Shown here one piece after another: positions 1 through 64,000 of a stretch of 64,000 nucleotides of DNA. The notes beneath the pieces are model-generated. The model made no database searches. It worked only from the letters and a program-made list of their open reading frames with translations, and was not told where the DNA came from. Within the stretch, counting starts at the first letter, position 1, and each line of letters opens with the position of its first letter. Source of the DNA: Oxalobacteraceae bacterium (GTDB lineage: Bacteria; Pseudomonadota; Gammaproteobacteria; Burkholderiales; Burkholderiaceae_D). The translations under genes were made by a program, and so were the position numbers. The stretch lies in assembly GCA_027483625.1 (NCBI GenBank), contig JAIXUJ010000021.1, positions 20,690 to 84,689 of the forward strand, given 5' to 3'.

Positions 1-112
1 GTTCTAGTTTTTCTGTTTCCTCAAAATCGAAAATAAAAGTCTCTATATTTTCCAGTTCGGATAAAAATACGGAAAATGATAGTGCTGTGTGCAAGTCAAT
101 TACACGGGGCAT
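1..112 (-). CDS. 5' end of an ORF running off the left edge (hypothetical protein, AT-rich)
   Basis: ATG at 112 (minus strand) opens a frame that stays open to position 1: MPRVIDLHTALSFSVFLSELENIETFIFDFEETEKLE... It is too short for the ORF track and I recognise no family. Confidence 0.25.
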   Translation of the reverse strand, partial: MPRVIDLHTALSFSVFLSELENIETFIFDFEETEKLE

Positions 113-1100
113 AATAATTAAGTTTTTTGACATTTTATTTAGATTGCACAACTGTGAAATATATATTTTATATTTTATAAAAATATAATAATTTTCTCGA
201 AAATTTTTATTATTTCTAATAATAATTCCGGCGCTTTACAACTGATATTTATCATATTTTTAATGCCACCGGTGGAATCCAGAAATGATGATTGCATCGT
301 CTGTTGGAAGTTCGAAAATTTTGGGTGCAGCGATTTTCTGAAAACTCCAATGCCTCTAACTTCTTGTCGACGTCTTGCGAGCATAGAGTATCATTTTAGA
401 TATCTAAAAGATGCGCAAAATGTCACTGTTGAGGTAAGTATTTATCACATTTAACTGGACGCTGTTTATTGTGAAAGCTCAATGTCCTCCTGAAGTTCGT
501 TAGCTATTGATCTGACGTTAGATTGTCGGTTGTATGTGGCCGACTGGACTGGGATTGAAATTTAATTAATATTTCAAATTGCGCAATAAATTTCGTACTC
601 GGCAACCATATTGAGTTACCGTTGGTAGACGGTGTTGCAAGAAGTTTTCTGGACGTAATCACGTTTCTATAGTGCTTTAGCCGGTCACAGGCTGCTATTC
701 AAGATATATTTAACGGTTAGGGGCAAACTTAGACAGGAAGTGCTTGTGCTTAATTACGTACTTCTGCAATTCTGGGACCCAGCTCTGCATTTGCGGCTCA
801 ACGCCTCCGCCCGCAAAACCTTGCCGCAATCCCAAAGCATAAGTGGGTTCCTTCGAGCCTGGTAACTCATCCCCTCTCCAGCCAAGCCGAGGGAAATGCT
901 GATGACGTAACCGTGATTAAGAACAATGAGGAACATGTAGGTGCCTCTCTACGTTTTGGCACGTCGTCTAAATGCTACTTGGCGGCTGAGTGTGTTGAGT
1001 TGCCAACTTGCGTGATGTATTTGATCAATTGTGCTGAGACAGTAATATGAAACTATAAATTAGGCTAGCAAAGTCACTTACGTCGATTTAGCCTTCAGCG
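1..1100. other. AT-rich, essentially non-coding segment that is compositionally unlike the rest of the window
   Basis: By eye it is far more A+T-rich than the remaining ~63 kb, with long A/T runs at 150-260. Only short ORFs without recognisable products occur here. Confidence 0.6.
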
Positions 1101-1317
1101 CTCATGCCGGCGCAGCATGTCCATAGTTTCATCTGGATCTGTTGGTTTGTAATAGTGTTGACTGAAGGTCAGATAGCAATACTTGTTTCTATGTGCAATC
1201 GCGGCAGCGCTACGGATGCGCCATCTAGCCAACCCAAAACGGCTCAGCCTCTGTACCCGCCACACCGCACCCTTTTTTTTGCTATCATAAAAAAAGCCCC
1301 AACCTAAAACCAGCTAG

Positions 1318-1647
1318 ATGTCCCACTTCTCACGGTCAGTTTTGTCATCAACCGCGCACAAGCGCGGTTTTTGGCGTTATGCCGTGAGCTTGCTGGCGGC
1401 GCTGAGCTTCCTGCTGGTTGTCTCCGCGTCGACCACGCACATCCACAAGAGCACCGCCGCCCTCGAAGACTGCGTCATCTGCGCGGTAGTCGGCGACACC
1501 CTGGCCGATGTGCCTGCACCGCCAGCGCTCATCCACGCATTTCAACTAGCCTACTTCTGCATCGTCACCGCGACGGTGTATGTGGCGGCGTACACCGCCG
1601 CCCAGCTGCTCCCTCCCAGCCGTGGCCCGCCACGCGCCTCTGCGTAG
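1318..1647 (+). CDS. DUF2946-like small membrane/periplasmic protein
   Basis: 109 aa with an N-terminal hydrophobic segment, then THIH...CVIC (His pair plus CxxC). It sits directly upstream of a TonB-dependent receptor, the usual DUF2946 context. No clear SD. Confidence 0.5.
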   Translation: MSHFSRSVLSSTAHKRGFWRYAVSLLAALSFLLVVSASTTHIHKSTAALEDCVICAVVGDTLADVPAPPALIHAFQLAYFCIVTATVYVAAYTAAQLLPPSRGPPRASA

Positions 1648-1731
1648 TTCCTTAACGTCTATCCAAATTATTCGGGCAGTTAGCCGGCACGTGTCCGGCT
1701 GCGCTCGTCGTTAACTATTCAGAGGTCCACC

Positions 1732-3906
1732 ATGTATCAGCTTCCTAAGCTGGGCAAGCGCGCGCTTGTCCTGTCCACCCTGTGCGCCGCTGCACCGGCA
1801 TCGTTTTCTTTCGCAGCCGAGGCGCCCGATGCGTCCGATCCGTCGATCGGTGCATCCGGCGACATGCAGCGCGTCGAAGTCACCGCAGCGCACATGCGCA
1901 GCGAGCGGATGGAGCTTTCCCCCAAAGTCGGCACCACCGTCTACTCCATCGACAAGCACATGATCGAAAACCTCGGTCAGGGTGCCGACACGCCGTTCAA
2001 TGAAGTATTGCTGCGCTTGCCGGGCGTAGCGCAGGACTCGAAAGCGTCCGGTTCCATCCACGTGCGCGACGACCACGCCAACGTGCAATACCGCATCAAC
2101 GGCGTGCAACTGCCCGAGAGCATCACCGGCTTCGGCCAGTCCATCGACACCCGTCTGGTCGATCAGATCGACTTCCTCACCGGCGCCTTGCCAGCACAGT
2201 ACGGCTTGCGCACGGCCGGCATCATCGATATCCAGACCAAGGAAGGCGTCAAGCCGGGCGGGCGGGTAGGCGTGCTGGTCGGCAGCAATAGCTATGTCCA
2301 GCCCAGTGCCGAACTGTTCGGCAGCTCCGGGGCGTTTAACTACTACCTGTCCGGCAGCTATCTGGGCAACAAGCTCGGCATCGAGAACCCGCAGCCCACG
2401 CGCACGGCGCTGCACGACCAGACGCACCAGTCCAAGTCCTTCGGCAATCTGTCCTACTTCGTTGATGACAATACCCGGCTGGGCTTGATGTTCGGCACCT
2501 ATCTGGGACACTTCCAGATTCCTAACAATCCGGCGCAGGCGCCTGCTTTTTCGCTGGCAGGCGTGAGCGACATCGGCGCGGGCACCAGTACCATCGCCTC
2601 CGAGCAGCTCAACGAGAGCCAGCGCGAAGTGAATCGCTTCGCGGTGCTGTCGCTGCAAAAAAGTCTCGGCGATCTGACCTACCAGTTGTCGGGCTTCCAC
2701 CAGTATTCGGAACTGCACTACCTGCCAGATCCGGCGGGTGATCTGGTGTTCAATGGCGTCGCCTCGAACTCGATGCGTTCCAACAGTGCCAGTGGGCTGC
2801 AGCTGGATCTGGGCTACAAGCTCACGGCTAACCATACGCTGCGCGCAGGTGCGGCCTACACACGCCAGACCACGCATAGCGACAATACCGTGGCAGTGTT
2901 CCCGACCGACGACAGTGGTGCACAGACCAGCAACACGCCGCAGACGATTGTCGATAACGGCGCCAAGACTGGCCGACTGGCGAGCTTGTACCTGCAAGAC
3001 GAATGGCGGTTGCTGCCGCCACTGACGGTGAACTATGGCGTGCGCTTTGACAAGGTGTCGGCCTTCGTTGACGAGCAGCAGTGGAGTCCGCGTATCAATC
3101 TGTCCTACAAGATTCGTGAAGGTACGGCGCTGCATGCCGGTTACTCGCGCTACTTCACGCCCCCGCCACAGGAACTGGCGGCGCAGTCGAGCATCAATCT
3201 GTATGCGAATACCAGCAACGCGCCGGAAGTGCCGGTGTCCGATAACGTCAAGTCCGAGCGCACGCATTACTATGATGTGGGCGTGAGTCATCAGATCAGC
3301 AATGCGCTGACCGTGACGGCCGATGCTTACTACAAGAAGATCCGCAACCTGCTCGATGAGGGGCAGTTCGGTCAGGCGCTGATTCTCTCGCCGTTCAATT
3401 ATGAGCGCGGGGTTGCCAAGGGGCTGGAACTGGCTGCGATCTATAGCCAGAAAGACTGGGGCGCTTACTGGAACGTGACGACGCAAAAAGCGACGGGCCA
3501 GCACATCGTGTCGGGGCAGGCGCTGTTCGGCAATGACGAGCTGGCCTATATCGCCCAGCATGCGATCTATGTGGACCATGATCAGAAGCTCAGCATGTCC
3601 GCTGGCGCGCACTATCACTTTGGCGATTCGCAGTTGAGCGGCGATGTGCTCTACGGTAGTGGCTTGCGCATGACGCCCGATGGTGCTGCGCCGAACTCGG
3701 GCTCGCTGCCGCACTACACCACCGTCAATGCCACGCTGACGCATACGTGGAAGAACACGCCGCTCGGCACGGTTGAAGGGCGGTTTGCGCTGGTGAATCT
3801 GTTCGATAAATCGTATCTGTTGCGCGATGGGTCGGGTGTGGGTGTCGGTGCGCCGCAGTACGGTGCGCGCCGTACGGTGTATGCGGGGCTGTCGACGAGT
3901 TTCTAA
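1732..3906 (+). CDS. TonB-dependent outer-membrane receptor
   Basis: 724 aa with a signal peptide, a plug-domain sequence (DTPFNEVLLRLPGV, HVRDDHANVQYRINGV), a long beta-barrel and a C-terminal aromatic residue (STSF). Confidence 0.9.
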   Translation: MYQLPKLGKRALVLSTLCAAAPASFSFAAEAPDASDPSIGASGDMQRVEVTAAHMRSERMELSPKVGTTVYSIDKHMIENLGQGADTPFNEVLLRLPGVAQDSKASGSIHVRDDHANVQYRINGVQLPESITGFGQSIDTRLVDQIDFLTGALPAQYGLRTAGIIDIQTKEGVKPGGRVGVLVGSNSYVQPSAELFGSSGAFNYYLSGSYLGNKLGIENPQPTRTALHDQTHQSKSFGNLSYFVDDNTRLGLMFGTYLGHFQIPNNPAQAPAFSLAGVSDIGAGTSTIASEQLNESQREVNRFAVLSLQKSLGDLTYQLSGFHQYSELHYLPDPAGDLVFNGVASNSMRSNSASGLQLDLGYKLTANHTLRAGAAYTRQTTHSDNTVAVFPTDDSGAQTSNTPQTIVDNGAKTGRLASLYLQDEWRLLPPLTVNYGVRFDKVSAFVDEQQWSPRINLSYKIREGTALHAGYSRYFTPPPQELAAQSSINLYANTSNAPEVPVSDNVKSERTHYYDVGVSHQISNALTVTADAYYKKIRNLLDEGQFGQALILSPFNYERGVAKGLELAAIYSQKDWGAYWNVTTQKATGQHIVSGQALFGNDELAYIAQHAIYVDHDQKLSMSAGAHYHFGDSQLSGDVLYGSGLRMTPDGAAPNSGSLPHYTTVNATLTHTWKNTPLGTVEGRFALVNLFDKSYLLRDGSGVGVGAPQYGARRTVYAGLSTSF

Positions 3907-4052
3907 GCGAGGCGGATGTGCGAATGCTGCCGGGGCTGGTGGCTCGGCAGCTGCTGGTCGCGAGGCCAGGGCGATCGGCAACTCGACGCGGGGTGCTGAT
4001 CACCTTGCTCGGTGGCGCGTGGTGCGGTGCTGCCTGAGCTTCGTACTGCGCG

Positions 4053-4790
4053 TTACTGCAGCTTCTTTTTCCAGCGCTCGTCGATGGCTTTCAGCGTGCC
4101 GTTCTGGGTGATTTTATCCATGCCCTGATCGAATAATTTCAGTGACTGCTGTCCTTGTTCGGTCTTGGCAAACACGACGTAGATTTTATTCGGATCGAGC
4201 GTGCCGACAATCTCCAGCTGCTGCTTGAGTGCAGGTTCTCTGGCAAGCAGCGACAGAAAAACCAGCCGGTCGATAATGGTGTAGTCCGCATGGCCAACCG
4301 CCAGCTTCGCCAGATTGTTACGATCCCCGGCGGCCCGCTCGACGTGGTTGCGTGGATTGTTGGTGATATCGGTAGGGTAGGTGTAGCCGAGCGTCAGCGT
4401 TAGCCGTTTGTGGTGAAACGATTGCTTATCTTTGAAGGCGGTGCCGCTACGGGCAATCACTACCTGCTCGCTCAGGGCAATGTAGTTGCGCGGGAGGAGA
4501 AAGTCGCGATTCACTTCCTCGTTGACTCCGGCGTTGAATAAACCGGCGTAACGACCGTTTTTGGTCAGGATCATGCCGCGGTTAAAGGGGATCACGTCCA
4601 GCGTGAGTTCTGCGCCTGCGGCTTCGAAGGCCGCTTTGACGATGTCGACCGAACGTCCCTCGGCCTGATTGTTGACCTTGGCGGAATAGGGATACCAGTT
4701 ATCTTCCGCCGCCAGCAGCACGCTGAACGGTGCTGCCAGCGCGGTGTTGGCCAGTAGCGCAAAAAACACTGCGATAAGTGTCTGTTTCAT
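4053..4790 (-). CDS. Periplasmic solute-binding protein, family 3 (amino-acid ABC-type SBP-like)
   Basis: 245 aa with a signal peptide (ALLANTALA|AP) and an SBP_bac_3-like layout (WYPY..., FNRGMILTKNGRYAGLFN). Confidence 0.75.
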   Translation of the reverse strand: MKQTLIAVFFALLANTALAAPFSVLLAAEDNWYPYSAKVNNQAEGRSVDIVKAAFEAAGAELTLDVIPFNRGMILTKNGRYAGLFNAGVNEEVNRDFLLPRNYIALSEQVVIARSGTAFKDKQSFHHKRLTLTLGYTYPTDITNNPRNHVERAAGDRNNLAKLAVGHADYTIIDRLVFLSLLAREPALKQQLEIVGTLDPNKIYVVFAKTEQGQQSLKLFDQGMDKITQNGTLKAIDERWKKKLQ

Positions 4791-5011
4791 CAGAACTCTC
4801 CCCGGGGTACTGCGAGCACCGGCCTATTCTAGCCCAAGGTGTCGGCGTTGCCCATCAGGTAGACAGTCCCCGAGCGACGGATGCACTCAGCGAGCAAATT
4901 CCGTCGTTATTGCCGATGCCCACGTTTGCCATTCTCAAAAATGGGCATCGAGCAAGGAATGAGCCGCCAACAGACCAGTTCGTGTCTGGATGTCGGATCT
5001 GACCCCGGTTT

Positions 5012-6193
5012 TTAGGCGGGTGTTGCGGACTCGTCACGGGGACGGGTGCGCGGTGTGCGCTGCGGTGGCGGGCCGTCCAGATACGGGCTGTAGCCGGGGA
5101 AGCTCATGCGCATGATGCGCAGCACGGTGGTGCCGAACTGGCGCGTCAGCGAGCCGGTGTTGTACGGCAGACGGTACTGGGCGCACAGGGCGCGTACGCG
5201 CGGTGCGATTTCGCCGTAGCGGTTGCTCGGCATGTCGGGGAACAGGTGGTGCTCGATCTGGTGGCTCAGGTTGCCACTCATGATGTGGAACAGCTTGCCG
5301 CCCGAGATATTGCAGGAGCCTAGCAACTGGCGCACGTACCAGTGCGCGCGGGTTTCATTTTCGACGTCGGCTTTGGTGAAGACGTGCACGTCCATCGGGA
5401 AGTGGCCGCAGAAAATAATCAGATAGGTCCACAGGTTCCGCACGATGTTGGCGACGGCGTTGGCACCTGCTACGTAGAAGAAGAATGGGCCGGCCAGCAG
5501 CGGGAACAGCAGGTAGTCTTTGCGCATCTGGCGCCAGATTTTGGCGCGCGTGCGCAGCCACATCGGGCGCAGTGCCGACCATTTCATGCGGCCTTGAAGT
5601 ACGCGGCCCAGTTCCAGTTCCTGAATCGCAATGCCCCATTCGAAGAAGATTGCCAGCAGCAGCGCCCACAGCGGATTGCCCAGATTGAAGGGCTTCCAGC
5701 GCTGGCCGGAGAACATGCGCAGCAGGCCGTAACCGGCCACGTCGGCGTCTTTGCCCAGTACGTTGGTCCAGGTATGGTGCTTGACGTTGTGGGCGTGCTT
5801 CCACTGGTCGGATGGGCACACGTGGTCCCACTCCCAGCGGCCGGACTGGATTTCCGGATCGCGCAGCCAGTCCCACTGGGCGTGCAGCACGTTGTGGCCG
5901 ATTTCCATGTTTTCCAGAATCTTGGCGGCGCCCAGCGTCAGTATGCCGAGCAGCATGACGGGCCAGAAGAAGGCCCAGCCGGCCACCGCGTGGCCCCATT
6001 GCGGCAGCAGCGCCAGACTGGCGTAGATGCCGAGGCGGCCGCCGATTTCCAGGCAGCGGTGGATGGTCAGCAAACGGCGTACATAGCGCGCATCGCGCGC
6101 GCCGCGGTCGGCCATGACTTCGTTACGGATCGCTTCGATCTGCTCGCCAAAGGCGGCGATTTCGGTGGGAGTAAGGTGAGATGGAATAGGCAT
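5012..6193 (-). CDS. desB: Membrane acyl-CoA/fatty-acid desaturase (DesB-like)
   Basis: 393 aa with three histidine boxes (HNVLH, HNVKHH, HQIEHH). It lies downstream of a ferredoxin-reductase gene and opposite a TetR gene, as in the Pseudomonas desCB/desT arrangement. Confidence 0.8.
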   Translation of the reverse strand: MPIPSHLTPTEIAAFGEQIEAIRNEVMADRGARDARYVRRLLTIHRCLEIGGRLGIYASLALLPQWGHAVAGWAFFWPVMLLGILTLGAAKILENMEIGHNVLHAQWDWLRDPEIQSGRWEWDHVCPSDQWKHAHNVKHHTWTNVLGKDADVAGYGLLRMFSGQRWKPFNLGNPLWALLLAIFFEWGIAIQELELGRVLQGRMKWSALRPMWLRTRAKIWRQMRKDYLLFPLLAGPFFFYVAGANAVANIVRNLWTYLIIFCGHFPMDVHVFTKADVENETRAHWYVRQLLGSCNISGGKLFHIMSGNLSHQIEHHLFPDMPSNRYGEIAPRVRALCAQYRLPYNTGSLTRQFGTTVLRIMRMSFPGYSPYLDGPPPQRTPRTRPRDESATPA

Positions 6194-6221
6194 GGAATTC
6201 TCGTGAATATACGTTGATTCG

Positions 6222-7334
6222 TTACAGCGCCAGTTCGACGTCGCCGACCGCCGCGCAGACGCACACCTGTACGGTGTCGCCCGGTTCGGCGATCAGGGTG
6301 CCATTGCGCAGGTCGCGCACGCTGCCGCTGACCAGTTTGGTGTCGCAGCCGTGGCAGATGCCCATGCGGCAGCCGTGTTTAGGATTCAGGCCGGCATCTT
6401 CGGCGATGTGCAGCAGACTGCTGACGCCGTCCGAGGCGGCCTCGGTAGCGCTGGCAGCGAAACGCACGCGCCCGGCAGTGGCGGCGTCGGTGCTCAGTGC
6501 GAGCGGGGCGTGGAAGCGCTCCACGTGCAGTTTGTCGGCAAGGCCGGCATCACGCCAGTGGGCTTCCACTGCCGCCAGCAGGCTGGCCGGACCGCAGGCC
6601 CAGACTTCGCGTTTGCGCCAGTCGGGGCAGGCCGCTTCCAGTTGCGCGGCATTGAAGTGCGCGCCGCCGGCGCGGGTGTATTCGCGCACCAGCCGGTAGT
6701 GGGGCTGGCTGGATGCGAGCGCGTCGAGTTCGGCGCCGAAGATGACGTCGCGCTGCTGTGGCGCGTAATGCAGGTGCACGGTATCGGGCAGCACTTCCAG
6801 TTCCTGCACGCTGTTGCGCAGCATGCTCATGATGGGCGTGATGCCGCTGCCGCCGGTAATGAACAGGGGATGCACTGGCATCGATTCGGGCAGGATGAAG
6901 TCGCCTTGCGGCTCGCCCAGTGGCAGGTATTCGCCCACCTGTACTTGCTGTACCAGATGTTGTGATACGCGCCCGCCCGGCACAGCCTTGACGGTGACGG
7001 TGATGCAGCCGTCGGCGCGGTTCGGGGCGGACGAAATCGAGTAGGTGCGGGTGTGGCGCTGGCCGTCGATCGGCACGCCCAGTCGCACGAACTGGCCGGC
7101 GCGGTGGCTGCGCCAGCCACTACCGGGGCGCAGGGTCAGGGTGCGGCTGTCGGCCGTTTCCTGTTGCACGGCTACGACCCGTGCCATCAGTTTGTGGGTG
7201 GTCCAGAGCGGGTTGACCAGCTCGACGTAGTGGGAATGGCGCAGCGGGTAGGCAAACATGTCTGCCAGTCGCGCCAGTGAGGTTGGTATCGTCATGGTAG
7301 GGCAAATAAATAGAATCGCCATAATTGTGGACAC
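6222..7334 (-). CDS. desC: FAD/NAD(P)-binding oxidoreductase with a C-terminal 2Fe-2S ferredoxin domain (DesC-like)
   Basis: It has an FNR-like fold (RTYSISS, GGSGITP) and a C-terminal CRMGICHGCD cluster motif. The start is uncertain: GTG at 7334, or ATG at 7322 or 7295. Confidence 0.8.
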   Translation of the reverse strand: MSTIMAILFICPTMTIPTSLARLADMFAYPLRHSHYVELVNPLWTTHKLMARVVAVQQETADSRTLTLRPGSGWRSHRAGQFVRLGVPIDGQRHTRTYSISSAPNRADGCITVTVKAVPGGRVSQHLVQQVQVGEYLPLGEPQGDFILPESMPVHPLFITGGSGITPIMSMLRNSVQELEVLPDTVHLHYAPQQRDVIFGAELDALASSQPHYRLVREYTRAGGAHFNAAQLEAACPDWRKREVWACGPASLLAAVEAHWRDAGLADKLHVERFHAPLALSTDAATAGRVRFAASATEAASDGVSSLLHIAEDAGLNPKHGCRMGICHGCDTKLVSGSVRDLRNGTLIAEPGDTVQVCVCAAVGDVELAL

Positions 7335-7340
7335 TTGTAC
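7329..7340. promoter_or_regulatory. Candidate TetR (DesT-like) operator half-palindrome, site 1
   Basis: GGACA-CT-TGTAC. The extended 18-mer TGTGGACACTTGTACACA shares its right half TGTACACA with site 2. It lies in the desC/desT divergent region. Confidence 0.35.
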
Positions 7341-7428
7341 ACATCAAGTCAAGTCTGCTCTGCTTGGTAATTAGGCAAGTACGACCGTTCGCTCTCGCAT
7401 CTTCCGGCATCGAGCATGTAAAATAGGG

Positions 7429-7440
7429 GTACATCTGTAC
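7429..7440. promoter_or_regulatory. Candidate TetR (DesT-like) operator, site 2
   Basis: GTACA-TC-TGTAC palindrome, 12 nt upstream of the desT-like ATG. Confidence 0.35.
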
Positions 7441-7451
7441 ACAAGGACACC

Positions 7452-8114
7452 ATGAGCGAGCACGAATCCGACGAGAGCACGGCGCGGCCGGAACGCAAGA
7501 CCGGCACCCGCAAGGCGCTGCTGCAAGCGGCGCTGACGCTGGTGGGGGAGGGCCGCAGTTTTACTAGTCTGGGCTTGCGCGAAATCGCGCGGCAGGCCGG
7601 CGTGGTGCCGAATGCCTTCTACCGGCACTTCCGTAACACGGACGAGCTGGGGCTGGAACTGGTCGATGAAACCGGGATTACCTTGCGCCGTCTGCTGCGC
7701 GAAGCGCGTCAGATTGATGTGTCGCGCGGCTCGATCCTGCGCCGCTCGGTGCGGGTGTATCTGGAGTATGTGAAGGCCAACCGCTTGCAGTTCCAGTTCA
7801 TTGCGACGGAACGCTCGGGTGGCAGCCGGATTCTGCGGCTGGCGATCCGCACCGACGTGACCCACTTTACCAATGAAATGGCGCAGGATTTGCGCGCGCT
7901 GGGCCGCTACCGCGACCTGTCGACACCACGCCTGCAGATGGTGTGTGGTCTGATTGTGATGACCATGCTGGCGGCCGCCACCGATATTCTTGATCTGCCT
8001 CCCGGCCAGCCGTTGCTGGAGGGGGAGATGGAGGAAAACTTCGTGCAGCAACTGCACGTGATCCTGCTGGGCGCTTCCAAGTGGCAGGAGAAAGACCCGC
8101 GTGGTGCCGCATAA
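7452..8114 (+). CDS. desT: TetR-family transcriptional regulator (DesT-like)
   Basis: N-terminal TetR HTH (FTSLGLREIARQAGVVPNAFYRHF). It is divergent from the desaturase operon. Confidence 0.75.
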   Translation: MSEHESDESTARPERKTGTRKALLQAALTLVGEGRSFTSLGLREIARQAGVVPNAFYRHFRNTDELGLELVDETGITLRRLLREARQIDVSRGSILRRSVRVYLEYVKANRLQFQFIATERSGGSRILRLAIRTDVTHFTNEMAQDLRALGRYRDLSTPRLQMVCGLIVMTMLAAATDILDLPPGQPLLEGEMEENFVQQLHVILLGASKWQEKDPRGAA

Positions 8115-8159
8115 GGTCGTGACGGTGCTGGAGTTGGCCGGGAGGAAACCGTCGCTGCG

Positions 8160-8927
8160 CTAGTCGGCGATGAATAGGTCAATCCCCAGTTCCCGCAGCC
8201 CGTCCCGATAGTGATCCGGGATGCCGGCATCGGTAATCACGGCATCGACTTGATCTAGCTGCGCGATGCGATGCAGGCTGACCTTGCCGAATTTGCTGGC
8301 GTCGCACAGGACGATGACTTTGCGGGTACGCTCGACCATGGTGCGGTTCAAATTGGCTTCCCCCTCATCGTGGGTGGTCGCGCCGAACTGAAAATCCATG
8401 CCATCGACGCCAAGAAATAATTTATCAAAACTATAGGCCTGCAGACAGCTCTCGGCCTGATTCCCCTGGATCGATAAGGACTGCTTGCGTAACAGGCCGC
8501 CCGTCAATATCAGGTCGACGCCGGGCGCATAGGCCAGTTCGTAGGCAATATTCAAGCCATTGGTGAGCACCGTAATGCTGGCATGCTCGCGTAAATGCGT
8601 GGCAAGAAACCGGGTGGTCGAGCCGGAATCAATGATGATATTGTCGCCCGCTGCCACCATACTGGCCGCCAGTTTGCCAATACGGTTTTTCTGATCCTGA
8701 TACAGGGCAGTTTTCTGATCGATGCTCTGCTCGACCGATAGGGATTTGGCCAGTACGGCGCCGCCGTGGGTGCGCTTGGCGATGCCTTGCGACTCGAACA
8801 AGAGCAAGTCATTGCGTATCGTCACCATGGATACGCCTAGCAGGGGAACCAGCTCGCTAATCTGAACTTTGCCATGCCTGGACAGCAATTGGAGAATCGT
8901 TTCTCGACGTCCGCTGGTATTCCGCAT
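8160..8927 (-). CDS. DeoR/GlpR-family transcriptional regulator
   Basis: 255 aa with an N-terminal DeoR HTH (RRETILQLLSRHGKVQISELVPLLGVSMVTIRNDL) and a C-terminal sugar-phosphate sensor domain. Confidence 0.85.
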   Translation of the reverse strand: MRNTSGRRETILQLLSRHGKVQISELVPLLGVSMVTIRNDLLLFESQGIAKRTHGGAVLAKSLSVEQSIDQKTALYQDQKNRIGKLAASMVAAGDNIIIDSGSTTRFLATHLREHASITVLTNGLNIAYELAYAPGVDLILTGGLLRKQSLSIQGNQAESCLQAYSFDKLFLGVDGMDFQFGATTHDEGEANLNRTMVERTRKVIVLCDASKFGKVSLHRIAQLDQVDAVITDAGIPDHYRDGLRELGIDLFIAD

Positions 8928-8986
8928 AGTTGTGTCGCAAATTTCCGAAGCAAAAACATTAGCTTAACAGAGCTGGTAATCAGCGG

Positions 8987-9017
8987 TTGTTAATGTATTT
9001 TAACTAAACATTAACAA
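8987..9017. promoter_or_regulatory. Perfect 10-bp inverted repeat in the DeoR / TonB-receptor divergent region
   Basis: TTGTTAATGT-N11-ACATTAACAA, about 60 nt upstream of the DeoR start. Candidate operator. Confidence 0.35.
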
Positions 9018-9452
9018 TAACAATTTATCTAAATCTCCGGTTATGCGCGATCGCCAGCATTGCCTGGTCAGCTGATGGGCTCCCGTGATGATGGGCAAGC
9101 CCTGCACATGCCTCCCGTGAAGTTGTTTCCTTACGGAAATCACAAATGTCAAGAGTTTGCGAGCCAAATAACAACGATATCGAAAGATTGTGCTCAAAAA
9201 TTTTCACTAATCGAAAGAAATTTGATTATTTTTTGCTAAAACATTCACTTTTCTTTGCTTTTTCTTTTCTTTCTTGTTGACTTTGCCTATTTTTATTTCT
9301 AAAGTTGATTCTGTGAGGCGGGGAAACTTTCGAATTAAATTTGGTTTTGCTGCCTTGCAGAGAGGACGATTTCCTCTGCAATCGCTAGGAGACAGGGTCC
9401 TAATAGTCAAAGGTAGATTCAATACCGTTTAAATATGTGGAGAAGGCGAGCA

Positions 9453-12059
9453 ATGAAAACCAAGAACAAACAGTTGAAGATTAAGCAGGTAACGTTGTTG
9501 ATCGCCGGGATTTTTTCCGGTTCTGCTTACGCCCAGACGGAGGCGCCGACGGAAGTCACGGTGGTCGTGACGGGCTTGCGGGCGGGTATCGAGCGCAATC
9601 TGGATGACAAGCGTAAAGCCGTCAACGGCCTGGAGGTGATTTCGTCGACCGATATTGGTAAATTCCCGGACACCAACCTGTCCGAGTCCTTGCAGCGCAT
9701 CCCCGGCGTCACCATCATCCGTTCCGAGACGGGCGAGGGTAAGCAGGTCAATATTCGCGGTCTGGGACCAGACTTCTCGCGCAGCGAAGTTAACGGCGGT
9801 GGCGGTTTGAATAGCTTTGACTTTTCCGTGTTGCCGTCCGAACTGTTTTCTAAAGTCGAAGTAGAAAAATCGCCGACTGCCAAATCGATTGAAGGCGGTC
9901 TGGCCGGCACGATCCGCTCCGAAACCGCCAAGCCTTTCGATAGCGAAGGTTTGTCGGTGGTCGGCTCGGTGGGCGCGACGGCTGGCGAGTACGGCGGTGT
10001 GCGGCCACGCATGTTCTTCCAGGTGTCGAATAACTGGGATGACCAGTTCGGTCTGGCGATTTCCGCTGCCTCCTCCAAAACCCATCTGCGCTCCAGTCAG
10101 GTGTCCTTCGGAACCTGGGCGCCATTCCGCGCCGTGGCCAATGCTGCGGCGCTGGCCAGTGCGCCGGCCGCCTTGCTCGACGCAGCGACACCGCGCACCA
10201 CGGCGTTTTACAACTATGAAGAAGAACGTAAGAATCTGGGTCTGGCCGGCACTTTCCAGGCCCGGATTGGTAAGCAGGTCGATCTGACGCTGGACGTGAT
10301 TCACGCCAAGGTAGACGGTGCGCGCACCGACAACCGTCCGGATGCCCCACTGGAAGGCGATGTCAGTCTGCCGGTCAACTATACGATCGCCAATGGCGCG
10401 GTGACCAGCGCCACGTTCGCCGGGATTCAAAACCGGATCGGCACCAGCTTCCGTCCGAAAGAACAGAAACTCGATCAACAGGTGTTGCGCCTGAATGTGC
10501 ATCCCGATGATAGCTGGACGGTGTCGCCCAGCCTGTCGCATCAGGTGAGCGAAGTCAACGATACGCTGAACCTGTATTCGTTTGCGATCAATAATGCCGA
10601 TCTGAGCTATGTTGCCGGTGGTGATACGCCGTCCTTCTCGTCGTCCAAAACGAATTTCAGCACCCGCCCGGAAGCTTACGGTTTTAATGCGCTGGTATTT
10701 GATCGCAATAAAACCCGTATCAGCGATACCGCCGGTGCGGTGGATGTGGTCAAGAAGTTTTTCGGCAGCCCGATTAAGGCGGTCAACTTCGGGATGCGCA
10801 TGACCAAGAGCACCTCGACCTCGAACGGGGCCTCCTCGTTGTTGCTGAACAAGCCGGACAATTTCCAGAAGTTCGCCATTTCCAGCCCCTTCCATTTCTC
10901 CGGTGCGCCGGCCAATGTTCCGGCCAGCATCCTGGCGGTCGATGTCAGCAAAGGTAAAGCGGCGTTCGCCAGTAACACCGATGGCTTCCAGAACGGCACC
11001 GATTTTCTGGTGACGGATCACGGCGAAACGCGTAACTACACGGTGGAAGAAAAAACTTCTGCGGCGTATCTGAGCTCTGATATTACGATCGACAAGCTCG
11101 ACCTCAATCTGGGGCTGCGGGTGGTGCGTACCAGCACCGATGCCAGCGGTAACCAGCTGGTCGGCACGGTGCTGTCGCCGGTCAGTGCCAGCCATAGTTA
11201 CACCGATTTTCTGCCAGCGCTGAATACCCGCTACACCCTGTTCCAGGATGCCTATCTGCGTTCCAGCTACTCGCGCAGTCTGAACCGCCCGAAACTGGGC
11301 GACCTGAGCCCATCGCAAACCATCGACAACGGTGCGCTCACGGGCGTGCGCGGCAATCCGAAACTCGATCCGTATCGTGCCGATCAGTTTGATCTGGGCT
11401 TCGAATACTACTGGCGGAAAGGGGCCATGTTCCAGGCCACCTACTTCACCAAGCAGATCGGTTCGCTGATCTCGCAGGCCAGTGTGACGGAAATCGCGAC
11501 CTATCCCAAGCAGCTGACGGGCTTGCCGTTCACCGGTCCGATTTCGTTCACGCAACCGGTCAACGGGAATAGCGCGAAAGTGAACGGCATCGAGTTCGGC
11601 CTGACCAGCCCGTTCTACTTCGGTCCGGAATTCCTGCGTAAATTCGGCGCGGTGTTGAACTACACCTATGCCAATAGCAATGCTTCGGTGACCAGCAGCA
11701 CGGGTAAAACCACGGTGACGGCACTGCCGGGGCTGTCCAAAAACAGCGTGAATGCGGCGATCTATTACGACAAGGGCGGGCTGGACTCGCGTCTGGCGTA
11801 CACCTGGCGCGACGATTATCTGCGCAATGATGCGACCGGTGTGCAGTTTGGCGGCATGCGCTTTATCAAAGCCTATGGCCAGTTCGACTACTCCCTGAAT
11901 ATTCCGGTCACCAAGACCATCAAGATCGGCATTGATCTGCTGAACATTCTGGATACCAAAACCAAGGAATATTCGCTGCTCGGTAATGGCAACAAGATGG
12001 CCAGCAACATCACCGATAAGGAACGGACCTTACTGCTGTCCTTGCGTGGCAATCTGTAA
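9453..12059 (+). CDS. TonB-dependent receptor (carbohydrate-locus associated)
   Basis: The ATG at 9453 is preceded by GGAGAAGG. It has a signal peptide (SGSAYA|QT), a plug domain (VISSTDIGKFPDTNLSESLQRIPGV) and a large barrel. Confidence 0.9.
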   Translation: MKTKNKQLKIKQVTLLIAGIFSGSAYAQTEAPTEVTVVVTGLRAGIERNLDDKRKAVNGLEVISSTDIGKFPDTNLSESLQRIPGVTIIRSETGEGKQVNIRGLGPDFSRSEVNGGGGLNSFDFSVLPSELFSKVEVEKSPTAKSIEGGLAGTIRSETAKPFDSEGLSVVGSVGATAGEYGGVRPRMFFQVSNNWDDQFGLAISAASSKTHLRSSQVSFGTWAPFRAVANAAALASAPAALLDAATPRTTAFYNYEEERKNLGLAGTFQARIGKQVDLTLDVIHAKVDGARTDNRPDAPLEGDVSLPVNYTIANGAVTSATFAGIQNRIGTSFRPKEQKLDQQVLRLNVHPDDSWTVSPSLSHQVSEVNDTLNLYSFAINNADLSYVAGGDTPSFSSSKTNFSTRPEAYGFNALVFDRNKTRISDTAGAVDVVKKFFGSPIKAVNFGMRMTKSTSTSNGASSLLLNKPDNFQKFAISSPFHFSGAPANVPASILAVDVSKGKAAFASNTDGFQNGTDFLVTDHGETRNYTVEEKTSAAYLSSDITIDKLDLNLGLRVVRTSTDASGNQLVGTVLSPVSASHSYTDFLPALNTRYTLFQDAYLRSSYSRSLNRPKLGDLSPSQTIDNGALTGVRGNPKLDPYRADQFDLGFEYYWRKGAMFQATYFTKQIGSLISQASVTEIATYPKQLTGLPFTGPISFTQPVNGNSAKVNGIEFGLTSPFYFGPEFLRKFGAVLNYTYANSNASVTSSTGKTTVTALPGLSKNSVNAAIYYDKGGLDSRLAYTWRDDYLRNDATGVQFGGMRFIKAYGQFDYSLNIPVTKTIKIGIDLLNILDTKTKEYSLLGNGNKMASNITDKERTLLLSLRGNL

Positions 12060-12160
12060 GCCCTGATCCGGCTGTGTAGGGAAAACCACTGGGCTGACAT
12101 GCGTAATGTCGGCCCATTTCAATGCGTCAGGTTTGGTGATGATTACTTGAGAGGTCATAG

Positions 12161-15100
12161 ATGAAAACAATTGCACAACTTAGCTCGATCGCCGGGGTGT
12201 TAGCCTTGCTGTACGGTTGCGGTGGGCAAGGTGAAGGTCAGGCCGGCAGCGCCGGCGAAGCGCGCTTACGGCAGGGGGATTCCCTCGCTGCTGCCCACCA
12301 GTTCGGCAATGTCAGTGCGGTCAACGCACTGTCGCCGAATACCTTTGAAGTGGACATGTCGGGCGAGAAGATCAAGATCCAGTTTTACCGGCCGGATGTG
12401 ATCAAGCTGCACCTGCCGCAAGGCGGCGCCTACACGGAAGAAACCGGCACCAAGATCGTTGACTATCAACCGGACGATTCGGTGGTGGTGACTAAGTCGG
12501 ATGCCGGTGCCTACATCAAACTCGAAAGTAGCGAGATTGTGCTGCGGGTCTATAAAAGCCCGATGCGTCTAGCGGCCTATAAAAAAGATAATCAGAGCCT
12601 GATCTGGGAAGAAAAAACACCGCTGTCGATCGCGCCGGGCGCCATCACGCAAACCTTCACGCATCAGGACGGCGAAGCCATTTATGGCGGTGGCATGATT
12701 AACGGCGAGTTCACCCATACCGGAAAAGTCGTGCCCATCGTGAATGGCAATGTGACCCAGTCCGATAACGGTGTCAATTCCAATCCGGTGCCGTTTTTCA
12801 TGAGTAGTAATGGCTATGGGGTTTTACGCAATACCTTCGCTTATGGTGTGTATGACTTCAGCAGTGATCTGACGATCACGCATGACAGCGGCCAATTCAA
12901 TACCTACATCTTCATGGGCGGCTCGCTCAGGAAAGTCCTGGAACACTATACCCAGGCGACCGGACGGGCACCGCTGATCCCGCATTGGGGGCTGGGCTAT
13001 GGTGACGCCAATTGCTATAACAAGAGCAGTGGCCCGAAACTGGGCGATCTGTATGCGATCGCCAAGAATTACGTGAACCAGGGCTTCCCGCGCGGCTGGT
13101 TCCTGCCCAATGACGGTTATGGCTGTGGTTACACGGATCTGGCATCGACGGTGCAGACACTGGCCGCCGACTTTTTCCACACCGGTCTGTGGACCGAAAA
13201 TGATGTGACCAAAATCGCCCTTGAGGTGGGCACCTATGGCTCGCGTCTGGTCAAGACTGACGTGGCCTGGGTGGGCAGGAGTGTGGCCGGCTATAGCGGT
13301 CGCGAATACTCGCTGGAAGCACAGAAAAAATCCTACGAGGGCATTGAAAACAACTCCAGTGAACGTGGCATGGTGATGTCGATTCTCGGCTGGGCAGGCA
13401 GCCAGCGCTATGCCGCCGTGTGGCCCGGTGATAACTACGGTACCTGGGACAAGATCGCGTTCGAAATCCCGGCCGTGGTGGGCGCCGGCCTGTCCGGCAT
13501 GAACTATTCTGCGGTCGACGTGGACGGCATCTTTGGCGGTAGCCCGAAAACCTATGTGCGGCAAATGCAGTGGGCATCGTGGATCAGCATGATGTATGGC
13601 ATGTCCGGCTGGGCCGCGCAGAACCGTCAGCCGTGGGTGCATGGTGAACCCTATACCGGCTATAACAAGGCCGCGCTGGTGTTGCGCGAAAAACTCAAAC
13701 CGTATTTCTATACCTATCTGCGGGAAGCGCAGGATACCGGTGCGCCGCTGGTGCGCAGTACCGCGTTCGAGTTTGAAGGGGACCGGCTGGCGCGCGAAAA
13801 ACTGTTCGATCAGCAGTTTCTTTCCGGGCCAGCGTTCCTGATCGCGCCGGTGGTGCAGGATGCGGAAGTCCGTGACAATATCTATCTGCCGCGCGCCAAG
13901 TGGATCGATTACTGGGATGGTACGGTCTACTATGGTTCCAAGCTGTTAAATGGCTATGCAGCGCCGCTGTCGAAAATTCCCGTGTTTGTGCGCGGCGGCT
14001 CGATTATTCCCATGAACGAAGAACTGAATGCGAATTTCGAACCGAACAAGGCCAAGCTGACCATCGAAGTCTATCCCTACAAGAATTCGAGTTTCAGTCT
14101 GTACGAGGATGACGGCATTTCGAAGTTACACCGTAGCGGACAATTTGCCCGTACTTTGATCGAGGCCAGCGAGCCGGGCGCGGCAGACAGCGCGCTGACC
14201 ATCAAGCTGGGCGCGACCAGCGGCAGCTATCAGGGGCAAAGTGCCAGTCGCGAGTACAAGGTGGTGGCGTTTGTGAAGACGGCACCTACGAGCGTACTGG
14301 TGAATGGCGCCAGTGCGCAACGGCTCGAGAGCAAAGCGGCGCTGGAGGCTGCCAGTTCCGGCTGGTTCTATGACAGTACGCTGAAAGGCGGTGCGTTGCT
14401 GGTCAAGCCGGGCTCGCGCCCGATCAGCGTGGCCACGGAGATCAAAGCCTACGGTCTGCAGGCCGATACCACGCCGCTGGCCGATGACTTTGGCGCGACG
14501 GCGCTGGCACCGAATACGCTTGCGGGCGCCTCGGCGTCGTCCAGCACGGCCGCCGGTCCGGCAACGGCTGCCTTTGACGGTAATGCTGCAACGGACTGGG
14601 TATCTGCCGGTCTCACTAGCGGTGGCAGCCAGTATGCGCAGACGGCCATCACGACTTTCCAGACGGTGAATGCGGTGCAATACACACCTTCGGCGACCGG
14701 TAAGGGACGCATTACCGCCTACGAGGTGTACACCAGCGATGATAACCTCAACTTCAAGCTGGTCAGTTCGGGCACGTGGGCCAATGATGCGAGTACCAAA
14801 AAGGCCAGCTTTAATGCCACGCTGACGCGCTATGTCCGGCTGGTGGCCAAGGCCAGTAGCGATAGCTATGTCGCTGCCGCCGAAATTTCGCTGGGGCGGC
14901 CACTCGGCACCGATCCCGCTATTGTTCCGGCCGCTGCGTTCACGATCAGTGCCTCGTCGACCCAGACGGGCACGCCGGCTACTGCGCTGGTCGATGGCAA
15001 CCCTGCCAGCATCTGGCACTCGCTGTGGAGTACGCCGACTGTTTCAGCAAGCAATCCGCTTACTCTGAATCTGCAATTTGCGCGGGCCACCCAGATCAGT

Positions 15101-16174
15101 GCCATCAAATATCTGCCGCGTCAGGACGGCGGCACCAACGGCATCATCACCGCCTACAGCTTGCTGGGCAGTAGCGATGGGATCAACTTCAGCTTGCTCA
15201 AAGACGGCACGCTGGCCGCCGATAAGTCGATGAAGACCATTGCATTTGCGGGGCCGCCACTGGTGGCGCTGCGACTGCAAATTACCGGTGGCGTAGGCGG
15301 CTTTGCTTCCGGCGCCGAGCTGCAGGTGGTGCGTGATCTGGCGCCGAAAAGTAAAGTCGTGGCCGACGGTGTGACCGCGGTGGCCGATACCGAGCAGTCC
15401 GGCGAAGAGGCTAAAAATGCCATCGACGGTAGCGAGGGCAGCATGTGGCACTCGAACTATAGTCAGGCCACGCTGCCAGCCGGAATTACGATTGCGTTGA
15501 AGAAAAATCGCATCGTTAACGCACTCAGTTACCTGCCGCGGCAGGATCAGGGTGATAACGGGAAAATCACCCAGTATCAGGTTCTGCTCAGTAATGACGG
15601 GGTCAACTTCACGGCGGTGAAAACCGGCAGCTTCCTGCTGGACCGGATGGAAAAAGTAGTGCAGTTCCCGGCACAGCGGGCATCCTTCGTGCGGCTGGTG
15701 GCCAGTGCTGCGGTGGGTAACTATGTTTCCGCTGCGGAGCTGAAAGTCTACGAGGATCTGAGTGTGCCGAATGCGCCGTTCAGTCAGGCGGGCTTTTCGG
15801 TGAGCGCCAGCAGTAGCGCAGCGGGGCAGGAAATTGCCAAACTCAAGGATGGCAATCCGACGACTTACTGGGCCAGTGTGGCGGGCAGTGCCTTGCCGGT
15901 ATCGGTGACCACCGACTTTGGCGCGGCCAGGACGGTTTCAGGGGTATTGCTGCAGCCTTACACGAGTGCCAGTCCAACCCCGTATATCACCGGATGCGAG
16001 GTGCAGGTGAGTCTGGACGGCACGAACTTTGTGAGTGTGGCGAACGCGAATCTGGCGACCAATCAGGCAGAAAAAAATATCGGCTTCGCACCGGTCAGCG
16101 CCCGTTATGTGCGCATTCTGGCGAACCGCAGTAGCGGGAACTATGTCTCGCTGGGGGAATTGAACTTCTATTAA
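12161..16174 (+). CDS. Lipoprotein glycoside hydrolase family 31 with four C-terminal F5/8 type C (discoidin/CBM32-like) modules
   Basis: It has a lipobox (LLYGC), a GH31 nucleophile region (LVKTDVAWVG, compare YicI FKTDFGE) and a WPGDN motif. Four repeats follow, each with DGNxxTxW ... YLPRQD...NGxIxxY ... SAAE(L/I). Confidence 0.85.
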   Translation: MKTIAQLSSIAGVLALLYGCGGQGEGQAGSAGEARLRQGDSLAAAHQFGNVSAVNALSPNTFEVDMSGEKIKIQFYRPDVIKLHLPQGGAYTEETGTKIVDYQPDDSVVVTKSDAGAYIKLESSEIVLRVYKSPMRLAAYKKDNQSLIWEEKTPLSIAPGAITQTFTHQDGEAIYGGGMINGEFTHTGKVVPIVNGNVTQSDNGVNSNPVPFFMSSNGYGVLRNTFAYGVYDFSSDLTITHDSGQFNTYIFMGGSLRKVLEHYTQATGRAPLIPHWGLGYGDANCYNKSSGPKLGDLYAIAKNYVNQGFPRGWFLPNDGYGCGYTDLASTVQTLAADFFHTGLWTENDVTKIALEVGTYGSRLVKTDVAWVGRSVAGYSGREYSLEAQKKSYEGIENNSSERGMVMSILGWAGSQRYAAVWPGDNYGTWDKIAFEIPAVVGAGLSGMNYSAVDVDGIFGGSPKTYVRQMQWASWISMMYGMSGWAAQNRQPWVHGEPYTGYNKAALVLREKLKPYFYTYLREAQDTGAPLVRSTAFEFEGDRLAREKLFDQQFLSGPAFLIAPVVQDAEVRDNIYLPRAKWIDYWDGTVYYGSKLLNGYAAPLSKIPVFVRGGSIIPMNEELNANFEPNKAKLTIEVYPYKNSSFSLYEDDGISKLHRSGQFARTLIEASEPGAADSALTIKLGATSGSYQGQSASREYKVVAFVKTAPTSVLVNGASAQRLESKAALEAASSGWFYDSTLKGGALLVKPGSRPISVATEIKAYGLQADTTPLADDFGATALAPNTLAGASASSSTAAGPATAAFDGNAATDWVSAGLTSGGSQYAQTAITTFQTVNAVQYTPSATGKGRITAYEVYTSDDNLNFKLVSSGTWANDASTKKASFNATLTRYVRLVAKASSDSYVAAAEISLGRPLGTDPAIVPAAAFTISASSTQTGTPATALVDGNPASIWHSLWSTPTVSASNPLTLNLQFARATQISAIKYLPRQDGGTNGIITAYSLLGSSDGINFSLLKDGTLAADKSMKTIAFAGPPLVALRLQITGGVGGFASGAELQVVRDLAPKSKVVADGVTAVADTEQSGEEAKNAIDGSEGSMWHSNYSQATLPAGITIALKKNRIVNALSYLPRQDQGDNGKITQYQVLLSNDGVNFTAVKTGSFLLDRMEKVVQFPAQRASFVRLVASAAVGNYVSAAELKVYEDLSVPNAPFSQAGFSVSASSSAAGQEIAKLKDGNPTTYWASVAGSALPVSVTTDFGAARTVSGVLLQPYTSASPTPYITGCEVQVSLDGTNFVSVANANLATNQAEKNIGFAPVSARYVRILANRSSGNYVSLGELNFY

Positions 16175-16204
16175 ATCCTTCATGGCTGGCCAGTGCCAGT
16201 TTTC

Positions 16205-16240
16205 AGCGGTAGCGCCTATCCGGCGCTACCGCTTTTTTTT
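16205..16240 (+). terminator. Rho-independent terminator after the GH31 gene
   Basis: AGCGGTAGCGCC-tatcc-GGCGCTACCGCT followed by T8. Confidence 0.8.
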
Positions 16241-16246
16241 AACGCT

Positions 16247-18295
16247 TTACCACATGATGACGCGCTGCTCTGGTGGCAGATACATCGGGTCGCCCGGCTT
16301 GATGTCAAACGCCTGATAGAAGCCCGGCTGGTTCATCACCGTGCCTTTGGCGCGGAACTCGCCCGGCGAATGCGGATCGCTCTTGATCTGGGCGATTGCC
16401 GCTTCCGGACGCAGCTTGGCGCGCCACTTGGTGGCGAAACCGATGTACAGACGCTGCTCGCCGGTCAGACCATCGAGTACTGGCGACGGCTTGCCGCCCA
16501 GCGAACGCTGGTAGGCCTGATAGGTGATCGACAGGCCGGAGTTGTCGCCGATGTTTTCACCCAGCGTCAGTTCGCCGTTGATGAAGTAGCCCGGTACCGG
16601 GCTATAGGCGCCATACTGTTTCACCAGACCGGCAGCGCGCTCCTTGAAGGCGCGGCGATCTTCCACCGTCCACCAGTTGCGCAGCCGGCCTTTGGCATCG
16701 TACTGGCTGCCGGAGTCGTCGAAGGCGTGGCTGATCTCGTGGCCGAAGGTAATTCCCAGCAGGCCGTAGTTGACCGCATCTTCCGCTTTCACGTTGAAGA
16801 ACGGCGGTTGCAGAATCGCGGCCGGAATGGTGATCGAGTTCAGCGCCGGGCTGTAGCTGGCGTTGACGGTTTGCGGCGTCATCGACCATTCGTCACGGTC
16901 GACTTCCTTACCCAGCTTGTCGAAGTTCTGCTGACGGCTCCAGCTGCGCACGGCGCGCACGTTGGCGATCAGGTCATGCGACTGGGTTTTCATGGCGCTG
17001 TAGTCGCGCCATTTTTCCGGGTAGGCGATCTTCGGTTTCAGTGCAGCCAGTTTGAGCTGGGCTTCCTGTTTGGTTTCCGGGCCCATCCAGTCGAGCTTTT
17101 CGATGCCGTCCTTGAACGAGGCCACGAAATTGTTGAACATGGCCATCACGCGTGGCTTGGTTTCCGGCGGCAGGTACATCTGCACATACAGTTTGCCGAC
17201 CGCGTCGCCCAGCGCGCCATCGGTGAAGCGCAGCGCCAGTTGCCACAGCGGTTCGCTTTGCGGTACGCCGCGCAGCACCGTGCCGTCGAAGGCAAAGCGC
17301 TCCTTGACGGTGTCGGTGTCGAGATAGGCGGCATAGCTGTCGATGATGCGCCAGTTGAAGTAGCTCTTCCATGCGTCCAGCGGCACGGCCGTGATCAGGT
17401 CCGACAGGCCGGTCAGGTAGCTGGGCTGGCGCACCACGGCGGAATTGGCTTTGCTGGCCAGACCCATGGCCTTGAAGTAAGCCGGCCAGTCAAACGCTGG
17501 CGCCAGTGCGCCGAACTGGTCGAACGCGACGCGGTTGTAGGATTTGACGGGATCGCGCATCTGCACGCGGGTCCATTGCGCAGCGGCCAGACGGGTTTCG
17601 ATGTCGAGCACCTGCGCGGCATGTTCGTCAGCGGCTTTGTCGCCGCTACGTGCCAGCATGGTTGCGACATGTTTCAGATATTTGGCACGTACGGCGCTCA
17701 GTTTGGCGTCGTCGGTTTTGAGGTAGTAATCGCGGTCCGGCAGTCCCAGGCCGGACTGGCTGACGTTGACGGTGTAGTGTTCCGGGTCCTGCGCATCGGG
17801 CGCTACGCCGGTGCCGATCGGGGTCTGGATGCCTTGCAGTTGCAGGTAGGCGAACAGGGCTGGCAGCTGCTGTTTGTCTTGCAGGCTGGCGACGCGGGCC
17901 AGATCGCTACGCAGCGGCTTGAAGCCTGCTGCATCGCGCGCTTTGACGTTCATGTAGCTGCTGTACAGGTCGGCGATCTTGTGGGTTTCGCTACCGGCTT
18001 TGCCGGGTTTTTTCAGGGTGGTTTCGATCAGCGTGCGCAGCTGGCCCTGCGCCGTTTCGCGCAGTTCGGTGTAGGTGCCCCAGGTCGATTTGTCGGCCGG
18101 GATCTCGGTGTTGCGGGTCCAGACGCCGTTGACGTAGCCGTAGAAGTCGTCCTGTGGACGGACGGCGGTATCCAGCGATTTCGGGTCGATGCCCGAAACC
18201 AGGGCGGTATTGCCATGGGCTTGCTGGGCATGCAGCGAGGGGGCGGAGAAGGCGAGGAGGGCGCAGCAGGCGGCGCTGATAAGCGTGCGGTTCAT
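16247..18295 (-). CDS. M13-family zinc metallopeptidase (PepO / endothelin-converting-enzyme-like)
   Basis: 682 aa with a signal peptide, HEISHAFD (HExxH) and a C-terminal ...RVIMW, typical of M13. Confidence 0.9.
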   Translation of the reverse strand: MNRTLISAACCALLAFSAPSLHAQQAHGNTALVSGIDPKSLDTAVRPQDDFYGYVNGVWTRNTEIPADKSTWGTYTELRETAQGQLRTLIETTLKKPGKAGSETHKIADLYSSYMNVKARDAAGFKPLRSDLARVASLQDKQQLPALFAYLQLQGIQTPIGTGVAPDAQDPEHYTVNVSQSGLGLPDRDYYLKTDDAKLSAVRAKYLKHVATMLARSGDKAADEHAAQVLDIETRLAAAQWTRVQMRDPVKSYNRVAFDQFGALAPAFDWPAYFKAMGLASKANSAVVRQPSYLTGLSDLITAVPLDAWKSYFNWRIIDSYAAYLDTDTVKERFAFDGTVLRGVPQSEPLWQLALRFTDGALGDAVGKLYVQMYLPPETKPRVMAMFNNFVASFKDGIEKLDWMGPETKQEAQLKLAALKPKIAYPEKWRDYSAMKTQSHDLIANVRAVRSWSRQQNFDKLGKEVDRDEWSMTPQTVNASYSPALNSITIPAAILQPPFFNVKAEDAVNYGLLGITFGHEISHAFDDSGSQYDAKGRLRNWWTVEDRRAFKERAAGLVKQYGAYSPVPGYFINGELTLGENIGDNSGLSITYQAYQRSLGGKPSPVLDGLTGEQRLYIGFATKWRAKLRPEAAIAQIKSDPHSPGEFRAKGTVMNQPGFYQAFDIKPGDPMYLPPEQRVIMW

Positions 18296-18482
18296 GGTGT
18301 TCCTTTAGGTAGACTTGAGGCTGGACAGGATCGGCTGTCCCGGCCCGTGGCGGCGATTATACCGACAGAACAAGCCTCATCTATGCTGGAACTGCTGCTG
18401 GCTATGTATTGTTTTGTATCGTACTTTTTCTAGATGTTGTTGGCTGCTACAAGCGCACTTTTGCAGCAGCCTTGTGCAGTTG

Positions 18483-19151
18483 TCAGCTTTCTTGCGGTAG
18501 CTGATCAATCTGCCGCTGTAGCTTGCTGGCCGCATAGCGGTTGATCAGGGCCACAATCAGCAGCACCGCCGCGATGGCCAGATTGGCATACAGCCCGCGT
18601 GCGAAGGGGGCCGTGGCATCGAGCTGGGTTTCTACGCCCCAGCGGAACACCACTACTCCGGGGACCAGCGGCCCGACATACCATGCCCAGACCGAGCGCA
18701 GTGCATCACGCTGGCGTTCCAGTTGCAGGCGGTGGAAGGTCAGCCCCGGCAGGGCCGGCGAGGCGGCCGGGCTCGAGGCTCGCCGATGCAGCTGCCATGC
18801 CACGTAGACGGTGCCGGCGATCACCAGCGCGCTGCCGAGGCGCATCAGGGACTGCGGAAATTCCATAAAATACCTGCCGAAGCCGACGATCACCAGTAGA
18901 CAGGCCAGATACTCGAGGCCATTTCGCAGGCGCACGTGGCGTTGCAGCGCGCGGGATTTTTTGTGTAGCTCCTGCAGTGACAGTGTGGTGCGGGGCTGTT
19001 CCTGTGTTTGCCACAGTGCCAGATGTACTTCCTGCAGCAGCTCGCGCCGTCGCGCCGGATCGCGCTCGTAGCCTGCCGTGAAACGGGCGATATCGGGGCC
19101 GTAGTCGCGGGCCGCCTGTTCGTAGAGAGAGTATTGGTGTGTGCTGTTCAT
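18483..19151 (-). CDS. Hypothetical multi-pass membrane protein with an ECF-sigma region-2-like N-terminus
   Basis: 222 aa. The N-terminus (LYEQAARDYGPDIARFTAGYERDPARRRELLQEVHLALW) resembles sigma-70 region 2.1/2.2. Regions 2.3-4 are absent and about 4 hydrophobic helices follow. Confidence 0.5.
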   Translation of the reverse strand: MNSTHQYSLYEQAARDYGPDIARFTAGYERDPARRRELLQEVHLALWQTQEQPRTTLSLQELHKKSRALQRHVRLRNGLEYLACLLVIVGFGRYFMEFPQSLMRLGSALVIAGTVYVAWQLHRRASSPAASPALPGLTFHRLQLERQRDALRSVWAWYVGPLVPGVVVFRWGVETQLDATAPFARGLYANLAIAAVLLIVALINRYAASKLQRQIDQLPQES

Positions 19152-19181
19152 AACTAGGTAGTCATGCGTCAGCCGGATTTC

Positions 19182-19646
19182 TTACAAACTTGGGGGAACA
19201 ATTGTCTTGCGCATGAAAACGCTGTTCGGATCTTCCAGATAATCGCCGAATGGCCCGCAAAGGCTGTAACCGCAGCGCTGGTAGAGCGTAATGGCGTCGG
19301 TTTGCAGATAGCCGGTTTCCAGCGTAAAGGCGTGGCAGCCGCGCGTCTGCGCCTCGGCTTCCAGAAATGCCAGCAGGCGGCGCGCCAGACCCTGACCGCG
19401 CTGCGCGGGGCTGGTGTACATGCGTTTCAATTCGCCGTAGTCCGCTTCGAGGACGATGGCGCCACAGGCCACGGCCACGCCGGCGTCGCTACGAACCACG
19501 CCAAACAGCACATTCGGCTGCTCAAGTACGCCTATATCCACGCCATGATGGCTTTCGGCCGGGTAGAGCGGGATCTGGTAGTCATCGAGTTCCTGAATGA
19601 GCTGGCGGACGTCGGGCTGATTGGGCGATTCGAGGGTAATGTTCAT
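19182..19646 (-). CDS. GNAT-family N-acetyltransferase
   Basis: Start taken at MNITLES. Acetyl-CoA motif RGQGLARRLL and a C-terminal ITLYQRCGY. Confidence 0.75.
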   Translation of the reverse strand: MNITLESPNQPDVRQLIQELDDYQIPLYPAESHHGVDIGVLEQPNVLFGVVRSDAGVAVACGAIVLEADYGELKRMYTSPAQRGQGLARRLLAFLEAEAQTRGCHAFTLETGYLQTDAITLYQRCGYSLCGPFGDYLEDPNSVFMRKTIVPPSL

Positions 19647-19878
19647 CGGCGATGCGGGGCTAATGGTGGTCGGGATGGTGCGCGTCACCCCGGGCGCGAG
19701 CCCGGGGCAGGCCGCTAACTTTAGCATGAAGCGCAGGCTGGGTTATGCTGTAGTCTGCGATTCGGCGCCTGTGCAAGAGTTGGAGAGTATTGGGCTGCGT
19801 ATCGAGCGTTAAAATCAGGCGTTAGAATCACCGTACGCCCGCCGCACGGAGTTGGCGGGCACGGTTGGATATTGAATC

Positions 19879-20331
19879 ATGGAGAATACTTTGGCGAAGA
19901 TAAAAGCGCTGTTCCTGACATTGCTGTTGGCCGGATGTGCCACGCAGGTGCCCGTGCAGAAGGAGGCGATCCCGCCGCAGCAGGCGATTGTGATGGCGGC
20001 CGATGTAGCGCCGCAGCCGGTGTATGTGACCGTCGATCTGCAGGTGCGCGGTATCGCTACGCAGAACGGCTTTACTTACCTGAACTCCGAGAAGGACTTC
20101 CGCGATCAGCGCAATGTCTCGCTGGAGATTCCGGCCGAAGTGCTGGCGCAGGTCGAGGCGAAGTTTGGCGGGCAGCTGGCCGCTTATGCGCGTGGCAAGC
20201 ACCTTCTGGTGAAAGGTCCGGCGCGGCGCGTGACGATCTGGTTCTTCGACGATGAAGGTCGTCGCAGCGATAAATACTATTTCCAGACCCATCTTCGGGT
20301 GTCCGATCCGGCACAGATCCAGATCCTCTGA
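19879..20331 (+). CDS. Hypothetical lipoprotein
   Basis: Lipobox LLLAGC. 150 aa, no family recognised. Confidence 0.55.
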   Translation: MENTLAKIKALFLTLLLAGCATQVPVQKEAIPPQQAIVMAADVAPQPVYVTVDLQVRGIATQNGFTYLNSEKDFRDQRNVSLEIPAEVLAQVEAKFGGQLAAYARGKHLLVKGPARRVTIWFFDDEGRRSDKYYFQTHLRVSDPAQIQIL

Positions 20332-20351
20332 TGCTAGCCATTCCCTATCCC

Positions 20352-20981
20352 ATGTTGAAAGTGCTCGGCAAGACCACCTCGATCAACGTCCGTAAAGTTC
20401 TGTGGACCTGCGCGGAGCTCGGCGTATCTTACGAGCAGGAAGACTGGGGCGCCGGTTTCCGCGCCACCAATACCCCGGAATTCCTCGCTTTGAATCCGAA
20501 TGCGATGGTGCCGGTGCTGATCGATGGCCCGACCACGCTGTGGGAATCGAATACTATCTGCCGTTATCTGGCGGCGAAACACGGCCGCACGGATCTGCTG
20601 CCGGCCGATGCGGCAGCGCGCGCGCTGGTGGAGCAGTGGATGGACTGGCAGGCGGGCGAACTGAATAACTCGTGGCGCTACGCTTTCATGGCGCTGGTGC
20701 GTAATAGCCCGAATCACACCGATGCGGCGGCCATCGCGGCCAGCATCAGCAACTGGCATCATCACATGGGCATACTCGAGCGTCAGCTGGCGCGCACCGG
20801 ACAGTACGTGACGGGGCCGCAGTTCACGCTGGCCGACGTGGTGCTTGGCCTGTCTGCTAACCGCTGGAGCATGACGCCGATGGAGCGCCCCGATTTTCCC
20901 GCCGTGGCAGCCTATCTGGAACGGCTGGCGCAGCGTGATAACGTCGGCTTTACGCTGCATTGCCGGAACGGCGTGGCCTAG
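20352..20981 (+). CDS. Glutathione S-transferase (GstB-like)
   Basis: MLKVLGKTTSINVRKVLW...LNPNAMVPVL...LWESNTICRYL matches the GST N-terminal thioredoxin-like fold. An alternative ATG at 20331 overlaps the upstream stop. Confidence 0.85.
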   Translation: MLKVLGKTTSINVRKVLWTCAELGVSYEQEDWGAGFRATNTPEFLALNPNAMVPVLIDGPTTLWESNTICRYLAAKHGRTDLLPADAAARALVEQWMDWQAGELNNSWRYAFMALVRNSPNHTDAAAIAASISNWHHHMGILERQLARTGQYVTGPQFTLADVVLGLSANRWSMTPMERPDFPAVAAYLERLAQRDNVGFTLHCRNGVA

Positions 20982-21541
20982 TGGTGCTCGACGCGATTGC
21001 GATCCGGCCGATCGGGCTAGCGGCTTTCGACGACTTTGTGCGCTATCTGAACGACCATCTGGCCGATAACGGCGCCGAAGGGCAGGTCTACTTCCAGCCG
21101 CTGCCGCGCCAGCAATCGTGCCTGCCGGCCGAGCTGGCGCACAATTTCCGCACCGGTCTCGCACTGCCACTCGGTGCTCCGGGCTGGCGCCGCCTGTGGG
21201 GCGCGTTTGCGCCGGATGGCCGTCTGCTCGGTCACATCGATCTACGTGCCCGCCCCGAACCGCCTGCCGCACACCGTTGTCTGCTGGGGATGGGCGTCGA
21301 TCGTTCGGCGCGCCGAATCGGACTGGGGCAGCGGCTGATCGCGCATGCCTGCGCGTGGGCGCACGATGAAGCAGGGCTGGTCTGGGTGGATCTGCAGGTG
21401 TTGTCGGTGAACCTGCCCGCCATCGCCCTGTACCAGCGCTGCGGCTTTGAAAAGACTGGTGAACTGTCCGATATGTTCCGTCTTGATGGCGCCAGTTTCG
21501 CTTACACCAGCATGAGTAAATTCCTGCCCACCTCGGGCTGA
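20981..21541 (+). CDS. GNAT-family acetyltransferase
   Basis: RRIGLGQRLI...NLPAIALYQRCGFEK. The start is uncertain: GTG at 20981 overlapping the GST stop, or TTG at 20960. Confidence 0.65.
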   Translation: MVLDAIAIRPIGLAAFDDFVRYLNDHLADNGAEGQVYFQPLPRQQSCLPAELAHNFRTGLALPLGAPGWRRLWGAFAPDGRLLGHIDLRARPEPPAAHRCLLGMGVDRSARRIGLGQRLIAHACAWAHDEAGLVWVDLQVLSVNLPAIALYQRCGFEKTGELSDMFRLDGASFAYTSMSKFLPTSG

Positions 21542-21590
21542 CATCTGCTGCGGTCCTGGAATACCGCATGAATCTTTTTTAAAAAAAGCG

Positions 21591-21619
21591 TTGACAGGTG
21601 CAAATCTGGCACCTAGAAT
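21591..21619 (+). promoter_or_regulatory. Near-consensus sigma-70 promoter
   Basis: TTGACA (21591-21596), a 17-nt spacer and TAGAAT (21614-21619), preceded by an A/T tract. Operator copy 1 starts 3 nt downstream. Confidence 0.55.
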
Positions 21620-21621
21620 AC

Positions 21622-21639
21622 CTACCAATTAGTCGGTAG
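21622..21639. promoter_or_regulatory. 18-bp palindromic operator, copy 1
   Basis: CTACCAATTAGTCGGTAG. It shares CTACC-N8-GGTAG with copy 2; copy 3 ends in GGTAT. Confidence 0.55.
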
Positions 21640-21741
21640 TTTCAAATAAGGACGAACGCAAATGGCAGAATAATGCATTTGCGTTGGAAATGAACGGAAA
21701 AGTTCGTGGTTAGACTCGGCCGTTTTTTTTAACCAGATTAT

Positions 21742-21759
21742 CTACCAACTAATCGGTAG
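21742..21759. promoter_or_regulatory. 18-bp palindromic operator, copy 2
   Basis: CTACCAACTAATCGGTAG, 43 nt upstream of the DJ-1/PfpI gene ATG. Confidence 0.55.
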
Positions 21760-21801
21760 TTTTAACGTCATTTAGACACTCAACTTTTTAAAGGAAATAT
21801 C

Positions 21802-22506
21802 ATGAAAGCAACTGGCAACCAACAAAAACGCGTTCTTCTGGTCATGAGCTCGGTCGACGAAATGGGCATCAGCGGTAAGCACACCGGCACCTGGTTTACC
21901 GAACTGGCCGCACCGTACTACATCCTGACCGAAGCCGGTTATGAAGTGGTGCTGGCCTCGCCGGAAGGCGGCAACGCGCCGATCGATCTGCTCAGCCACA
22001 AAGCGCCGTTCACGACCGAATACACCGAGCGCTTCCTGAAGGATCCGGTAGCACTGTACGCCGCGCAGAACACCCGCAAGCTGCGCAATATCGACTACAC
22101 CGGTTTCGACGCGCTGTTCGTACCGGGCGGTTACGGCCTGCTGTGGGATCTGGCGTCCGACTCGCATCTGCTGAAGATCATCAAGGAGCTGCATGCTGCG
22201 GCCCGTCCGATCGCCATGGTGTGCCACGCTCCGGCGATTCTGCGTGATGTGAAGAAGGACAATGGCGAGTTCCTCGTCAAAGGCGTGTCGCTGACCGGCT
22301 TCAAGAATGCGGAAGATGCAGAAATCGAACTCGATAAGCATCTGCTGTTCTCGCTGGAAGACGAGCTGAAAAACCGCGGCGCCAACTATCTGAGCAAAGC
22401 AAACTGGGAGCCGAACGTGGTGGTTGATGGTCCACTGATGACTGGTCAGAGCCCGGCTTCGGCAGCGCCACTGGCTCAGGCACTGGCTGAGCGTCTGCGC
22501 GGCTAA
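21802..22506 (+). CDS. DJ-1/PfpI-family type-1 glutamine amidotransferase-like protein
   Basis: 234 aa: RVLLVMSS..., GYEVVLASPEGG, nucleophile-elbow-like AMVCHAPAIL. Confidence 0.8.
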   Translation: MKATGNQQKRVLLVMSSVDEMGISGKHTGTWFTELAAPYYILTEAGYEVVLASPEGGNAPIDLLSHKAPFTTEYTERFLKDPVALYAAQNTRKLRNIDYTGFDALFVPGGYGLLWDLASDSHLLKIIKELHAAARPIAMVCHAPAILRDVKKDNGEFLVKGVSLTGFKNAEDAEIELDKHLLFSLEDELKNRGANYLSKANWEPNVVVDGPLMTGQSPASAAPLAQALAERLRG

Positions 22507-22671
22507 GATGCGCGCGCCGAAGGCCTGTTTCCAGCCGCTGCCGGTCGTCTATTTCGGCATGGCAGTCGGCACGCTGGCCTTCGGTCAGACCTGGCGGGGC
22601 GCAGGAACTCGCGATACGCCCGCAAGCGGCGTCTCCAGCCTAGGCAAAACTATGATGACTCATGAATTTGA

Positions 22672-22689
22672 CTACCAATTGATTGGTAT
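22672..22689. promoter_or_regulatory. 18-bp palindromic operator, copy 3
   Basis: CTACCAATTGATTGGTAT, immediately upstream of the cupin gene. Confidence 0.5.
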
Positions 22690-22698
22690 AATGGAGCA

Positions 22699-23370
22699 AT
22701 GATGAAACTGCATTCCGACTTGACGCAGCGCGCAGTAGTGCATACCGGTGAGTTACCGTGGGTGGCATCGCCGGTGGCGGGCGTTGAACGCAAGCTGATC
22801 GAACGTGATGGTGCTGAAGTGGCGCGCGCTACCAGCATCGTGCGCTATGCCGCAGACTCGAAATTCTTCAGTCATCGCCATGAACTGGGCGAAGAGTTTT
22901 TCGTGCTCGAGGGCGATTTCAACGATGAATACGGCAGCTACGGTCCGGGCACGTATGTGAAGAACCCGCCCCTGTCGCAGCACGCGCCGTTCACGGTCAA
23001 TGGTTGCACGATTCTGGTCAAGCTGCGCCATATGATGCCGGAAGATCAGCAGCGCGTGGTGATTGATACCGGCACGGCTCCATGGTCGGCAGGGATGGTT
23101 GATGGTCTGTCGGTACTGCCACTGGACCAATTCGAATCGCGCCACACCGCGCTGGTACGCTGGGCGCCCGGTACGCGTTTCAAGCCGCATTGCCATTTCG
23201 GTGGCGAGGAGATCTTTGTGCTGGAAGGCGTTTTTCAGGATGAACTGGGCGACTATCCGGCCGGTACCTGGTTACGCAGTCCTCATCTGAGTGCGCACCA
23301 TCCTTACAGTGAACAGGGTTGCCTGATACTGGTGAAGGTGGGGCATTTACTAGCAACGGAAACTACCTGA
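22699..23370 (+). CDS. Tandem cupin-domain protein (ChrR-like cupin)
   Basis: Two repeats, each with a ...H.H..GEE.FVLEG.F.DE.G.Y..GT(Y/W)...P..S.H.P... pattern. Confidence 0.7.
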   Translation: MMKLHSDLTQRAVVHTGELPWVASPVAGVERKLIERDGAEVARATSIVRYAADSKFFSHRHELGEEFFVLEGDFNDEYGSYGPGTYVKNPPLSQHAPFTVNGCTILVKLRHMMPEDQQRVVIDTGTAPWSAGMVDGLSVLPLDQFESRHTALVRWAPGTRFKPHCHFGGEEIFVLEGVFQDELGDYPAGTWLRSPHLSAHHPYSEQGCLILVKVGHLLATETT

Positions 23371-23375
23371 ACTCC

Positions 23376-23963
23376 ATGAAACACTTCTCCGAAATTTCAG
23401 CGACCGCCGAACGGGTCGTCGATGCTGCCGAAGGGCTGATCCAGCAACGCGGCTACAACGGCTTTTCCTACGATGATGTGGCGCGCCTGGTCGGCATCAA
23501 GAAGCCCAGCATCCACCACCACTTCGCGACCAAGAGCGAATTGGCGGCGGTGGTGGCGCAGCGCTATACCCACCGTTTTCGCGAGCAGTTGCTGGAGATC
23601 GAGGGACGTAGTGCGCAGGCCGGTGAACGGCTGACTGCCTATGCTGCACTGTTCGAAAAGACCTTCAGCGTGGAGAAGCATCTGTGTGTATGCGGCATGC
23701 TGGGAGCTGAAGCGGGCTCGCTGCCGGAGCAGGTGAACCATGAAGTGACGCAGTTTTTCGAAGTGAATCTGGCGTGGTTGCGCAGCATTGCGGCGCAAGG
23801 ACAGCGTGCCGGTCAGCTGTCGTCCGTGCTGGACGCGCCGAGTATTGCAGAGACCTATCTGGCGCTGCTGGAAGGGTCGATGATGGTTGGCCGCGGCATG
23901 CCGACAGCGGCTGGCCCGTCGAACGTCGCCGGCCACTTCCTCAAAACCCTCATGCCGCAGTAG
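23376..23963 (+). CDS. TetR/AcrR-family transcriptional regulator
   Basis: HTH GYNGFSYDDVARLVGIKKPSIHHHFATK. It is the last gene of the DJ-1/cupin cluster. Confidence 0.85.
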   Translation: MKHFSEISATAERVVDAAEGLIQQRGYNGFSYDDVARLVGIKKPSIHHHFATKSELAAVVAQRYTHRFREQLLEIEGRSAQAGERLTAYAALFEKTFSVEKHLCVCGMLGAEAGSLPEQVNHEVTQFFEVNLAWLRSIAAQGQRAGQLSSVLDAPSIAETYLALLEGSMMVGRGMPTAAGPSNVAGHFLKTLMPQ

Positions 23964-24018
23964 TCGACGTTACCATTACTTACTGTGACAACGGGGGCAG
24001 GTCGGGCTAGCTACGCGC

Positions 24019-24792
24019 CTAGCCGGCAGTGATTTCGGCGTTGCTGAGGAAACTGACGATGGCGGTATTGACCACGGCGGCGTGGGTGATCGGCGCCATG
24101 TGGCCGCCGCGTGTGGTCAGTGCGCTGGCGTTGGGCAAGGCCTGCGCGAGCTGTTCGGCCAGCAGGCGGGTGGAGGCCGGGCTGTTCTGGCCGGACATCA
24201 CCAGGGCCGGCATGGTCAGCGCCGACAGGTCGGCCAGCGTGGCCGCTTCGCCCAGCAAAGCCTGGAAGTCCAGTTTTACTTTGGCGATCATGGCTGTCAT
24301 CTTTTCCTGTGCGGCGGCCGGTGCGGCGTCGAAGGCGCCGGCACGGTTCCAGTAGTCGATGAAGATGCGGGTGGCGTCCTGCGCACTGGCGCTGGCGTTA
24401 ATACGTTCGACCACGGCGACGATTTCGGCGCGTGCCGGATGCTGCACTGGCAGCAGGTGAAAGGCTACCGGTTCGAATACGCTCAGTGACAGCACCCGTT
24501 GCGGCATGCGGCGCGCCATGTGCAGCGCCGAGGCGCCACCGTAGGAGTGGCCGATCAGGTGGAACGCTTCGCCCGGTTCCAGCGTGGCGGCGATGCTGGC
24601 GTTGACGGCGTCGATCTCGTGGGCCAGCGTGTGCTGGTAGTCTGCATCCACATCGGCAGGGAAGGGCGTGGCGCCGTAGCCAAGCAGGTCGACCGCGATG
24701 CAGCGGTAGCTGTCGCTTAATTGCGATACCAGTTCGCCCCACTGGGCTTTGGAACTCATGGAACTATGCAGCAGAACGACAGCAGGCTTCAT
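24019..24792 (-). CDS. Alpha/beta hydrolase
   Basis: Start taken at MKPAVVLLHS. Nucleophile elbow GHSYGG. Confidence 0.8.
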   Translation of the reverse strand: MKPAVVLLHSSMSSKAQWGELVSQLSDSYRCIAVDLLGYGATPFPADVDADYQHTLAHEIDAVNASIAATLEPGEAFHLIGHSYGGASALHMARRMPQRVLSLSVFEPVAFHLLPVQHPARAEIVAVVERINASASAQDATRIFIDYWNRAGAFDAAPAAAQEKMTAMIAKVKLDFQALLGEAATLADLSALTMPALVMSGQNSPASTRLLAEQLAQALPNASALTTRGGHMAPITHAAVVNTAIVSFLSNAEITAG

Positions 24793-24918
24793 ACTTGGAC
24801 CGGGCAAAAAAAGAGCGCATATTATACGTGCAAGCACGTAGCAAAGGCGCGGCACTTGTGAAAACGGCCACACTACCCCATCTGTAGGACGTGCTGTAAC
24901 CAGGAGTTCCGCCTCGCC

Positions 24919-25761
24919 ATGAAACATACTAAAAAAGTCGCCGGACTAGCCGGTATCGCCAGCGTGCTGTGGGTAGGCCTGACGGCGGCAGTTGCCGCCA
25001 GCCAGAAACGCCTGCTGTTCAATCCCCTCGGGAGCAAACGCGAAGTGTTGCGGCCATACAGCAGCGGCCATCGCACGCGTCCTGTGGTGATCCGCGCCAA
25101 AGACGGTACGCGCCTCTCAGGCTGGCTGATGACACCACCGATCCACGGCCCGCATCCGGCGGTGATCTATTTTGGCGGCCGTTCGGAAGAAGTGTCGTGG
25201 GTGGCGCGCGATGCGGGCAAGCTGTTCCCCGGCATGGCGGTGCTGGCCATGAACTATCGCGGGTACGGCGATTCGCACGGCGATCCGGCCGAAACCCATT
25301 TCGTCGAAGATGGCCGCATGCTGTTCGACTGGCTGGCCGAGCGCCATCATGTAGATCCGGCGCGGATTGCGGTGGTCGGGCGCAGCCTCGGTTCCGGCGT
25401 GGCGGTGCAGGTGGCGATGGAGCGCGCGGCGCACGCCATCGTGCTGATTACGCCTTATGATTCGATCCTCGCGATTGCCAAGCGCAAGTTCAAGGCGATT
25501 CCGGTGGAGTATGTGCTGCGGCACCGCTTCGAGTCGGTGAAGTATGCCCAGCATCTGAAGGCGCCGACCTATGTGCTGCGCGCGGCACAGGATGATGTGG
25601 TCCCGCATAGCCACACCGACCTGCTGGTGGCGCAACTGGGGCAGCTCCACGCGGACGAAATCGTGCCCGATTCCGACCACCTGAATATTCCGTATCTGGA
25701 AGCGACTCAGTCGCGCATTGCCGGTTTTCTGGCGCAGCGCTTCAACGAGCCTGCGCTGTAG
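24919..25761 (+). CDS. Alpha/beta hydrolase (membrane-anchored or secreted)
   Basis: N-terminal hydrophobic segment, GRSLGSG nucleophile elbow, and a C-terminal D...H pair (PDSDHLN). Confidence 0.8.
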   Translation: MKHTKKVAGLAGIASVLWVGLTAAVAASQKRLLFNPLGSKREVLRPYSSGHRTRPVVIRAKDGTRLSGWLMTPPIHGPHPAVIYFGGRSEEVSWVARDAGKLFPGMAVLAMNYRGYGDSHGDPAETHFVEDGRMLFDWLAERHHVDPARIAVVGRSLGSGVAVQVAMERAAHAIVLITPYDSILAIAKRKFKAIPVEYVLRHRFESVKYAQHLKAPTYVLRAAQDDVVPHSHTDLLVAQLGQLHADEIVPDSDHLNIPYLEATQSRIAGFLAQRFNEPAL

Positions 25762-25773
25762 TGCGCCGCATCG

Positions 25774-27153
25774 TCAGTGAGCCGAGGCTCTGGCATCTTT
25801 GCTGCCTAGCCGGTTATGCAGGCGCCGCAAACCTAACCATACGCCGGTAATCACCAGTGGCACGGCGATGCCGGTCAGGACGTCCGGATTGACAGGCAGG
25901 CTGGCCGCTTTCATGGCCTTGCCCGCGTAGCCGATCAGTCCCAGCGTGTAGTAGGAAATCGCCACCGCCGACAGGCCTTCCACGGCTTGCTGCAGGCGCA
26001 GTTGCTGGGCCGCGCGGGTGTCCAGCGATTGCAGAATTTTGCGGTTCTGGCGTTCCTGCTCGATGCCGACGCGGGTGCGCAGCAGGTCATTGCTGCGCGC
26101 GATACGCTGGGCCAGTGCTTCCTGCCGCCGTGCTACCGAGGTACAGGTGTGCATCGCCGGTGCCAGTCGCCGGCCCATGAATTCGGCCAGCGTGGGCATG
26201 CCTTCGATGCGCACTTCGCGTAATTCCTGTATGCGTGACTGCACCAGACTGAAATACGCTTGCGAGGCAGCGAAGCGGTAGCTATTGCTGACCGAGAGTT
26301 TTTCCAGCCTTGCGGCCAGACTGGTAATCCGGTGCAGCAGGCTCTGTTCTTCGTGTGCTTCGGCAGGCTGGCCGTCCGGGCGATCGCTTTGCACCAGTGT
26401 GGCGGTCAGGTCGGCCAGTTCGTTTTCAATGCCATTCAGTTCCGGCTGGGTAGCCTCCGCCTGTGGCAGTCCCAGTAACACCATCATCCGGTAGGTTTCG
26501 ATTTCCAGCAGACGGCCGACCAGACGGCCAGCCTGATATTCGCGCAGTTGCAGGTCGCGTACCACGAAGCGGCTGAAGCCATCGGGCTGGATCAGGAAGT
26601 CGGTCCACACTTCGGCACCGCTACCGACGTTGCTGCAGACCAGCGATTTGTTCTGGAACAGGGCGCGGATGGCGGCTGTGCCAGCGGCATCATCGGCCTG
26701 ACCTTTGCACAGCAGGACGTGGGCGGCGACGATGATTTTGCCGTGCAGGCCCGCCAGCCATTGCTGCGGTACCTGCTGCAGCGGTGTCTGATTCAGCGCC
26801 AGATCGCACGGTGTGCCGGGCGAACCCTGTTCGACAAAGGTGTAGGTGGCGAACTCGGTATGGCATTCCCATTTCAGGCGGAACTGGCCGAAGTCGTGGA
26901 AGAAGTAGCGCGCCTGTGCGTGCGGCACGGCCACGCCGTAGTGCATGCACAGTTGCTGCAGGATGGCGTGCTGGCTGCTACGGTGCTGTTTTTGCGAAGG
27001 CTGATCCTGTTTCACGTACAGCGCGAAGTGGGTCAGGCTTTCCGGCGCCTGCAGTTGCAGGAAGGGGCGCGAATGGATTTCCGCCGACAGCGGTACCCGC
27101 ATGGCGTGATTCAGGCTGGCGAAATCGGCGTTGCTACGGTAAGCGAGAGACAT
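25774..27153 (-). CDS. DUF3422-family membrane-anchored protein
   Basis: Start at MSLAYRS. HAMRVPLSAEIHSRPF... is typical of DUF3422, with two C-terminal TM helices. Confidence 0.6.
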   Translation of the reverse strand: MSLAYRSNADFASLNHAMRVPLSAEIHSRPFLQLQAPESLTHFALYVKQDQPSQKQHRSSQHAILQQLCMHYGVAVPHAQARYFFHDFGQFRLKWECHTEFATYTFVEQGSPGTPCDLALNQTPLQQVPQQWLAGLHGKIIVAAHVLLCKGQADDAAGTAAIRALFQNKSLVCSNVGSGAEVWTDFLIQPDGFSRFVVRDLQLREYQAGRLVGRLLEIETYRMMVLLGLPQAEATQPELNGIENELADLTATLVQSDRPDGQPAEAHEEQSLLHRITSLAARLEKLSVSNSYRFAASQAYFSLVQSRIQELREVRIEGMPTLAEFMGRRLAPAMHTCTSVARRQEALAQRIARSNDLLRTRVGIEQERQNRKILQSLDTRAAQQLRLQQAVEGLSAVAISYYTLGLIGYAGKAMKAASLPVNPDVLTGIAVPLVITGVWLGLRRLHNRLGSKDARASAH

Positions 27154-27330
27154 GAGCTTCCCCGGGAAGTGGTGCACTAGCTTAAAAATTAAGCAGTCAA
27201 TGTGACTCGGAAAACGCGAAATGCTGCAGTGCAGTATAGCGCTCTGCACGGTACAGCACAATCGCGACTGTGGATGGTAGCGGCAAACGCCGCTACCTTG
27301 CGATCACTTTTTTGGCGTCAGCGATGCCGC

Positions 27331-28401
27331 TTAGGGCTTCGCGGGCGCTGCGGCACCTGCGGGTAGCAGGTTGGGGCAGGGCTGGTGCTGCAGGTAGCAG
27401 GCCAGATTGCGGTAGGTGATGGCGGCAATTTCGCGCATGGCTTCAATGGTGAAGAAGCCCTGATGTCCGGTGACCAGTACGTTCGGGAAGGTCAGCAGGC
27501 GCTGGAACACGTCGTCGGCGATGATGTCGCTGGAATGATCGTGGAAAAACAGGCTGGCCTCCTGTTCATAAACGTCGATGGCCAGCGCGCCTAACTGGCG
27601 CGATTTCAGTGCTTCGATGACGGCGGCAGTATCGATCAGGCCACCGCGCGAGGTGTTGACCAGCATCGCGCCCGGCTTCATGCTGGCCAGACTGGCGGCG
27701 TTAATCATGTGGCGGGTGCTATCCATCAGAGGGCAGTGCAGCGAGACGATGTCGGCACCGGCCAGCAACTGTTCGAGTGGCACCTGTTGCGCCACGCAGG
27801 CCAGTTGCGGCAGGGGTGTTGGATCGCTAATCAGCACATGGCAACCGAGGCCGTGGAAGATGCGCGCTGCTGCTGCGCCGATCTGGCCGGCGCCGACGAT
27901 GCCGACGGTTTTGCCGTGCAACGTCATGCCCAGCAAGCCGTCCAGCGCGAAATTGCCTTCGCGGACGCGTGCATAGGCGCGGTGGGTGTGGCGATTGAGT
28001 GTCATCACCATCGCCAGCGCATGCTCGGCCACCGCTTCCGGTGCATAGGCTGGTACCCGCGCCATGAATAGGCCGAGGCGCGTGCCGGCTTGCAGGTCGA
28101 CGTTGTTAAAGCCGGCGCAGCGTAGCAGCACGGCGCGCACACCGCTGGCATGCAGGGCTTCCAGTACGGCAGCGTCGAGCTGGTCGTTGACGAATACGCA
28201 GACGGCGCTGCAGCCTTGTGCCAGCGGGATGGTGGCTAGCGTCAGGGCGTCGGAAAAATAGGCCGCTTCGATGCTGGCAGCTCCAGTCGCGGATTCGGAA
28301 CTGGTGGCTGCAGTGGTAGCGGCAGCGGCGTTGGCCTGCAGACGTGCTTCTTCGAGGAAGCGGCGGTCATAGGGCTGGGCGCTGTAGACGGCGATCTTCA
28401 T
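27331..28401 (-). CDS. ldhA: D-lactate dehydrogenase / D-isomer 2-hydroxyacid dehydrogenase
   Basis: MKIAVYSAQPYDRRFL..., CAGFNNVDL, RVPAYAPEAVAEHA..MVMTLNR and GKTVGIVGAGQIG align with E. coli LdhA from memory. Confidence 0.85.
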   Translation of the reverse strand: MKIAVYSAQPYDRRFLEEARLQANAAAATTAATSSESATGAASIEAAYFSDALTLATIPLAQGCSAVCVFVNDQLDAAVLEALHASGVRAVLLRCAGFNNVDLQAGTRLGLFMARVPAYAPEAVAEHALAMVMTLNRHTHRAYARVREGNFALDGLLGMTLHGKTVGIVGAGQIGAAAARIFHGLGCHVLISDPTPLPQLACVAQQVPLEQLLAGADIVSLHCPLMDSTRHMINAASLASMKPGAMLVNTSRGGLIDTAAVIEALKSRQLGALAIDVYEQEASLFFHDHSSDIIADDVFQRLLTFPNVLVTGHQGFFTIEAMREIAAITYRNLACYLQHQPCPNLLPAGAAAPAKP

Positions 28402-28949
28402 GCTGGCATCCCGTCTTGCGGGCAAGCCGGTATCCACGCTGGCAGGTCGGTCACGCCGATGTCGACACCCGCCTGATACAGCAGGGTGCTGATCTGGCCG
28501 CGATGGTGGGTCTGGTGATTAAAGAAGTGCAGCACCAGAGCGCCGAAGGGCTTGCAGTAGGCTTCGCCCTTGATGTTCCGGTAGGAGAAAGGCTGCGCCA
28601 GATCGTCTGCCGTGACTTGCTGTGCCCACTCCAGAATGATGGCATCGAGCTCGCTGCGGCAAGCCTGCAGCGTGGCCAGATCATCGCCAAAACTTTGCGA
28701 CAGTCCAGACACAGGTGGTTGCTGTAGCAGCGGCGCCAGACTGCTATACGCAGCCGGATGGCCGGCGAAGCGGCGCAGCCAGATGGTGTCACCGACTAGC
28801 AGGTGGTTCATGGTGCCGAGGATGGAGCCAAAAAAAGCTTGCCGGTCTGCGCTCAGTTCGTCCTGCGTCAGGCGTGCTGCTGCCTGGTACATCTGCTGGT
28901 TCATACCGGCGTTGTAGCGCGCCAGAAGTGCGATGGATGCTGGTGTCAT
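28398..28949 (-). CDS. DinB-family protein
   Basis: Start at MTPASIAL. It has a DinB-type four-helix pattern with conserved His (NHLLVGDTIW, HFFNHQTHHRGQ). There is a 4-nt overlap with the ldhA start. Confidence 0.75.
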   Translation of the reverse strand: MTPASIALLARYNAGMNQQMYQAAARLTQDELSADRQAFFGSILGTMNHLLVGDTIWLRRFAGHPAAYSSLAPLLQQPPVSGLSQSFGDDLATLQACRSELDAIILEWAQQVTADDLAQPFSYRNIKGEAYCKPFGALVLHFFNHQTHHRGQISTLLYQAGVDIGVTDLPAWIPACPQDGMPA

Positions 28950-29115
28950 AGTGGCCTCATTCGTGAAGTCATGCGCGGCGGGGCTTGTTCCCCACCCGTT
29001 GCACGTTGCTCCTGACCTTGCATTATAAGGCGCTGCGCACCGGCAGGCGCACTTCACAGGCAGCACTGAATCGCTCCGCCGGCGGGAGCAGGCTGCCTGT
29101 CCATGAGGTCAACGA

Positions 29116-29817
29116 TCAGGCGGCCAGTTCGAGGCGGGTTTGCGGGCCCGGGGTGTAAGGACTCGCTTGCAGTTCATTGAGCGCTTCGAAGGTGATGAAC
29201 TGACGCGGACGCACCACTTCATTGCCATACGGTGCGACGCTGACGGTCCACATGCCCAGTTCTTCGGCGGCGCGCAAGGCCGGTACGGCGGTGTCGATGG
29301 CGATCGCATCCTGCGCGCTAATGCCGATCGCGTTCAGCGCGTGAGCATACGGGCCGGTACCGGCTGCGCCGTCAAAGTTGGCGCTACCCGAGACGACGGT
29401 GAACAGGCTGTTGACGTCGGCGCCGAAGCAGCCCGTCAGCAGTGCCGAAGTCGATGCGGCGGGCAGATCGGTCACGATGCAGATTTTGCCACCTGCGCTG
29501 AGCGCATCGTCAATCAGTACCAGCGCTGCCTGCAGTGCCTTGAGGGGCTGCTCGGTGATGGCCTGATGGAAGTGACGGTGTTTGTCGGCATACAGTTCGG
29601 CCACGCGTTCTTTGTCCTTTGCGAACACGTCGCCGCTAATGGCGGCACCGATGGCGCGTGCGTAACCGTGCGTGGCAGCCGCGGCGCGCAGTGCCGGTAG
29701 CGACCAGCGGATCGATAGACCTGCGTTAGCAAAGGCCGCGTTGCAGGCGGCGAGGTGCAGTGCTTCGGTGTCGAACAGCACACCGTCTAAACCGAGGAAG
29801 ATCACGTCTATGCTCAT
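29116..29817 (-). CDS. HAD-superfamily protein (CbbY-like) with a degenerate motif I
   Basis: Start at MSIDVIF. The sequence has GLDGVLFDTE where HAD enzymes have DxDGxLxDS/TE. Confidence 0.65.
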   Translation of the reverse strand: MSIDVIFLGLDGVLFDTEALHLAACNAAFANAGLSIRWSLPALRAAAATHGYARAIGAAISGDVFAKDKERVAELYADKHRHFHQAITEQPLKALQAALVLIDDALSAGGKICIVTDLPAASTSALLTGCFGADVNSLFTVVSGSANFDGAAGTGPYAHALNAIGISAQDAIAIDTAVPALRAAEELGMWTVSVAPYGNEVVRPRQFITFEALNELQASPYTPGPQTRLELAA

Positions 29818-29913
29818 GGTGGACTCGCAGGTTGGTATCGGATGACTCGAATATAGAGGTAGAATCACTGAAAGAAAAATCAGAGATTATCGGTAATCAA
29901 TAAGGAAAAGCTT

Positions 29914-30873
29914 ATGTATCCCGCGAGTTTTCGCCAGTTACAGGCGCTGGTACTAGTGGCGCGCCACGAGAATGTGTCACGCGCTGCCGATGCATTACAC
30001 GTTACGCAGCCTGCGATTTCGTTGCAAATCCGCACACTCGAACAACATGCGGGGATGGCGCTGACCCGTAAAGTGGGGCGCAACATCCAGCTGACGGCAG
30101 CCGGTGAGGTGATGGTGGAGTTCTCGGAACGCATCCTGCGCCTGTGGGAGCAAGCCGGTGACGAACTGGCGGCGCTGCAGGGCGTCACCAGTGGTACCTT
30201 GCGGATTGGCGCGGTGACGACCGCCGAGCACTTGCTGCCGCCATTGCTGGTGCCGTTCACGCTGGAGCGTCCCGATGTGCGCCTCAAGCTGCAGGTGGGG
30301 AACCGTGCGGAAATCGTGCAGATGCTGGCGCGCCACGAAATCGAACTGGCCATTATGGGGACGCCGCCGCGCGAACTGCGCACCAACGCTGCAAAGTTTG
30401 CCCGTCACCCGATGGCGTTTGTGGCGAGTCCGACGCATCCGCTGATGAAGAAGAAAAAACTCACCCTGAACGATGTGCTGGAAGCGAACCTGCTGGTGCG
30501 CGAACGTGGTTCCGGGACCCGTACTGCGGTGGAGCGCCTGCTGCGCGAAGCGGGTCACCCGCTGGAATTCGGTTCCGAAGTATCGAGTAACGAGGCGATC
30601 AAGCGCATGGTGTCGGCCGGGCTGGGGGTCGGTTTTCTGTCGGTGCACGCCTGCGGGCTGGAGTTCGAAGCGGGGCTGCTGGCGATTCTGCCGGCACCGT
30701 TGCAACCGGTCGAGGCGGACTGGCACATCATGCACCTGAGCGATCAGCCGATTCCGAAAGTGGCGGCAGCGTTTCAGGATTTCGTGATCGAAAACGGTCA
30801 GGATCTGGTGCGCCGCGAACTCGAAAGTTTTTACAAATTGCTGGGGCGCCAGCGTCAGCGCCCGCGTAACTAG
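29914..30873 (+). CDS. LysR-family transcriptional regulator (CbbR-like)
   Basis: HTH SRAADALHVTQPAISLQIRTLE plus a LysR substrate-binding domain. It is divergent from the HAD gene. Confidence 0.85.
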   Translation: MYPASFRQLQALVLVARHENVSRAADALHVTQPAISLQIRTLEQHAGMALTRKVGRNIQLTAAGEVMVEFSERILRLWEQAGDELAALQGVTSGTLRIGAVTTAEHLLPPLLVPFTLERPDVRLKLQVGNRAEIVQMLARHEIELAIMGTPPRELRTNAAKFARHPMAFVASPTHPLMKKKKLTLNDVLEANLLVRERGSGTRTAVERLLREAGHPLEFGSEVSSNEAIKRMVSAGLGVGFLSVHACGLEFEAGLLAILPAPLQPVEADWHIMHLSDQPIPKVAAAFQDFVIENGQDLVRRELESFYKLLGRQRQRPRN

Positions 30874-31025
30874 GGGGTTGCAGCCAGTCTGGCAGTGCAT
30901 ACTGCCGTGGGCTCGTACCGGTAAAATAACCAGTACACCTCTGTAAAGTGTTTGCGGAAGTGTACTGGTACAGATCTGGCGATCCTGCCTACAATGGGGA
31001 CTCCCTGTTGCTACCGGATGCCGCC

Positions 31026-31631
31026 ATGTCTCTCGAACTCCTTCTGCCCCTGTGCACTTTTGCTGCCATCAGTTCCATCACACCCGGTCCGAACAATGCC
31101 ATGATTCTGGCCTCGGGTCTGAACTATGGCTTGCGTCGTTCGCTGCCTCACCTGTTCGGTATCTGCAGCGGCTTTACCTTCATGATTTTCGCCACCGGCG
31201 TGGGGCTGCATACGGTGTTCGAGCAAGTGCCGATGCTGCAGGTGCTGCTCAAATATGCCGGTGCAGCCTATCTGCTCTGGCTGGCGTGGAAGCTGGCCCA
31301 TGCTGCGCCGATGAGTGCGACCCAGTCGGCCGGTAGCAAGCCGATGACTTTTCTGGGAGCCGCAGCTTTCCAGTGGGTCAATCCGAAAGCGTGGGTGATG
31401 GCGATTGGTGCGCTGACGACCTATCTGCCGGCTGGTTTCAAGGTGCTCGATGTGGCCATGCTGGCCGGTGTGTTTGGCCTGATCGGGATTTTCTGTGTCG
31501 GCAGCTGGGCGATGTTCGGCGTGGCAATGCGGCAGGTGCTGCAGAATGAACGCTCGGTGCGCATCTTCAATGTGGTCATGGCGCTGGCGCTGGTGGCTTC
31601 GCTGTATCCGATTCTGCTGGGCGCGACCTAG
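31026..31631 (+). CDS. LysE/RhtB-family amino-acid exporter
   Basis: Start at MSLELLLP. ITPGPNN motif and about 6 TM helices. Confidence 0.85.
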   Translation: MSLELLLPLCTFAAISSITPGPNNAMILASGLNYGLRRSLPHLFGICSGFTFMIFATGVGLHTVFEQVPMLQVLLKYAGAAYLLWLAWKLAHAAPMSATQSAGSKPMTFLGAAAFQWVNPKAWVMAIGALTTYLPAGFKVLDVAMLAGVFGLIGIFCVGSWAMFGVAMRQVLQNERSVRIFNVVMALALVASLYPILLGAT

Positions 31632-33181
31632 AAGCGCGGCAGCGCGCGCAGGCTGCTGCGCATGCCGGTCAGATCCGTTCTCTGCGTCGCCTGAAGCGCC
31701 TGCAGGTAGCCGCGTGCAAAAGCGATATGCTCGGCAGCTTGCGGATGCACTTGCGCCAGTTGTCGCAGCAAGCGTTCCGCCACCACCAGATCGTTGTGCT
31801 GGCCGAGCGTTTCCTGCGTTGTGGCCAGCGTGGCCAGATACTGACGCAGTGCTTTGCCACGATACAGAGAACGGAAAAACTCCAGCGCGTAGCGGGCGCG
31901 CTTGGCGGCAATCCGCGTGCTGTGCAGACTGGCCGGATCGTTATCGTGCATTTTTCGGGCGCGCCTGAGCAGTTTTTTGTGCAGGCCGTGCAGGGTTTTC
32001 TGTGCATAGGTGTAGGCAGTGACGGCCATGCTGTCATCGTCGCCGTGGCCATCGCCATCGCCATCATTGTCTGCTGCGCCATCGGCGGCGCCGCTATGGG
32101 CTGCTCCCTGCAGCAGCCAGCGAGCAATTTCCAGCTGCAGGCGGGTGTACTGGGGCGACTGCAATGCCAGTGCTGCCTGTTGGCGATGGATCTGTACCTG
32201 CGCCTGCACCAGCGCTGGCAGATCGTGCAGAGCGCCCGGTCCACCGGGGCTGGCCTGTATGCGTGCCAGCGTGGCACTGCCCAGCACTTCCCAGTCACGC
32301 GCAGCACCCAGCACCTGCGCCAGCCAGCGCCAGTCGTTGTGCATGCTGGCCGGGCAGGGTGCCACCGGCTCGAACAGCTTCAGGGCCGAGCGCAGACGAC
32401 GCACGCCAACGCGCATCTGGTGCAGTGCCTCGGGATCGTCAGTGTGGATCACGGCCAGCTGATTGGCCTGTACCTGCTCCAGGCAGTTGTGCAGGATGGC
32501 GCGCCGTGCGTGCGCCAGTGTCGCCCCGGCTTCCAGCACCACCGGCCGCGCGTGCACCGCTTGCGTGCCGCTCTGGCGACACAGCGCGTAACCACGTTCG
32601 GCCTTGCTGACGTTACTCAGTTGTAGCGACAAGCGCTCCAGCAATTGCAGGGCCAGTGCAAACAGATGTTCCGGCGCGCCGTGTTTCAGTTCCAGTTCGA
32701 TTTCGTTGATCGCTACCTGCTGACCCTTGCGCACGATGTGGCCGCAATCGAGCACCAGTTCGATCTGGCTGGACGCGTAGGCCAGCAGCCAGATTTCGCG
32801 CTGCACCACCACTTCGAAGAGTGCTTCGAGCCGGTCGCTCAGTCCCTTTACTGAAAGTACCTCGCGCCAGTGCTGCTCGTTGCCGACCAGCTTGCGCAGT
32901 TTGCCCAGCTGCGGCCATGGGCGGCTGACCGGGCCTTGCCACTCGTTGCGCTGGTGCAGGCCGCTCTGGACACTGCCACCGGCTTTCATGGTCTGCACCC
33001 ATAGCCCGTCTTCCTTGCGCACGCGCAGGCCTGCGCCGTGGCGCAGCAGGTGCAGATCGGGGGTGTCGAAATAGTGCGCCGTCAGCTGCTGAGTGCGGGT
33101 TGCCACACCGGCCAGCAGCGGATGGCGGCGCAGTTCCGCATTGTCAGCGGGCGCGAGCAGTAGTTTGAGTTCGATTTCCAT
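31628..33181 (-). CDS. CYTH and CHAD domain protein
   Basis: Start at MEIELKLLL (the CYTH ExExK signature). The C-terminal half is a His/Arg-rich helical CHAD domain. The upstream part of the tracked ORF overlaps gluQ and was discarded. Confidence 0.8.
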   Translation of the reverse strand: MEIELKLLLAPADNAELRRHPLLAGVATRTQQLTAHYFDTPDLHLLRHGAGLRVRKEDGLWVQTMKAGGSVQSGLHQRNEWQGPVSRPWPQLGKLRKLVGNEQHWREVLSVKGLSDRLEALFEVVVQREIWLLAYASSQIELVLDCGHIVRKGQQVAINEIELELKHGAPEHLFALALQLLERLSLQLSNVSKAERGYALCRQSGTQAVHARPVVLEAGATLAHARRAILHNCLEQVQANQLAVIHTDDPEALHQMRVGVRRLRSALKLFEPVAPCPASMHNDWRWLAQVLGAARDWEVLGSATLARIQASPGGPGALHDLPALVQAQVQIHRQQAALALQSPQYTRLQLEIARWLLQGAAHSGAADGAADNDGDGDGHGDDDSMAVTAYTYAQKTLHGLHKKLLRRARKMHDNDPASLHSTRIAAKRARYALEFFRSLYRGKALRQYLATLATTQETLGQHNDLVVAERLLRQLAQVHPQAAEHIAFARGYLQALQATQRTDLTGMRSSLRALPRF

Positions 33182-33203
33182 CAGCTCAGTGTAGCTAGTT
33201 GCT

Positions 33204-34109
33204 TCAACGCGGGTCGCACTGCACCAGTGCCGCCCATGCCGGGATGGCCACGCGCCAGAATTCGGCGATGCTGCTGGCAGTGAGATCGAGACCGAGGAAG
33301 CGTGCGGCAGGGAGTAGCGCGTGCTCCAGCAGATGCGCTGGTGCAACGCCCTGATCGAAGGCTGTGGCGCCAGTCTGTTTGGAGAGCTTTTCTCCCTGCG
33401 CATTGCACACCACCGGCACATGCAGATAGCGCGGTTGCGGCAAGCCCAGTTGCTGTTGCAGATACAACTGGCGCGGCGTGGAGTCGAGCAGGTCGGCGCC
33501 GCGCACAATGTCGGTAATGCCTTGCGCGCCATCGTCCACCACCACCGCCAGCTGGTAAGCCCAGAAGCCGTCGGCACGGCGGATCACGAAGTCGCCCACT
33601 TCATCGGTCAGGTCCTGACTGATGTGTCCGGCCCAGCGGTCATCGGTGCCCAGCACGCATTGGGGGGACTGCGGCACTTTCAGGCGCAGCGCACGCGCCG
33701 TCTTGCCCGCTGCCAGACCGTTGCGGCAGGTACCGGGATAAATCAGTGCCTGCGCCTGCTTGCCGGTCAGGCTCAGCTGGGAATCGGCGATTTCCTTGCG
33801 CGAGCAGCCGCAGGGATAGACCAGTTCGCCCAGTTGCAGTAGCGCCTGCTCGTACAGGGCGGTGCGCTGGCTTTGCCACGTGATCTCGCCATCCCACTGC
33901 ATGCCGCAGCGCTGTAGCGAAGCAATGATGTGCTGGTCGGCACCGGCCACGTTGCGGTCGCCATCAACATCTTCGATGCGTAATAGCCACTGGCCATGGT
34001 GGGCGCGGGCGTCCAGATAGCTGGCCATGGCGGCCACTAGCGAGCCGATATGCAGGGGGCCGGTGGGGGAGGGCGCGAAACGGCCAAGGTAGGGCAGGTG
34101 CTCAGTCAT
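33204..34109 (-). CDS. gluQ: tRNA glutamyl-Q(34) synthetase
   Basis: GRFAPSPTGPLHIGSL (HIGH), LLRIEDVD, and a ~300-aa truncated GluRS catalytic domain with KLSKQ. Confidence 0.9.
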   Translation of the reverse strand: MTEHLPYLGRFAPSPTGPLHIGSLVAAMASYLDARAHHGQWLLRIEDVDGDRNVAGADQHIIASLQRCGMQWDGEITWQSQRTALYEQALLQLGELVYPCGCSRKEIADSQLSLTGKQAQALIYPGTCRNGLAAGKTARALRLKVPQSPQCVLGTDDRWAGHISQDLTDEVGDFVIRRADGFWAYQLAVVVDDGAQGITDIVRGADLLDSTPRQLYLQQQLGLPQPRYLHVPVVCNAQGEKLSKQTGATAFDQGVAPAHLLEHALLPAARFLGLDLTASSIAEFWRVAIPAWAALVQCDPR

Positions 34110-34196
34110 GGCGTTATTTTAGCGCGCTGATCGCATACAATGGTGGCGCGGTAATTTTTGACCATCCGCCCCCATTACTTTTGAACTCAGGAAATC

Positions 34197-35831
34197 ATGC
34201 AAAAAATGACCCCCTCCTATCTTGCTTCCGCTGTGGCTATGAGCCTGGCGCTGGCATTCCCTGTTCATGCGGCTGGCAATGCCAGCGCTGCTGCCGTCGT
34301 CAAGGAAGCGCCGCTGCGCGCCCATCTGGCTTTCCTCGCCAGCGATGTGCTGGAAGGCCGTGGCACCGGCCAGCGCGGTGCGGACCTGACGGTTGCCTAC
34401 CTCGAAACGCAGGCGCAGGCACTGGGCCTGAAACCGGGCAATGGCAGCAGCTTCCGCCAGTCGGTGATGATCGCCGGCGTCAAGACCGATCCGGCGGCCA
34501 GCACGCTGGCACTGCAGGCTGGTGGTCAGGCGCTGCCGATCCGCTTTGGCGATGACTGGGTGTTCGCCCCCGGCGACGCCACCGCGACCCATGCCTTCGA
34601 TAATGAGCTGGTGTTCGTGGGCTATGGCATCACTGCACCGGACGAACAGTGGAACGACTTCAAGGGTCTGGATCTGAAGGGCAAGGTTCTGGTGATGATG
34701 GTCAATGATCCTCAGCCGACTGCCGAACAGCCGAACCGCTTCAACGGCAAAGGGCTGACTTACTACGGCCGCTGGACCTATAAATTCGAAGAAGCCCGCC
34801 GTCAGGGCGCTGCCGGGGTGTTGCTGATTCACACCACGCCCACTGCCTCGTATGGCTGGAGTGTGATCCAGAACAGCTGGTCGGGTGTGGAGCGCTTCCA
34901 GCTGGCCGCCGGTACGCTGGGCAGTCCGCTGCAAGGCTGGATGACGGATGCCACCGCACAGGCACTGTTCAAGGCGGCCGGTCAGGATCTGGACGCACTG
35001 CGTGCCGCGGCGGAACGCAAGGACTTCAAGCCGGTCACGCTGGCTGCCAAACTGACCGGCACCATGCAGGCTGCCGTGCGTAAAGTCGAGCAGTTCAACG
35101 TGGCGGCGGTGGTGCCGGGTACCGATCCGAAGCTGAAAGACGAAGTCGTCATTTACAGCGCGCACTGGGACCATCTGGGCAAGCAGGGTGAAGGCAAGGA
35201 TGTGATCTTCAATGGCGCGGTGGACAATGCGTCCGGTACCGCAGCACTGCTGGCGATGGCGCAGGAAGCCATCCATGCACCGGCAAAACGTAGCCAGATG
35301 TTCCTGTGGGTAGCGGCCGAAGAGCAGGGTCTGCTCGGTAGCGCGGCCTATGCTGCGGCACCGCTGTGGCCACTGGCGAAAACGGCGGCCAACCTGAATC
35401 TGGATAGTCTGAACTTTGTCGGCGCTACGCGCGACATCGGCACGCAGGGTAGCGAGCGCACCGAACTGGGTCAGCTGGCAAGCAGCACCGCCAAGGCGAT
35501 GGGCATGCGCATTGCGGATGCAGAACCGGATCTGGCAGGCGGCTACTTCCGTAGCGACCACTTCAATTTTGCCAAGAATGGTGTGCCGGCGTTCTCGATC
35601 GAATCGGGCCGCGACTACATCAAGGATGTCGCTGTTGCCAAGGCTAAAGCGGCTGCCTACGGCCCGCGCTACCATCAGGTGACGGATGAATACGATGCCA
35701 GCTGGGATCTGTCGGGCATGGTGCAGACGGCACAATACACGCTCAATCTGGGCCGTGTGATTGCGAATGGCGCCAAGCTGCCGGAATGGAAAGCCGGCGA
35801 CGCGTTCGCCCAGCCACGTAACCGCCGCTAA
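34197..35831 (+). CDS. M28-family aminopeptidase with a PA domain
   Basis: Signal peptide, HWDHLG, NGAVDNASGTA, AAEEQGLLGS and SDHFNF metal-ligand motifs. Confidence 0.85.
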   Translation: MQKMTPSYLASAVAMSLALAFPVHAAGNASAAAVVKEAPLRAHLAFLASDVLEGRGTGQRGADLTVAYLETQAQALGLKPGNGSSFRQSVMIAGVKTDPAASTLALQAGGQALPIRFGDDWVFAPGDATATHAFDNELVFVGYGITAPDEQWNDFKGLDLKGKVLVMMVNDPQPTAEQPNRFNGKGLTYYGRWTYKFEEARRQGAAGVLLIHTTPTASYGWSVIQNSWSGVERFQLAAGTLGSPLQGWMTDATAQALFKAAGQDLDALRAAAERKDFKPVTLAAKLTGTMQAAVRKVEQFNVAAVVPGTDPKLKDEVVIYSAHWDHLGKQGEGKDVIFNGAVDNASGTAALLAMAQEAIHAPAKRSQMFLWVAAEEQGLLGSAAYAAAPLWPLAKTAANLNLDSLNFVGATRDIGTQGSERTELGQLASSTAKAMGMRIADAEPDLAGGYFRSDHFNFAKNGVPAFSIESGRDYIKDVAVAKAKAAAYGPRYHQVTDEYDASWDLSGMVQTAQYTLNLGRVIANGAKLPEWKAGDAFAQPRNRR

Positions 35832-35852
35832 GCGCAGCAGCCGGTTACCAGC

Positions 35853-35888
35853 GGCGGTTGGCGCAGTGCGCCGACCGCCGTTTTTTTT
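35853..35888 (+). terminator. Rho-independent terminator after the M28 peptidase gene
   Basis: GGCGGTTGGCGC-agt-GCGCCGACCGCC (one G-T wobble) followed by G and T8. Confidence 0.8.
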
Positions 35889-35908
35889 GCCCTGACTGGT
35901 GCCGCACC

Positions 35909-36622
35909 TTAGTGGTGGAACGACACGGTGATGGTGGTGCCCGTCAGGTCGATGCCACGGATGGCGATACTGCCAAAGCTGGGGCCTTCCGAACCCTTGA
36001 CGCGGATATTGTCGAAATTGATTTCACCGATCGAGGAGGGCATGGCCAGCGTCAACGACCCGTCCTTGTTGATGGTGGCGCTGGCCTTGCTCGGGTCGTA
36101 CACCACATTTTTCATGCTGGTGTCGGCTTCCAGAAAGCCCAGCACGGGATTGACGATTTTTGCCATATCCCCGATCACTTCCAGTCCGTTGTGCTTGGCG
36201 TCCTTGACGGCGTTCACCAGCTGGTCGCTCAGCCCCTGCGCCGAGGTGTCGCCCAGTTCTTCTTCGCTCATCGCCTGCAGGCCGGGCCGTTCATTGATCT
36301 GCAAGCCGCGCTGGTCTTTGGCCAGCAAGACCGGCGTGCCGATCGCCAGTGAGGGCAGGGCCTGCGCCGCATAGCCTTCCAGTGGTGCCAGCAGCGAAGT
36401 GGCAATCGCTGCCGCCATACGCAGCCTGCGCTGCTTGCGCAGTGCCGCTTCGATGTGCTGCTGGCTAATGAGGTTCAACTCGGCAAAAATGTCACCGAGG
36501 CGCTGACCGGTTTTGCGCTGGGTTTCAATGGCGCTGGCCAGTTGTTCTTCGGTAATCAGCTTCTGTTTGACCAGCAGCTGACCCAGCATCGATTTATTCT
36601 GATTATTCGACAACCATCCCAT
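35909..36622 (-). CDS. MshEN-like (c-di-GMP-binding motif) domain fused to a member of the fibre-subunit-like family (P0)
   Basis: The ATG at 36622 is preceded by GGGGAGAA. Residues 12-35 and 41-64 each fit the 24-residue MshEN motif, with a 5-residue spacer. A hydrophobic segment follows, then MSEEELGDTSAQG, and the C-terminus is FGSIAIRGIDLTGTTITVSFHH, as in P1/P2. Confidence 0.7.
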   Translation of the reverse strand: MGWLSNNQNKSMLGQLLVKQKLITEEQLASAIETQRKTGQRLGDIFAELNLISQQHIEAALRKQRRLRMAAAIATSLLAPLEGYAAQALPSLAIGTPVLLAKDQRGLQINERPGLQAMSEEELGDTSAQGLSDQLVNAVKDAKHNGLEVIGDMAKIVNPVLGFLEADTSMKNVVYDPSKASATINKDGSLTLAMPSSIGEINFDNIRVKGSEGPSFGSIAIRGIDLTGTTITVSFHH

Positions 36623-36638
36623 CGCCTGTTCTCCCCTT

Positions 36639-36698
36639 GTATGCCGGCTATCATGCCGGCTTATTCTGCTGCCTAGTATGCTGCCTAGTATGCCAGCC
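36639..36698. repeat. Five-unit degenerate 12-nt tandem array upstream of P0
   Basis: GTATGCCGGCTA / TCATGCCGGCTT / ATTCTGCTGCCT / AGTATGCTGCCT / AGTATGCCAGCC. It includes a perfect 12-nt tandem CTGCCTAGTATG x2 at 36669-36692. Confidence 0.6.
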
Positions 36699-36752
36699 TT
36701 CGCGGCCGATCTGCTGTGCCGCGCTGTGTTGTGGTCTTTTTGCGCCGTCTGT

Positions 36753-37754
36753 TTATGCTGACTTGCGTGGTAACCCTGCCTGCAAGGCTTCCGGATGAGG
36801 CCCCGGCTGATTGGCCTGTTGCACAATATCGGACGGCGCCATGCCGAACCAGCGCTTGCAGGCGCGATAGAAGGCACTCGGTTCCGAAAAGCCCAGCTGG
36901 AAACTGAGCATTTTCAGCGACAGTTCGCCGCAGCTGAGTGACTGGCGCGCCAGTTCGCGGCGCGTATCGTCCACCAGATTGGTGAAGCTGGTACCTTCTT
37001 CGGCCAGCCGGCGTTGCAAGGTACGCTCGCTCATCATCAGCTGCGCCGCCACGTCGTCGCGGTGCGGCGGCCCCTTCGGCAGCAGGCTGGCCAGCAAGGC
37101 CTGTACCTTGGCGCTGAAGGTGGGCGGCTCGGCGCGTGCCAGCGTGGCCAGCACCCGTTCGCCGCTGCCTTCGGCCAGTGGCGGATTGGCCGGCAGCGCC
37201 ATGACCAGATCGGTGTCGGAAAACTCCATGACATTGTGCGGCATATCGAACTTCACGGGGCAGCCGAAGGTTTCTTCGTAGACGTGGGCGTTGGCCGGTG
37301 CCGGGAAGCTGTATTCCACCACCACCGGTGCGATGTCATCGCGTCCGGCAGCGCAGCGCAGCGAGCGCAGCAGCACGCACCAGACGAAGTCGTAGCGCTG
37401 TTGCGGCACACTGCGGCGCGCGCCCGGCAGCAGCAGGCCGACGCGGGTATTGCCATGGCAGCGTTCGATCGAACTTTGCACGGTGGGCGAGACCAGCATG
37501 ATGTGGCCCATCACGCCCAGCCAGCCGAGCCGGTGGGGCGAGGAGATTTTCAGGCCGATCAGGGGATCAGCCGATTGCGCCACCACCAGTTCCCACAGGT
37601 GGCTGAGTTTATCGGACAGCGTCAATGCGTCGCAGGCCAGACCCTCGCCTTCGTTCAGACCGGCTTCGGCGAACAGTGCATCGGCGGCGACACCTGAATT
37701 GATCAGCCGCGATTTCACGCCGCGCACCAGATGCAGGGCGGACGAGTAACTCAT
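36753..37754 (-). CDS. AraC-family transcriptional regulator
   Basis: C-terminal double HTH (ERTLQRRLAEEGTSFTNLV...LSFQLGFSEPSAFYRACKRWFG) and an N-terminal AraC ligand-binding-like domain. There is a 4-nt overlap with the upstream gene. Confidence 0.85.
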   Translation of the reverse strand: MSYSSALHLVRGVKSRLINSGVAADALFAEAGLNEGEGLACDALTLSDKLSHLWELVVAQSADPLIGLKISSPHRLGWLGVMGHIMLVSPTVQSSIERCHGNTRVGLLLPGARRSVPQQRYDFVWCVLLRSLRCAAGRDDIAPVVVEYSFPAPANAHVYEETFGCPVKFDMPHNVMEFSDTDLVMALPANPPLAEGSGERVLATLARAEPPTFSAKVQALLASLLPKGPPHRDDVAAQLMMSERTLQRRLAEEGTSFTNLVDDTRRELARQSLSCGELSLKMLSFQLGFSEPSAFYRACKRWFGMAPSDIVQQANQPGPHPEALQAGLPRKSA

Positions 37755-38308
37755 GGCGTAACCGCTGCGCGCAGACGCAGGCCGATTTTCTCTTTCAGGC
37801 CTTGCAGCTTGGGATCGATCACGGCGCGCGTGTCGGCCGCCACGCCTTCACCGAGGGTTTTCTGCATTTCCGGCAGCATGGCTTCGAATTTTTTCTTCAC
37901 CGGCGATTCGAGAATCGCGATCAGCTGGCGCAATTCCTCATCCGTGTAGCGTTCCGCCAGCAACGGTGCGATTTTGGCCAGGATCAGTTTGTCGGCGCTA
38001 GCCTTGGTAATCGGCGTGGCATCGGCCATGAAGGCTTTGGCCTCGTTGATGATGTCGGTCATGGCGGCCTCGCGTTTTTCCGGTGCGGCGCGGCCCTGCA
38101 GCATGGCGCGCGCCTGCTGCACGGCGTCGGCGACCGGAACTTGCAGCATGGACTGGCCGATGTTGTCCGGATTCCACAGCTTCAGCACCTGATCGACCAG
38201 CGCCTGTTTGGCGGGCGACACCGCTGCTGCATGGGCACCGGCGCAGGCTGCGCTCAGGGCTAGCAGCACCAGGCCGCGCTTGCAGTGGGTGATAAGGGGT
38301 GTGCTCAT
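37751..38308 (-). CDS. DUF2059-like periplasmic protein
   Basis: Signal peptide (AGAHA|AAV). YTDEELRQLIAILESPVKKKF matches the DUF2059 hallmark. Confidence 0.6.
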   Translation of the reverse strand: MSTPLITHCKRGLVLLALSAACAGAHAAAVSPAKQALVDQVLKLWNPDNIGQSMLQVPVADAVQQARAMLQGRAAPEKREAAMTDIINEAKAFMADATPITKASADKLILAKIAPLLAERYTDEELRQLIAILESPVKKKFEAMLPEMQKTLGEGVAADTRAVIDPKLQGLKEKIGLRLRAAVTP

Positions 38309-38326
38309 AGTTTGCTCCTTTTTAAA

Positions 38327-39955
38327 TCAGAAACGCTTGTTGATTTCAAATCCAACATAGCGCACGTGGATATCGCCTTTGACGTTCTGGCCGGCATAAG
38401 GGTTGTAGATAATGTTCAGGAAGTTGCTGCAATTGAGATTGCAATCGGTGTTCGCTGGCACGTCGTAGCGCCCCGTCATATACGAGGCAGTGACGCTGAT
38501 ATCGGTGGTCTTGCTGAGTTTGAAATTCAGTCCGCTACTCAGCAGCTTGGTATTCGGCAGTGGTGCCAGCAAGTCGATCTTGTCGTTCGGCACCGAGGTT
38601 TTGCGCGGTTCGAAACCGAAGCGCAGGGTCAGCCGGTCGAACGGAAACAGTTGCAGGCCGTAAGCGAAATTGACCAGACTTTTGTAGCCGCGCGGGATCA
38701 CCAGCTTGCCCGAATCGGGGATGCCGTACAGGCGCGCCACTTCCAGCAGCTTGATGCTCTGGTCGAACTGGAAGCGTAGCGCATCCCATTCGCTCCAGCG
38801 CGCGTAGCTGGCGTCGACATTCAGCTGCACCAGCTGGATGGGGCGCAACTTGATGCCTACCTGCAGGTGCGACGGGAAGGGAATGATGGCGCTCATATTG
38901 CCCTTCTGGGTGGCCGGAATCGAGCTGGGGAAACCCAGCGTGGCGCCAGCAATCGGTCCCAGCAGACTGGCGTTCATGCCGCGCACAAAGTTACGCAGCA
39001 TCGGTTCCGTGTCGAACTTGTAGTAGCCGGTGTAGTGGGTCTTGGAACCGCCCTGATACACCACGCCGAGCGCGAAGCGGGGATTGGGTTCCCACAGCAC
39101 GCCGAGGTTGAGGGTGGGATCGAACGGCGCGGTCATTTCCAGGCGCATATTGGCGGCCTTCTTGAACGGGCTGACCATGCCCTCTTTACCGCCGCCGCAC
39201 ACGCCGAAGCCGAGCACGTCGATGATGTTGCCGCCGTCTTCCGGGCACCAGCCTTTCTGCAGCTGGCCGAACACGCCCAGCAGCTCGTTCGGGAAGCGCA
39301 TATTGGTATCGACCACGAAGGCGGCGTGGGCAATCGGCACGGCCACGCCGAAGCGCAGCGTGTCGGAATATTTGTAGCCGACCGAGGGCGACAGATACAC
39401 CAGACGCTGGATCTGTTCCTGCCGCCCCTGATACTGGCCCGGATCGTTGGGATCGGTGGTGCGGTCCAGACTCATGGCCTGCGCCATATAGCTGTCAGTG
39501 GCAAAAGTCCATGGCGAACCGGCCTTGTTCCATGCCATGCCGACGCCCGGCACGGCCACGGCGGGCAGGCGCCAGCCCGGCATGCCGTAGCCGGGTACGA
39601 ACATCACCTGACGTACCGGCCCGGTACGGGTGTTGGAGAGCGGATCCTCGGTCCAGCCGCCGATGTCGAAATTGGCACCGGGCTTGAAGCTGGCCGAGGT
39701 GCGGATCGAGGCGACAAAGTTGTGGATCGATTCGCTATCGCCCGTCAGGCGTGCCAGTCCGGCCGGATTGAAGTGGATCGAGGCGATACCGGGCGGATCG
39801 GCGGTGACGGCATTGCCGAGCGACATGGCGACCACACTGGTGGTCAGATTTTCCGTCAGCGCCGCGTCGCTGCTGAGCGGCCACAGGGCGGCGCAGGCCG
39901 CCGCGATAGCAGTGGCGGCAAGGCGCGGACCGAGCGGGGCGGTGTGCGGGAACAT
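38327..39955 (-). CDS. FadL/TodX-family outer-membrane transport protein
   Basis: 542 aa with a signal peptide, IHFNPAGLARL near the N-terminus, alternating beta-strand pattern and a terminal ...INKRF. Confidence 0.75.
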   Translation of the reverse strand: MFPHTAPLGPRLAATAIAAACAALWPLSSDAALTENLTTSVVAMSLGNAVTADPPGIASIHFNPAGLARLTGDSESIHNFVASIRTSASFKPGANFDIGGWTEDPLSNTRTGPVRQVMFVPGYGMPGWRLPAVAVPGVGMAWNKAGSPWTFATDSYMAQAMSLDRTTDPNDPGQYQGRQEQIQRLVYLSPSVGYKYSDTLRFGVAVPIAHAAFVVDTNMRFPNELLGVFGQLQKGWCPEDGGNIIDVLGFGVCGGGKEGMVSPFKKAANMRLEMTAPFDPTLNLGVLWEPNPRFALGVVYQGGSKTHYTGYYKFDTEPMLRNFVRGMNASLLGPIAGATLGFPSSIPATQKGNMSAIIPFPSHLQVGIKLRPIQLVQLNVDASYARWSEWDALRFQFDQSIKLLEVARLYGIPDSGKLVIPRGYKSLVNFAYGLQLFPFDRLTLRFGFEPRKTSVPNDKIDLLAPLPNTKLLSSGLNFKLSKTTDISVTASYMTGRYDVPANTDCNLNCSNFLNIIYNPYAGQNVKGDIHVRYVGFEINKRF

Positions 39956-39976
39956 GGCGACAGGGTCCGTGGGGGC

Positions 39977-41002
39977 TTAGAAGTTGAGTGGCATGCTCAT
40001 GCCTACCGTCATGTTCGGCGAGTCCGGCGTCAGGCCGATACCGACCGACAGATTGACGGTGGTCTTGGGCGAGATGCGGTAGCCGAGGCCCATGTTGAGC
40101 AGGCTCGAGGTCTGCATATGGGTTTTCGCTTCCAGCCCGTCAGCGAAGCGCAGTTTCGAACCGGCCGAGATGGCTTGCTGGAAGGACAGTGTGGTGGAAA
40201 TGCCATACGACAGCGCATACGCAAAGCCCATGCCGAAGCCGACCGTGGTGCCCGGCTGGACGCGCGTCAGGATGCGCGTGCCGTTGACTTGCCACAGGTT
40301 TTTGGCGGGCAGGCTGGCGGTGACGTTCAGCGAGCCGAACAGCGCGACCGGATCGACGATGCGGTTCACACTCAGGCCGGCGGTCAGAGCGCCGACGCCG
40401 CTGCCGGTCGCTTCGCCGCTACCGGCGATGATTTTGAACGGGCTGCGTCCGGTTGGCAGACGCACATTGCTGGTGACGGTCAGGCCCGGCGTATCGCGGC
40501 GCGCTTCGAACGGCTGCCAGCGTGCACCCAGCGACAGGTCGCCCAGCGAATTGGAGGCGCCGTTGGACAGGTTGTTGTCCGAGTAGCGCGAGATAAACGG
40601 CATGGTGACGTTGCCGGTGAGGTTGTCGAGCAGGCCGTAGTCGACCGAGAAGGTGTTGGTGACGCTGTGCGAACTGGTGTTCTCGATGTTGAACAGGGTG
40701 GTGCTGCCATTGGCCAGATCGGTGACGATGCGTTCTTCGCCGATATAGGAATAGCTGAGGTCATAGGTCACGGACAGCTGCTTGCGGCGGATCAGCGAGT
40801 ACTGCTTATCGACGGCGGTCAGGGTCTGTTGCAGCAGCGCGCTCTGGTCGCCTTCGCCTTCTTTTTTGGCCAGCGCATCGCGCGCAGCGTCGGCACTGGC
40901 CGGTGTGCTTTGCTGGGCCATGGCGGGCAGGGCGACGATGCCGGTGAGGGTGGCAATGGTGGCGGCCAGTACGGTCTGTAGCGGGAACTTCATGGTATTC
41001 AT
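39977..41002 (-). CDS. Outer-membrane beta-barrel protein with an N-terminal helical extension (transporter / MetA-pathway-like family, tentative)
   Basis: 341 aa with a signal peptide (PAMA|QQ), a ~50-aa charged helical stretch (ARDALAKKEGEGDQSALLQQTLTAVDKQYSLIRRKQ), amphipathic strands and a terminal ...MPLNF. Confidence 0.65.
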   Translation of the reverse strand: MNTMKFPLQTVLAATIATLTGIVALPAMAQQSTPASADAARDALAKKEGEGDQSALLQQTLTAVDKQYSLIRRKQLSVTYDLSYSYIGEERIVTDLANGSTTLFNIENTSSHSVTNTFSVDYGLLDNLTGNVTMPFISRYSDNNLSNGASNSLGDLSLGARWQPFEARRDTPGLTVTSNVRLPTGRSPFKIIAGSGEATGSGVGALTAGLSVNRIVDPVALFGSLNVTASLPAKNLWQVNGTRILTRVQPGTTVGFGMGFAYALSYGISTTLSFQQAISAGSKLRFADGLEAKTHMQTSSLLNMGLGYRISPKTTVNLSVGIGLTPDSPNMTVGMSMPLNF

Positions 41003-41030
41003 CCTCGAGTAAGTGGGGGCTGCGGTGGGC

Positions 41031-41801
41031 TTAGTTACGGTGCATCCAGGAGCCTGCGGCGCCCGAATTGACAGCCCGCAGTAACTGCTGGGCAGAGTTG
41101 CTCATCAGGCCATCCTGCCGGCCCTTGTTGGTGACGCGATCCATGTCGGTCACCCCGAGTTCGCGATCGGTGAGTGCCAGCTTGGCCAGTGCTGGCTGGC
41201 CGGCTGGTGGCGAGATAATGAACAGGGTGTTCTTGTCCCACCAGCGGGCGAATTCTTCCACTGAAAAGACGATGTTGCCGGCCGATGGATCGGCCAGAAA
41301 TACCACCCCGTCGCGGATCCCGCGCAAGACCACGAAGTGCTTGGAACCGGCATAGTCGATCGGCACGATGGCCGGTTCGGTGAGCGTCATCAGGTCTTTG
41401 ATTTCGGCGCGGAAGCCGGCGCCGGACAGGCCCAGCGAACCGACGTAGCGCTTCATGTCGAGCAGGGAAAAACCGCGCCGCTCGATGATTTTTTCTTTCT
41501 CGCCTTTTTCCAGCATGCCTTCCATGGCTTGCTGTTCGTTGACCATCACGCCGAGGTGATAGTTGAGCACGGTAACCAGTGCGGCCGAGCCACAGCTGAA
41601 GTCGAAGGCTTGCCGGACGATGTTGTGGTACTTGAGTTCGGAGAACGGTTCGGCGCGGTAGGACTGTACGTAGTGGCCCCCGCCCACCAGATTCTGGGGC
41701 ATCTCGAACTGGTCACGCGGGCGGTCTTGCGGAGTGTGGCGTTCGATCAGGCCGGCACCGCCGATGACCGCTGCCAGCACGCCGATCAGGAGCATCAGCA
41801 T
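41031..41801 (-). CDS. Stand-alone membrane-anchored C39-family cysteine peptidase
   Basis: N-terminal TM helix (MLMLLIGVLAAVIGGAGLI). The catalytic set is present: Q64 and C70 (VRQAFDFSCGSAAL), H155 (SKHFVVL) and D171 (LADP). There is no fused ABC-transporter domain. Confidence 0.8.
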   Translation of the reverse strand: MLMLLIGVLAAVIGGAGLIERHTPQDRPRDQFEMPQNLVGGGHYVQSYRAEPFSELKYHNIVRQAFDFSCGSAALVTVLNYHLGVMVNEQQAMEGMLEKGEKEKIIERRGFSLLDMKRYVGSLGLSGAGFRAEIKDLMTLTEPAIVPIDYAGSKHFVVLRGIRDGVVFLADPSAGNIVFSVEEFARWWDKNTLFIISPPAGQPALAKLALTDRELGVTDMDRVTNKGRQDGLMSNSAQQLLRAVNSGAAGSWMHRN

Positions 41802-42329
41802 GGTTTCAGCCTGCCTTTGCAGTCTGTGCGGGACGCGCTGCGCGCGTGGGGGAAGGGTTTTTCCGGGGCGTAGGGTGAGCGCTGCCCCGGGGCGTCTGGC
41901 GCCCCATTGCTGGTGTCATCTGGTCTCCACTGCTAGTTATTGGAACGACCGTGCTTTTCTTGGGCTACGATGGTTTCCGGTTTTTTATTGATGCCATTAA
42001 CGCATGGCTCTATTCCGCAGGGCATGCTTTTTTTTAGAAATGTGACTCTAGTTCTTTTGTTGCAAAGCTGTGATAGCCGCAACAACTTATTTGCAACATT
42101 GCTCTCACTCTGTATGGCTCGCAGGGCCAAGCTGTTGGCTTTTCCGGTCAGTGCGAAACGATAGACCGTGGTTCAACAGGACTTTTAAGATGGACTCACT
42201 TAATAGCCAAATATTAAGATTTCACGCACCAGACAGTGCACCCCGACACTCCTACCCGGAGCCGAGGACAGGCCTGCGGAACGTGAGCCCATAAGACTAA
42301 AACCAACATAAAACCCGGAGATCACAAAA

Positions 42330-42839
42330 ATGCAAATCGTTAAAACCGCAATCGCAGCAGCCCTGGCAACTCTGGCATTCTCGGCTTCGGCCATGACCCC
42401 GATTCAAGACGCCGAACTGAGCACCGTCAGCGGTCAGGACGGCGTATCGATCGCCGCCAATCTGAACATCAAGATTGATTCCTTCACCTACACCGATACC
42501 GACGCAGTCGACGCCAACGGCCTCGGTGGTGGTTCGATCGCCTTCAACGGCATCAAAGTGAACGGCCTGATCGCTGCCAACATCGACATCCTGTCGAAAG
42601 CATCGTTCCTGCAAGCTGCAGGCGCTGCCGGCGTGACCAACCCAGGTACCTTCTACAACCCAGCCACTGGCGGCGATGTGGTGCAGATCGCGATTCCACA
42701 GAGTGTGGTCGCTGATGGTCACTACATGAACGTGTCGGTGGACTCGATCAAGATGGGTAACAGCGCTGCTTCCTTCGGTTCGGTTGCCATGAACCAGATC
42801 GATATGCGCGGCACCACCGTGTGGATCTTCGCACACTAA
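42330..42839 (+). CDS. Secreted fibre-subunit-like protein P1 (FilA/DUF6160-like, tentative)
   Basis: SD GGAGA. Signal peptide ...FSASA|MTP, then IQDAELSTVSGQDGVSI. It is beta-rich and ends FGSVAMNQIDMRGTTVWIFAH. Confidence 0.8.
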   Translation: MQIVKTAIAAALATLAFSASAMTPIQDAELSTVSGQDGVSIAANLNIKIDSFTYTDTDAVDANGLGGGSIAFNGIKVNGLIAANIDILSKASFLQAAGAAGVTNPGTFYNPATGGDVVQIAIPQSVVADGHYMNVSVDSIKMGNSAASFGSVAMNQIDMRGTTVWIFAH

Positions 42840-42992
42840 ATTGCATGACACTGCGCTGGCTCGCCGGGTCTGTAGCTTGGCCTGAAGAGTCAGCGTAGCA
42901 AGCTGGACGGTAATAAAGCGGCAACCCTAAGATGGTTCTGTAGCACATAAAAAACATACCAGATCTGGTACACAACATTCACGGAGACTTCC

Positions 42993-43502
42993 ATGCAATT
43001 CATCAAAACCGCAGTCGCAGCAGCCCTGGCAACCATCGCTTTCTCGGCATCGGCCATGACCCCGATTCAGGACGCAGAGCTGAGCACCGTCAGCGGCCAG
43101 GACGGCGTATCGATCGCTGCCAACCTGAACATCAAAATCAATTCCTTCACCTACACCGATACCGATGCACTCGATGCCAACGGTCTGGGTGGCGGTTCGA
43201 TCGCCTTCAACGGCATCAAAGTGAACGGCCTGATCGCCGCCAACATCGACATCCTGTCGAAAGCATCGTTCCTGCAAGCTGCAGGCGCTGCCGGCGTGAC
43301 CAACCCAGGTACCTTCTACAACCCAGCTACCGGCGGCGACGTGGTGCAGATCGCGATTCCACAAAGCGTGGTCGCTGACGGCCACTACATGAACGTGTCG
43401 GTCGACTCGATCAAGATGGGCAACAGCGCTGCATCGTTCGGTTCCGTCGCCATGAACCAGATCGACATGCGCGGTACCACCGTCTGGATCTTCGCTCACT
43501 AA
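42993..43502 (+). CDS. Secreted fibre-subunit-like protein P2 (tandem paralog of P1)
   Basis: 169 aa with 6 aa differences from P1, four of them in the signal peptide. SD GGAGA. Confidence 0.8.
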   Translation: MQFIKTAVAAALATIAFSASAMTPIQDAELSTVSGQDGVSIAANLNIKINSFTYTDTDALDANGLGGGSIAFNGIKVNGLIAANIDILSKASFLQAAGAAGVTNPGTFYNPATGGDVVQIAIPQSVVADGHYMNVSVDSIKMGNSAASFGSVAMNQIDMRGTTVWIFAH

Positions 43503-43515
43503 TCAGCTGAGCTTC

Positions 43516-43545
43516 AACAGCAGCCGCGTCAGCGGCTGTTGTTGT
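43516..43545 (+). terminator. Stem-loop after P2 (possible attenuator or mRNA stabiliser; no T-run)
   Basis: CAACAGCAGCCGC-gtca-GCGGCTGTTGTTG, 13 nt before the P3 ATG. Confidence 0.4.
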
Positions 43546-43558
43546 CTCTACACTCCCT

Positions 43559-44359
43559 ATGATGACGACCTTGCGTACCCGCTGGCTGCATGCGCTTGCC
43601 TTGCTAGCGATGATCTGCTGCACGCAGATGGCGACGGCACAGATGCGCGCACTGAGCGAAGCAGAACTGTCCAGCATGCACGGACAGGGCATCGTCGCGA
43701 TGAGTAATACCAGCCTGAATGGTTTTGATTTCAGTAAAGTGTCGCTCGATGCCGACATTACGCTGAGTGCCAATCTGCGCAATGTGCGGCTCGGTGAATA
43801 CACCTATGCAGCGCGCAACGGCAGCGGTGCCGATCTCGATATCGCCCTGTTGCAATTTGGCCGCAGCGATGGCAGCGAGGCGCAGCGCCTGGTGCATATC
43901 GCCAATCCCTATTTCGAATTTGTTTACCGCAATGCCGCCGATGGCGCCAGCCGCGAAGCGATCGGCATGCGCTTCGGTTTCGATGCCATCAGTGGTGACA
44001 TCGGTATGAAGATCAATACCCTATCCGGCTCGATGGCCGTGACGGGGCGCGCTGCCGATGGCAGTACCGTGCAACTCGATACGCGTAGCGATGCGCTGGG
44101 TGGCAAGCGCTGGGACGGTGGCTGCACGGCGCCCTGTCTGACGCTAGCGCAAGTGGGTGGGGTGACGGCAGGCGACGCGAGTGGCCCGAGCCGCGACTTC
44201 TGGATTTCGCTGCTCAAGACGGGCGTGCAGTTCCCCACTGCGACGGGCGTACCGGCTGCCGATGCGGCGCAGTCGGGCGTGTGGCTGAACTGGCGCGACA
44301 AGCTGCAGGCCATCAATACGAGCGGGCTGGTGCCTGCCAATCTTCCCAAGGGGCGCTGA
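43559..44359 (+). CDS. Secreted family member P3 (266 aa)
   Basis: Signal peptide ...ATA|QM, then ALSEAELSSMHGQG. It lacks the His-terminated C-terminal strand and has the only Cys pair in the mature parts of the family (GGCTAPC). Confidence 0.7.
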   Translation: MMTTLRTRWLHALALLAMICCTQMATAQMRALSEAELSSMHGQGIVAMSNTSLNGFDFSKVSLDADITLSANLRNVRLGEYTYAARNGSGADLDIALLQFGRSDGSEAQRLVHIANPYFEFVYRNAADGASREAIGMRFGFDAISGDIGMKINTLSGSMAVTGRAADGSTVQLDTRSDALGGKRWDGGCTAPCLTLAQVGGVTAGDASGPSRDFWISLLKTGVQFPTATGVPAADAAQSGVWLNWRDKLQAINTSGLVPANLPKGR

Positions 44360-45258
44360 TGACACGCCCTGCAGTCCGTTCGAGCTGGTCCCTGCGCAGC
44401 ACACTGTCGCTATGGCAGTGCCTGCTCCTTACCGTGTTGCCCGGTGCAGCGTTACCGGCACTGGCGCTCGAGCCGCTCAGTGATGCGGCCTTGTCGGCGG
44501 TGCGCGGGCGCGATGGCGTCAGTTTCGATCTGAACGGTTTCGCCATGAGTGGCGATGCACGCGTCAGCTACACCACGCCGCTCGGCACGACCTTGTATGT
44601 AGAGAAATTCAGTGCTTCGCGCAGCGATAATCCGCTGCCGTTTTCCGATCCGTATAAGCTCGACATCGTGCCCGGCGCAGCTGGACTAGCCGATGTGGTG
44701 AACATCGCGTTTCCCCTCAATACCTTCGGCGAGCAGCGCTGGCAGATGGCCTATGACTGGGGCGTCACGGCCGATGGTGTGACGCGCGAGCAGAGTAGTG
44801 TGGTGATCAAGGATCTGGTGCTGTATGGCGGCGGCATGCAATTCACCACGCCGCAGATCAATGACGGCGTGGCGTTCGGTGCGGCACTGCGCATGGATAT
44901 CGGCGAGCTGTCGCTGCGCGCACGCGGTCGCACCGATGACAGCGAAGCGATGGTGTGGCGCGGCATTCATGTTGGCGCGGTCGATGGCAGCGGTCTGTTT
45001 ACCAGCACGCCGTGGATGCTGGCCAATGTGGCCTCGCAACCGGCGGTGATCAATGCGCTCAGCGACGAAACCGGGCCGCGCCTGCACATCGGTATCGATT
45101 GGCCGGATAGCCGTTACGGTAGTGGCGTGGCGCCCGCCGGCGGCATCGTAGTCGATAATATTTCCTTTGTCAGTCCGAATCAGCCCACGGTGGATCTGGG
45201 CTCCTCGCGTATCGGGTCGATCCAGATCCAGTACCTCGATATCAAGTTCAAACACTGA
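44359..45258 (+). CDS. Secreted family member P4 (299 aa)
   Basis: The start overlaps the P3 stop (TGATG). ...ALA|LEPLSDAALSAVRGRDGVSF, and the C-terminus is IGSIQIQYLDIKFKH. Confidence 0.7.
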   Translation: MTRPAVRSSWSLRSTLSLWQCLLLTVLPGAALPALALEPLSDAALSAVRGRDGVSFDLNGFAMSGDARVSYTTPLGTTLYVEKFSASRSDNPLPFSDPYKLDIVPGAAGLADVVNIAFPLNTFGEQRWQMAYDWGVTADGVTREQSSVVIKDLVLYGGGMQFTTPQINDGVAFGAALRMDIGELSLRARGRTDDSEAMVWRGIHVGAVDGSGLFTSTPWMLANVASQPAVINALSDETGPRLHIGIDWPDSRYGSGVAPAGGIVVDNISFVSPNQPTVDLGSSRIGSIQIQYLDIKFKH

Positions 45259-45770
45259 TGGCGCGCCGATTCCTGATGCGACGTGCTGCGGCCTGCCTGC
45301 TGATGACGGGCCTGACGCTGGCCGCGTCCAGTGCCAGCGCTGGTGCTGGCACTGGTGCGGGGGCGCTGCGTGCGCTCGATGATCAGGAACTGGCGCAAGT
45401 AACTGCGCGCGATGGTATCAGCTTCGCTGCCCACATTTCGCTCAATGATCCGACGCTGGTGGGCGCGGTCAGCGATAGCCGGCTGTCGCTGGGCTTTAAT
45501 GGCGACGGGCAGAATCGCTACATCGTGTTCAAGAATGTGCGCGGTAAAGTGGATATGTTTGCCGTGACGCTGGGTGTGCAGACGCGTAGCGATGGCGGCG
45601 GCGATTATATCGCCATCGGCTTGCCGGGCTTTGTGCGCTACACCAATCTCGGCTTTGAATCGCTGAGCGTGCAGAACGATCCCACGGCGCCTGTGACGGG
45701 CAATCTGGGCAGCCTGAATATCAATGGCACCGTGTCCCTGCAGGGACAGGTGCGTCTGTGGTCACACTAG
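45258..45770 (+). CDS. Secreted family member P5 (170 aa)
   Basis: The start overlaps the P4 stop (TGATG). ...ASA|GAG...ALDDQELAQVTARDGISF, and the C-terminus is LGSLNINGTVSLQGQVRLWSH. Confidence 0.7.
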   Translation: MARRFLMRRAAACLLMTGLTLAASSASAGAGTGAGALRALDDQELAQVTARDGISFAAHISLNDPTLVGAVSDSRLSLGFNGDGQNRYIVFKNVRGKVDMFAVTLGVQTRSDGGGDYIAIGLPGFVRYTNLGFESLSVQNDPTAPVTGNLGSLNINGTVSLQGQVRLWSH

Positions 45771-45815
45771 GGAAGCACTGATTTTTTTTCGGTACTTCGC
45801 TTGTGTGCACCCGCC

Positions 45816-47018
45816 TTAAAGCGACGCTGTGCTGTCGCGCGCTTCACTGAGCCAGAGTAGCAGTGCCGTCAGCGGGAAGGCTAGCCCGGCCCACAACACA
45901 CCTTGCCAGCCATGGCTGGCATACATCCACGCACCCAGCGACGAACCGAGTGCACCACCGAGAAAGAAGATGGCGATGTACAGTCCATTCAGACGGCTGC
46001 GCGTGGCTGCGGCCAGCGCAAACAGGGCGCGCTGGCCGGTGACCAGATTGGCCGACACGCCCATGTCGAGCACGATGGAGGTGGTGACCAGCACCGCCAG
46101 TTCCAGCGTGCGGCCGCCATGCACCAGCAAGGGCAGGGCAAACGCCAATACCCCCAGTACTAGTGCGGCGGCGGTGGTCGAACGGCTCTTGCCCTGATCG
46201 GCGCGGCGTCCGGCAATCGGCGAGGCGATGGCGCCAGCCACACCCACTAAAGCGAAGATCGCCACGCCGGTCTGGCTGAACTGGAAGCGTGGCCCGGTCA
46301 GCTCCAGCGAGACGCAGGTCCAGAACAGGCTGAAGGCGCCGAACATGCAGGCCTGATAGGCGGCGCGGCGGCGCAGTACCGGTGTATCGCGCAGCAGATG
46401 CCAGAGTGATCCGAGCAGGGCGAAATAATGCAGGCCAGAGTCGGGCTGACGCAGTGGCAGGCGGGCGCGTAGCAACAGCGCCAGTGCTGCAGTGGCTGCC
46501 GCAGACAGGACAAAGATGGCGTGCCAGCCCAGTGCATCGGCCACCAGACTGGCAACCGGGCGTGCCAGCATGATGCCCATCAGGAGTCCGCTCATCACGG
46601 TGCCAACGGTCTGACCGCGCGTTTCCGGACGGGATAGGTGGGCGGCGAACGGTACCAGTATCTGCGCTGCCACGGCGCTCAGGCCGATGCTGAAGGCGGC
46701 TAGCAGGAATAAGGCGGCGTTGCTGGTGCTGGCAGCGGCCAGCAAGGCGATGGCGCAGGCCAGCAGGGCGCTACAGATCAGGCGACGGTTTTCCAGCAGA
46801 TCGCCAAGCGGCACGATGAACAGTAAGCCGAGGCAGTAGCCGATCTGGGTCAGGGTGACGATCAGACCGGCGGCGCTGGCGGGCAGGCCGGTGGTCTGGC
46901 TGATCGGGCCGATCAGGGTCTGGGCGTAGTACAGGTTGGCGACAATCAGGCCAGTGGCGCTGGCTAGCAGCCAGACCATGCCGGAAGAAATGTCGCGCTG
47001 GGCGTGCGAGTGGGGCAT
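45816..47018 (-). CDS. MFS transporter
   Basis: 400 aa with about 12 TM helices and an MFS loop motif (PLGDLLENRRL). Confidence 0.85.
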   Translation of the reverse strand: MPHSHAQRDISSGMVWLLASATGLIVANLYYAQTLIGPISQTTGLPASAAGLIVTLTQIGYCLGLLFIVPLGDLLENRRLICSALLACAIALLAAASTSNAALFLLAAFSIGLSAVAAQILVPFAAHLSRPETRGQTVGTVMSGLLMGIMLARPVASLVADALGWHAIFVLSAAATAALALLLRARLPLRQPDSGLHYFALLGSLWHLLRDTPVLRRRAAYQACMFGAFSLFWTCVSLELTGPRFQFSQTGVAIFALVGVAGAIASPIAGRRADQGKSRSTTAAALVLGVLAFALPLLVHGGRTLELAVLVTTSIVLDMGVSANLVTGQRALFALAAATRSRLNGLYIAIFFLGGALGSSLGAWMYASHGWQGVLWAGLAFPLTALLLWLSEARDSTASL

Positions 47019-47116
47019 GTGTGCTCCATCAGTTTGCAGGGCGCAATTTTACCGGTGATTACAAAACGCTGCAGAGTTGCAGTCGATCTGGCGCTAAACG
47101 GGTTGACGCGGATCCG

Positions 47117-47518
47117 TTAGCGGGGCGTGACGGCGGGTTGGCGCTGCCACAGCAGCCACAGTATGCTGGCAGTGACCAGTGAGGCAATGCAGTCGACTGC
47201 CCAGTCGGCGGCGCTGCCATGCCGATACGGGAAGAAACTCTGTACGGTTTCGTCGAGGGCGCCCATGGCCGCAATGGTCAGCACGGCTTTCAGTGCGCGC
47301 TGGCGCGCCACACCACGGCCGCCGGTGAATAGCAAAAAAGTCAGACCGGCGTAGGCGCAGCTGTGCAGAATCAGGCCGGACGCGACGTTGCCGATTTCCT
47401 GACGGGCGCCGGGCAGCGAGCCCAGAATCAGAATCAGTGCATATAGCGTGTACGCGGTAATGTAACGCAGGCGGGCGTGAGTGTCGGAGAGCAGGAGGAG
47501 TTGGAAGCGCTTGTACAT
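47117..47518 (-). CDS. VanZ-family membrane protein
   Basis: Start at MYKRFQ. HSCAYAGL ... LDETVQSFFPYRHGSAADWAVD fits the VanZ pattern. Confidence 0.65.
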   Translation of the reverse strand: MYKRFQLLLLSDTHARLRYITAYTLYALILILGSLPGARQEIGNVASGLILHSCAYAGLTFLLFTGGRGVARQRALKAVLTIAAMGALDETVQSFFPYRHGSAADWAVDCIASLVTASILWLLWQRQPAVTPR

Positions 47519-47722
47519 GGGCCGGACGATAGCACGACTGGCAGAAAAAAGCAGTGGTGCGCCGACCAGGCGGCGCACCGTACCTCAGTCATGCCTATCG
47601 GTTGCATGTACTGAAGATGTAACCAGTATAGGGCGCGAATATGACGCCATTATGACGGCGCACAACAAACTAGCGGCAGGGTATCGCTTGCTACGAGCCT
47701 CCATCCGCAATGAGTTGTGGGC

Positions 47723-47752
47723 AAAAAAAAGCCCGCTGATGAAAGCGGGCTT
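47723..47752 (-). terminator. Rho-independent terminator after the SDR gene
   Basis: On the minus strand: GCCCGCT-ttcatc-AGCGGGC followed by T8. Confidence 0.8.
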
Positions 47753-47882
47753 AAAACTATTTTCTTGGAGGAGAATAGTGGAGACAGGTGCAATTATGGG
47801 CGTCGCTCAGTTATTTGTCTAATTGTCGTTTCGGATAACAGACATTCGTTTTGATAATAACTGTTGGGGCGAGCCGTCTGCG

Positions 47883-48647
47883 CTAGTCGTTGACGGGGAC
47901 CGTATAGTTCAGTGCCAGCCGGCCGCCGTCGACGTACAGGGTCTGGCCGGTCATGTAGCTGGCGTCGTCGCTGGCGAGGAAGGCGGCGATCGAGGCCACT
48001 TCTTCCGGCTCGCCGCAGCGTCCCATCGGGGTACGCGACAGGATGGTGTGGCGCGCTTCCGGGCTGGCCATGACGGCTTCGCGGGCCAGTTCGGTGAGGA
48101 TGGTGCCGGGGCCGATGCCGTTCACGCGTATGCCGTGACTGACCAGATTGAGCGACATCACCTTGGTCAGCTGGTTGATGGCGCCTTTCGATACCACGTA
48201 CGGCACCTGATTCGGAATTGCCAGCTCGGCGTTGACGCTGGACATATTGATGATGCAGCCGCTGTGCTGTTTGACCATCTCGCGCGCCACGGCCTGTCCG
48301 CACAGGAACATCGATTTCAGGTTGATGCGCAGCACGCGGTCGAAGTCTTCCTCGCACACGTCGAGGAAGTTGGCGGCATGGGTCACACCGGCGTTGTTGA
48401 TCAGGATGTCGATGCGGCCAAAGGCGGCCAGCGTGGCGGCGACCATGGCGTCGACATCGGCTTTCTGGCTGACGTCGGCAGCGAAGAAGCGGGCGCGTTC
48501 GCCCAGTGCTTCGGCGGCGCTGGCGCCTTGCGGTTTAATGTCGACCAGCATCACGCTGGCGCCGTCGGCGATCAGGCGCTGGGCGCAGGCCAGACCGATG
48601 CCCTGGGTGGCGCCGGTAACGATGGCGACTTTCTGGCTGAGTTTCAT
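47883..48647 (-). CDS. SDR-family oxidoreductase (glucose 1-dehydrogenase / 3-oxoacyl-ACP reductase-like)
   Basis: TGATQGIG, NNAG and YVVSK (YxxxK). 254 aa. Confidence 0.9.
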   Translation of the reverse strand: MKLSQKVAIVTGATQGIGLACAQRLIADGASVMLVDIKPQGASAAEALGERARFFAADVSQKADVDAMVAATLAAFGRIDILINNAGVTHAANFLDVCEEDFDRVLRINLKSMFLCGQAVAREMVKQHSGCIINMSSVNAELAIPNQVPYVVSKGAINQLTKVMSLNLVSHGIRVNGIGPGTILTELAREAVMASPEARHTILSRTPMGRCGEPEEVASIAAFLASDDASYMTGQTLYVDGGRLALNYTVPVND

Positions 48648-48773
48648 AGTGGGGTGTCTCCGAAGGTGAAGCGTGAATTCTATCAGTCGCGCCGTGCTAC
48701 GCCGCCAGTTCGGCCGATGGCGCGCGGTTTTCGTTACAATAGAGGGTTTGCAACAGAATAAGAGGGCTGGGCC

Positions 48774-49595
48774 GTGACTTTCATCAATAAATTATCCGCC
48801 GCGTGGACGGCCAATGATTCCCTGCTGTGCGTCGGGCTGGATCCGGACATGGCCAAGCTGCCAGCCCAGTTCCAGAATGATCCACAGGGCATTTATCACT
48901 TCTGCCGCGAAATCATCGATGCCACCGCCGATCTGGCCTGCTCGTTCAAGCCGCAGATTGCCTATTTCGCGGCGCTGGGTGCAGAAGCCCAGCTGGAACA
49001 GATCTGTGCCTATGCCCGCGAGCGCTATCCGCAGATTCCCCTGATTCTCGACGCCAAGCGTGGCGACATCGGTGCCACGGCGCACCAGTATGCGCGCGAA
49101 GCGTTTGACCGCTATGGCGCCGATGCCGTGACCGTCAACCCGTATATGGGTTCGGACTCGGTCGATCCGTATATGGACTGGAGCGATCGTGGTGTGATCA
49201 TCCTGTGCCGCACCTCGAATGCCGGTGGCTCGGATCTGCAATTCCTGAACGTCGATGGCCAGCCGCTGTACCAGCATGTGGCGCGACTGGTGGCGCAGAA
49301 GTGGAACCGCAATGGTCAGTGCGCGCTGGTGGTGGGGGCAACCTTCCCGGAAGAACTGGCGCAGGTGCGCGCGATTGTCGGCGATATGCCGCTGCTGGTG
49401 CCGGGTATCGGCGCGCAGGGTGGCGATATTGCGGCGACCGTGAAGTCGGGCCGTACCGCTGCCGGTACCGGCATGATGATTAATTCTTCACGCGCGATAC
49501 TGTACGCGCCGCAACAGGCTGGCGAAGACTTCGCCAGCGCTGCGCGCCGGGTGGCACTGGAAACCCGCGACGCCATCAACCAGTACCGCGCCTGA
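48774..49595 (+). CDS. pyrF: Orotidine-5'-phosphate decarboxylase (type 2)
   Basis: GTG start. [17 protein letters not shown] and VPGIGAQGG. Confidence 0.9.
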
Positions 49596-49641
49596 TCTAG
49601 CAGGTGCTACTACCAGCCCCGGCATCGCCGGGGCAGTATCA

Positions 49642-49665
49642 AGCCCGCATTGCCGGGCTTTTTTT
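49642..49665 (+). terminator. Rho-independent terminator after pyrF
   Basis: AGCCCG-cattgc-CGGGCT followed by a T-run. It is preceded by a second hairpin, CCCCGGC-atc-GCCGGGG. Confidence 0.7.
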
Positions 49666-49729
49666 GCGCCCATTCGGTCGCCACAGGCGGGCGTCGCGCT
49701 GTTCCTGGCGCGGCCGCTGACGCTGGTTT

Positions 49730-51172
49730 TTACTGGGCCGGTGCGATCAGTTCCACGTATTCGTAGAGTTCCGTCAGAATCTGCTCGGCGCGCTCATCGG
49801 CATCCTGCTGCAGGTGATCGATCTCGCCGAAGAACTGGTCGATGCTGCGCGCACCACCGGCACCATCGTAAAAGCGCGCCGCACGGTGCTGCTCCCAATG
49901 CTCCATTTCTTCTTCCGACAGGCTGTCGGGGAAGTTGCGGGCGCGATAGCGGAACAGCAGTTCCACGAGACGCGGGTCGCTGAAGGTGGGCGCGGCAGCA
50001 GCCAGTCGTGCCGGGGTTTCCTTGCGCAGGCTGTCGAGCAGACGCCGGTCGTCCTTGCTGACGAAGCCGTTGTACAGATCTTCATCGACGTCCAGCGCTG
50101 CACCGGCCGGACGGTAGAACACTTCGGCCCAGATGGCATCCATATTCGGCCCGGCGGCCGCCAGTGCGGCGTTGGCCTTACCCTGTTCCAGATCCAGTCC
50201 CCATTTGGTGGCCATGGCCGGGCTGAGGGTCTTCAGATTCGCCACCAGCATCGGCGATTTATTCAGGTGCACGCTCTTCACGGGCAGGCGGGTCATCCCT
50301 TCCGGCATGGCGTCGCTGCGCGTGAAGATGCGGGTGCGGATGGTGTCGGCATCGAGCGCGAACAGTTCGCGCGGATCGTAGGCGCAATCCCAGACGATCA
50401 GTTCATTCTTGTTGGTGGGGTGGGTGGCCAGCGGCCAGACCAGCGCCAGACAGCCACGCTCGGCCGGGAACATGCCCGACACGTGCAGGAAGGGCTGGCG
50501 CAGGGCCGGCGCCAGATGCAGTCCCACTTCGTCGGCCACGCGATCTTTCTTGTGCAAGGCCAGACAGAAGTCGAACAGCTTGGGCTGGTGCTGGCGGATC
50601 AGGCGTGCCAGTGCGATGGTGGCGCGCACGTCGGACAACGCATCGTGCGCCGCTTCGTGTACCAGACCGTTGGCTTTTGCCAGATCTTCCAGTCTGAAAC
50701 TCGGCTTGCCATCATCCTTGGTAGGCCAGACGATGCCTTCCGGACGCAGCGCGTAGGTCATGCGCACTACGTCGAGCAGGTCCCAGCGGCCGCACTGGTT
50801 CTGCCATTCGCGCGCATACGGGTCAATCAGGTTACGCCAGAACATGAAGCGGGTGATTTCATCATCGAAGCGGATGGTGTTGTAGCCCACGCCGATGGTG
50901 CCGGGCTGGGAAAACGCCTGTTCGATGGTGGCCGCGAAACGGTGCTCCGGCACGCCCCATTCCAGGCACTGCTGGGGCGTGATGCCGGTAATCAGGCACG
51001 ATTGCGGATCGGGCAGGAAGTCGTTGGCCGGTTTGCAATACAGCATGATCGGATCGCCGATCTCGTTGAGGGCGGCATCGGTGCGGATCGCGGCAAACTG
51101 CGCTGGCCGGTCACGGCGCGTCTGGGCGCCAAAGGTTTCGTAATCGTGCCAGAGAAAAGTCGGTGTGCTCAT
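49730..51172 (-). CDS. sbcB: Exodeoxyribonuclease I
   Basis: FLWHDYETFG (Exo I DEDDh N-terminus). 480 aa with the SH3-like/C-terminal domains. Confidence 0.9.
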   Translation of the reverse strand: MSTPTFLWHDYETFGAQTRRDRPAQFAAIRTDAALNEIGDPIMLYCKPANDFLPDPQSCLITGITPQQCLEWGVPEHRFAATIEQAFSQPGTIGVGYNTIRFDDEITRFMFWRNLIDPYAREWQNQCGRWDLLDVVRMTYALRPEGIVWPTKDDGKPSFRLEDLAKANGLVHEAAHDALSDVRATIALARLIRQHQPKLFDFCLALHKKDRVADEVGLHLAPALRQPFLHVSGMFPAERGCLALVWPLATHPTNKNELIVWDCAYDPRELFALDADTIRTRIFTRSDAMPEGMTRLPVKSVHLNKSPMLVANLKTLSPAMATKWGLDLEQGKANAALAAAGPNMDAIWAEVFYRPAGAALDVDEDLYNGFVSKDDRRLLDSLRKETPARLAAAAPTFSDPRLVELLFRYRARNFPDSLSEEEMEHWEQHRAARFYDGAGGARSIDQFFGEIDHLQQDADERAEQILTELYEYVELIAPAQ

Positions 51173-51264
51173 AAGTTACAAGTTTAGGGCTACAGTTATG
51201 GTCAATTCTGCCGTTCTATACATTATCGCCGGTCGTTTGATCGGCGCACTCTAGGAGTTTCATC

Positions 51265-51900
51265 ATGACCTCTCCCGCTTCTGCGCTGGCCCAGCCAGCT
51301 GGCAGCACCCGCACCGAAGCCACGGTTTCCGGGACGGCCGGCAAGTCCGCTACGCTACGCGCCGAGGGGGCCGAGGGTGTGCAAAAGACATTATCACCGG
51401 CGGCCCAGTCGCATGCCCAGCTCAATACCGCTATCGTACAAGCTTCCCTGACGGTGGCGCTGAATTCTTCCAACGAGCCGCTGGCGCTGGTGCTCAAAAC
51501 GGCACTGACCGGGATTAACGAGGCGCTGGCACCACAGCAGGGGGCGAACGCGATCGAACAGGCGCAGTCGCAGGACAATACGCCGGAAGGCACGGCGAGC
51601 CGCATTGTAGCGCTGTCGACGGCGTTTTACGACGCCTATCGCCAGCAGCATCCGGGCGGCGATGAGGACACCACCTTGCAGAACTTTGTCAGCACGCTAC
51701 AGCGCGGCGTCGATCAGGGCTTCAAGGAAGCGCGCGACATCCTCGGTGGCTTGCAGGTGCTGAAGGGAGATATTGCCAGCAATATCGATAAGACTTACGC
51801 GCTGGTGCAGCAGGGCTATGCCGATTTCCTCAGCGCGCACCGGTCCGGTGCTGCGCCGGACAACGCCACCACGTCCGGCACCAAGGCGGCGACCGCCTAG
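51265..51900 (+). CDS. Hypothetical protein (DUF5610-like, tentative)
   Basis: 211 aa, Ala/Gln-rich N-terminus. TPEGTASRIVALSTAFYDAY resembles DUF5610 from memory. Confidence 0.45.
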   Translation: MTSPASALAQPAGSTRTEATVSGTAGKSATLRAEGAEGVQKTLSPAAQSHAQLNTAIVQASLTVALNSSNEPLALVLKTALTGINEALAPQQGANAIEQAQSQDNTPEGTASRIVALSTAFYDAYRQQHPGGDEDTTLQNFVSTLQRGVDQGFKEARDILGGLQVLKGDIASNIDKTYALVQQGYADFLSAHRSGAAPDNATTSGTKAATA

Positions 51901-51920
51901 TCGCCCGCTTCAGGAGGACG

Positions 51921-52913
51921 TTAGGCCGACTGCAGGGCAGCGCTATGCAGGGCGACGCGGTTGCGTCCCTCGGCTTTGGCGCGGTACAGGGCTGCGTCGG
52001 CATTCGCGATCAGGGTCTGTTCGTCCTGCCCCGCTTGCAGCGCGGCGACCCCGAAGGATGCCGTGATGTGCGGCAGGGGCGTGCGCATGTCGGCAAACAC
52101 CTGCGCTTGCCGCATCCGTTCGCACAGCCGTTCGGCCACTGCGACGGCGACTTTTTCACTGGTATCGGGCAGCAGCACCATCATTTCCTCACCACCGTAG
52201 CGGACTGCGAAATCGGTCGGCCGCAGCGCACTGCTGAGCACCGAGGCGGCCATCCGCAGCGCCTGATCGCCGGCCAGATGGCCGTGGCTATCGTTGAAGC
52301 GCTTGAAGTGGTCGAGGTCGATCATGATCAGCGACAGCGGCGCATGCGAGCCTTGCGCGGTGGCCACCATGGTGGGCAGCAGATCGTTTAGCCATGAGCG
52401 GTTATACAGATCGGTCAGCCCGTCGATCATGGATAGCTGGCGGTAGAACTCGCCGAGCTTCTGACGCCGGCGCAGTTGTGCATTGGCGGCGCGGATACGG
52501 AAAGACAGCAGGCGCAGCAGATTGCGCGCCAGCACATGCGATTCGTCGATCAGTTGCCATACCAGTTCGGACGAGATCACCAGCACATCGGTTTCTTCCA
52601 GTGCGGTGATGGAACTGAGATTGGCTTCTTCGTCCAGCACCGACTGTTCGCCCACGCTTTCGCCCGGCAGGATCTTGCTGATGGTGCCATCGGCCATGCC
52701 GGTGCGGGTATCGGTGGCCACTGACAGGGCGCCACGCAGCACGATGTACAGATGCGCGTGCTGCGCTTCGGCAATACTTTGCTCGGCCTCCAGCCGCATG
52801 ATGGGGCAGGGCGCGAGCAGTTTGGCGACGGCAGCCGCATCGGTGGAATTGCGTAGCAGTTGCAGATCGCTGATCTGGTAGGGCGAGGCGCCGAAGGTGC
52901 TGATGTGTTTCAA
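51921..52913 (-). CDS. Diguanylate cyclase with an N-terminal cyclic-nucleotide-binding domain
   Basis: cNMP-binding-like N-terminus (GESVGEQSVLDE...). The GGDEF domain has an RYGGEEM active site and an RPTD (RxxD) I-site 5 residues upstream. Confidence 0.85.
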   Translation of the reverse strand: MKHISTFGASPYQISDLQLLRNSTDAAAVAKLLAPCPIMRLEAEQSIAEAQHAHLYIVLRGALSVATDTRTGMADGTISKILPGESVGEQSVLDEEANLSSITALEETDVLVISSELVWQLIDESHVLARNLLRLLSFRIRAANAQLRRRQKLGEFYRQLSMIDGLTDLYNRSWLNDLLPTMVATAQGSHAPLSLIMIDLDHFKRFNDSHGHLAGDQALRMAASVLSSALRPTDFAVRYGGEEMMVLLPDTSEKVAVAVAERLCERMRQAQVFADMRTPLPHITASFGVAALQAGQDEQTLIANADAALYRAKAEGRNRVALHSAALQSA

Positions 52914-53056
52914 AATGGTCTTTCAGGATGCTGATAGGCAAGCCTGACCATCATAGCTGAACTGCTTGCCGGCCTGTGTAAATTTTGTTCAGGAAGTTGT
53001 TGCAGGATCTATCTGCCGATGCTTCAATACCGGCTTTGTGTTCACGGAAGCCGACC

Positions 53057-53857
53057 ATGGAATATACCGACGCGCTGGGAACAGTGCACCGTCCGGCAGC
53101 CGATGCCCGCATCGTCTCGCTGGTGCCATCGATTACGGAAATGCTGTGCGACTTCGGGCTGGCCGGGCAACTGGTGGGGCGCACCGGCTTTTGCATCCAC
53201 CCTAGCGAGCTGGTGGCGGCCATCCCCAAGGTGGGCGGCACCAAGGATGTGAATATCGACAAAATCCGCAAGCTGGCACCCACCCATCTGGTGGTCAATA
53301 TCGATGAAAACGAACAGCCGACGGTGGCGCAACTGGCCGAGTTCATTCCGCATATCGTGGTGACCCATCCGCTGGCGCCACGCGACAATCTGGCACTGGC
53401 CGAACTGCTGGGCGGGGTGTTCTGCTGCAGCCGCGAAGCGGCCGAGTGGAGTGCCGATTTCGAGCGCGAGTATGCGCGCCTGCAAGCGCTGCAGGCGCAG
53501 TCGGCCCAGCCGGCGCGCACCATGTTGTACTGCATCTGGCAGGATCCGTGGATGTCGGTGTCGCGCGATACGTATATTGCGCGCATGCTGGCGGAAATCG
53601 GCTGGCAGGTGCCGCAACTGGGCGCGGTGCGCTATCCGGAATTTAGCTGGACGCCGGAATTGCTGGCGCAGATCGATGGTGTGCTGCTGTCGAGCGAACC
53701 GTATCGTTTCAGCGAAGCGCATGCGGCCGTGCTGGCGCAGCAGATCGGTAAGCCGGTACAACTGGTCGATGGGGAAATGCTGTCGTGGTATGGCAGCAGG
53801 GCGCTGCAAGGCTTGCGGTATTTACAGGAGCTAGCGGGCGCTAGCTCCGTCAGGTGA
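53057..53857 (+). CDS. BtuF/TroA-like helical-backbone metal or cobalamin-binding protein
   Basis: Start at MEYTD. RIVSLVPSITEMLCDFGL..VGRT..C, DVNIDKIRKLAPTHLVV. No obvious signal peptide. Confidence 0.65.
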   Translation: MEYTDALGTVHRPAADARIVSLVPSITEMLCDFGLAGQLVGRTGFCIHPSELVAAIPKVGGTKDVNIDKIRKLAPTHLVVNIDENEQPTVAQLAEFIPHIVVTHPLAPRDNLALAELLGGVFCCSREAAEWSADFEREYARLQALQAQSAQPARTMLYCIWQDPWMSVSRDTYIARMLAEIGWQVPQLGAVRYPEFSWTPELLAQIDGVLLSSEPYRFSEAHAAVLAQQIGKPVQLVDGEMLSWYGSRALQGLRYLQELAGASSVR

Positions 53858-53872
53858 TCCTAGCGGATCGGT

Positions 53873-54241
53873 TTATTCGACGTCGGCTTCGGCGTCAGCT
53901 TCGGCTGGAACGGCAGCGCCTGCATGGCGCTTGTCCTGCAGACGACCGAGTGCACTATCGATGGCGCGTTTCAGTTTGTCGGCAGCGCCGCCGATGGCCT
54001 GATGCAGGGTGGCAGCATGGTCACTGACGGCGATCGGCTGATAACCGGTGACGCGCGCTTCCAGCATGCAGCGATTGTCGCCGTCGGCCGATTTCTGACC
54101 GAGGTTATCGCTCAGGTGCACTTCGACGCGGGTGATCTGTTCGCCGAAGCGGTGGAGCGCATTAGTCACGACAGTTTGTACGTGCTCATCCAGGCCTGCA
54201 TGGCGTTCGATGGTTTTGTCGGCATTGATATTGATTTGCAT
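53873..54241 (-). CDS. HPF/RaiA-family ribosome-associated protein
   Basis: MQININADKTIERHAGLDEHV... matches the S30AE/sigma-54 modulation protein fold pattern. 122 aa. Confidence 0.75.
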   Translation of the reverse strand: MQININADKTIERHAGLDEHVQTVVTNALHRFGEQITRVEVHLSDNLGQKSADGDNRCMLEARVTGYQPIAVSDHAATLHQAIGGAADKLKRAIDSALGRLQDKRHAGAAVPAEADAEADVE

Positions 54242-54343
54242 ATGCTTGCTCCTGTTTGTTGAACTGCGATTTCATCTTACTCCTTTTTTGCTTAAGTGCG
54301 CATTAAGCAAGCCGCCCTGTGCAGTAAGGCGTTCAGGCAGTGA

Positions 54344-55003
54344 TCAGGCATTGATCAACGAGGCGGCCAGATTGATCGACAGACCCAGCACCGCAAGGTT
54401 GTAGAAGAAGCACAGCACCGACTGGCACAGCACGACCTGGCGCAGGTTGCGGCTGTGGATGCTCACATCGGCGGTCTGTGCAGCCACCGAAATGGTGAAC
54501 GAGAAGTACAGAAAATCCCAGTAATTCGGGGTCAGATCCGCGTCGGGAAAACGCAGTACGGCAGGCTGTTCGGGGTTGATGTAAAACAGGTGCGCGTAGT
54601 GCGAACAGAACATGGTGCCGATCATGAACCATGAGCCGGTCAGCGTGAGGACTACGAAGCCGTAGTGATAGGCCATGGTGCCGGCCGGTGCATCTTTGAT
54701 GGTCGACAATTGCGAGACGATGGCGGCCAGACTGGCCAGAATCAGCAGCGACAGCATGCTGAGAATGACCGGCCCTTTTTCGTCCTGACGGCAGGCGGCG
54801 CGGCGGATATCGTGATGATCGGCACGGGCCATCATCAGCGCCATCATCAGCAGATAGCTCCAGACGATGACATTCCACGCGCCCAGCAAGCGGGTTGCCG
54901 GCGACCAGTCGAACGGCAGCAATAGACCGGTCGTGATGCCCAGTGCCAGCGCAGCACTCAGGTGCGGGCGGCTGTGGATGATGCGTGGCAGGTGCAGACT
55001 CAT
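54344..55003 (-). CDS. DUF1345-family membrane protein
   Basis: Start at MSLHLPR. About 5-6 TM helices, with YFSFTISVAAQTADV typical of DUF1345. There is a 4-nt overlap with the upstream MFS gene. Confidence 0.65.
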   Translation of the reverse strand: MSLHLPRIIHSRPHLSAALALGITTGLLLPFDWSPATRLLGAWNVIVWSYLLMMALMMARADHHDIRRAACRQDEKGPVILSMLSLLILASLAAIVSQLSTIKDAPAGTMAYHYGFVVLTLTGSWFMIGTMFCSHYAHLFYINPEQPAVLRFPDADLTPNYWDFLYFSFTISVAAQTADVSIHSRNLRQVVLCQSVLCFFYNLAVLGLSINLAASLINA

Positions 55004-56325
55004 TTTTGCTCCTCGTGCGGGAAACGGTCCATGCGCGACAGCACCGGGAACAGTACCGCCCACAGACCGGTGACAGCGAGCGTGGCGGCGCCGCCGAACA
55101 GCACGGCGCGGGTCAGGCCCATCCAGCCGGCGGTGACGCCCGATTCGAATTCGCCAAGCTCGTTGGAGGCGCCGATGAACACGGAATTGACGGCACTGAC
55201 GCGGCCACGGATGGCGTCCGGCGTTTCGTACTGCACCAGCAGATGGCGTACGTAGACGCTGACCATGTCACCGGCCCCCATCAGGAATAGCGCCACCAGT
55301 GCCACGATGAAGGTGGTGGTAGAGCCCAGTACCAGCGTGCCGGCGCCGAACACGGCGACGCCCCCCAGCATCCACGCGCCGACCCGGCGCGTGATGGGGA
55401 AGAAGGTCAGGGTGATCGAGCAGAGTGCTGCGCCGATGCCCGGAGCGGTGCGCAGCATGCCGAGTCCGGTGGGGCCAACCTGCAGCACGTCATGGGCCAG
55501 CGCCGGCAGCAGTGCGGTGGCGCCGCCAAACAGTACGGCAAACAGGTCGAGCGAAATCGCACCAAGAATCACCGGGCGCGAAAACACGAAGCGCAAGCCT
55601 TCCAGCACGGTGTGCCAGCTGGCCGGTTCGCGGTGGCTGGCTTGCGGTGCCGGTTTGGTCAGGCACATCAGGATCACGGACAGCACCAGCAGGCCCGAGG
55701 AAATCAGGTAGACCGTTTTCGGTCCGGCCAGATACAGCAGGCCGCCCAGCGTGGGCCCGAGAATGATGGCCAGATGGAAGCTCGAGGAACTCAGTGCCAC
55801 GGCCTGACTGAAGCTTTCCGCTGGCACCAGATTGACCAGCATGGCCTGCGTGGCCGGTCCCATGAAAGCACGGGCACTGCCGAACAGTACCAGCACGGCA
55901 AAAATCGGCCAGACGGTGCGCAGACCGGCCACGGTAAAGGCCAGCAGTAGCAGGCCGCACAGCAGTTGTGCCGTCAGCGCCAGTGCCACCAGATTGCGCC
56001 GGTTATAGCGGTCGGCAGCGTGGCCGGCCAGCAGAATCAGTAACAGAAAGGGCGCGAATTGCGCCAGCCCGATCAGACCCAGATCGAACAGGTCGTGGGT
56101 CATGGCATAGACTTGCCAGCCGATGGCGACGTTCTGCATTTGTACGGCCAGTGTGCCCAGCGTGCGGGCCGACAGGTAGAAGGCGAAATTGCGGTGGCGT
56201 AGTACGCCAAGGCCGCTGCGTGGTGCGGGCGAAGGACTGGACGTTGCGGCGGCGGGTGAGTTCGCAGGTGGCGTAGCGGGCGGGGTTGCAGATGAGACTG
56301 CGGGTGGTGCAGAGCTGTCAGACAT
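55000..56325 (-). CDS. MFS transporter (EntS-like)
   Basis: 441 aa with a low-complexity N-terminus, RNFAFYLSARTLGTL, GHAADRYNRR, and 12 TM helices. Confidence 0.85.
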   Translation of the reverse strand: MSDSSAPPAVSSATPPATPPANSPAAATSSPSPAPRSGLGVLRHRNFAFYLSARTLGTLAVQMQNVAIGWQVYAMTHDLFDLGLIGLAQFAPFLLLILLAGHAADRYNRRNLVALALTAQLLCGLLLLAFTVAGLRTVWPIFAVLVLFGSARAFMGPATQAMLVNLVPAESFSQAVALSSSSFHLAIILGPTLGGLLYLAGPKTVYLISSGLLVLSVILMCLTKPAPQASHREPASWHTVLEGLRFVFSRPVILGAISLDLFAVLFGGATALLPALAHDVLQVGPTGLGMLRTAPGIGAALCSITLTFFPITRRVGAWMLGGVAVFGAGTLVLGSTTTFIVALVALFLMGAGDMVSVYVRHLLVQYETPDAIRGRVSAVNSVFIGASNELGEFESGVTAGWMGLTRAVLFGGAATLAVTGLWAVLFPVLSRMDRFPHEEQK

Positions 56326-56389
56326 GGGCGCTTTCGCGGCGCCGCGCCGGATGGCGTGGCCTCCGTTGCGGCGCCCGTGGGGAGGAAAC

Positions 56390-57418
56390 TCAGGATGTGT
56401 GGATATCGGCTTCGCTGGTGAAGGCGTCGGCGTAGAACTCGTCTTCCGGTAGCTGGCACTGGGCGACGAAATCGCGTTTGGCCGATTCCACCATCACCGG
56501 CGCACCGCAGGCATACACCTGATAGCCTGACAGATCGGGCAGATCGGCCAGCACGGCGGCGTGAACGTAGCCGCTACGGCCTTGCCAGCCATCTTCCGGC
56601 AGCGCGTTCGAAATCACCGGCACGTAGTGGAAGTGAGGCAGCGTTGCGGCCCACTGGCGGCATAGGGCATCCATGTACAGATCCTGTGGACGGCGCCCGC
56701 CCCAGTACAGCGTCATCGGACGGGTCGAGCCTTGCGCCTGCTGGTGTTCGATGATGGCCTTGATCGGTGCGAAGCCGGTGCCGGAAGCCAGCAGCAGCAT
56801 CGGCTTGTCCGATTCTTCGCGCACGAAGAAGCTGCCCTGCGGACCTTCGAAGCGCAGAATGTCGCGCTCCTTCATGGTGCCGAACACCTGATCGGTGAAT
56901 ACGCCGCCGGGCAGGTGGCGGATGTGCAGACTCAGTGCCTGCTCGCTACCCGGTGCATTGGCCAGACTGTAGCTGCGGCGTTTGCCGTCGCGCAGCAGGA
57001 ATTCGATGTACTGGCCAGCGCGGAATTTCAGCGTTTCGTTGGCCGGCAGTTGCAGCGTCATGACGATCACGTCATCGGTGACGCGTTCCAGCGTGGCGAC
57101 CCGCGACGGCATTTTGCGCAGCGGGTAGTCTTCGCTGCCAGCCACTTCGCGCGCTTCGATCACCAGATCGCTGTGCGGGCTGGCGCAGCAGAATAGCGAC
57201 ATGCCGGCGGCCGCTTCGTCCGCAGGCAGGGCCCGTTCCTGATACGGTTTGTGGCTGACGCTGCCGCTGAGCACTTTGCCTTTGCAGGAGCTGCAGGCGC
57301 CGTTTTTGCAGCCGTAGGGCAGGCCGATGCCGGCACGTACCGCAGCGGCCAGAATGGTTTCGTCTTCCTCGCAGCTGAATTGGTGGCCGCTAGGCTGTAC
57401 AGTAATCTGAAACGTCAT
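56390..57418 (-). CDS. 2Fe-2S ferredoxin / FNR-type oxidoreductase (CDP-6-deoxy-delta-3,4-glucoseen reductase-like)
   Basis: Start at MTFQITV. CKNGACSSCKGK cluster, RSYSLAN FAD motif and LASGTGFAP NAD motif. Confidence 0.85.
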   Translation of the reverse strand: MTFQITVQPSGHQFSCEEDETILAAAVRAGIGLPYGCKNGACSSCKGKVLSGSVSHKPYQERALPADEAAAGMSLFCCASPHSDLVIEAREVAGSEDYPLRKMPSRVATLERVTDDVIVMTLQLPANETLKFRAGQYIEFLLRDGKRRSYSLANAPGSEQALSLHIRHLPGGVFTDQVFGTMKERDILRFEGPQGSFFVREESDKPMLLLASGTGFAPIKAIIEHQQAQGSTRPMTLYWGGRRPQDLYMDALCRQWAATLPHFHYVPVISNALPEDGWQGRSGYVHAAVLADLPDLSGYQVYACGAPVMVESAKRDFVAQCQLPEDEFYADAFTSEADIHTS

Positions 57419-57429
57419 ACAATCCTTCG

Positions 57430-58317
57430 ATGAATAAAATCTCACTTCAAAAATTCGCCCGTGCGCGCTTGCTGATCGTCGGTTGCGGCGATGTGGGCAT
57501 GCGGCTGCTGCCCTTGCTCACGCCGTACTTCCGCGTCTACGCGCTGACCAGTCAGCCGGCACGCTGCGCCACATTACGCGCGCTGGGCGCCCAGCCGCTG
57601 GTGGCCGATCTGGATCAGCCTGCCACGCTGCGCCGCCTGCGCGGACTGGCGCATACGGTGCTGCATCTGGCGCCGCCTGCCGCGCAAGGCGCGCAGGACC
57701 AGCGTACCCGGCATCTGACCGCCATTTTACCTGAGCATGCGCAAGTGGTTTATGTCAGCACCACGGGCGTGTATGGCGATTGTGGCGGGGCGCGTTTCGA
57801 CGAGTCGCGTCCGGTGGCGCCAGCGACGGCGCGCGCCCAGCGCCGCGTCGATGCCGAGCAGGTGCTGCGCCAGTGGGCGCGGCGCGCCAGCGGGCGGCTG
57901 TCTATCCTGCGCGTGCCGGGTATTTATGCGGCCGAGCGCTTGCCCTTGCAACGACTGCAGGCTGGTACGCCGGCCTTGCTTCCTGAAGAGGATGTCTACA
58001 CCAACCATATTCACGCCGACGATCTGGCACGCATTGTCGTGGCGGCGCTGTTCCGTGCCCGCCCGCAGCGGGTCTACCACGCGGTCGACGACAGTGCCAT
58101 GAAGATGGGGGAGTATTTCGATGCGGTGGCCGATGCCTACCGACTGGCGCGACCACCGCGCCTGTCGCGCGCGGCGTTGCGGCAGGTGGTGACGCCGGCG
58201 CTGCTATCGTTTATGTCGGAATCACGCCAGCTCGAGAACGGCCGCCTGCAGCGCGAGCTGGGGCTGCGGCTACGCTACCGCACGGTGGCCGAGTTTCTGG
58301 CGTCCCGTCAGGCGTAA
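57430..58317 (+). CDS. NAD(P)-binding epimerase/dehydratase-family (extended SDR) protein
   Basis: LIVGCGDVG Rossmann start, YVSTTGVYGD. 295 aa. Confidence 0.7.
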   Translation: MNKISLQKFARARLLIVGCGDVGMRLLPLLTPYFRVYALTSQPARCATLRALGAQPLVADLDQPATLRRLRGLAHTVLHLAPPAAQGAQDQRTRHLTAILPEHAQVVYVSTTGVYGDCGGARFDESRPVAPATARAQRRVDAEQVLRQWARRASGRLSILRVPGIYAAERLPLQRLQAGTPALLPEEDVYTNHIHADDLARIVVAALFRARPQRVYHAVDDSAMKMGEYFDAVADAYRLARPPRLSRAALRQVVTPALLSFMSESRQLENGRLQRELGLRLRYRTVAEFLASRQA

Positions 58318-58431
58318 GGCGAGCGGCCTGCAGCTGGCACTGTTGGTCGGGTGCCGGCCGCTTAGCGTCGCCTATCGGGTCTCGCCCACCGAGTGAGGTC
58401 CTATGAATGCTGCGGGCGGAGCGTCGCGCGC

Positions 58432-58686
58432 TTAGCGCTTGCGCGACTGTTGCAGGCGTTGCTGCTGTTTTCGCTGGGTCTGGTTGCGTTCCTGTTTGGC
58501 CTTGTACAGAGCGGTGGCGTCCAGCTTGGCCTGTTCGCGGGTGCGCAACTCCGGCAGGTCGTCGTGCTTGACGAAATAATCGGCAGCCTGCGCATCGACC
58601 ACTAGCTTGATGGCGGCTGCGTCGTCCAGCTCGTACAGTTCGTACAGCAGGGTGGTTACTTCATCGAGGAATTCTTCGTAGGTCAT
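58432..58686 (-). CDS. Hypothetical small protein
   Basis: 84 aa with an acidic N-terminal half and a basic Q/K/R-rich tail. No family recognised. Confidence 0.4.
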   Translation of the reverse strand: MTYEEFLDEVTTLLYELYELDDAAAIKLVVDAQAADYFVKHDDLPELRTREQAKLDATALYKAKQERNQTQRKQQQRLQQSRKR

Positions 58687-59016
58687 GGTGTCGTAAAAGC
58701 GTGTAAAGATGGGCAGCTAGAATGGGGTGCGCCGGGCGCAGTCCGCTGCAATATGTCAAAATAACAACCTCAATTGATTGTCGAACATCAAATTCGACCC
58801 ACATCATACGGCATTCCCCGTCATGCCGGTCCAGAGCAGTTCCGCTCGCTTTACAAAAATTTATACCTTTTCTTACAACAGATGAATACCTAACATAAGT
58901 TTTAGGGGTAGAATCTCTCAAAATCTCACGTTTCGAAGTGGTCTGTTATTCGATCGTTAATGAAAACGTGTATAATTCCGAGCTAGTGCTAAAAAGCAGG
59001 ATAAATTTCTGAATTT

Positions 59017-59028
59017 TGTAGTACTACA
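59017..59028. promoter_or_regulatory. Perfect 12-bp palindrome upstream of the small HTH gene
   Basis: TGTAGTACTACA, in an AT-rich tract 80 nt upstream of the ATG at 59108. Confidence 0.3.
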
Positions 59029-59107
59029 TCGGTAATAGAGCAAAAATTTATTTTACCCATGTGTCGTTTTTCATTCATAGACGACCAAACTTATCTCAAA
59101 AATTATC

Positions 59108-59347
59108 ATGTCTATCAAAGAAATCACCTCGTCGCCGACCTACAATCCGAATCGCGTGCTGGATGCCATCATTGAGAAATTGCAACTGAAAAACGATGCT
59201 GCCCTGTCCCGCGCACTGGAAGTTGCGCCACCCGTCATCAGCAAGATCCGTCACAACACGCTGCCGATCGGCGCGACGATCCTGATCCGTATGCACGAGA
59301 TTAGCGACTTCAGTATTCGCGAACTGCGCGAACTGATGGCGGCCTGA
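59108..59347 (+). CDS. Small HTH DNA-binding protein (phage Cro/CI-like)
   Basis: 79 aa. NDAALSRALEVAPPVISKIRHN looks like a helix-turn-helix. It is preceded by a ~400-nt AT-rich region. Confidence 0.5.
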   Translation: MSIKEITSSPTYNPNRVLDAIIEKLQLKNDAALSRALEVAPPVISKIRHNTLPIGATILIRMHEISDFSIRELRELMAA

Positions 59348-59492
59348 TTCTGCCAGCTTCAGCCTGGCGGGCTTTGGCACCAGCTGTCTGCGGTAGGGGA
59401 TAGCGCGTGTGCCAGTCAGCTGGCAGGCAAATAATAACGGCGCGTACCGCAAGGTGACGCGCCGTTGTCGTTTGTGGCCCGATCCGCCGGAC

Positions 59493-59705
59493 TCAGGCGG
59501 AGGTGCTGATGGTGGTGCCGGTACGCTGACCGCTGGTATTTACGGCAGGACCGGTGGCGGCCTGCGGTGGTGGCGGCGGTGGCGGTGGCGCCGCCTGCTT
59601 CACTTGCTCGGCAGGTTTGGCGACCGCTTTGCCGGCCGTCGGCGGGTTGAGTTGCGTCGGCGTGACCTGCACGGTGGACGAGTTGGCGGTAGGCTGGATG
59701 GCCAT
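59493..59705 (-). CDS. Possible small Pro/Ala/Thr-rich protein (uncertain coding)
   Basis: 70 aa with a PPPPPPPP run. It is low-complexity and could be a high-GC artefact. Confidence 0.3.
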   Translation of the reverse strand: MAIQPTANSSTVQVTPTQLNPPTAGKAVAKPAEQVKQAAPPPPPPPPQAATGPAVNTSGQRTGTTISTSA

Positions 59706-59858
59706 GCTGGGCTCCCGGAATGAGTTCGAACTGCTGACAGTATGCCACTTATTTGAGCAGTTTGCTTAAAATAATTTCCGTCCAGCACTATTTTGTTGCG
59801 CGGGGAGCGGCTCGGGCCACCTTGAGCAGCCAGAGTCTCCCCATGCAATGAGCTGGTG

Positions 59859-60575
59859 CTAGGCTGCTTTAGGCAATTGCGGCCGCAACGTGAACAGACC
59901 ATGGTCAGCCGCCGCTGCCAGCGCCACCTCAGCCGGCTGTCCGGCAGCGGAGTAGGCGGTCTGCTGGCTGACGGCCGAATAGGCAGTCTTGCCAGCCCGT
60001 GCAGAATACGCGGTCTGCGCGGCAACGGCGGAATAGGCGGTCTGGCCCGCTACGGCGGAGTAAGCCGTCTTTGCTGCGACGGCCGAGTAGGCCGTTTTTC
60101 CTGCAACGGCGGAGTACGCCGTCTTGGCGGCGACGGCGGAATAGGCGGTCTGGTTGGTGACCGCCGAATAGGCGGTGGCGGCTGCGCCGTCGGCCTGCGC
60201 ACCCAGCATGAGCGGGTAAGGCTCGCCGAAGGTGCTTTCATACAATTCCTGCATGCGCACGCCAAGGCGCTCGTGTGCCACCAGATCGTCGGCACCGCGC
60301 AGACCGATGTAGGGGAAGTGGTGCAGGAAATGGCCGAACACGGCGTCACAATCGGCGGCATATTTCAGGGTGTCGAGGATGTGGTAGTGCCAGAAGGTGT
60401 CGACATCGACCAGTGGCGCGGCCTGTTCGTGGGGGAATGTTTTCATGAGGAACAGGAAGCGGCGGTATTCGTGTTCGACCGCATTGGCATGTTCCAGCGT
60501 CCAGCCTTCGCCAGATTCCTGGTGCATCAGTTTGACTTTGATCGGTTCCAGATCGAGTGCGTCGATGAGTTTCAT
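59859..60575 (-). CDS. GRDP-like (DUF1399) domain protein with a C-terminal 9-aa tandem-repeat region
   Basis: VDVDTFWHYHILDTLKYAADCDAVFGHFLHHFPY matches the GRDP-like signature. Residues 134-213 are nine TAYSAVA(A/G)(K/Q)-type units. Confidence 0.7.
   Translation of the reverse strand: MKLIDALDLEPIKVKLMHQESGEGWTLEHANAVEHEYRRFLFLMKTFPHEQAAPLVDVDTFWHYHILDTLKYAADCDAVFGHFLHHFPYIGLRGADDLVAHERLGVRMQELYESTFGEPYPLMLGAQADGAAATAYSAVTNQTAYSAVAAKTAYSAVAGKTAYSAVAAKTAYSAVAGQTAYSAVAAQTAYSARAGKTAYSAVSQQTAYSAAGQPAEVALAAAADHGLFTLRPQLPKAA
59937..60176 (-). repeat. Nine in-frame 27-nt tandem repeats (coding)
   Basis: The plus strand shows repeated GGCGGAATAGGCGGTCTG...-type units. Translation gives TAYSAVTNQ / TAYSAVAAK / TAYSAVAGK / TAYSAVAAK / TAYSAVAGQ / TAYSAVAAQ / TAYSARAGK / TAYSAVSQQ / TAYSAAGQ. 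Confidence 0.85.
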
Positions 60576-60728
60576 GGGACATCCTTATAGTGTGGTGGCG
60601 GGTTCGCAGGGGTGAGGCAATGCAATTTTTATCCTGCGGAAACGATTGCCTTTTGATTTTGCGCAAACATTGTCAGGAAACGCCTAGCGCCTGTGTCGAA
60701 TTGGCTGAACGGGGTAGGAGAACGCCGC

Positions 60729-62570
60729 TTACGGGGTGGCCTCGGCCGCCAGCCGCGCCGTGGCGTTGATGTCGTCTGCCGGCGGCGGCGCCGCATAATC
60801 GATCGGTACCGAGATCGAGACCGTGGTGCCGGCATGGTGGCCGGCCGTAATCGAACACTGTCCACCCAGCAGGTGAATGCGTTCTTCCATGCCGATCAGG
60901 CCGAAGGAGTCGGTCTTGTTGCGGCTGTTGGGGCGCATGCCGATGCCGTTATCGCTAATCGTCATGGTCAGCATGCCGTTGTGGTGGCGCAGTTCCACCC
61001 GCACCAGACTGGCGCGCGCATGCTGCATGATGTTGCTCAGCGACTCCTGCAGCACCCGGAAGATGGCAGTGGCGCAACGGTCGTCGATGTGGATATCGCT
61101 CTGCTGCTCGATCAGTTCGCAGACGATGCCCGAGCGCTGGCGGAACTGGGCAATCTGCCATTCCACCGCCGGGGTCAGGCCCAGATCGAGCACGGTCGGG
61201 CGCAAATCATTGATGATGTGGCGCACGCTTTTGATGGTGCTATCGATCTGCGCCAGCGTGTGGCAGGCGCGCGCATGCAGGCGCGGGTGACGCAAGCGGG
61301 TACGGGTGGCCAGCATGTCCGTTTCGATACGCAGCACCAGCAGATTCTGGCCCAGATCATCATGGATTTCGCGGGCGATACGCTTGCGTTCCTGCTCCTT
61401 GATCTGGTCCGCATGGGCGGCCAACTGGCGCAGCGTGTGGTGCGATTGCTGTAGCTTGGCCTGACTGTCGAGCAGCTCGCGGGTCATGACTTCGGCCATG
61501 CGCACGGCGCGCCGGCGCGATGATGCCAGTGTATGGATCAGCAGGTAGATCAGCAGCGCGCCCAGGAAGCCGCAGCCCATCGCCAGCCACGGCAGGAACA
61601 CGTCGAAGCGCGACAGCCAGACGGTTTTGGGGGCACTGAATTCGGCACTCCAGCTGCGCCCGTTGAAGTCCAGCGGCAGCATCACGCTGAATTGATCAGT
61701 GTGGCGCAGCGTGGCTGGCAGGCTGTCGAGGTTGTCGTACAGCAGGACGGGTGGACTGTGGCTGCCATCGGCATTCTTGCCATCGTCATACAGTCGCAGG
61801 TGGACCGTGCGGAGCTGGCTGGTGGCCATGGCTTCCTTGACCAGTCGTGGCACGCTAAAGCCGATGCCGACCGAGCCCAGATAGGCCGCGCGGCGCTGCT
61901 CGACAGATTCCAGCGGCGCATCTTTACGGTAGATCGGCATGCGCAGTGCCAGTGCCCAGCCCTGTGCGTTGTGGGTGTTTTCGATGGGCATGCCGGAGGT
62001 CATCATCTTGCCACTATCGCGCGCCTGTTCGAGCGCCAGCGTGGCGGTGGGGCGCACGCCGATGTCGACGCCGAGGCGGGCGCGGAACGGCGCAACCGGC
62101 TCGATCATGGTGAGCACGGTGTACTGCTCGCGCTGACCCTCGGGGCGGATCCGGAAAGCCGGGTAGTCTTGCACCCCGGCTGCGCCGCTACGGGCACTCC
62201 AGCGTTCGAAGCGGGTGCGCTGGCTGGCGCTGACGGCTTGCGCGTAGTTGACGTTATCGAGCGCGGGAAACTGTTCCGGCAGCAATAGACCGCTGACGTA
62301 ACGGTGGAAACCGGCGCGGTTGATGCGGTCGCTGGCCGAGAGGAAACTGGCCGAGCCGCGCAGCACGTCGGTGTAGGCGCCCAGCCGCGAACTGATGATG
62401 TAGCGCGCGTTAAAGGCCTGCTGGGTGAAGCGGCCGGCCGCCTCGTGGTCGATGGTGTGCTGCACGGCGATCTGTAGCACGAGGCCGATCAGTAGAGCGA
62501 GCAGGATGCCGGTCCACCAGACCGGGCGTTCGGGCGTTAGGCCGTGTTGTTGCGATGGCAGGGCGTTCAT
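60729..62570 (-). CDS. CHASE-domain sensor histidine kinase (HisKA_3/NarL-type)
   Basis: N-terminal TM helix, a periplasmic CHASE-like domain, a second TM helix, then REIHDDLGQNL (HisKA_3 H-box) and an HATPase domain. Confidence 0.85.
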   Translation of the reverse strand: MNALPSQQHGLTPERPVWWTGILLALLIGLVLQIAVQHTIDHEAAGRFTQQAFNARYIISSRLGAYTDVLRGSASFLSASDRINRAGFHRYVSGLLLPEQFPALDNVNYAQAVSASQRTRFERWSARSGAAGVQDYPAFRIRPEGQREQYTVLTMIEPVAPFRARLGVDIGVRPTATLALEQARDSGKMMTSGMPIENTHNAQGWALALRMPIYRKDAPLESVEQRRAAYLGSVGIGFSVPRLVKEAMATSQLRTVHLRLYDDGKNADGSHSPPVLLYDNLDSLPATLRHTDQFSVMLPLDFNGRSWSAEFSAPKTVWLSRFDVFLPWLAMGCGFLGALLIYLLIHTLASSRRRAVRMAEVMTRELLDSQAKLQQSHHTLRQLAAHADQIKEQERKRIAREIHDDLGQNLLVLRIETDMLATRTRLRHPRLHARACHTLAQIDSTIKSVRHIINDLRPTVLDLGLTPAVEWQIAQFRQRSGIVCELIEQQSDIHIDDRCATAIFRVLQESLSNIMQHARASLVRVELRHHNGMLTMTISDNGIGMRPNSRNKTDSFGLIGMEERIHLLGGQCSITAGHHAGTTVSISVPIDYAAPPPADDINATARLAAEATP

Positions 62571-62757
62571 AGCTGAGCACGGTGATGGTGTGCCGCAGAC
62601 TATAACGGAATCCAGATGTAGCTAGTTAGTTAATTTTGCTTTTTTACCACTTGTCCTGAACAAGTTGTGGTGAGCTCCGCAATGCAGCGGGCCGGCGCTT
62701 CCCTTGCGGAAAACGCCGGCCCGAGTTGCCGTGCAAAAGATTGTCTAGGCTTAGCGC

Positions 62758-64000
62758 TTACTTGGCGACCCAGCTATCTTTCAGCGTGACGATGCGGTTA
62801 AAGACTGGCTTGCCCGCTTGCGAATCGACCCGGTCGGCGACGAAGTAACCATGGCGCTCGAACTGGAAGCGCTGATCCGGCTGGGCGGCGCTCATGCCCG
62901 GTTCGAGGTAGGCGGTGACCACTTCCTTGGCGTTCGGATTGAGCAGGGCAATGAAGTCCTTGCCGCCGGCATCGGGCTGGGCATCGGTAAACAGACGGTC
63001 ATACAGGCGCACTTCGGCCTGCAGGGCGCTGGCGGCCGAGACCCAGTGAATATTGCCCTTGACCTTGTAGTTATCCGAACCGGGCGTACCCGATTTCGAA
63101 TCCGGGAAGTAATTGACGTGCACGGCGATGACTTTGCCGTTCTCATCTTTGTCGTAGCCGGTGCATTCGGTCACATAACCGTGGCGCAGGCGTACCCGCG
63201 AACCCGGTTTGTCGTCGATCGGCGGGTAGTAGCGGAAGTAGCCCTTGCTCGGAACTTCCATGAAGTCGTCTTCTTCGATCCACAATTCACGCGAAATCGG
63301 GAAGCTGCGCACGCCCATTTCCGGATGGTGCGGGTGCACCGGCGAGCTGCATGGCTCGCTCTGGCCTTCCGGATAGTTGTCGATGATCAGCTTGAGCGGC
63401 CGCAGAACGGCGGTGGCGCGCGGCGCTTTCGGGTCGAGGTCTTCGCGCAGGCAGCCTTCCAGCGTGCTCATGTCGATCCAGCCATCCGATTTGGTGACGC
63501 CGATGCGTTCGCAGAACAGGTGCAGCGACTCCGGCGTGTAACCACGCCGGCGCAGACCGACGATGGTCGGCATGCGCGGATCGTCCCAGCCATCAACGAT
63601 GGCTTCATCGACCAGCTGGCGCAGTTTACGCTTGCTGGTGACGACGTAAGTCAGGTTCAGGCGCGAGAATTCGTACTGGCGCGGCACTGGCAGGGTGAAG
63701 AAGCCGCCCGCCGACAGGGTTTCCAGCAGCCAGTCGTAGAACGGGCGGTGATCCTGGAATTCCAGCGTGCAGATCGAGTGGGTGATGTTTTCCAGCGCAT
63801 CCGAAATCGGATGGGTGTAGTCGTACATCGGGTAGATGCACCACGCATCGCCGGTGCGCACGTGGTGGGCGTGACGGATCCGGTAGATGGCCGGGTCGCG
63901 CATATTCATGTTCGGCGAGGACATCGCGTCTGCGCTGACTTTGGCGCGCAGGATGTGTTCGCCGTCAGCATATTTGCCGGCTTTCATGTCGCGGAAGATC
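62758..64000 (-). CDS. glnS: Glutamine--tRNA ligase (N-terminus beyond the right edge)
   Basis: ...LRAKVSADAMSSPNMNMRDPAIYRIRHAHHVRTGDAWCIYPMYDYTHPISDALENITHSICTLEFQDHRPFYDW aligns with E. coli GlnRS. The frame stays open to position 64000. Confidence 0.9.
   Translation of the reverse strand, partial: IFRDMKAGKYADGEHILRAKVSADAMSSPNMNMRDPAIYRIRHAHHVRTGDAWCIYPMYDYTHPISDALENITHSICTLEFQDHRPFYDWLLETLSAGGFFTLPVPRQYEFSRLNLTYVVTSKRKLRQLVDEAIVDGWDDPRMPTIVGLRRRGYTPESLHLFCERIGVTKSDGWIDMSTLEGCLREDLDPKAPRATAVLRPLKLIIDNYPEGQSEPCSSPVHPHHPEMGVRSFPISRELWIEEDDFMEVPSKGYFRYYPPIDDKPGSRVRLRHGYVTECTGYDKDENGKVIAVHVNYFPDSKSGTPGSDNYKVKGNIHWVSAASALQAEVRLYDRLFTDAQPDAGGKDFIALLNPNAKEVVTAYLEPGMSAAQPDQRFQFERHGYFVADRVDSQAGKPVFNRIVTLKDSWVAK

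Follow-up and report, generated by a model that had tools for sequence, protein, structure and literature searches.

What could a bacterium build with a stand-alone C39 peptidase, two outer-membrane barrels and six related P proteins, when no ATPase is encoded among them? The question is raised by a cluster of 11 genes, arranged as two divergent sets, in a Duganella-like member of Oxalobacteraceae; the whole stretch of DNA analysed (the window) is 64,000 nucleotides long. A sequence-only reading had proposed a Fil/Fap-like surface-fibre system, and all of its checkable elements were borne out, with three refinements. Re-reading the open reading frames returned all 11 at the coordinates and spacing first given, except that the start codon of P4, previously put at 44356, belongs at 44359. 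From FilB to P0, the minus-strand gaps are 28, 21 and 18 nt, a 4-nt overlap and 130 nt, and the TGATG overlaps coupling P3 to P4 and P4 to P5 were read directly at both junctions. Pfam and NCBIfam upheld the domain calls and found no ATPase, chaperone/usher, secretin, sortase or ABC-transporter domain among the 11 products. The features are these (slash, presumed cleavage point):

35850..35882, no strand: G+C-rich hairpin and T-run between a convergent M28-peptidase gene and P0, likely a terminator marking the left edge of the locus
35909..36622, minus strand: P0, an MshEN-type domain, membrane helix, variable linker, double-glycine-type motif and FilA-like C-terminal beta domain
36753..37754, minus strand: AraC-family transcription regulator (Arabinose_bd and HTH_18; Pfam, NCBIfam)
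37751..38308, minus strand: small secreted helical protein with weak similarity to DUF2059 (Pfam E 0.002, below cut-off)
38327..39955, minus strand: FilD-like outer-membrane barrel of the OmpP1/FadL/TodX family (Pfam Toluene_X 3.3e-34; NCBIfam FilD 7e-122, below the curated, Acinetobacter-specific cut-off)
39977..41002, minus strand: FilC-like/FapF-like outer-membrane barrel, 341 aa (NCBIfam FilC 1e-80, likewise below its Acinetobacter-specific cut-off; FapF 7e-23)
41031..41801, minus strand: FilB-like stand-alone C39 cysteine peptidase (Pfam Peptidase_C39 1.8e-17; NCBIfam FilB 1e-62, again below its Acinetobacter-specific cut-off; FapD 2e-36)
41802..42329, no strand: divergent intergenic region, 528 bp, of lower G+C, presumed promoter/regulatory region for both gene sets
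42330..42839, plus strand: P1, putative major fibre subunit precursor (DUF6160 1.7e-20; 38% identity to 9XFV chain A)
42993..43502, plus strand: P2, tandem duplicate of P1, 169 aa, with 4 amino-acid differences
43559..44359, plus strand: P3, putative larger minor subunit with leader motif LSEAELSSMHGQ/G and a proline-rich end
44359..45258, plus strand: P4, putative minor subunit with motif LSDAALSAVRGR/DG and C-terminal strand …YLDIKFKH, TGATG-coupled to P3
45258..45770, plus strand: P5, putative minor subunit with motif LDDQELAQVTAR/DG and C-terminal strand …VRLWSH, TGATG-coupled to P4

The P proteins give the first part of the answer. The first reading had placed the Acinetobacter subunit FilA in DUF6160 and named FilB a C39 peptidase; A. 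baumannii FilA is indeed a DUF6160 protein, the window's peptidase matches the FilB HMM, and P1 itself scores above the Pfam cut-off for DUF6160. By HMM, P1 and P2 are both DUF6160/FilA-type proteins, and P3-P5 match the family weakly, at the N-terminus only (Pfam). P1 consists of a Sec signal (…SASA), the propeptide MTPIQDAELSTVSGQ and a mature domain running from DGVSIA to VWIFAH (AF2 model, pLDDT 72). The coding DNA of P1 and P2 is about 92% identical between unrelated flanks, which marks them as tandem duplicates, and related genomes hold 1 to 4 copies of this type. The C-terminal strand attributed to five P proteins is there: P0, P1, P2, P4 and P5 all end in His, and P3 lacks the strand. 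Homologues of the P1, P5 and P0 classes conserve it strongly; those of P4 vary more at their ends. These features are best read as a major subunit (P1/P2) accompanied by minor subunits (P3, P4 and P5), with P3 a candidate tip or terminal subunit.

Direct support for a surface fibre comes from a solved structure. P1 is 38% identical to chain A of PDB 9XFV (phmmer E 3.7e-25, Foldseek E 2e-10), an extracellular helical filament from cave water determined by cryo-EM with a rise of 11.7 Å and a twist of 283.9° (PMC12956863, PNAS 2026). That structure, "Pilus-like-alpha", appeared in print solely as a control for handedness, and the organism, gene cluster and biogenesis are not discussed (PMC12956863). 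Its subunit is UniProt A0A257CJ09, a DUF6160 protein sharing with P1 the mature N-terminus (DGVSIA) and the C-terminus (W-x-W-A-H); it is slightly longer, with 173 mature residues against about 133 in P1 and an extra helical insert. The modelled chain runs for 173 residues from DGVSIA… to …WMWAH and so begins immediately past the conserved leader motif, although such a start could merely mark the onset of ordered density, and the sequence was in part derived by fitting to the map. In close relatives the precursor sequence is …ASASA-MSSIDDAALSQVSGQ-DGVSIA…; the two clusters of these relatives, co-directional where the window's is divergent, hold AraC, P3 and P4 homologues, joined in one cluster (L180) by a FilB homologue.

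If the P proteins are subunits and the peptidase and barrels their machinery, the genes should travel together, and they do. The gene set is linked in all 80 Oxalobacteraceae genomes. FilB, FilC or FilD is encoded in 46 of the metagenomic loci that have a P1-like gene, and linkage is kept in three gene orders (divergent, co-directional and convergent); the loci that carry none of the three are nearly all (61 of 62) cut off within 3 kb of the P-gene block. The co-localisation on which the earlier proposal had been staked is thus retained in related loci.

How might the subunits be processed? The shared N-proximal motif described in the first reading proved to be real, conserved in five P classes (P1, P3, P4, P5 and P0) across about 200 loci, and a DNA pattern for it matches P1 and P2 only in the 64-kb window (0 expected), well above what chance would give. 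It can be refined: the motif appears to be a double-glycine-type propeptide placed after the Sec signal. The propeptide, of about 15 residues, has a hydrophobic residue at -12, Glu/Ala at -8, Leu at -7, Val at -4, Gly/Ala at -2 and Gln/Arg/Gly at -1, in register with the double-glycine leader cut by C39 peptidases (L-12, E-8, L-7, V-4, G-2). Bacteriocin-leader HMMs in Pfam and NCBIfam gave no match to the P proteins at E ≤ 0.1, so the likeness is an in-register pattern rather than a scored family match. In known C39 peptidases, -1 has to be Gly, Ala or Ser. Here it is mostly Gln or Arg, which would call for another kind of S1 pocket in FilB.

The peptidase itself is related to both FilB and FapD, as had been suggested. 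Its Q, C, H and D motifs line up with those of LahT150 (6MPZ), a double-glycine protease domain of known structure. Of the putative catalytic residues, C70, H155 and D171 do not vary among 115 unique homologues, and Q64 is Gln in 114 of them. Its N-terminus carries a hydrophobic anchor or signal, and the enzyme is therefore predicted to face the periplasm. The C39 ABC transporters PCAT1, LahT and ComA share the leader register (L-12, S-11, E-8, L-7, V/I-4, G-2) and the Gln/Cys/His/Asp catalytic set. They differ in that FilB is stand-alone and predicted to be periplasmic instead of fused to a cytoplasmic ABC exporter, and in that the window's leader sits after a Sec signal, usually has Gln/Arg at -1 and precedes a structural protein of 13-30 kDa.

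The strongest alternative, though improbable, is that FilB does not cut at the motif: the propeptide would target or chaperone subunits for FilC, or be taken off by a different protease, and FilB would act on FilC, on P0 or on just one minor subunit. That FilB cuts the propeptide is itself inferred, and most subunits have Gln/Arg rather than Gly at -1. For Fap, Rouse et al. could find no canonical C39 site in the substrates and suggested that the peptidase acts on FapE or FapF. Three observations nevertheless favour cleavage at the motif. First, six signature double-glycine positions are in register, and a true G-G occurs in about a fifth of P4 and P5 homologues (19 of 100 and 22 of 97 sequences). 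Second, no subunit class lacks the motif, and FilB always accompanies it. Third, the solved homologue 9XFV begins exactly past it.

Both barrels are of the kinds first named. The smaller is related to FilC and FapF: it is 38% identical to A. baumannii FilC, matches the PDB entries for FapF (5O65-5O68, 8e-16), has a periplasmic helical segment at its N-terminus and belongs to a family of 1068 clusters at 50% identity. FilC is presumed, from this homology, to be the secretion channel. The FadL-type barrel is related to FilD (phmmer 4e-101 against A. baumannii FilD), has conserved cysteines at C237, C253, C505 and C509 and gave no PDB match by sequence; as a guess, it could be an anchor or a second channel. 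FilC also carries the Pfam domain "MetA-pathway of phenol degradation" (Phenol_MetA_deg), which together with Toluene_X in FilD and an AraC regulator of QhpR/GliR type (Pfam/NCBIfam) could suggest that the barrels import hydrophobic compounds under AraC control, with P proteins as accessory surface proteins that aid capture and not an adhesive pilus. Fil fimbriae of Acinetobacter sp. Tol 5 are abundant on triacylglycerol-grown cells (PMC3498257). Such a role is very unlikely for the locus as a whole: there are no catabolic enzymes in it or among its conserved neighbours, FilC is closer to the exporter FapF than to importers, and the P1 homologue is a filament subunit. Import is in any case compatible with a fibre, and would be at most an extra role for FilD.

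The kinship with FapD and FapF raises a further alternative, a Fap-like functional amyloid whose P proteins leave unfolded through the FapF-like barrel while the peptidase acts like FapD. Both would share one export logic, Sec-dependent and free of ATPase, and FapD is a periplasmic C39 peptidase essential for Fap secretion through FapF (PMC5557850). FapF is a homologous barrel of the 12-stranded type, also with an N-terminal periplasmic helical segment, and is trimeric in Fap. The cargo, however, differs. The P proteins match DUF6160/FilA only, none of the Fap subunit models, and show no imperfect repeats rich in Q/N; the 9XFV subunits are folded, contain alpha-helix and stack with a rise of 11.7 Å, not the 4.8 Å of a cross-beta repeat. 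The window thus pairs folded DUF6160 subunits and a recognisable double-glycine-type propeptide, where Fap has repeat amyloids without a canonical site; it lacks FapA, FapB, FapC and FapE and has an extra FadL-family barrel. Fil models also outscore Fap models by far for FilB and FilC. We consider an amyloid very unlikely, and of the original "Fil/Fap-like" label only the first half stands. Least credible of all is that the P proteins are non-structural toxins or bacteriocin-like proteins, since a C39 peptidase with a double-glycine-type leader, although a hallmark of class II bacteriocin/peptide export, comes here without an ABC transporter or immunity gene and with Sec signals on the precursors, beta-rich products of 13-30 kDa, a major form tandemly duplicated as often in pilins, and a P1 homologue that is a filament subunit.

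In the Acinetobacter Fil pilus system, filABCDEF (NCBIfam NF050077-NF050080, "putative pilus system" FilA-D), FilB, FilC and FilD occur in the same B-C-D order as in the window. A. baumannii FilA (MQSMDDAALSAATGQ/DGINIG, C-terminal …TITISGH) is built like P1, with a signal peptide, the motif …D-x-A-L-S-x-x-x-G-Q/D-G and a C-terminal strand ending in His. The two loci also differ. The window lacks FilE (FilE_C, PF22881) and the FilF lipoprotein; it has duplicated 169-aa major subunits, P1 being alignable over only its first ~80 residues with the single 280-aa A. baumannii FilA; it adds P3-P5, the DUF2059-like protein, AraC and P0, none of which is in the A. baumannii locus; and its genes are divergent instead of forming a single operon. 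The locus is a variant of the Acinetobacter Fil system, which is named but mechanistically undescribed: as the first reading had supposed, the literature searched gave no account of how Fil fibres are made.

P0 was initially counted as a sixth P protein with the leader-like motif. Motif and C-terminal strand are both present (LQAMSEEELGDTSAQ/G; C-terminal beta domain ending ...TVSFHH), but P0 is not a mere sixth subunit, as an MshEN-type domain and a helix are fused to a subunit-like precursor. The N-terminus that starts at 36622 (MGWLS...) is conserved among homologues, that of the longer GTG open reading frame is not, and the full-length architecture is kept in 76 of 80 homologues. The N-terminal domain (NCBIfam NF053729, 60.2 bits against a cut-off of 38) has tandem 24-residue MshEN motifs, as in the c-di-GMP receptors MshE and NfrB, and matches the N-terminal regions of NfrB and PilB. 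The R-L-G of the second motif is invariant; the first has Met/Leu for the consensus Arg and Lys/Asn for Gly, and c-di-GMP binding is not assured because of this departure. In profile comparison, the membrane helix, motif and C-domain match the whole P1 precursor (hhalign probability 93%, E 2.5e-7), the helix aligning to the P1 signal peptide; the AF2 model was too poor to use. P0 is therefore read as a putative c-di-GMP-receptor/subunit fusion. By analogy only, it resembles LapD/LapG inside-out signalling, with a cytoplasmic c-di-GMP site, one membrane span and a periplasmic segment facing a cysteine protease. Unlike LapD/LapG and the MshEN receptors, P0 has no HAMP, GGDEF or EAL module, and its receptor is fused to a pro-subunit-like domain bearing the protease's presumed recognition motif. 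The literature searched, MshEN and c-di-GMP lying outside that search, held no description of this architecture.

Two further products may serve the cluster. AraC, presumed to be its regulator, has a gene in 77 of the 80 Oxalobacteraceae loci, and in the co-directional metagenomic clusters this gene comes first; the divergent region that presumably holds the promoters gave no Rfam match and no confident sigma-70 consensus. The DUF2059-like protein has a signal-peptide-like N-terminus in translation, and its gene adjoins that of FilD in all three cluster architectures; our guess is a candidate periplasmic accessory protein or chaperone.

Taken as a whole, the locus probably encodes a Fil-type surface fibre (pilus) with its own ATPase-free assembly machinery and a c-di-GMP input through P0. 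Sec would take the subunit precursors to the periplasm, where membrane-tethered FilB would cut off the propeptide and expose the N-terminus D-G-V-S. The subunit, probably unfolded, would then cross the outer membrane by way of FilC, the FapF-like barrel, and fold and polymerise outside the cell into a helical filament, folding and polymerisation supplying the driving force. Contacts between subunits probably involve the conserved C-terminal strand (…VWIWAH); how the subunits polymerise is a guess. In type V pili (Bacteroidia FimA/Mfa1), precursors are exported as lipoproteins and a dedicated protease, a gingipain, removes an N-terminal segment, which leads to polymerisation by C-terminal strand exchange. 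The locus resembles this in having a propeptide, a protease of its own and a conserved strand at the C-terminus. The likeness is one of mechanism alone; no sequence or fold relationship was detected between type V pili and the P proteins.

Transcription of the Fil-type fibre genes would be controlled by AraC, and assembly is probably coupled to c-di-GMP by P0, in which a membrane helix bearing a cytoplasmic MshEN domain would replace the signal peptide. Either FilB might cut P0 in a regulated way and so release it as a primer or terminator subunit, or P0 might act as a pseudo-substrate and hold FilB. c-di-GMP is a biofilm signal, and through P0 it may control the Fil fibre.

The sequence-only reading had described a two-way set of eleven genes as a candidate surface-fibre system, and the anatomy that it drew holds. 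An ORF table places all eleven genes (35909-45770) where they had been claimed, and the minus-strand spacing is also as read: gaps of 28, 21 and 18 nt separate the genes for the C39 peptidase (FilB), the two barrels (FilC, FilD) and a DUF2059-like protein, the last of these overlaps the AraC gene by 4 nt, and P0 follows after 130 nt. The TGATG coupling claimed for the plus strand can be read directly at the P3/P4 and P4/P5 junctions, the former of which sets the start of P4. The main landmarks are:

35850-35882: G+C-rich hairpin that closes the left edge of the locus
38327-39955, minus strand: FilD, a barrel of the FadL family
39977-41002, minus strand: FilC, a 341-aa barrel
41031-41801, minus strand: FilB, the C39 peptidase
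44359, plus strand: start of P4, a minor-subunit gene

P1 and P2, the major subunit precursors, form a tandem duplication, with about 92% identity in coding DNA, unrelated flanks and four differences between the two proteins. The earlier reading had also noted the absence of an assembly ATPase, chaperone/usher, secretin, sortase or ABC transporter, and Pfam and NCBIfam find none of these among the 11 products; nor do they find a PapD-like chaperone, a prepilin peptidase or CsgG/E/F domains in any of them. A chaperone-usher system or type IV pilus was considered and rejected. A mobile island was also rejected, because the flanking genes, for an M28 peptidase and an MFS transporter, are conserved together with the locus. 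An Rfam scan of 35000-47000, in which a c-di-GMP riboswitch was sought especially in the divergent region, returned nothing credible, and a promoter and terminator scan did no better than on shuffled sequence, except for the hairpin at 35850. Elsewhere, the window carries a GH31 glycosidase with four F5/8 type C (discoidin) domains (12161-16174, plus), adjoined by a TonB-dependent receptor (9435-12059, plus) and by a 746-aa ORF (16193-18433, plus) with no Pfam match. A second TonB-dependent receptor (1732-3906, plus) sits beside a low-G+C stretch (1-2000), and a CHASE-domain histidine kinase of the HisKA_3 type (60729-62570, minus) is apparently unrelated to the locus.

Profile searches against the models for FilA-D, FapD and FapF gave Fil matches for P1, the peptidase and both barrels, and the earlier statement that FilA is DUF6160 and FilB a C39 protein proved correct by the Pfam and NCBIfam matches. 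P1 matches DUF6160 (1.7e-20; 73.5 bits against a cut-off of 27) and the FilA model NF050077 (8e-12), and P3-P5 (the minor subunits) give weak DUF6160/FilA matches at the N-terminus only. The peptidase matches Peptidase_C39 in Pfam and, in NCBIfam, FilB NF050078 (1e-62) and FapD (2e-36). The 341-aa barrel matches FilC NF050079 (1e-80), FapF (7e-23) and FapF entries in PDB (8e-16), and the larger barrel matches Toluene_X in Pfam and FilD NF050080 (7e-122) in NCBIfam, with no PDB relative detectable by sequence. The regulator is of the AraC family and the small protein is a weak DUF2059 match (Pfam, NCBIfam). All four Fil scores lie below the curated NCBIfam cut-offs (FilA 45 of 220 bits, FilB 212 of 475, FilC 272 of 630, FilD 408 of 970), which belong to models of the "exception" type and are tuned to Acinetobacter proteins. 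The FapF and FapD scores fall far under their equivalog cut-offs (700 and 330 bits), and the FilC and FilB models score better. The repeat amyloid subunits FapB and FapC, as well as FapA and FapE, have no match among the 11 products (Pfam, NCBIfam). Some FilC-family representatives (P0273, P0295, P0308, P0311) are extended at the N-terminus by long segments containing SPOR, SH3_3, Cds6_C or lectin-like domains, which suggests that FilC/FapF-like barrels in other branches of the family may serve in peptidoglycan tethering or other periplasmic functions. FilD exceeds typical FadL proteins by about 100 residues, and its conserved cysteines (C237, C253, C505, C509) lie in glycine-rich segments that look like disulphide-stapled surface loops.

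Comparison with Acinetobacter baumannii shows how far the likeness to Fil extends. The A. baumannii locus, reached through chromosomes filed as plasmids in PLSDB, runs filA-filB-filC-filD-filE-filF on one strand, and its B-C-D order is common to the window and to 80 related loci. By phmmer, its FilB, FilC and FilD show clear homology to their window counterparts (4e-32 and 2e-20 for the two halves of FilB, 1e-69 for FilC, 4e-101 for FilD). FilA, itself a DUF6160 protein (3.8e-9), resembles P1 only over ~80 N-terminal residues and in the C-terminal His strand: BLASTP gives 1e-6, confined to the N-terminal 82 residues, and phmmer gives no match. FilE, with its FilE_C domain, and the lipoprotein FilF, which is exported by a type II system (PMC12802150), lack a window counterpart; no window protein matches either by phmmer at E ≤ 10, and FilE_C (PF22881) is not matched in Pfam scans of the window proteins. 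Conversely, P0, P3-P5, the AraC regulator and the DUF2059-like protein have no A. baumannii counterpart. Given this partial homology, the missing FilE and FilF and the additional window genes, the window locus is, judged by sequence, a variant of the Fil kind and not an orthologous copy. In the A. baumannii locus used here (L202; strain VB31459, CP035931.1) filB is split into ORFs 7847-8284 and 8294-8686 (whole, 7847-8686) and filE also appears as two ORFs, reflecting either a frameshift or a sequencing error.

The earlier reading had staked much on co-localisation of the P genes with the peptidase and barrels, and these do stay linked, both in Oxalobacteraceae and in rearranged metagenomic loci. 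The best 120 homologues of FilD are all from Oxalobacteraceae, Acinetobacter falling outside these, and the 80 loci kept from a genome scan with the FilD alignment again all belong to that family, spanning Duganella, Rugamonas, Pseudoduganella, Massilia, Janthinobacterium, Noviherbaspirillum, Paucimonas and Zemynaea; of these 80, a pond MAG (97%) and Duganella fentianensis (94%) come nearest. Most keep the window gene order. Counted by single-sequence phmmer of window proteins on six-frame ORFs, and hence as lower bounds, matches to FilD occur in all 80, to FilC in at least 78, to AraC in at least 77, to P4 in at least 66, to FilB in at least 63, to P0 in at least 57 and to the DUF2059-like protein in at least 53. 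A DNA pattern for the leader motif, used as marker of the major-subunit gene, is found in 72/80. Tandem copies of that gene number one to four per locus: two in the window, four in L018-L020 and L059 (Rugamonas and a Burkholderiaceae MAG), and a single one in many Pseudoduganella and Massilia loci.

The motif L-S-x-V-x-G-Q-D-G-V-S-I, turned into a DNA pattern, picked out a further 120 loci in metagenomes, with a P1-like gene in 108, of which 46 also have FilB, FilC or FilD. These 46 have a G+C of 0.50 to 0.70. Their layout is divergent in 24 and same-strand in 22 (typically AraC-P1-P3-P4/5-FilB-FilC-FilD-DUF2059-P0), and a convergent arrangement is also seen (for example, L081). FilB, FilC and FilD are missing from 62 loci, and in 61 of these the sequence breaks off within 3 kb of the P-gene block. 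The sole informative one is L139 (metagenome contig Ga0196972_1000038), a P2-P3-P4-P5 block in which FilB, FilC and FilD are not detectable despite more than 3 kb on both sides; it may carry an insertion or belong to a split system. Linkage that persists through changes of gene order argues strongly for a joint function of the parts.

What the major subunits build is suggested by a solved filament structure. The AF2 model of P1 (pLDDT 72) has one significant PDB neighbour, chain A ("Pilus-like-alpha") of the cryo-EM filament 9XFV (Foldseek E 2e-10). The TM-score is only 0.47 and the model moderate, so the link rests more on sequence (38% identity, E 3.7e-25) than on fold. The Edman sequence of FilA from Acinetobacter sp. 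Tol 5 reportedly comes from Hori et al. in 2011, J Biosci Bioeng 111:31. The "Fil fimbriae" protein of Tol 5 was identified as FilA by Edman degradation, and the fimbriae are abundant on triacylglycerol-grown cells (PMC3498257; PMC11784438). The 9XFV filament came from karst-cave water, had its sequence assigned to UniProt A0A257CJ09 and is helical (rise 11.70 Å, twist 283.86°); it served only as a control for a handedness method, and its biology was not discussed (PMC12956863). Its subunits are folded. The structure supports polymerisation of P1-type subunits outside the cell. The conserved C-terminal strand of P1 (…D-L-R-G-T-x-V-W-I-W-A-H) invites, by analogy with type V pili, a strand-complementation model. 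Related strands occur in P5 and P0, and P3, which has a proline-rich tail instead, is a candidate for a terminal position.

The same structure bears on the leader motif. The 9XFV chain starts at DGVSIAGDL… and ends at …WMWAH, and its close metagenomic relatives (257 bits) encode MQAFKLSVVALALSAVAASASA-MSSIDDAALSQVSGQ-DGVSIAGDL…; the filament model contains every residue from that Asp through the C-terminal His and lacks all 15 that separate the signal-peptidase site from the Asp. P1 is laid out in the same way (…FSASA-MTPIQDAELSTVSGQ-DGVSIAANL…). Counting back from its Q|D junction, P1 has I at -12, E at -8, L at -7, V at -4 and G at -2, with S/T at -11 kept in other P classes, and the peptide across the predicted cleavage point (with L-7, V-4, G-2 and Q-1) is MTPIQDAELSTVSGQDGVSIA. 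The consensus of double-glycine leaders is L-S-x-x-E-L-x-x-I-x-G-G, with hydrophobic residues at -12, -7 and -4, and the P-protein motif is, on alignment, in register with it. A. baumannii FilA reads MQSMDDAALSAATGQ-DGINIG, with a C-terminus in …TITISGH.

When the motif was tabulated over all unique P-class ORFs from ~200 loci, its register and six positions were found conserved in all five P classes, with mostly Q or R at -1:

P1 class (236 sequences): I/M-12, D-10, E/D-8, L-7, S-6, V-4, G-2, Q-1, then D-G
P3 class: L/M, S-11, E/D-8, L/M-7, G/A-2, Q-1, then G
P4 class: L-12, D-10, A-8, L-7, S-6, V-4, G-2; at -1, R (77) or G (19/100)
P5 class: L, D, D, E-8, L-7, V-4, G/A-2; at -1, R, G, Q or K (G in 22/97)
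P0 class: L/M, E-10, E-8, L-7, T/V-4, A-2, Q-1, then G

The search pattern loosely constrained some positions and left -11, -10, -9, -6, -5 and -3 free; -10 and -6 are nearly invariant all the same. The P proteins match no leader-family HMM in Pfam or NCBIfam. The leader thus described is probably a post-Sec propeptide of the double-glycine type, ending at the point where a solved homologue has its N-terminus, a reading that is new here. It departs from known double-glycine/C39 systems: there the leader forms the extreme N-terminus of a cytoplasmic precursor, whereas the P-protein motif comes after a Sec signal peptide; and there the peptidase is fused to an ABC exporter, whereas FilB stands alone in a locus without an ABC transporter.

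FilB (256 aa) aligns to the double-glycine protease domain of LahT150 (6MPZ) and to PCAT1 (4RY2) through its Gln, Cys, His and Asp motifs, and among 115 unique homologues C70, H155 and D171 are invariant and Q64 is kept in 114. Given its N-terminal hydrophobic segment and lack of an ABC domain, it should face the periplasm, as FapD does. C39 enzymes are not known to accept Gln or Arg at -1, and this is the main objection to cleavage by FilB at the motif. The most serious rival reading, which concerns this one step, is that FilB cuts something else; with a candidate C39 site plain in every subunit of the locus, we consider it rather improbable. The question has a precedent in FapD, which is active in the periplasm and whose catalytic Cys is essential for secretion through FapF, and whose substrate was not named because the Fap proteins lack a canonical site (Rouse et al., PMC5557850).

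P0 appears to be more than a sixth subunit. Over residues 1-65 it matches the MshE-related c-di-GMP-binding domain model NF053729 (60.2 bits against a cut-off of 38) and the corresponding regions of NfrB and PilB (NCBIfam). The MshEN consensus consists of tandem 24-residue motifs, RLGxx[LVI][LVI]xxG[LVI][LVI]xxxxLxxxLxxQ, 5 residues apart. In 33 aligned homologues P0 keeps both 24-residue motifs and the 5-residue spacer; the second (RLGDIF…Q) has an invariant R-L-G, and the first departs from the consensus, R being replaced by M or L and G by K. After MshEN come a basic stretch, one hydrophobic helix, a variable linker, the leader motif (G-L-Q-A-L-S-E-E-E-L-G-x-T-S-A-Q-G) and a beta-rich domain ending …IDLTGTxITLAFHH. 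In a profile-profile comparison this region lines up with a complete P1 precursor (probability 93%, E 2.5e-7): the membrane helix matches the signal peptide, and the two motifs and the two C-termini match each other. Of 80 detected homologues, 76 retain the full architecture, distant metagenomic ones included, within a family of 227 clusters at 90% identity; the AF2 model is poor (pLDDT 45.7) and was set aside from the fold search. As read from these alignments, P0 is a conserved fusion of a putative c-di-GMP receptor with a subunit-like precursor, and this too is new here. Chances seem about even that it brings c-di-GMP control, as a gated substrate of FilB or as a pseudo-substrate that holds FilB. 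Variants exist: in L193 (5896-6759, minus) the periplasmic part that follows the MshEN domain and membrane helix is unrelated, and in L077 (333-959, minus) a P0-like C-domain lacks MshEN and is preceded by an ordinary signal peptide, so that receptor and subunit-like module are evidently swappable. Two Pseudoduganella loci (L029, L032) have two P0-like genes each, one at either end of the cluster.

Put together, these parts would form a distinct and so far undescribed route to Gram-negative surface fibres, which we propose tentatively: Sec export, a second propeptide removed by a C39 peptidase, a FapF-like pore, strand complementation licensed by the protease, and c-di-GMP gating by P0. Subunits would be exported by Sec, as their signal peptides with A-x-A sites suggest; FilB would remove the propeptide at or just before Asp37 of P1, in keeping with the motif and the peptidase comparisons; the subunits would pass through FilC, given its homology to FapF and the absence of another channel except FilD, and would polymerise outside the cell into a filament like 9XFV. 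In the Oxalobacteraceae version, P0 might gate the process by cleavage and release, or by sequestering the peptidase. FilD might import a hydrophobic substrate, and the abundance of fimbriae on triacylglycerol-grown Tol 5 cells is suggestive, but such a role would leave the fibre reading in place. Amyloid is an unlikely alternative, since the locus has neither repeats nor Fap subunits and the subunits of the related filament are folded, with an 11.7 Å rise. Bacteriocin-type export, which the double-glycine likeness might recall, is unlikely too, since there is no ABC transporter, the precursors carry Sec signals and the products are structural proteins.

The Fil kind is already known by name, from Fil pili, from the NCBIfam label "putative pilus system" and from one environmental filament structure; a literature search found no paper on Fil biogenesis, DUF6160 or a Fil/Fap link. 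New here are the putative link of 9XFV to this gene cluster and the extended Oxalobacteraceae gene set. Fil fibres were named in Acinetobacter, including the pathogen A. baumannii, and FilF has been tried as a vaccine antigen. With a Fil relative now imaged at near-atomic resolution in an environmental sample, the locus and its ~200 relatives offer a testable scheme, comprising a propeptide with a predicted cleavage point, an amyloid-type pore and an apparently dedicated peptidase, FilB, with an intact catalytic set. The scheme bears on an open question about Fap, namely what periplasmic C39 peptidases cut; if true, the Fil pathway would identify the long-sought kind of substrate of FapD-type enzymes. 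The P0 fusion suggests a new route from c-di-GMP to a surface structure, in which the signal would be joined directly to a subunit precursor. The family occurs widely among Betaproteobacteria of soil and freshwater, and its fibres may therefore matter for attachment and biofilms there.

Follow-up and report, generated by a model that had tools for sequence, protein, structure and literature searches.

INTRODUCTION

To control the production of matrix, c-di-GMP acts through transcription factors, through glycosyltransferases and secretion ATPases, and through the LapD-LapG relay. LapD, Alg44 and PelD sit in the inner membrane, where they sense c-di-GMP and act on periplasmic or envelope steps of matrix or adhesin biogenesis; their receptor domains are of the degenerate EAL/GGDEF, PilZ or GAF type, and the partner of LapD is a periplasmic cysteine protease. 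NfrB is a glycosyltransferase with a C-terminal MshEN domain and is activated by c-di-GMP, and degenerate T2SSE_N domains serve as protein-interaction or folding modules. Double-glycine leaders with the consensus LSxxELxxIxGG are cut by the C39 domains of bacteriocin exporters. To our knowledge, no Fap protein carries a c-di-GMP domain.

MshEN domains consist of two motifs with a 5-residue spacer (Wang 2016, PMC5013675). In MshE, mutation of G11 or G40 abolishes binding, and Arg9 touches the base by stacking of its aliphatic chain (PMC5013675). C39 peptidases have a GG/GA cut site; secretion by the Fap system requires FapD, a periplasmic C39 protease, and FapE is a minor, N-terminally processed component that was proposed to initiate secretion (PMC5557850). 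The 'pilus-like-alpha' fibre was solved by cryo-EM as PDB 9XFV in a paper that gives no gene cluster or biogenesis for it (PMC12956863).

Here we analysed a stretch of 64,000 nucleotides from an Oxalobacteraceae bacterium (the window, whose positions are used throughout). It encodes P0, a protein in which an MshEN-like domain is placed directly ahead of an export signal and a part resembling fibre subunits. This placement suggests that c-di-GMP controls the export or release of a fibre component.

RESULTS

P0 has a predicted MshEN module at its N-terminus

The P0 coding sequence lies on the minus strand at 35909..36622 (237 amino acids plus stop). Its ATG at 36622 is preceded at a distance of 8 nt by a Shine-Dalgarno-like GGGGAG (36631..36636, minus strand), as read from the sequence, and this start is kept in >100 homologues, with a common MGW in all. 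In comparisons with orthologues, synonymous differences in codons 1-64 were 2-3 times as numerous as non-synonymous ones, and synonymous changes also exceeded non-synonymous ones over the entire gene. The first-pass annotation had made its interpretation depend on a start that does not lie downstream of residue 64; the purifying selection on codons 1-64 and the common MGW start confirm that the N-terminus is really translated. An internal start at Met69 was ruled out, because this residue is not kept as Met and codons 1-64 are under purifying selection. A promoter scan found no sigma-70-like promoters upstream of P0 or in the divergent region. A 12-bp tandem repeat upstream of P0 was rejected as a regulator site, since there is just one copy in the closest relative and none in the other loci.

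The codons for residues 12-64 (36431-36589, minus strand) contain two 24-residue MshEN motifs, MLGQLLVKQKLITEEQLASAIETQ at residues 12-35 (36518..36589) and RLGDIFAELNLISQQHIEAALRKQ at residues 41-64 (36431..36502), separated by the 5-residue spacer RKTGQ at residues 36-40 (36503..36517), all on the minus strand and exactly as first annotated in sequence and position. NCBIfam NF053729 ('c-di-GMP_motif, MshE-related') matched residues 13-64 with 60.2 bits (cut-off 38, E 1.2e-16), spanning model positions 2-53 of 53, and it was matched by 26/26 diverse members of the P0 family. Residues 8-67 aligned collinearly with MshE 5-64 with zero gaps, motif 1 corresponding to MshE residues 9-32, so that both motifs and the spacer length are given by the profile match and by the alignment alike. 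A profile of 17 orthologues matched the solved MshEN domains of PilF (6f8l, 5.6e-14), PilB (5zfr, 8.8e-10) and MshE (5htl, 1.6e-8). When all six-frame ORFs of the window were searched, a relaxed form of the motif in tandem was found in P0 only.

The AF2 model of P0 had pLDDT >90 across this domain, and its predicted helices (12-19, 25-38, 42-48 and 54 onward) form the four-helix bundle fold of MshEN_N. The best Foldseek match of the model was 5htl_B, MshE with c-di-GMP, over 54 columns with an rmsd of 0.7 A and 37% identity. In contrast, Pfam T2SSE_N (PF05157), a domain of ~110 residues, did not match P0 at E up to 10, nor any of the 26 family members at E up to 0.01. This absence does not refute the assignment, because P0 has only the 53-residue N-subdomain and lacks the MshEN_C part, while NF053729 and the solved structures match. 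The earlier description of the N-terminus as T2SSE_N/MshEN-like thus stands for MshEN_N, by profile, by sequence search of solved structures and by predicted fold, and not for the Pfam domain. As judged from sequence and model, P0 residues 12-64 are an MshEN_N-type four-helix module and a putative c-di-GMP receptor.

With MshE, PilB and PilF (5HTL; Wang 2016, PMC5013675) P0 has in common the motifs, the spacer and, by prediction, the four-helix bundle, as well as the LG pairs, Leu/Ile positions and Gln residues of the ligand site. It differs from these proteins in having no MshEN_C and no attached ATPase, the latter as the first-pass annotation had recognised, and the module is followed by an export signal rather than by a cytoplasmic output domain. 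Closer in this respect is NfrB, which likewise has a minimal MshEN module on a non-ATPase envelope protein and whose role is the making of extracellular matrix; the NCBIfam NfrB model aligned with P0 residues 6-74. However, the NfrB module is C-terminal and acts on the protein's own cytoplasmic catalytic domain, whereas the partner domain in P0 would be across the membrane.

Ligand-site residues and deviations from the motif

At the six key positions of each motif (R, L, G ... L ... L ... Q), 9/12 residues were identical to MshE, 2 were Leu to Ile changes, and Arg9 was Met. In motif 1, L13, G14, L28 and Q35 are conserved, with R9 replaced by M and G18 by K (MshE numbering for the replaced residues); in motif 2, R41, L42, G43, L61 and Q64 are conserved and G47 is replaced by N. 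The two turn glycines (motif position 10) had been described as replaced by K and N, correctly: they are K21 and N50 in P0, neither of which is admitted by the relaxed motif of Wang 2016 ([GAS] at this position), and P0 departs from that relaxed motif at two positions of motif 1 and one of motif 2. The change at the first residue of motif 1, Met for MshE Arg9, had gone unmentioned. The glycines whose mutation abolishes binding in MshE, G11 and G40, are kept as G14 and G43.

These deviations could mean that the module in the fibre operons no longer binds c-di-GMP and serves in interaction or folding, P0 being a minor fibre protein with a long n-region of its signal peptide. Arg9 was Met or Leu in 116/276 family members, and the turn glycines were replaced in all ~44 members adjacent to Fil genes, while members with RG in both motifs were all orphans and the Marinobacter relatives keep canonical motifs. 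The lack of a Pfam T2SSE_N match and the lineages in which MshEN was lost or decayed while the rest of the protein was kept (P0160, P0163, P0176, P0192 and others) point the same way. However, the ligand-contact residues G14, L17, Q35, G43, L61 and Q64 were invariant columns across 24-86% identity; the two LG pairs, the two Gln and the Leu/Ile positions were unchanged family-wide, including the fibre-operon clade. The Arg9 contact is a stacking of the aliphatic chain (PMC5013675), and Met or Leu could replace it. In addition, the model with K21 and N50 still fits ligand-bound MshE at 0.7 A, and the domain is under purifying selection. We regard a degenerate module as decidedly unlikely. (The 276 members were chosen by the 29-residue start-to-start spacing of the motifs, so that their number is no test of this spacing.)

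The module runs into a segment that resembles a signal peptide

Motif 2 is followed by a basic stretch and an Ala-rich hydrophobic segment, RRLRMAAAIATSLLAPLEGYAAQA (residues 65-88; 36359..36430, minus strand), which resembles a signal peptide and has an AQA site just ahead of L89. The next residues, 89-117 (36272..36358, minus strand), form a variable linker that is probably disordered, given indel-rich alignments and pLDDT <50 at 91-118. The annotated order of hydrophobic segment and subunit-type leader-like motif after MshEN was thus found in P0. Across the family, 2-3 K/R stood directly before the hydrophobic segment, after motif 2, in 269/276 members, and a P...AxA-like site was present in 272/276. 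The Kyte-Doolittle (KD) maxima of P0 were 1.82 at residue 69 in a 13-residue window and only 1.19 in a 19-residue window; the family median of the latter was 1.57, with >=1.6 in 120/276 members, and KD hydrophobicity cannot tell a cleaved signal from an anchor in this family. In homologues without MshEN (P0141, P0145, P0159) the equivalent place is taken by an ordinary signal peptide at the N-terminus, and in six relatives (P0206, P0217, P0223, P0246, P0252, P0270) a lipobox Cys comes straight after the hydrophobic stretch. From these sequence features, the junction looks more like a cleavable signal peptide than a stable anchor.

An uncleaved anchor would instead make P0 a stable bitopic inner-membrane protein that signals inside-out in the manner of LapD and LapG, its periplasmic part, with the leader-like motif as a pseudosubstrate, holding or releasing the FilB-like protease or the subunits depending on c-di-GMP bound in the cytoplasm. 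Several observations agree with such an arrangement. AF2 gave a single continuous helix over residues 54-87, in which MshEN helix 4 runs without a linker into the hydrophobic segment; the KD values >=1.6 in 120/276 members would suit a membrane anchor; the 29-residue linker, which the subunits lack before their leader, suits a tethered bait; and the operon of P0 also encodes a periplasmic cysteine protease. On the other hand, a conformational signal could hardly get through the juxtamembrane region on the periplasmic side, which varies in length, is predicted to be disordered and has no HAMP-like or rigid relay. The 19-residue KD maximum of P0 itself (1.19), the AxA-type site retained in 272/276 members, and the lipoboxes or plain signal peptides at the equivalent position in relatives also argue against it.

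The likeness to LapD, Alg44 and PelD is functional only, as P0 has no sequence or domain kinship with them. Pfam and NCBIfam scans found in P0 no degenerate GGDEF-EAL, no HAMP relay and no protease-binding periplasmic domain of LapD, and P0 differs from LapD-type receptors in its cleavable-looking membrane segment and in the lack of a HAMP or rigid relay. A LapD-like receptor is an alternative that we consider unlikely. P0 had been proposed to put a sensor directly on a structural or anchor component: the MshEN and subunit-like parts are indeed in one ORF, but the direct attachment is put in doubt by a junction that looks cleavable (KD 1.19, the AQA site, and relatives with lipoboxes or signal peptides). 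Together with a second predicted cut at the leader, this means that the sensor may not stay joined to the structural part.

P0 lies beside a Fil-like fibre locus

The genes upstream of P0 on the minus strand encode an AraC-family regulator (36753..37754; Pfam Arabinose_bd and HTH_18), a small periplasmic DUF2059-like protein (37751..38308; weak Pfam DUF2059 match and synteny), a FilD-like outer-membrane protein of the FadL/OmpP1 family (38327..39955; Pfam Toluene_X 3.3e-34), a FilC-like/FapF-like outer-membrane channel (39977..41002) and a FilB-like/FapD-like C39 cysteine peptidase (41031..41801; Pfam Peptidase_C39 1.8e-17). The DUF2059-like gene adjoined P0 in nearly all Fil-adjacent loci; the AraC gene was found between the two in most Duganella and Rugamonas loci and was absent in Massilia. 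NCBIfam matches were FilD 7e-122 for the FadL-like protein and FilC 9.9e-81 and FapF 7.2e-23 for the channel, all three below cut-off, and FilB 1.1e-62 and FapD 2.2e-36 for the peptidase. The peptidase has an N-terminal hydrophobic signal and the residues Cys70, His155 and Asp171, with the motifs SCGSAAL, KHFVVL and LADPSAG.

On the plus strand, two major fibre subunits are encoded at 42330..42839 (169 amino acids) and 42993..43502, identical at 163/169 residues. Subunit 1 matched Pfam DUF6160 (1.7e-20) and PDB 9XFV (3.7e-25); it has a signal peptide, the leader IQDAELSTVSGQ, a mature start at DGVSI and the end FAH, and residue 1 of the 9XFV chain aligned with its D37, the first residue after the leader. 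Three minor subunit-like proteins follow on the same strand: one of 266 amino acids with the leader LSEAELSSMHGQ (43559..44359), one of 299 with LSDAALSAVRGR and the end KFKH (44359..45258), and one of 170 with LDDQELAQVTAR and the end LWSH (45258..45770). With subunits that match the cryo-EM fibre, in which the chain starts right after the leader, the fibre and the cut site are, as far as sequence comparison tells, real.

The neighbours of P0 matched the NCBIfam models FilA, FilB, FilC and FilD of the Acinetobacter Fil locus ('putative pilus system'), and because all matches were far below the cut-offs they are relatives of the Fil proteins and not equivalents. P0 itself did not match any Fil-named NCBIfam model at E up to 10. 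By these matches the locus is a Fil-like system of DUF6160-type subunits, a predicted periplasmic C39 protease, a FapF-like channel and a FadL-like outer-membrane protein. As in Fap, a periplasmic C39 protease and a FapF-like channel are encoded with the secreted subunits. In contrast to Fap, the subunits are DUF6160-type and of a helical pilus-like fibre (9XFV) rather than Q/N-rich amyloid repeats, and there is an extra FadL-like protein. No similarity between P0 and FapE was detectable.

The leader-like motif and the C-terminal domain of P0

P0 has a leader-like motif, MSEEELGDTSAQ, at residues 118-129 (36236..36271, minus strand), in a register common to the five subunit genes and with a predicted C39 cut between Q129 and G130; this position is inferred from where the chain of the deposited model 9XFV begins. 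In the leaders of P0 and the subunits, positions -12, -7 and -4 are hydrophobic, -8 is Glu and -2 is small, and hhalign gave a probability of 91% between the P0 and min7 leaders. E120, Q129 and G130 were invariant in P0 orthologues. The order of export signal and LxDxELxxVxGQ-type leader is also found in P0, but its signal is internal and the 29-residue linker lies between, whereas the leader of the subunits directly follows the signal peptide. As with bacteriocin exporters, these leaders are accompanied by a gene for a C39 peptidase, in which Cys, His and Asp are present. They differ from bacteriocin leaders in having Gln or Arg rather than Gly at -1 and in following a Sec signal with a periplasmic protease, and their cleavage here is predicted.

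The predicted mature part, residues 130-237 (35912..36235, minus strand), has helices at 133-163 and beta strands at 164-233 in the AF2 model. The last 63 residues of P0 and the C-terminus of the major subunits are homologous, though of modest similarity, and the C-terminal region matched both major subunits in the window (phmmer 1e-4) and the subunit family (hhalign probability 86%, E 5e-6, 124 columns). The conserved C-terminal beta region of the subunits (SFGS...I.IDL.GTT.....H) is present. Their N-terminal beta region (DGVSIAxxLNIxIxSF...) is absent from P0, which has the predicted helices 133-163 after the leader instead. Pfam DUF6160 did not match P0 itself and was matched by 3/26 family members (best 2.3e-6). 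The best PDB match of the domain in Foldseek was 9xfv_A, a weak one (E 0.058, TM 0.29/0.22, rmsd 14 A); a monomer model may not reproduce the filament conformation. The subunit-like C-terminal strand of the first-pass annotation is therefore borne out by homology, but its His end is not general, the last residue being R in 120/276 and H in 96/276 members.

Gene linkage in the P0 family

FilB-, FilC- and FilD-like genes were found within 10 kb of a P0 homologue in 47/62 genome loci, and subunit genes too in 46, in a survey biased towards Oxalobacteraceae because it used alignment A1 and not the diverse alignment A2. The Fil-adjacent loci cover 42-100% identity and four gene orders. P0 follows the machinery operon in most of them, the subunit genes in two (L043, L045) and a FilA-like gene in one (L039), and in L057 two P0 copies flank the locus.

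Not all homologues have this neighbourhood, and P0 could be a c-di-GMP effector of general use, possibly with a link to motility, whose position in the fibre operon is incidental or a secondary recruitment. At eight loci with full 10-kb flanks there were no Fil genes. The Marinobacter and Alkalimarinus copies lie between a PPIase gene and flgN-flgM-flgA or cheV-cheR, with Fil genes absent within 10 kb; Duganella fentianensis has a second copy beside the atp operon; and the loci of Noviherbaspirillum, Rhodoferax and Bermanella are orphans. However, the orphan copies retain the leader-like motif and the subunit-like C-terminus, three family members directly matched Pfam DUF6160, and Fil genes accompany 47/62 loci over a wide range of identity and in four gene orders. 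A P0 with no tie to the fibre is, on this evidence, very unlikely. The homologues P0145 and P0141, which lack MshEN, had no Fil genes within 10 kb.

Extracytoplasmic proteins unrelated to P0 also have the MshEN module ahead of a signal peptide, of either the lipoprotein or the classical type, namely C39 protease lipoproteins, beta-helix polysaccharide-lyase-like lipoproteins and the 'WPLxIS' domain family. The gene contexts of the MshEN-lipobox-C39 proteins (P0252, P0206, P0246) were not Fil-like clusters, so that these proteins show that the combination exists but give it no connection to the fibre system.

DISCUSSION

Our favoured reading, to which we give about an even chance on the strength of the sequence comparisons, is that P0 is a precursor under the control of c-di-GMP, from which a minor, subunit-like component of the Fil-like fibre system is made. 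The MshEN module would stay in the cytoplasm and the remainder of P0 would be exported via Sec. The signal would either be cut, with the sensor discarded, or be kept as an anchor until the FilB-like protease acts. This protease would cut P0 after Q129, as predicted after GQ/GR of the subunits, and free a piece of ~108 residues that has the subunit C-terminus without the subunit N-terminal beta region. Lacking this region, such a piece would fit one fibre end only, as initiator or cap. If insertion, export or release of P0 is decided by c-di-GMP bound beside the signal peptide, the assembly of fibres would depend, post-translationally, on the cellular c-di-GMP level.

MshEN modules just before signal peptides that look cleavable may more generally be export switches operated by c-di-GMP, of which P0 would be the first recognised example; we offer this tentatively and with more doubt than belief. 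Candidate passengers are fibre components of the P0 type, the two kinds of lipoprotein and the 'WPLxIS' family named above. The ligand in its hydrophobic pocket might expose or mask the signal peptide, or fix its helix. The first-pass annotation considered an MshEN domain on a fibre protein to be undescribed, and we found no paper on such an architecture: literature on DUF6160, on FilF, and on MshEN with a signal peptide, the periplasm or lipoproteins yielded no description of the P0 arrangement.

These results bear on annotation as well as on regulation. Hundreds of Marinobacter-type entries named 'pilus assembly protein PilB' are small proteins of an MshEN module and an export signal and not ATPases. 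A fibre known so far only as the environmental cryo-EM structure 9XFV gains a gene cluster and a likely maturation step, namely cleavage at a double-glycine-like leader by a C39 protease in the periplasm. With a receptor fused to its export signal, a fibre component would offer a control point different from the established routes of c-di-GMP to the matrix, acting on the export or processing of a single limiting subunit. If the modules are such switches, the cell would choose post-translationally which matrix proteins cross the inner membrane, and P0 would set the number of pilus-like-alpha fibres started per cell.

An MshEN module at the translated N-terminus of P0

The segment at 36431–36589 on the minus strand encodes residues 12–64 of P0, the product of a 237-residue ORF at 35909–36622. 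On re-reading of the translation, the two 24-residue stretches and the five-residue spacer (RKTGQ) described in the first-pass annotation were exact. The NCBIfam model NF053729 ('cyclic di-GMP-binding domain, MshE-related') matched residues 13–64 over its full length, scoring 60.2 bits (cut-off 38). A profile of 17 P0 orthologues recovered the c-di-GMP-binding domains of known structure in PilF, PilB and MshE, and the match to MshE (5htl; E 1.6e-8) was collinear and gap-free. An AlphaFold model built on 26 family members had a pLDDT > 90 across the domain, and its best PDB match was MshE with c-di-GMP (54 columns, rmsd 0.7 Å, 37% identity). Pfam T2SSE_N did not match P0, because the protein has only the 53-residue N-subdomain. 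The proposed T2SSE_N/MshEN likeness therefore held for MshEN, through NF053729, the solved structures and the model, and not for the Pfam T2SSE_N family. P0 carries an MshEN_N module, and the identity of its N-terminal domain as MshEN is very probable. A relaxed form of the motif found no second tandem copy outside P0 in a six-frame translation of the window; judged from its sequence, the motif pair cannot be put down to chance.

The P0 start codon is ATG, with GGGGAG 5′ of it. Because all P0 orthologues begin with MGW and synonymous differences from these orthologues in codons 1–64 outnumber non-synonymous ones two- to threefold, a true start downstream of the motifs, which had been raised earlier as an objection, is ruled out; by this substitution pattern, the N-terminus is translated. 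Further 5′, 47–70 bp from the start codon, lies a perfect tandem duplication of CATACTAGGCAG (36669–36692, minus strand). The closest relative (L002) has a single copy and every other locus lacks the sequence, and the duplication looks like a strain-specific 12-bp event. An inverted repeat, GCCGGC-ATGATA-GCCGGC (36643–36660, minus strand), just 5′ of the ribosome-binding site, is not followed by a T-run on that strand. Where P0 and an M28-like peptidase gene (34197–35831) converge, a 15-bp GC-rich hairpin with a T-run (35850–35882) lies between their ends and is likely the terminator of the plus-strand peptidase gene.

Turn-glycine replacements mark the fibre-operon clade

Residues were mapped to MshE by the gap-free alignment to 5htl. 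P0 retains MshE L10, G11, L25, Q32, R38, L39, G40, L58 and Q61, and L29 and L54 are conservatively changed to Ile. The other changes are Arg9 to Met and, at the turn glycines, G18 to Lys and G47 to Asn, confirming that the motif Gly is replaced by K in motif 1 and N in motif 2. In MshE, the most critical residue is the Gly of each RLG, G11L and G40I being unresponsive to ligand; side-chain atoms of Arg9 stack on the base, and the turn glycines have a structural role (Wang et al. 2016, PMC5013675).

P0 homologues number in the hundreds. The close ones are all from Oxalobacteraceae (Duganella, Rugamonas, Janthinobacterium, Pseudoduganella, Massilia and Noviherbaspirillum) and all annotated 'hypothetical', those nearest to the window being from a pond MAG and Duganella fentianensis. 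Searched by profile, 1.84 billion representatives yielded 59 clusters at E < 1e-30, many of them full-length, and a second search extended the family to Marinobacter, Alkalimarinus and further Gammaproteobacteria, where members usually bear the wrong name 'pilus assembly protein PilB'. In these distant members the motif is canonical (KSRLGxLLVxxGLI...Q, five residues, RLGEVLVxxGxxT...Q). Across 26 sequences at 24–86% identity, the invariant columns were G14, L17, Q35, G43, L61, Q64 and R68, which by alignment are ligand-contact residues plus one basic residue (R68) past the domain. Among 276 full-length members with two motifs, chosen for the 29-residue motif spacing, the first residue of motif 1 was R in 147 and M or L in 116, and the turn residue was G in about half. 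Both turn glycines were absent in every fibre-gene-adjacent member (~44) and RG/RG members were all orphans, indicating that the turn-glycine replacements noted in the first-pass annotation are the hallmark of the fibre-operon clade.

The MshEN domain precedes a predicted export signal

The last MshEN helix continues directly into RRLR and then MAAAIATSLLAPLEGYAAQA, and AlphaFold predicted a single helix over residues 54–87. The best Kyte-Doolittle value of this Ala-rich stretch was 1.82 over 13 residues and 1.19 over 19 residues, the latter below the usual membrane-helix threshold of 1.6. Since the family median of the best 19-residue value is 1.57, hydrophobicity alone cannot tell a signal peptide from an anchor. 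Two or three K/R lie directly N-terminal of the stretch in 269 of the 276 members, and 272 have a Pro and then a small-x-small site directly C-terminal of it. MshEN-less homologues of the P0 C-terminal part (P0141, P0145 and P0159) have an ordinary N-terminal signal peptide at the equivalent position; some further homologues have a decayed N-terminus. In eight further clusters, one to four MshEN copies precede K/R and a hydrophobic stretch that runs into a lipobox Cys (LNAC, LTGC, LASC, ITAC or MTGC), often followed by a Gly-rich linker; their passengers are a C39 peptidase domain, a right-handed beta-helix or pectate-lyase-like part, or an fn3 domain. The flanking pattern, the MshEN-less homologues and the lipobox clusters together favour a signal peptide rather than an anchor in P0.

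In an additional group, three MshEN copies precede a classical AxA signal peptide, which is followed by a ~135-residue domain with WPLxIS at its end. The profile-search matches with MshEN and a lipobox or AxA site were proteins P0206, P0246, P0252, P0216, P0217, P0223, P0244 and P0270, and P0214, P0224, P0239, P0240, P0248, P0255, P0260, P0263 and P0269. With the P0 family, these groups show that MshEN before a predicted cleavable export signal recurs on extracytoplasmic proteins of several kinds, which suggests a general MshEN-plus-export-signal module.

P0 shares a leader and a C-terminus with fibre subunits

After a variable linker (residues 89–117, low model confidence), P0 has the leader MSEEELGDTSAQ (36236–36271, minus strand), then G after the predicted cut. 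As the first-pass annotation had proposed, the subunits share this motif: all five opposite-strand, subunit-like genes have it in identical register, directly after the signal peptide (IQDAELSTVSGQ/DG twice, LSEAELSSMHGQ/GI, LSDAALSAVRGR/DG and LDDQELAQVTAR/DG; 42402–42437, 43065–43100, 43652–43687, 44476–44511 and 45375–45410, plus strand). These leaders and that of P0 are hydrophobic at −12, −7 and −4, with Glu at −8 and, at −2, a small residue; this spacing matches double-glycine leaders, the substrates of C39 peptidases, although Gln or Arg occupies −1. Besides a FapF-like channel and a FadL-like outer-membrane protein, the cluster encodes a C39 peptidase (FilB-like, FapD-like) that has its Cys, His and Asp as well as a hydrophobic signal at the N-terminus.

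Two 169-residue DUF6160 subunits (42330–42839 and 42993–43502, plus strand), identical at 163 of 169 positions, matched the PDB 9XFV protomer (E 3.7e-25). The entry describes 'pilus-like-alpha', a helical fibre reconstructed from the water of a karst cave (PMC12956863), and the first residue of the deposited chain is position +1, directly after the leader. The match and the chain start indicate that the fibre type is real and that its ordered part begins where the cut is predicted; with the leader register, the chain start points to a putative periplasmic C39 maturation step after Sec export. By profile comparison, the last ~63 residues of P0 are homologous to the subunit C-terminus (phmmer 1e-4; hhalign 86%, E 5e-6, 124 columns), upholding the earlier view of a subunit-like C-terminal part. 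The model of residues 114–237 had 9xfv_A as its top, weak PDB match (E 0.058, TM 0.29), and helices are predicted where the subunits have an N-terminal beta region.

P0 is linked to fibre genes

FilB-, FilC- and FilD-like genes lay within 10 kb at 47 of the 62 loci with a full-length P0 homologue, accompanied by subunit genes at 46. Three short contigs had a partial arrangement and 12 loci had no Fil genes: eight with the complete 10 kb on either side (L036, L040, L042, L044, L046, L047, L049 and L061), and four that were short or had an incomplete flank on one side. Most loci place P0 after the machinery operon. In L043 and L045 the minor-subunit genes precede it, in L039 a FilA-like gene does, and L057 has one copy on each side of the fibre locus. 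The P0 gene is thus linked to fibre genes, and the association persists through rearrangement. Its most constant neighbour across Fil-adjacent loci encodes a DUF2059-like small periplasmic protein (37751–38308, minus strand), which could be a chaperone; in Massilia this gene is directly upstream of P0.

Other loci speak against a strict link. Duganella fentianensis, which holds an operon-linked copy (L003), has a second, more canonical paralogue (L042, 10001–10675; motif 1 SRFG...RGLI, likewise in L044) adjoining the atpAGDC operon, far from Fil genes. In locus view, Marinobacter and Alkalimarinus members (L084, L085, L086, L001 and L087), which are ~240 aa with the canonical motif, lack an ATPase and are labelled 'pilus assembly protein PilB', are flanked by a PPIase gene and flgN-flgM-flgA or cheV-cheR; Alkalimarinus also has a divergent GGDEF gene upstream. 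In the window, a 330-aa protein ~15 kb from P0 (51921–52913, minus strand) ends in a GGDEF-type diguanylate cyclase region (RYGGEEM, from translation only) and is a possible local c-di-GMP source.

Discussion

P0 joins an MshEN_N module to an export-signal-like segment, the leader shared with subunits and a subunit-like C-terminus, and it probably has a role in the fibre system. The MshEN module would stay cytoplasmic while the remainder is exported; the C39 protease would cut after Q129, and the resulting ~108-residue piece may join the fibre at one end only. Fap secretion requires a periplasmic C39 protease, and FapE, a processed minor protein, was proposed as an initiator (PMC5557850); this is a precedent by function, not by homology. 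Binding of c-di-GMP beside the signal peptide might govern insertion, export or release of P0, but confidence in export gating specifically is low, and it is a tentative proposal. A LapD-like conformational relay across the membrane is argued against by the juxtamembrane linker, which is predicted to be disordered, so control at export or processing is favoured.

Known MshEN carriers are ATPases, glycosyltransferases and 'other domains' (PMC5013675), and our literature search turned up no description of MshEN fused to an export signal or a DUF6160-type protein. The receptor is already known; what is new is its placement before a predicted signal peptide and its partner. The window also offers a candidate biogenesis cluster (38327–41801, minus strand) for a fibre type known only from cave-water cryo-EM.

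Follow-up and report, generated by a model that had tools for sequence, protein, structure and literature searches.

In an Oxalobacteraceae bacterium, the subunits of a Fil-type pilus probably carry a leader that is cut by a periplasmic C39 peptidase after Sec export. We base this reading on a motif shared by six subunit-like proteins, on its linkage to a C39 gene and on the N-terminus of a native fibre formed by a homologue. The window, that is, the whole stretch of DNA analysed, comprises 64,000 nt (assembly GCA_027483625.1, contig JAIXUJ010000021.1, positions 20,690 to 84,689 of the forward strand).

A Fil-type pilus locus

The locus is of the Fil (DUF6160) pilus type (Table 1). Its gene content is both Fil-like and Fap-like, with a FilB/FapD-like C39 peptidase, FapF-like and FadL-like barrels, a DUF2059 protein and an AraC regulator. 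P1 matches Pfam DUF6160 with 73.5 bits. The peptidase scores 63.9 bits with Pfam Peptidase_C39 (gathering score 22), and 212 and 125 bits with the NCBIfam models FilB and FapD, both below cut-off. The FilC/FapF-like barrel, the probable export channel, is encoded in 82 of 83 genome loci and reaches 272 bits with NCBIfam FilC, 81 bits with FapF (both under the cut-offs, that of FapF being 700 bits) and 33.6 bits with Pfam Phenol_MetA_deg. The FilD-like protein, likewise found in 82 of the 83, scores 118.5 bits with Pfam Toluene_X and 407 bits with NCBIfam FilD (below cut-off). By its distribution (80/83 loci, also an Aquabacterium operon), the DUF2059-like gene is a conserved accessory gene of the operon; the AraC gene is present in 77/83 and adjoins DUF6160 genes in other Burkholderiales. 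Fil-type pili are little-studied bacterial surface fibres. NCBI models already name such a locus; this naming and the FapF-like and FadL-like outer-membrane partners had been missed by the original prediction.

Table 1. Features of the predicted pilus locus (positions within the window)
Feature	Coordinates	Strand	Evidence
Stand-alone C39 cysteine peptidase (FilB/FapD-like), 256 aa	41031..41801	-	Pfam Peptidase_C39, catalytic residues
P1, major pilus subunit precursor (DUF6160), 169 aa	42330..42839	+	Pfam DUF6160, PDB 9XFV
P2, tandem paralogue of P1, 169 aa	42993..43502	+	
P3, minor subunit-like protein, 266 aa	43559..44359	+	
P4, minor subunit-like protein, 299 aa from ATG 44359	44359..45258	+	
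P5, minor subunit-like protein, 170 aa	45258..45770	+	
P0, membrane-anchored paralogue, 237 aa	35909..36622	-	
FilC/FapF-like outer-membrane beta-barrel, 341 aa	39977..41002	-	NCBIfam, Pfam
FilD-like FadL/OmpP1-family outer-membrane protein, 542 aa	38327..39955	-	Pfam, NCBIfam
Exported DUF2059-like protein, 185 aa	37751..38308	-	weak Pfam DUF2059 match
AraC-family regulator, 333 aa, within operon	36753..37754	-	Pfam Arabinose_bd, HTH_18
Divergent intergenic region, peptidase operon (-) versus subunit genes (+)	41802..42329	.	gene coordinates

A leader motif in six proteins

The six subunit-like proteins share the motif h(-15)xxh(-12)x[D/E](-10)x[E/A](-8)L(-7)xx[V/T/M](-4)x[G/A](-2)[Q/R](-1)/[D/G]G, the slash marking the predicted cut; the sequences and the double-glycine-leader-like motif of the original prediction are indeed present in P0 to P5. 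Applied to the six-frame translation of the window (101,507 residues), a position matrix trained solely on distant loci, with a C39 peptidase at most about 75% identical, found six sites and no more, P0 to P5, at 36-56 bits; in 30 shuffles nothing reached 15 bits. The motif is confirmed as real, far beyond chance. As a propeptide it is built like the double-glycine leaders of bacteriocins, with -15, -12, -7 and -4 hydrophobic, -10 and -8 acidic, G or A at -2, and Q, R or G at -1.

P1 and P2 share the site SASA/MTPIQDAELSTVSGQ/DGVS. In P1 the predicted signal peptide (42330-42392) is followed by the propeptide (42393-42437) and by the mature part from D37 (42438); P2 is near-identical from the signal peptide to +8, with its propeptide at 43056-43100. 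P3 reads MATA/QMRALSEAELSSMHGQ/GIV, with a signal peptide ending at A27, a propeptide at 43640-43687 and a predicted cut before G44. P4, with PALA/LEPLSDAALSAVRGR/DGVS, has its propeptide at 44467-44511 and the predicted cut before D52; translation of P4 probably begins not at the GTG at 44281 but at the ATG at 44359, which lies 1 nt into the stop codon of P3. The P5 start in turn overlaps the P4 stop by 1 nt. Here the site is ALRALDDQELAQVTAR/DGIS, with the leader motif LDDQELAQVTAR at 45375-45410 and the predicted cut again before D52; if its ASA site is used, the propeptide would measure about 23 residues, against about 15 in P1 to P4. The cytoplasmic N-terminus of P0 holds a 24+5+24-residue tandem motif of the MshEN type (as defined in PMC5013675), followed by one transmembrane segment, the leader motif MSEEELGDTSAQ/G (36236-36271) and a subunit-like C-terminal domain ending in TVSFHH; P0 has no significant Pfam match. 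Its motif had been correctly described as following a hydrophobic segment, but the gene, listed under 41031-45770, lies outside these coordinates, on the minus strand.

Conservation of the leader

Homologues were retrieved with mature parts only, the leader being excluded from the queries. The motif is kept in them, so that its conservation, on which the original prediction had hinged, holds: it is retained across the 83 genome loci, in 48 of 80 metagenome loci, in representatives of a 1.84-billion-protein library and in Acinetobacter FilA. Leader-bearing ORFs are absent from one genome locus (L073), and none was found in 14 of the 46 metagenome loci of at least 8 kb, with flanks searched up to 6 kb on each side of the C39 gene. 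With P1 residues 41-169 as query, phmmer returned 68 cluster representatives, and nearly all full-length ones read ASA/Mxx[IVM]xDxxL[SA]xV[ST]GQ/DGVSI. In BLAST logos (83 loci), L/M at -7, V at -4, G/A at -2 and DG at +1/+2 are near-invariant, and 79 unique metagenome leaders yield the same logo.

P3, found with its leader in 78 loci, has Q at -1 in 100% of 62 unique sequences, and G (90%) or A (10%) at -2. P4 (77 loci, 66 unique sequences) has G at -2 in 100%, followed by R (74%), G (23%) or Q (3%), while P5 (74 loci, 70 unique sequences) has G (37%), R (36%) or Q (21%) at -1. This interchange of Q, R and G fits a double-glycine-type site: among unique orthologue sequences, the canonical GG occupies -2/-1 in 23% of those of P4 and 37% of those of P5. 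In distant variants AG is found there. P0 has the same architecture in 66 loci. The AxA site 15-16 residues upstream of the cut is 100% conserved in P1-type precursors and highly conserved in those of the P3/P4 type.

The N-terminus of a native fibre

Does the leader persist in the assembled fibre? For P1, Foldseek returned a sole match, 9xfv_A, and the 9XFV chain aligns with P1 at E=3.7e-25, its residue 1 opposite D37. In the P1 mature part most 10-residue blocks have pLDDT of at least 90 (range 83-97), and the first long beta-strand is predicted to begin two residues past the cut. Starting with DGVSIAGD, at the predicted +1, the chain comprises 173 residues. HMMER displays two fragments of it (164 residues), both without a difference from P0341, a 210-aa DUF6160 precursor whose residues 38-210 likewise number 173; the first 37 residues, a signal peptide and the 15-residue leader MTAIDDSTLSTVSGQ, are missing from the chain. 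A native fibre made of a P1 homologue is shown to lack the leader. The chain may list ordered residues only, so that a disordered leader is possible, yet it starts at the exact predicted +1. Signal peptidase I requires small residues at -1 and -3; because Q/R at -1 breaks this rule, and a separate conserved AxA lies upstream, the cut is not a signal peptidase I site. An N-terminus beyond the signal peptidase I site, as originally proposed, is what the sole experimental homologue displays, starting right after SGQ.

9XFV, 'pilus-like-alpha', is a native pilus from cave water solved by cryo-EM at 2.9-3.4 A, a helical fibre with a rise of 11.7 A (PNAS 2026, PMC12956863). In the parts of that article accessible to us, the environmental sample serves only to validate a handedness method, and we found there no discussion of gene family, precursor, leader or peptidase. 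A homologue of P1 and P2, it shows that the DUF6160 family builds a helical fibre from subunits starting DGVS.

The C39 peptidase

The residues singled out in the original prediction, Q64, C70, H155 and D171, do not vary in an alignment with homologues from, among others, Acinetobacter, Aeromonas, Polymorphobacter, Cupriavidus and Photobacterium, and the surrounding stretches align with the PCAT transporter peptidase domain (PDB 6mpz). An N-terminal hydrophobic anchor, an approximately 40-residue linker, the catalytic domain and a C-terminal tail containing a leader-like segment, LALTDRELGV, make up the protein. Sequence and Pfam search agree with the earlier description of a single N-terminal helix and no ABC domain. 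The charge distribution is compatible with more than one orientation of this helix; for the probable periplasmic placing, which we share, we rely on the homology with FapD. With a pLDDT of 57, the AF2 model of the peptidase is too poor to judge leader binding.

The leader motif is genetically linked to the C39 gene. As anticipated for substrates encoded next to their peptidase, this gene lies beside subunit genes in 81 of the 83 genome loci, in each of the three operons located by way of their subunits (in Ideonella, Aquabacterium and an unclassified proteobacterium) and in Acinetobacter. Across the 83 loci and these three operons, no other protease gene is conserved.

Related systems

Bacteriocin ABC exporters (PCAT1, LahT, ComA, CvaB) share the peptidase fold and the Q/C/H/D set, and their leaders share the hydrophobic -4, -7, -12 and -15, E at -8, G/A at -2 and a cut right after the motif. 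Their C39 domain is cytoplasmic and fused to the transporter, whereas that of the window is separate and probably periplasmic; their substrates are small peptides without a Sec signal, those proposed here Sec-exported fibre subunits of 15-30 kDa. To our knowledge, characterised C39 domains take G, A or S at -1 (P1 in protease nomenclature), and the Q or R that mostly stands there in the window is without precedent.

Acinetobacter Fil (filABCDEF; FilA-FilD are the NCBIfam 'putative pilus system') likewise combines a DUF6160 subunit, an anchored C39 peptidase, and FapF-like and FadL-like barrels. FilA of A. baumannii carries the same leader (MQSMDDAALSAATGQ/DGINIG) and ends in GH. On the NCBIfam models, however, every protein of the window stays far under the cut-off; Fil has one leader-bearing subunit and the window five or six paralogues, and the window lacks FilE and FilF, adds DUF2059, AraC and P0, and is divergently arranged. 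Cells of Acinetobacter sp. Tol 5 have been seen to bear Fil fibres, and the identity of FilA was established by Edman degradation (PMC3498257). The accessible parts of the Fil literature contain no discussion, that we could find, of the leader or of the role of FilB.

Pseudomonas Fap also encodes a stand-alone periplasmic C39 peptidase beside a FapF-type outer-membrane channel. Experiments showed that FapD works in the periplasm and that its C38A mutation abolishes secretion, while what it cuts, and where, was described as unknown (PMC5557850). Unlike the folded DUF6160 pilin of the window, Fap cargo is a Q/N-repeat amyloid (FapB/C); FapD has a cleavable signal peptide in place of an anchor, and the window channel falls well short of the FapF cut-off. 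The same leader follows the signal peptide in FapE-position proteins beside FapD-like genes, as in Aeromonas (LADGELAHLRGR/Y), and in neighbour proteins of Photobacterium (LTDDEMSSLRGG/F) and Polymorphobacter (ITDYELATMRGG/I and VSDAELGKVAGK/T). Leader and stand-alone C39 genes co-occur in at least three kinds of locus from three proteobacterial classes.

Proposed maturation and its alternatives

The original interpretation is supported by these results. In the pathway we propose, the precursors of the major subunits P1 and P2 and of the minor P3, P4 and P5 begin with a Sec signal peptide, behind which stands a propeptide of about 15 residues. Once they are exported, and probably once signal peptidase I has cut at the conserved AxA, the anchored C39 peptidase would recognise the leader and cut after G/A-Q/R/G, creating the conserved N-terminus DG[V/I]S (P1, P2, P4, P5) or GIV (P3). 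Processed subunits would cross the outer membrane via the FapF-like barrel, the FadL-like barrel or both, and then polymerise to form a fibre; cleavage is presumably needed for export or assembly. P3, P4, P5 and P0 would be cut as P1-type subunits are; in P0, with its true membrane anchor, this would free the protein from the inner membrane.

Could a single cut suffice? With signal peptidase I idle, the anchored C39 enzyme might itself free the subunits from an uncleaved signal peptide, which in P0 it would have to do in any case; the enzyme would then serve as a leader peptidase dedicated to this system, by a logic like that of prepilin peptidases. The membrane tether of the enzyme agrees with this, as does P0, whose leader directly follows the anchor, without AxA, in about 60 orthologues; and in the 9XFV chain, devoid of signal and leader, one cut and two are indistinguishable. 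We nevertheless regard it as rather unlikely, since a conserved AxA at a fixed distance would be unexpected if signal peptidase I were irrelevant, and FapD-like homologues are soluble with their own cleavable signal peptide.

The cutting enzyme, too, could be different, with C39 acting on something else such as the periplasmic plug or linker of the FapF-like channel; for FapD, Rouse et al. discussed cleavage of FapF as a possibility (PMC5557850), and the unprecedented Q and R before the cut would fit. This is improbable: at each of the canonical positions the leader conforms to what C39 domains recognise, many orthologues have GG, the co-occurrence of leader and C39 reaches beyond this locus type, and the operon offers no other conserved protease. 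We consider it more improbable still that the motif, at least in P3, P4, P5 and P0, stays on the protein as a structural or targeting segment, with C39 as a non-cleaving chaperone. C39-like domains lack the catalytic Cys, and the invariant Q/C/H/D therefore counts against such a role. Chaperone domains of this kind are known from some type I secretion systems (cited in PMC5557850), and the structural data concern a P1-type subunit only; that assembled fibre is without its leader, however, and in FapD the Cys is required.

A leader motif behind Sec signal peptides

Could a bacteriocin-type leader lie behind a Sec signal peptide? The original prediction had described such leaders in P1 and P2 (major subunit-like proteins), P3-P5 (minor ones) and P0 (a membrane-anchored paralogue), encoded beside a stand-alone C39 cysteine peptidase. 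All the peptide strings it quoted occur in the window as written; P1-P5 and the peptidase lie within the stretch to which it assigned them (41031-45770), whereas P0 lies outside. A leader matrix of 19 positions (-16 to +3), trained solely on loci with a peptidase sharing no more than ~75% identity with that of the window, found exactly six sites in the six-frame translation (101,507 residues), those of P0-P5, at 36-56 bits; 30 residue shuffles of this translation gave no match of 15 bits or more. The peptide spanning the P1 leader and its predicted cut (↓ in motifs below) is MTPIQDAELSTVSGQDGVSIAAN. As had been noticed, -2 is G or A in the window proteins and -1 is Q (P0-P3) or R (P4, P5), whereas double-glycine leaders carry GG, GA or GS at -2/-1. 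The latter also occupy the extreme N-terminus of Sec-independent precursors; those of P1-P5 come after a Sec-type signal peptide that has an AxA site, and that of P0 after a transmembrane anchor.

Features of the locus in the window, with occurrence among 83 homologous genome loci (subunit types sought by BLAST with mature parts only) and residues of the leader logos relative to the predicted cut
Feature	Position	Strand	Length (aa)	Loci	Leader logo	Remarks
P1	42330-42839	+	169	81/83 (P1/P2-type)	36 unique; 100% each: -15 M, -12 I/M, -10 D, -7 L, -4 V/I, -2 G, -1 Q, +1 D, +2 G	near-identical tandem copy with P2
P2	42993-43502	+	169	81/83 (P1/P2-type)		near-identical tandem copy with P1
P3	43559-44359	+	266	78/83	62 unique; -1 Q 100%; -2 G 90%/A 10%	
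P4	44359-45258	+	299	77/83	66 unique; -4 V 100%, -2 G 100%, -1 R 74%/G 23%/Q 3%, +1/+2 DG 100%	counted from ATG; 1-base overlap with P3 stop codon
P5	45258-45770	+	170	74/83	70 unique; -2 G 66%/A 33%; -1 G 37%/R 36%/Q 21%	coupled to P4 by one-base overlap
C39 peptidase	41801-41031	-	256	83/83		in operon divergent from P1-P5
FapF/FilC-like barrel	41002-39977	-		82/83		divergent operon
FadL/FilD-like barrel	39955-38327	-		82/83		divergent operon
DUF2059-like exported protein	38308-37751	-				divergent operon
AraC regulator	37754-36753	-				divergent operon
P0	36622-35909	-		66/83	60 unique; -2 A 88%; -1 Q 92%	divergent operon; sixth motif-bearing protein

P1 (73.5 bits), P2 (72.5) and P4 (27.6) score above the gathering score of DUF6160 (Pfam PF19657, 27); P5 (24.2) and P3 (16.7) fall below it and are matched in the N-terminal leader region alone. 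For the peptidase and the two barrels the best models are NCBI FilB, FilC and FilD, of an Acinetobacter "putative pilus system"; FapD and FapF, from the Pseudomonas amyloid system, come next for peptidase and barrel. Every score is below its curated cut-off (NCBIfam, bits/cut-off: FilB 212/475, FilC 272/630, FilD 407/970, FilA 45/220), and the Fil-type proteins of the window are homologues of FilA-FilD, not equivalogs. Genes for a subunit, a C39 peptidase and FapF-like and FadL-like barrels are co-located in the window, in 81-82 of the 83 genome loci and in A. baumannii.

The P1/P2 region (42001-44000) has a G+C content of 0.555 against ~0.62 on both sides; most of the remaining window lies at ~0.56-0.65, other low parts being its start (1-2000, 0.479) and 8001-10000 (0.522). 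Histidine is the very last residue of P0, P1, P2, P4 and P5 (35912, 42834-42836, 43497-43499, 45253-45255 and 45765-45767), at the close of a conserved end strand ...G[ST]xxxhxhx-H that recurs in most homologues, A. baumannii FilA and the chain of the cryo-EM fibre structure 9XFV among them. P3 ends in ...NLPKGR instead.

P0 begins (36440-36622, minus strand) with MLGQLLVKQKLITEEQLASAIETQ-RKTGQ-RLGDIFAELNLISQQHIEAALRKQ, in the exact 24+5+24 spacing; the c-di-GMP-binding MshEN domain consists of two 24-residue motifs, RLGxxhhxxGhhxxxxLxxxLxxQ, with a 5-residue spacer (PMC5013675). P0 departs from this motif at the turn Gly, which is K or N, and in motif I, where the first Arg is missing. Pfam gave no MshEN or T2SSE_N match on P0, so that the resemblance is one of motif spacing. 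The order of MshEN-type tandem, single transmembrane helix, periplasmic leader and subunit-like domain is kept in ~60 orthologues.

Conservation of the leader across homologues

The leader is kept in other genomes by three routes in which homologues were retrieved without it. A phmmer search with residues 41-169 of P1 alone against 1.84 billion cluster representatives returned 68 proteins. Nearly every full-length match shows the ...ASA end of a signal peptide and then M-x-x-[IVM]-x-D-x-x-L-[SA]-x-V-[ST]-G-Q↓D-G-V-S-I, and three divergent members read ...LSxDELAxVxAG↓S. The genome set comprised 83 loci, from 80 Oxalobacteraceae species, Ideonella, Aquabacterium and an unclassified proteobacterium, with absences mostly at contig ends, and logos were read where BLAST alignments of the mature parts project the leader position. 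These logos retain all four classical hydrophobic positions (-4, -7, -12, -15), as does that of the metagenome leaders, in line with the spacing claimed for double-glycine leaders; the acidic -8 of the claimed motif holds for most paralogues, whereas P4-type proteins have A. Of the unique orthologue sequences, 23% for P4 and 37% for P5 have a true GG at the predicted -2/-1.

A contig scan with the C39 alignment yielded Oxalobacteraceae only, owing to narrow search patterns, and wider diversity was drawn from chromosome-sized PLSDB records and metagenome contigs. Three of the former (NZ_CP104448.1, NZ_AP026896.1 and NZ_CP119140.1) are labelled plasmids yet measure 2-5 Mb, which is chromosome-sized; such records put the A. 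baumannii fil locus and an Aeromonas fap locus within reach. In A. baumannii, filA precedes filB, and FilA reads MKMFTKLALVSSLAISANAMA-MQSMDDAALSAATGQ↓DGINIG...ITISGH, so that the leader spans Beta- and Gammaproteobacteria. The DUF6160 family, of which this FilA is a member, extends over both classes and probably Alphaproteobacteria.

The metagenome set added 80 more diverse loci (peptidase identity 43-85%). At least one signal-plus-leader ORF was present in 48 of them, and in 32 of the 46 of at least 8 kb; the remaining 14 long loci have peptidase and barrel genes and no adjacent subunit gene in flanks of at most 6 kb on each side of the C39 gene. The same logo emerges from the 79 unique leaders (-10 D/E 100%; -7 L/M 100%; -2 G 90%/A 10%; -1 Q 72%, R 15%, A 5%, G 5%, K 3%). 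In Noviherbaspirillum galbum (L073, 1-10000) the peptidase, both barrels, DUF2059 and AraC are kept and no subunit genes lie within 10 kb upstream. This locus and the ~30% of long metagenome loci that lack adjacent subunit genes indicate that these can evidently be unlinked. A Fil-like locus of a marine metagenome (L114:5231-8242, plus strand) encodes a 1003-aa protein whose DUF6160-like start, AGVTIELDTKITMDSFTYTEDTN, comes directly after the signal peptide. It lacks a double-glycine leader, and for some members, therefore, signal peptidase I may suffice.

The predicted cut and the fibre 9XFV

By the established -1/-3 rule, signal peptidase I is unable to cleave behind Q or R, and it was ruled out as the cutter at GQ↓DG because Q or R at -1 breaks that rule. 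Where, then, does a mature subunit begin? P1 matched one PDB entry, 9XFV, "bacteria pilus (like)" (E = 3.7e-25), and residue 1 of its chain (DGVSIAGDLNINIGSF...) aligns to P1 D37, the residue next after ...SGQ. The mature start at a signal-peptidase I site that would have spoken against the original prediction is thus not seen in this homologue, whose chain begins at the predicted +1 and lacks the leader. Both 9XFV fragments printed by HMMER (164 residues) are identical to P0341, a 210-aa protein of Burkholderiales bacterium PBB6; the 173-residue chain lacks the first 37 residues of P0341, MKFAKLTAVAAILGALSVSASA-MTAIDDSTLSTVSGQ. Since residues 38-210 number 173, the chain apparently extends from the predicted +1 as far as the C-terminal His. 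The deposited chain may list ordered residues only; still, its start exactly at the predicted bond would be difficult to account for by anything but a cut there. A leader cut would account for the N-terminus of this orphan environmental fibre. Its description presents 9XFV as "pilus-like-alpha", a helical fibre from karst cave water with a rise of 11.7 A, at 2.9-3.4 A, and assigns it to UniProt A0A257CJ09 (PMC12956863).

The operon that holds a near-identical protein of Ideonella consists of genes for AraC, DUF6160, three minor subunits, C39, and FilC-like and FilD-like proteins. For P1, AlphaFold2 gives a model that is confident over most of residues 41-169; residues 27-31, within the leader, form a short helix, and the first long beta-strand begins at residue 39. 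Foldseek with this model against the PDB returned 9xfv_A as the sole match (E = 1e-11), so that the fold is otherwise unrepresented there. PDB sequence searches with P3, P4 and P5 gave no match, and the other two cave pili, 9XNC and 9XNH, are therefore not detectably P3-P5.

The C39 peptidase

Residues 60-196 of the peptidase match Peptidase_C39 (Pfam PF03412) at 63.9 bits (gathering score 22). The catalytic Q64, C70, H155 and D171 named in the original prediction do not vary among 11 close homologues, nor in an eight-sequence alignment with five distant ones, and the catalytic stretches align with bacteriocin-exporter peptidase domains in the PDB, including 6mpz. The helix and the lack of a transporter claimed in that prediction also held: the 256 residues include a single N-terminal hydrophobic helix, behind which lies a linker of low conservation, and no ABC domain, ABC-fusion models matching the peptidase part only (44 and 27 bits against 853 and 500). 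Among the called genes of three related operons there was no ABC-transporter gene. From the Sec export of its putative substrates and the precedent of FapD we infer that the peptidase is periplasmic.

AlphaFold2 with the 11-sequence alignment gave a mean pLDDT of 57, and below 50 in the tail. This tail (41034-41190, minus strand; residues ~205-256) contains an invariant leader-like LALTDRELGVTDMDRV, which has the substrate-like L-[ST]-D-x-E-L and lacks a G-Q/R/G site; similar segments are LALKDADMRHVED in A. baumannii FilB and LSVRGKDGLF in an Aeromonas FapD-like protein. To judge from its sequence, the tail could be a pseudo-substrate or an autoinhibitory segment.

A model for subunit maturation

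How might these parts act together? Sec would export the subunits, and signal peptidase I probably cuts at AxA. The anchored C39 peptidase would then recognise the leader, probably helical when bound, and cut after [G/A]-[Q/R/G]; the same cut would free P0 from the membrane. Processed subunits would leave through the FapF-like and/or FadL-like barrels and then polymerise. The leader may hold subunits assembly-incompetent or target them to the machinery.

A single cut in place of two would also yield a chain that starts at the predicted +1; the AxA motif lies at a fixed distance, 15-16 residues, upstream of the cut in P1, P3 and P4, and we consider one cut rather unlikely. Another protease might make the cut, which we regard as improbable. 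Least credible, and very improbable, is a peptidase that serves as a non-cleaving chaperone, its catalytic residues being invariant. We favour two successive cuts, the second by the C39 peptidase.

C39 double-glycine processing is textbook knowledge only for cytoplasmic, ABC-coupled maturation of bacteriocin and quorum-sensing peptides. We propose as new that the same recognition logic has shifted to the periplasm, downstream of Sec, where it processes folded subunits of a pilus, with the P1 (-1) residue relaxed. Already known or annotated are Fil pili, the FilA-D gene set with its C39 member, the requirement for the catalytic Cys of FapD and the 9XFV structure; our literature search found no paper on the leader, the cut site or a link between them, and DUF6160 was mentioned in a single, unrelated paper. 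Hori et al. (2011) reportedly carried out Edman sequencing of FilA. The related protein FilF has been put forward as a vaccine antigen, and the peptidase would be a plausible point for blocking fibre assembly. Fil fimbriae are known from Acinetobacter sp. Tol 5, in which FilA was identified by Edman degradation (PMC3498257; PMC11784438).

Fap-type and other distant C39 loci

Does the leader extend to FapD? FapD works with an OmpA signal sequence, and its Cys is needed for FapC secretion (PMC5557850), while its substrate "remains unclear"; what FapD-type peptidases cut was left open by Rouse et al. 2017 (PMC5557850) and a 2018 review (PMC6173800). True Fap-like loci differ in look from that of the window. 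The Fap system has FapF/FapD equivalogs, whereas the window proteins reach 125 bits against a cut-off of 330 (FapD) and 81 against 700 (FapF), and Q/N-rich FapB/FapC repeat proteins, whereas P1-P5 lack such repeats and P1 is modelled as a folded beta-rich subunit.

At an 18-bit threshold the leader matrix gave no match in six distant C39 loci (Aeromonas, Polymorphobacter, Cupriavidus, Vibrio, Photobacterium and Neisseria). With a relaxed pattern and visual inspection of ORFs, FapE-type sites did emerge in Aeromonas, Polymorphobacter and Photobacterium, and by visual inspection only in Cupriavidus; the Vibrio and Neisseria loci gave no convincing site by either means. In the fap operon of Aeromonas caviae the protein directly after the FapD-like gene, at the FapE position, reads ...APELADGELAHLRGR↓YVSSHG, and the FapE-position protein of Photobacterium ...ASLTDDEMSSLRGG↓FVSIND. 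Two proteins flanking the peptidase of Polymorphobacter (Alphaproteobacteria) read ...PPVSDAELGKVAGK↓TD and ...TITDYELATMRGG↓IRLPDG, and Cupriavidus metallidurans has ...KLDDVRGG↓AEL and ...RLEESRGG↓FDV. Other stand-alone C39 loci thus bear the same predicted leader after a signal peptide. Mass spectrometry by Rouse et al. hinted that FapE loses its N-terminus (PMC5557850); the putative sites in FapE-position proteins fit this hint and suggest where the cut lies.

That h-x-x-h-x-[DE]-x-[EA]-L-x-x-[VLM]-x-[GA]-[QRG]↓ is the general recognition and cleavage signal of the FapD/FilB clade, jointly with what follows for FapE, for a separate branch of processing and for P0, we put forward tentatively, as less likely than not. 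If it holds, the leader would identify where FapD acts on FapE (...LRG[GR]↓), a site long sought, and would mark the Fil-type pilins as well; a Sec-dependent periplasmic branch of double-glycine processing would license fibre subunits for export through FapF-type channels; and P0 would be an inner-membrane-tethered pro-subunit, possibly c-di-GMP-sensing, whose release by C39 switches on or primes pilus assembly. The question of FapD-type substrates becomes testable at a concrete bond in Fil pilins and FapE-position proteins.

Small exported proteins adjoin the FapD-like genes of Cupriavidus (L087:8378-8866) and Photobacterium (L089:7738-8073). They share the C-terminus ...V[I/V]QN[ST]G[NS]NVLIQNAT[IV][IL]N...K and each carries, well beyond its signal peptide, an internal ...RGG↓ site; they may be pro-proteins with long pro-regions.
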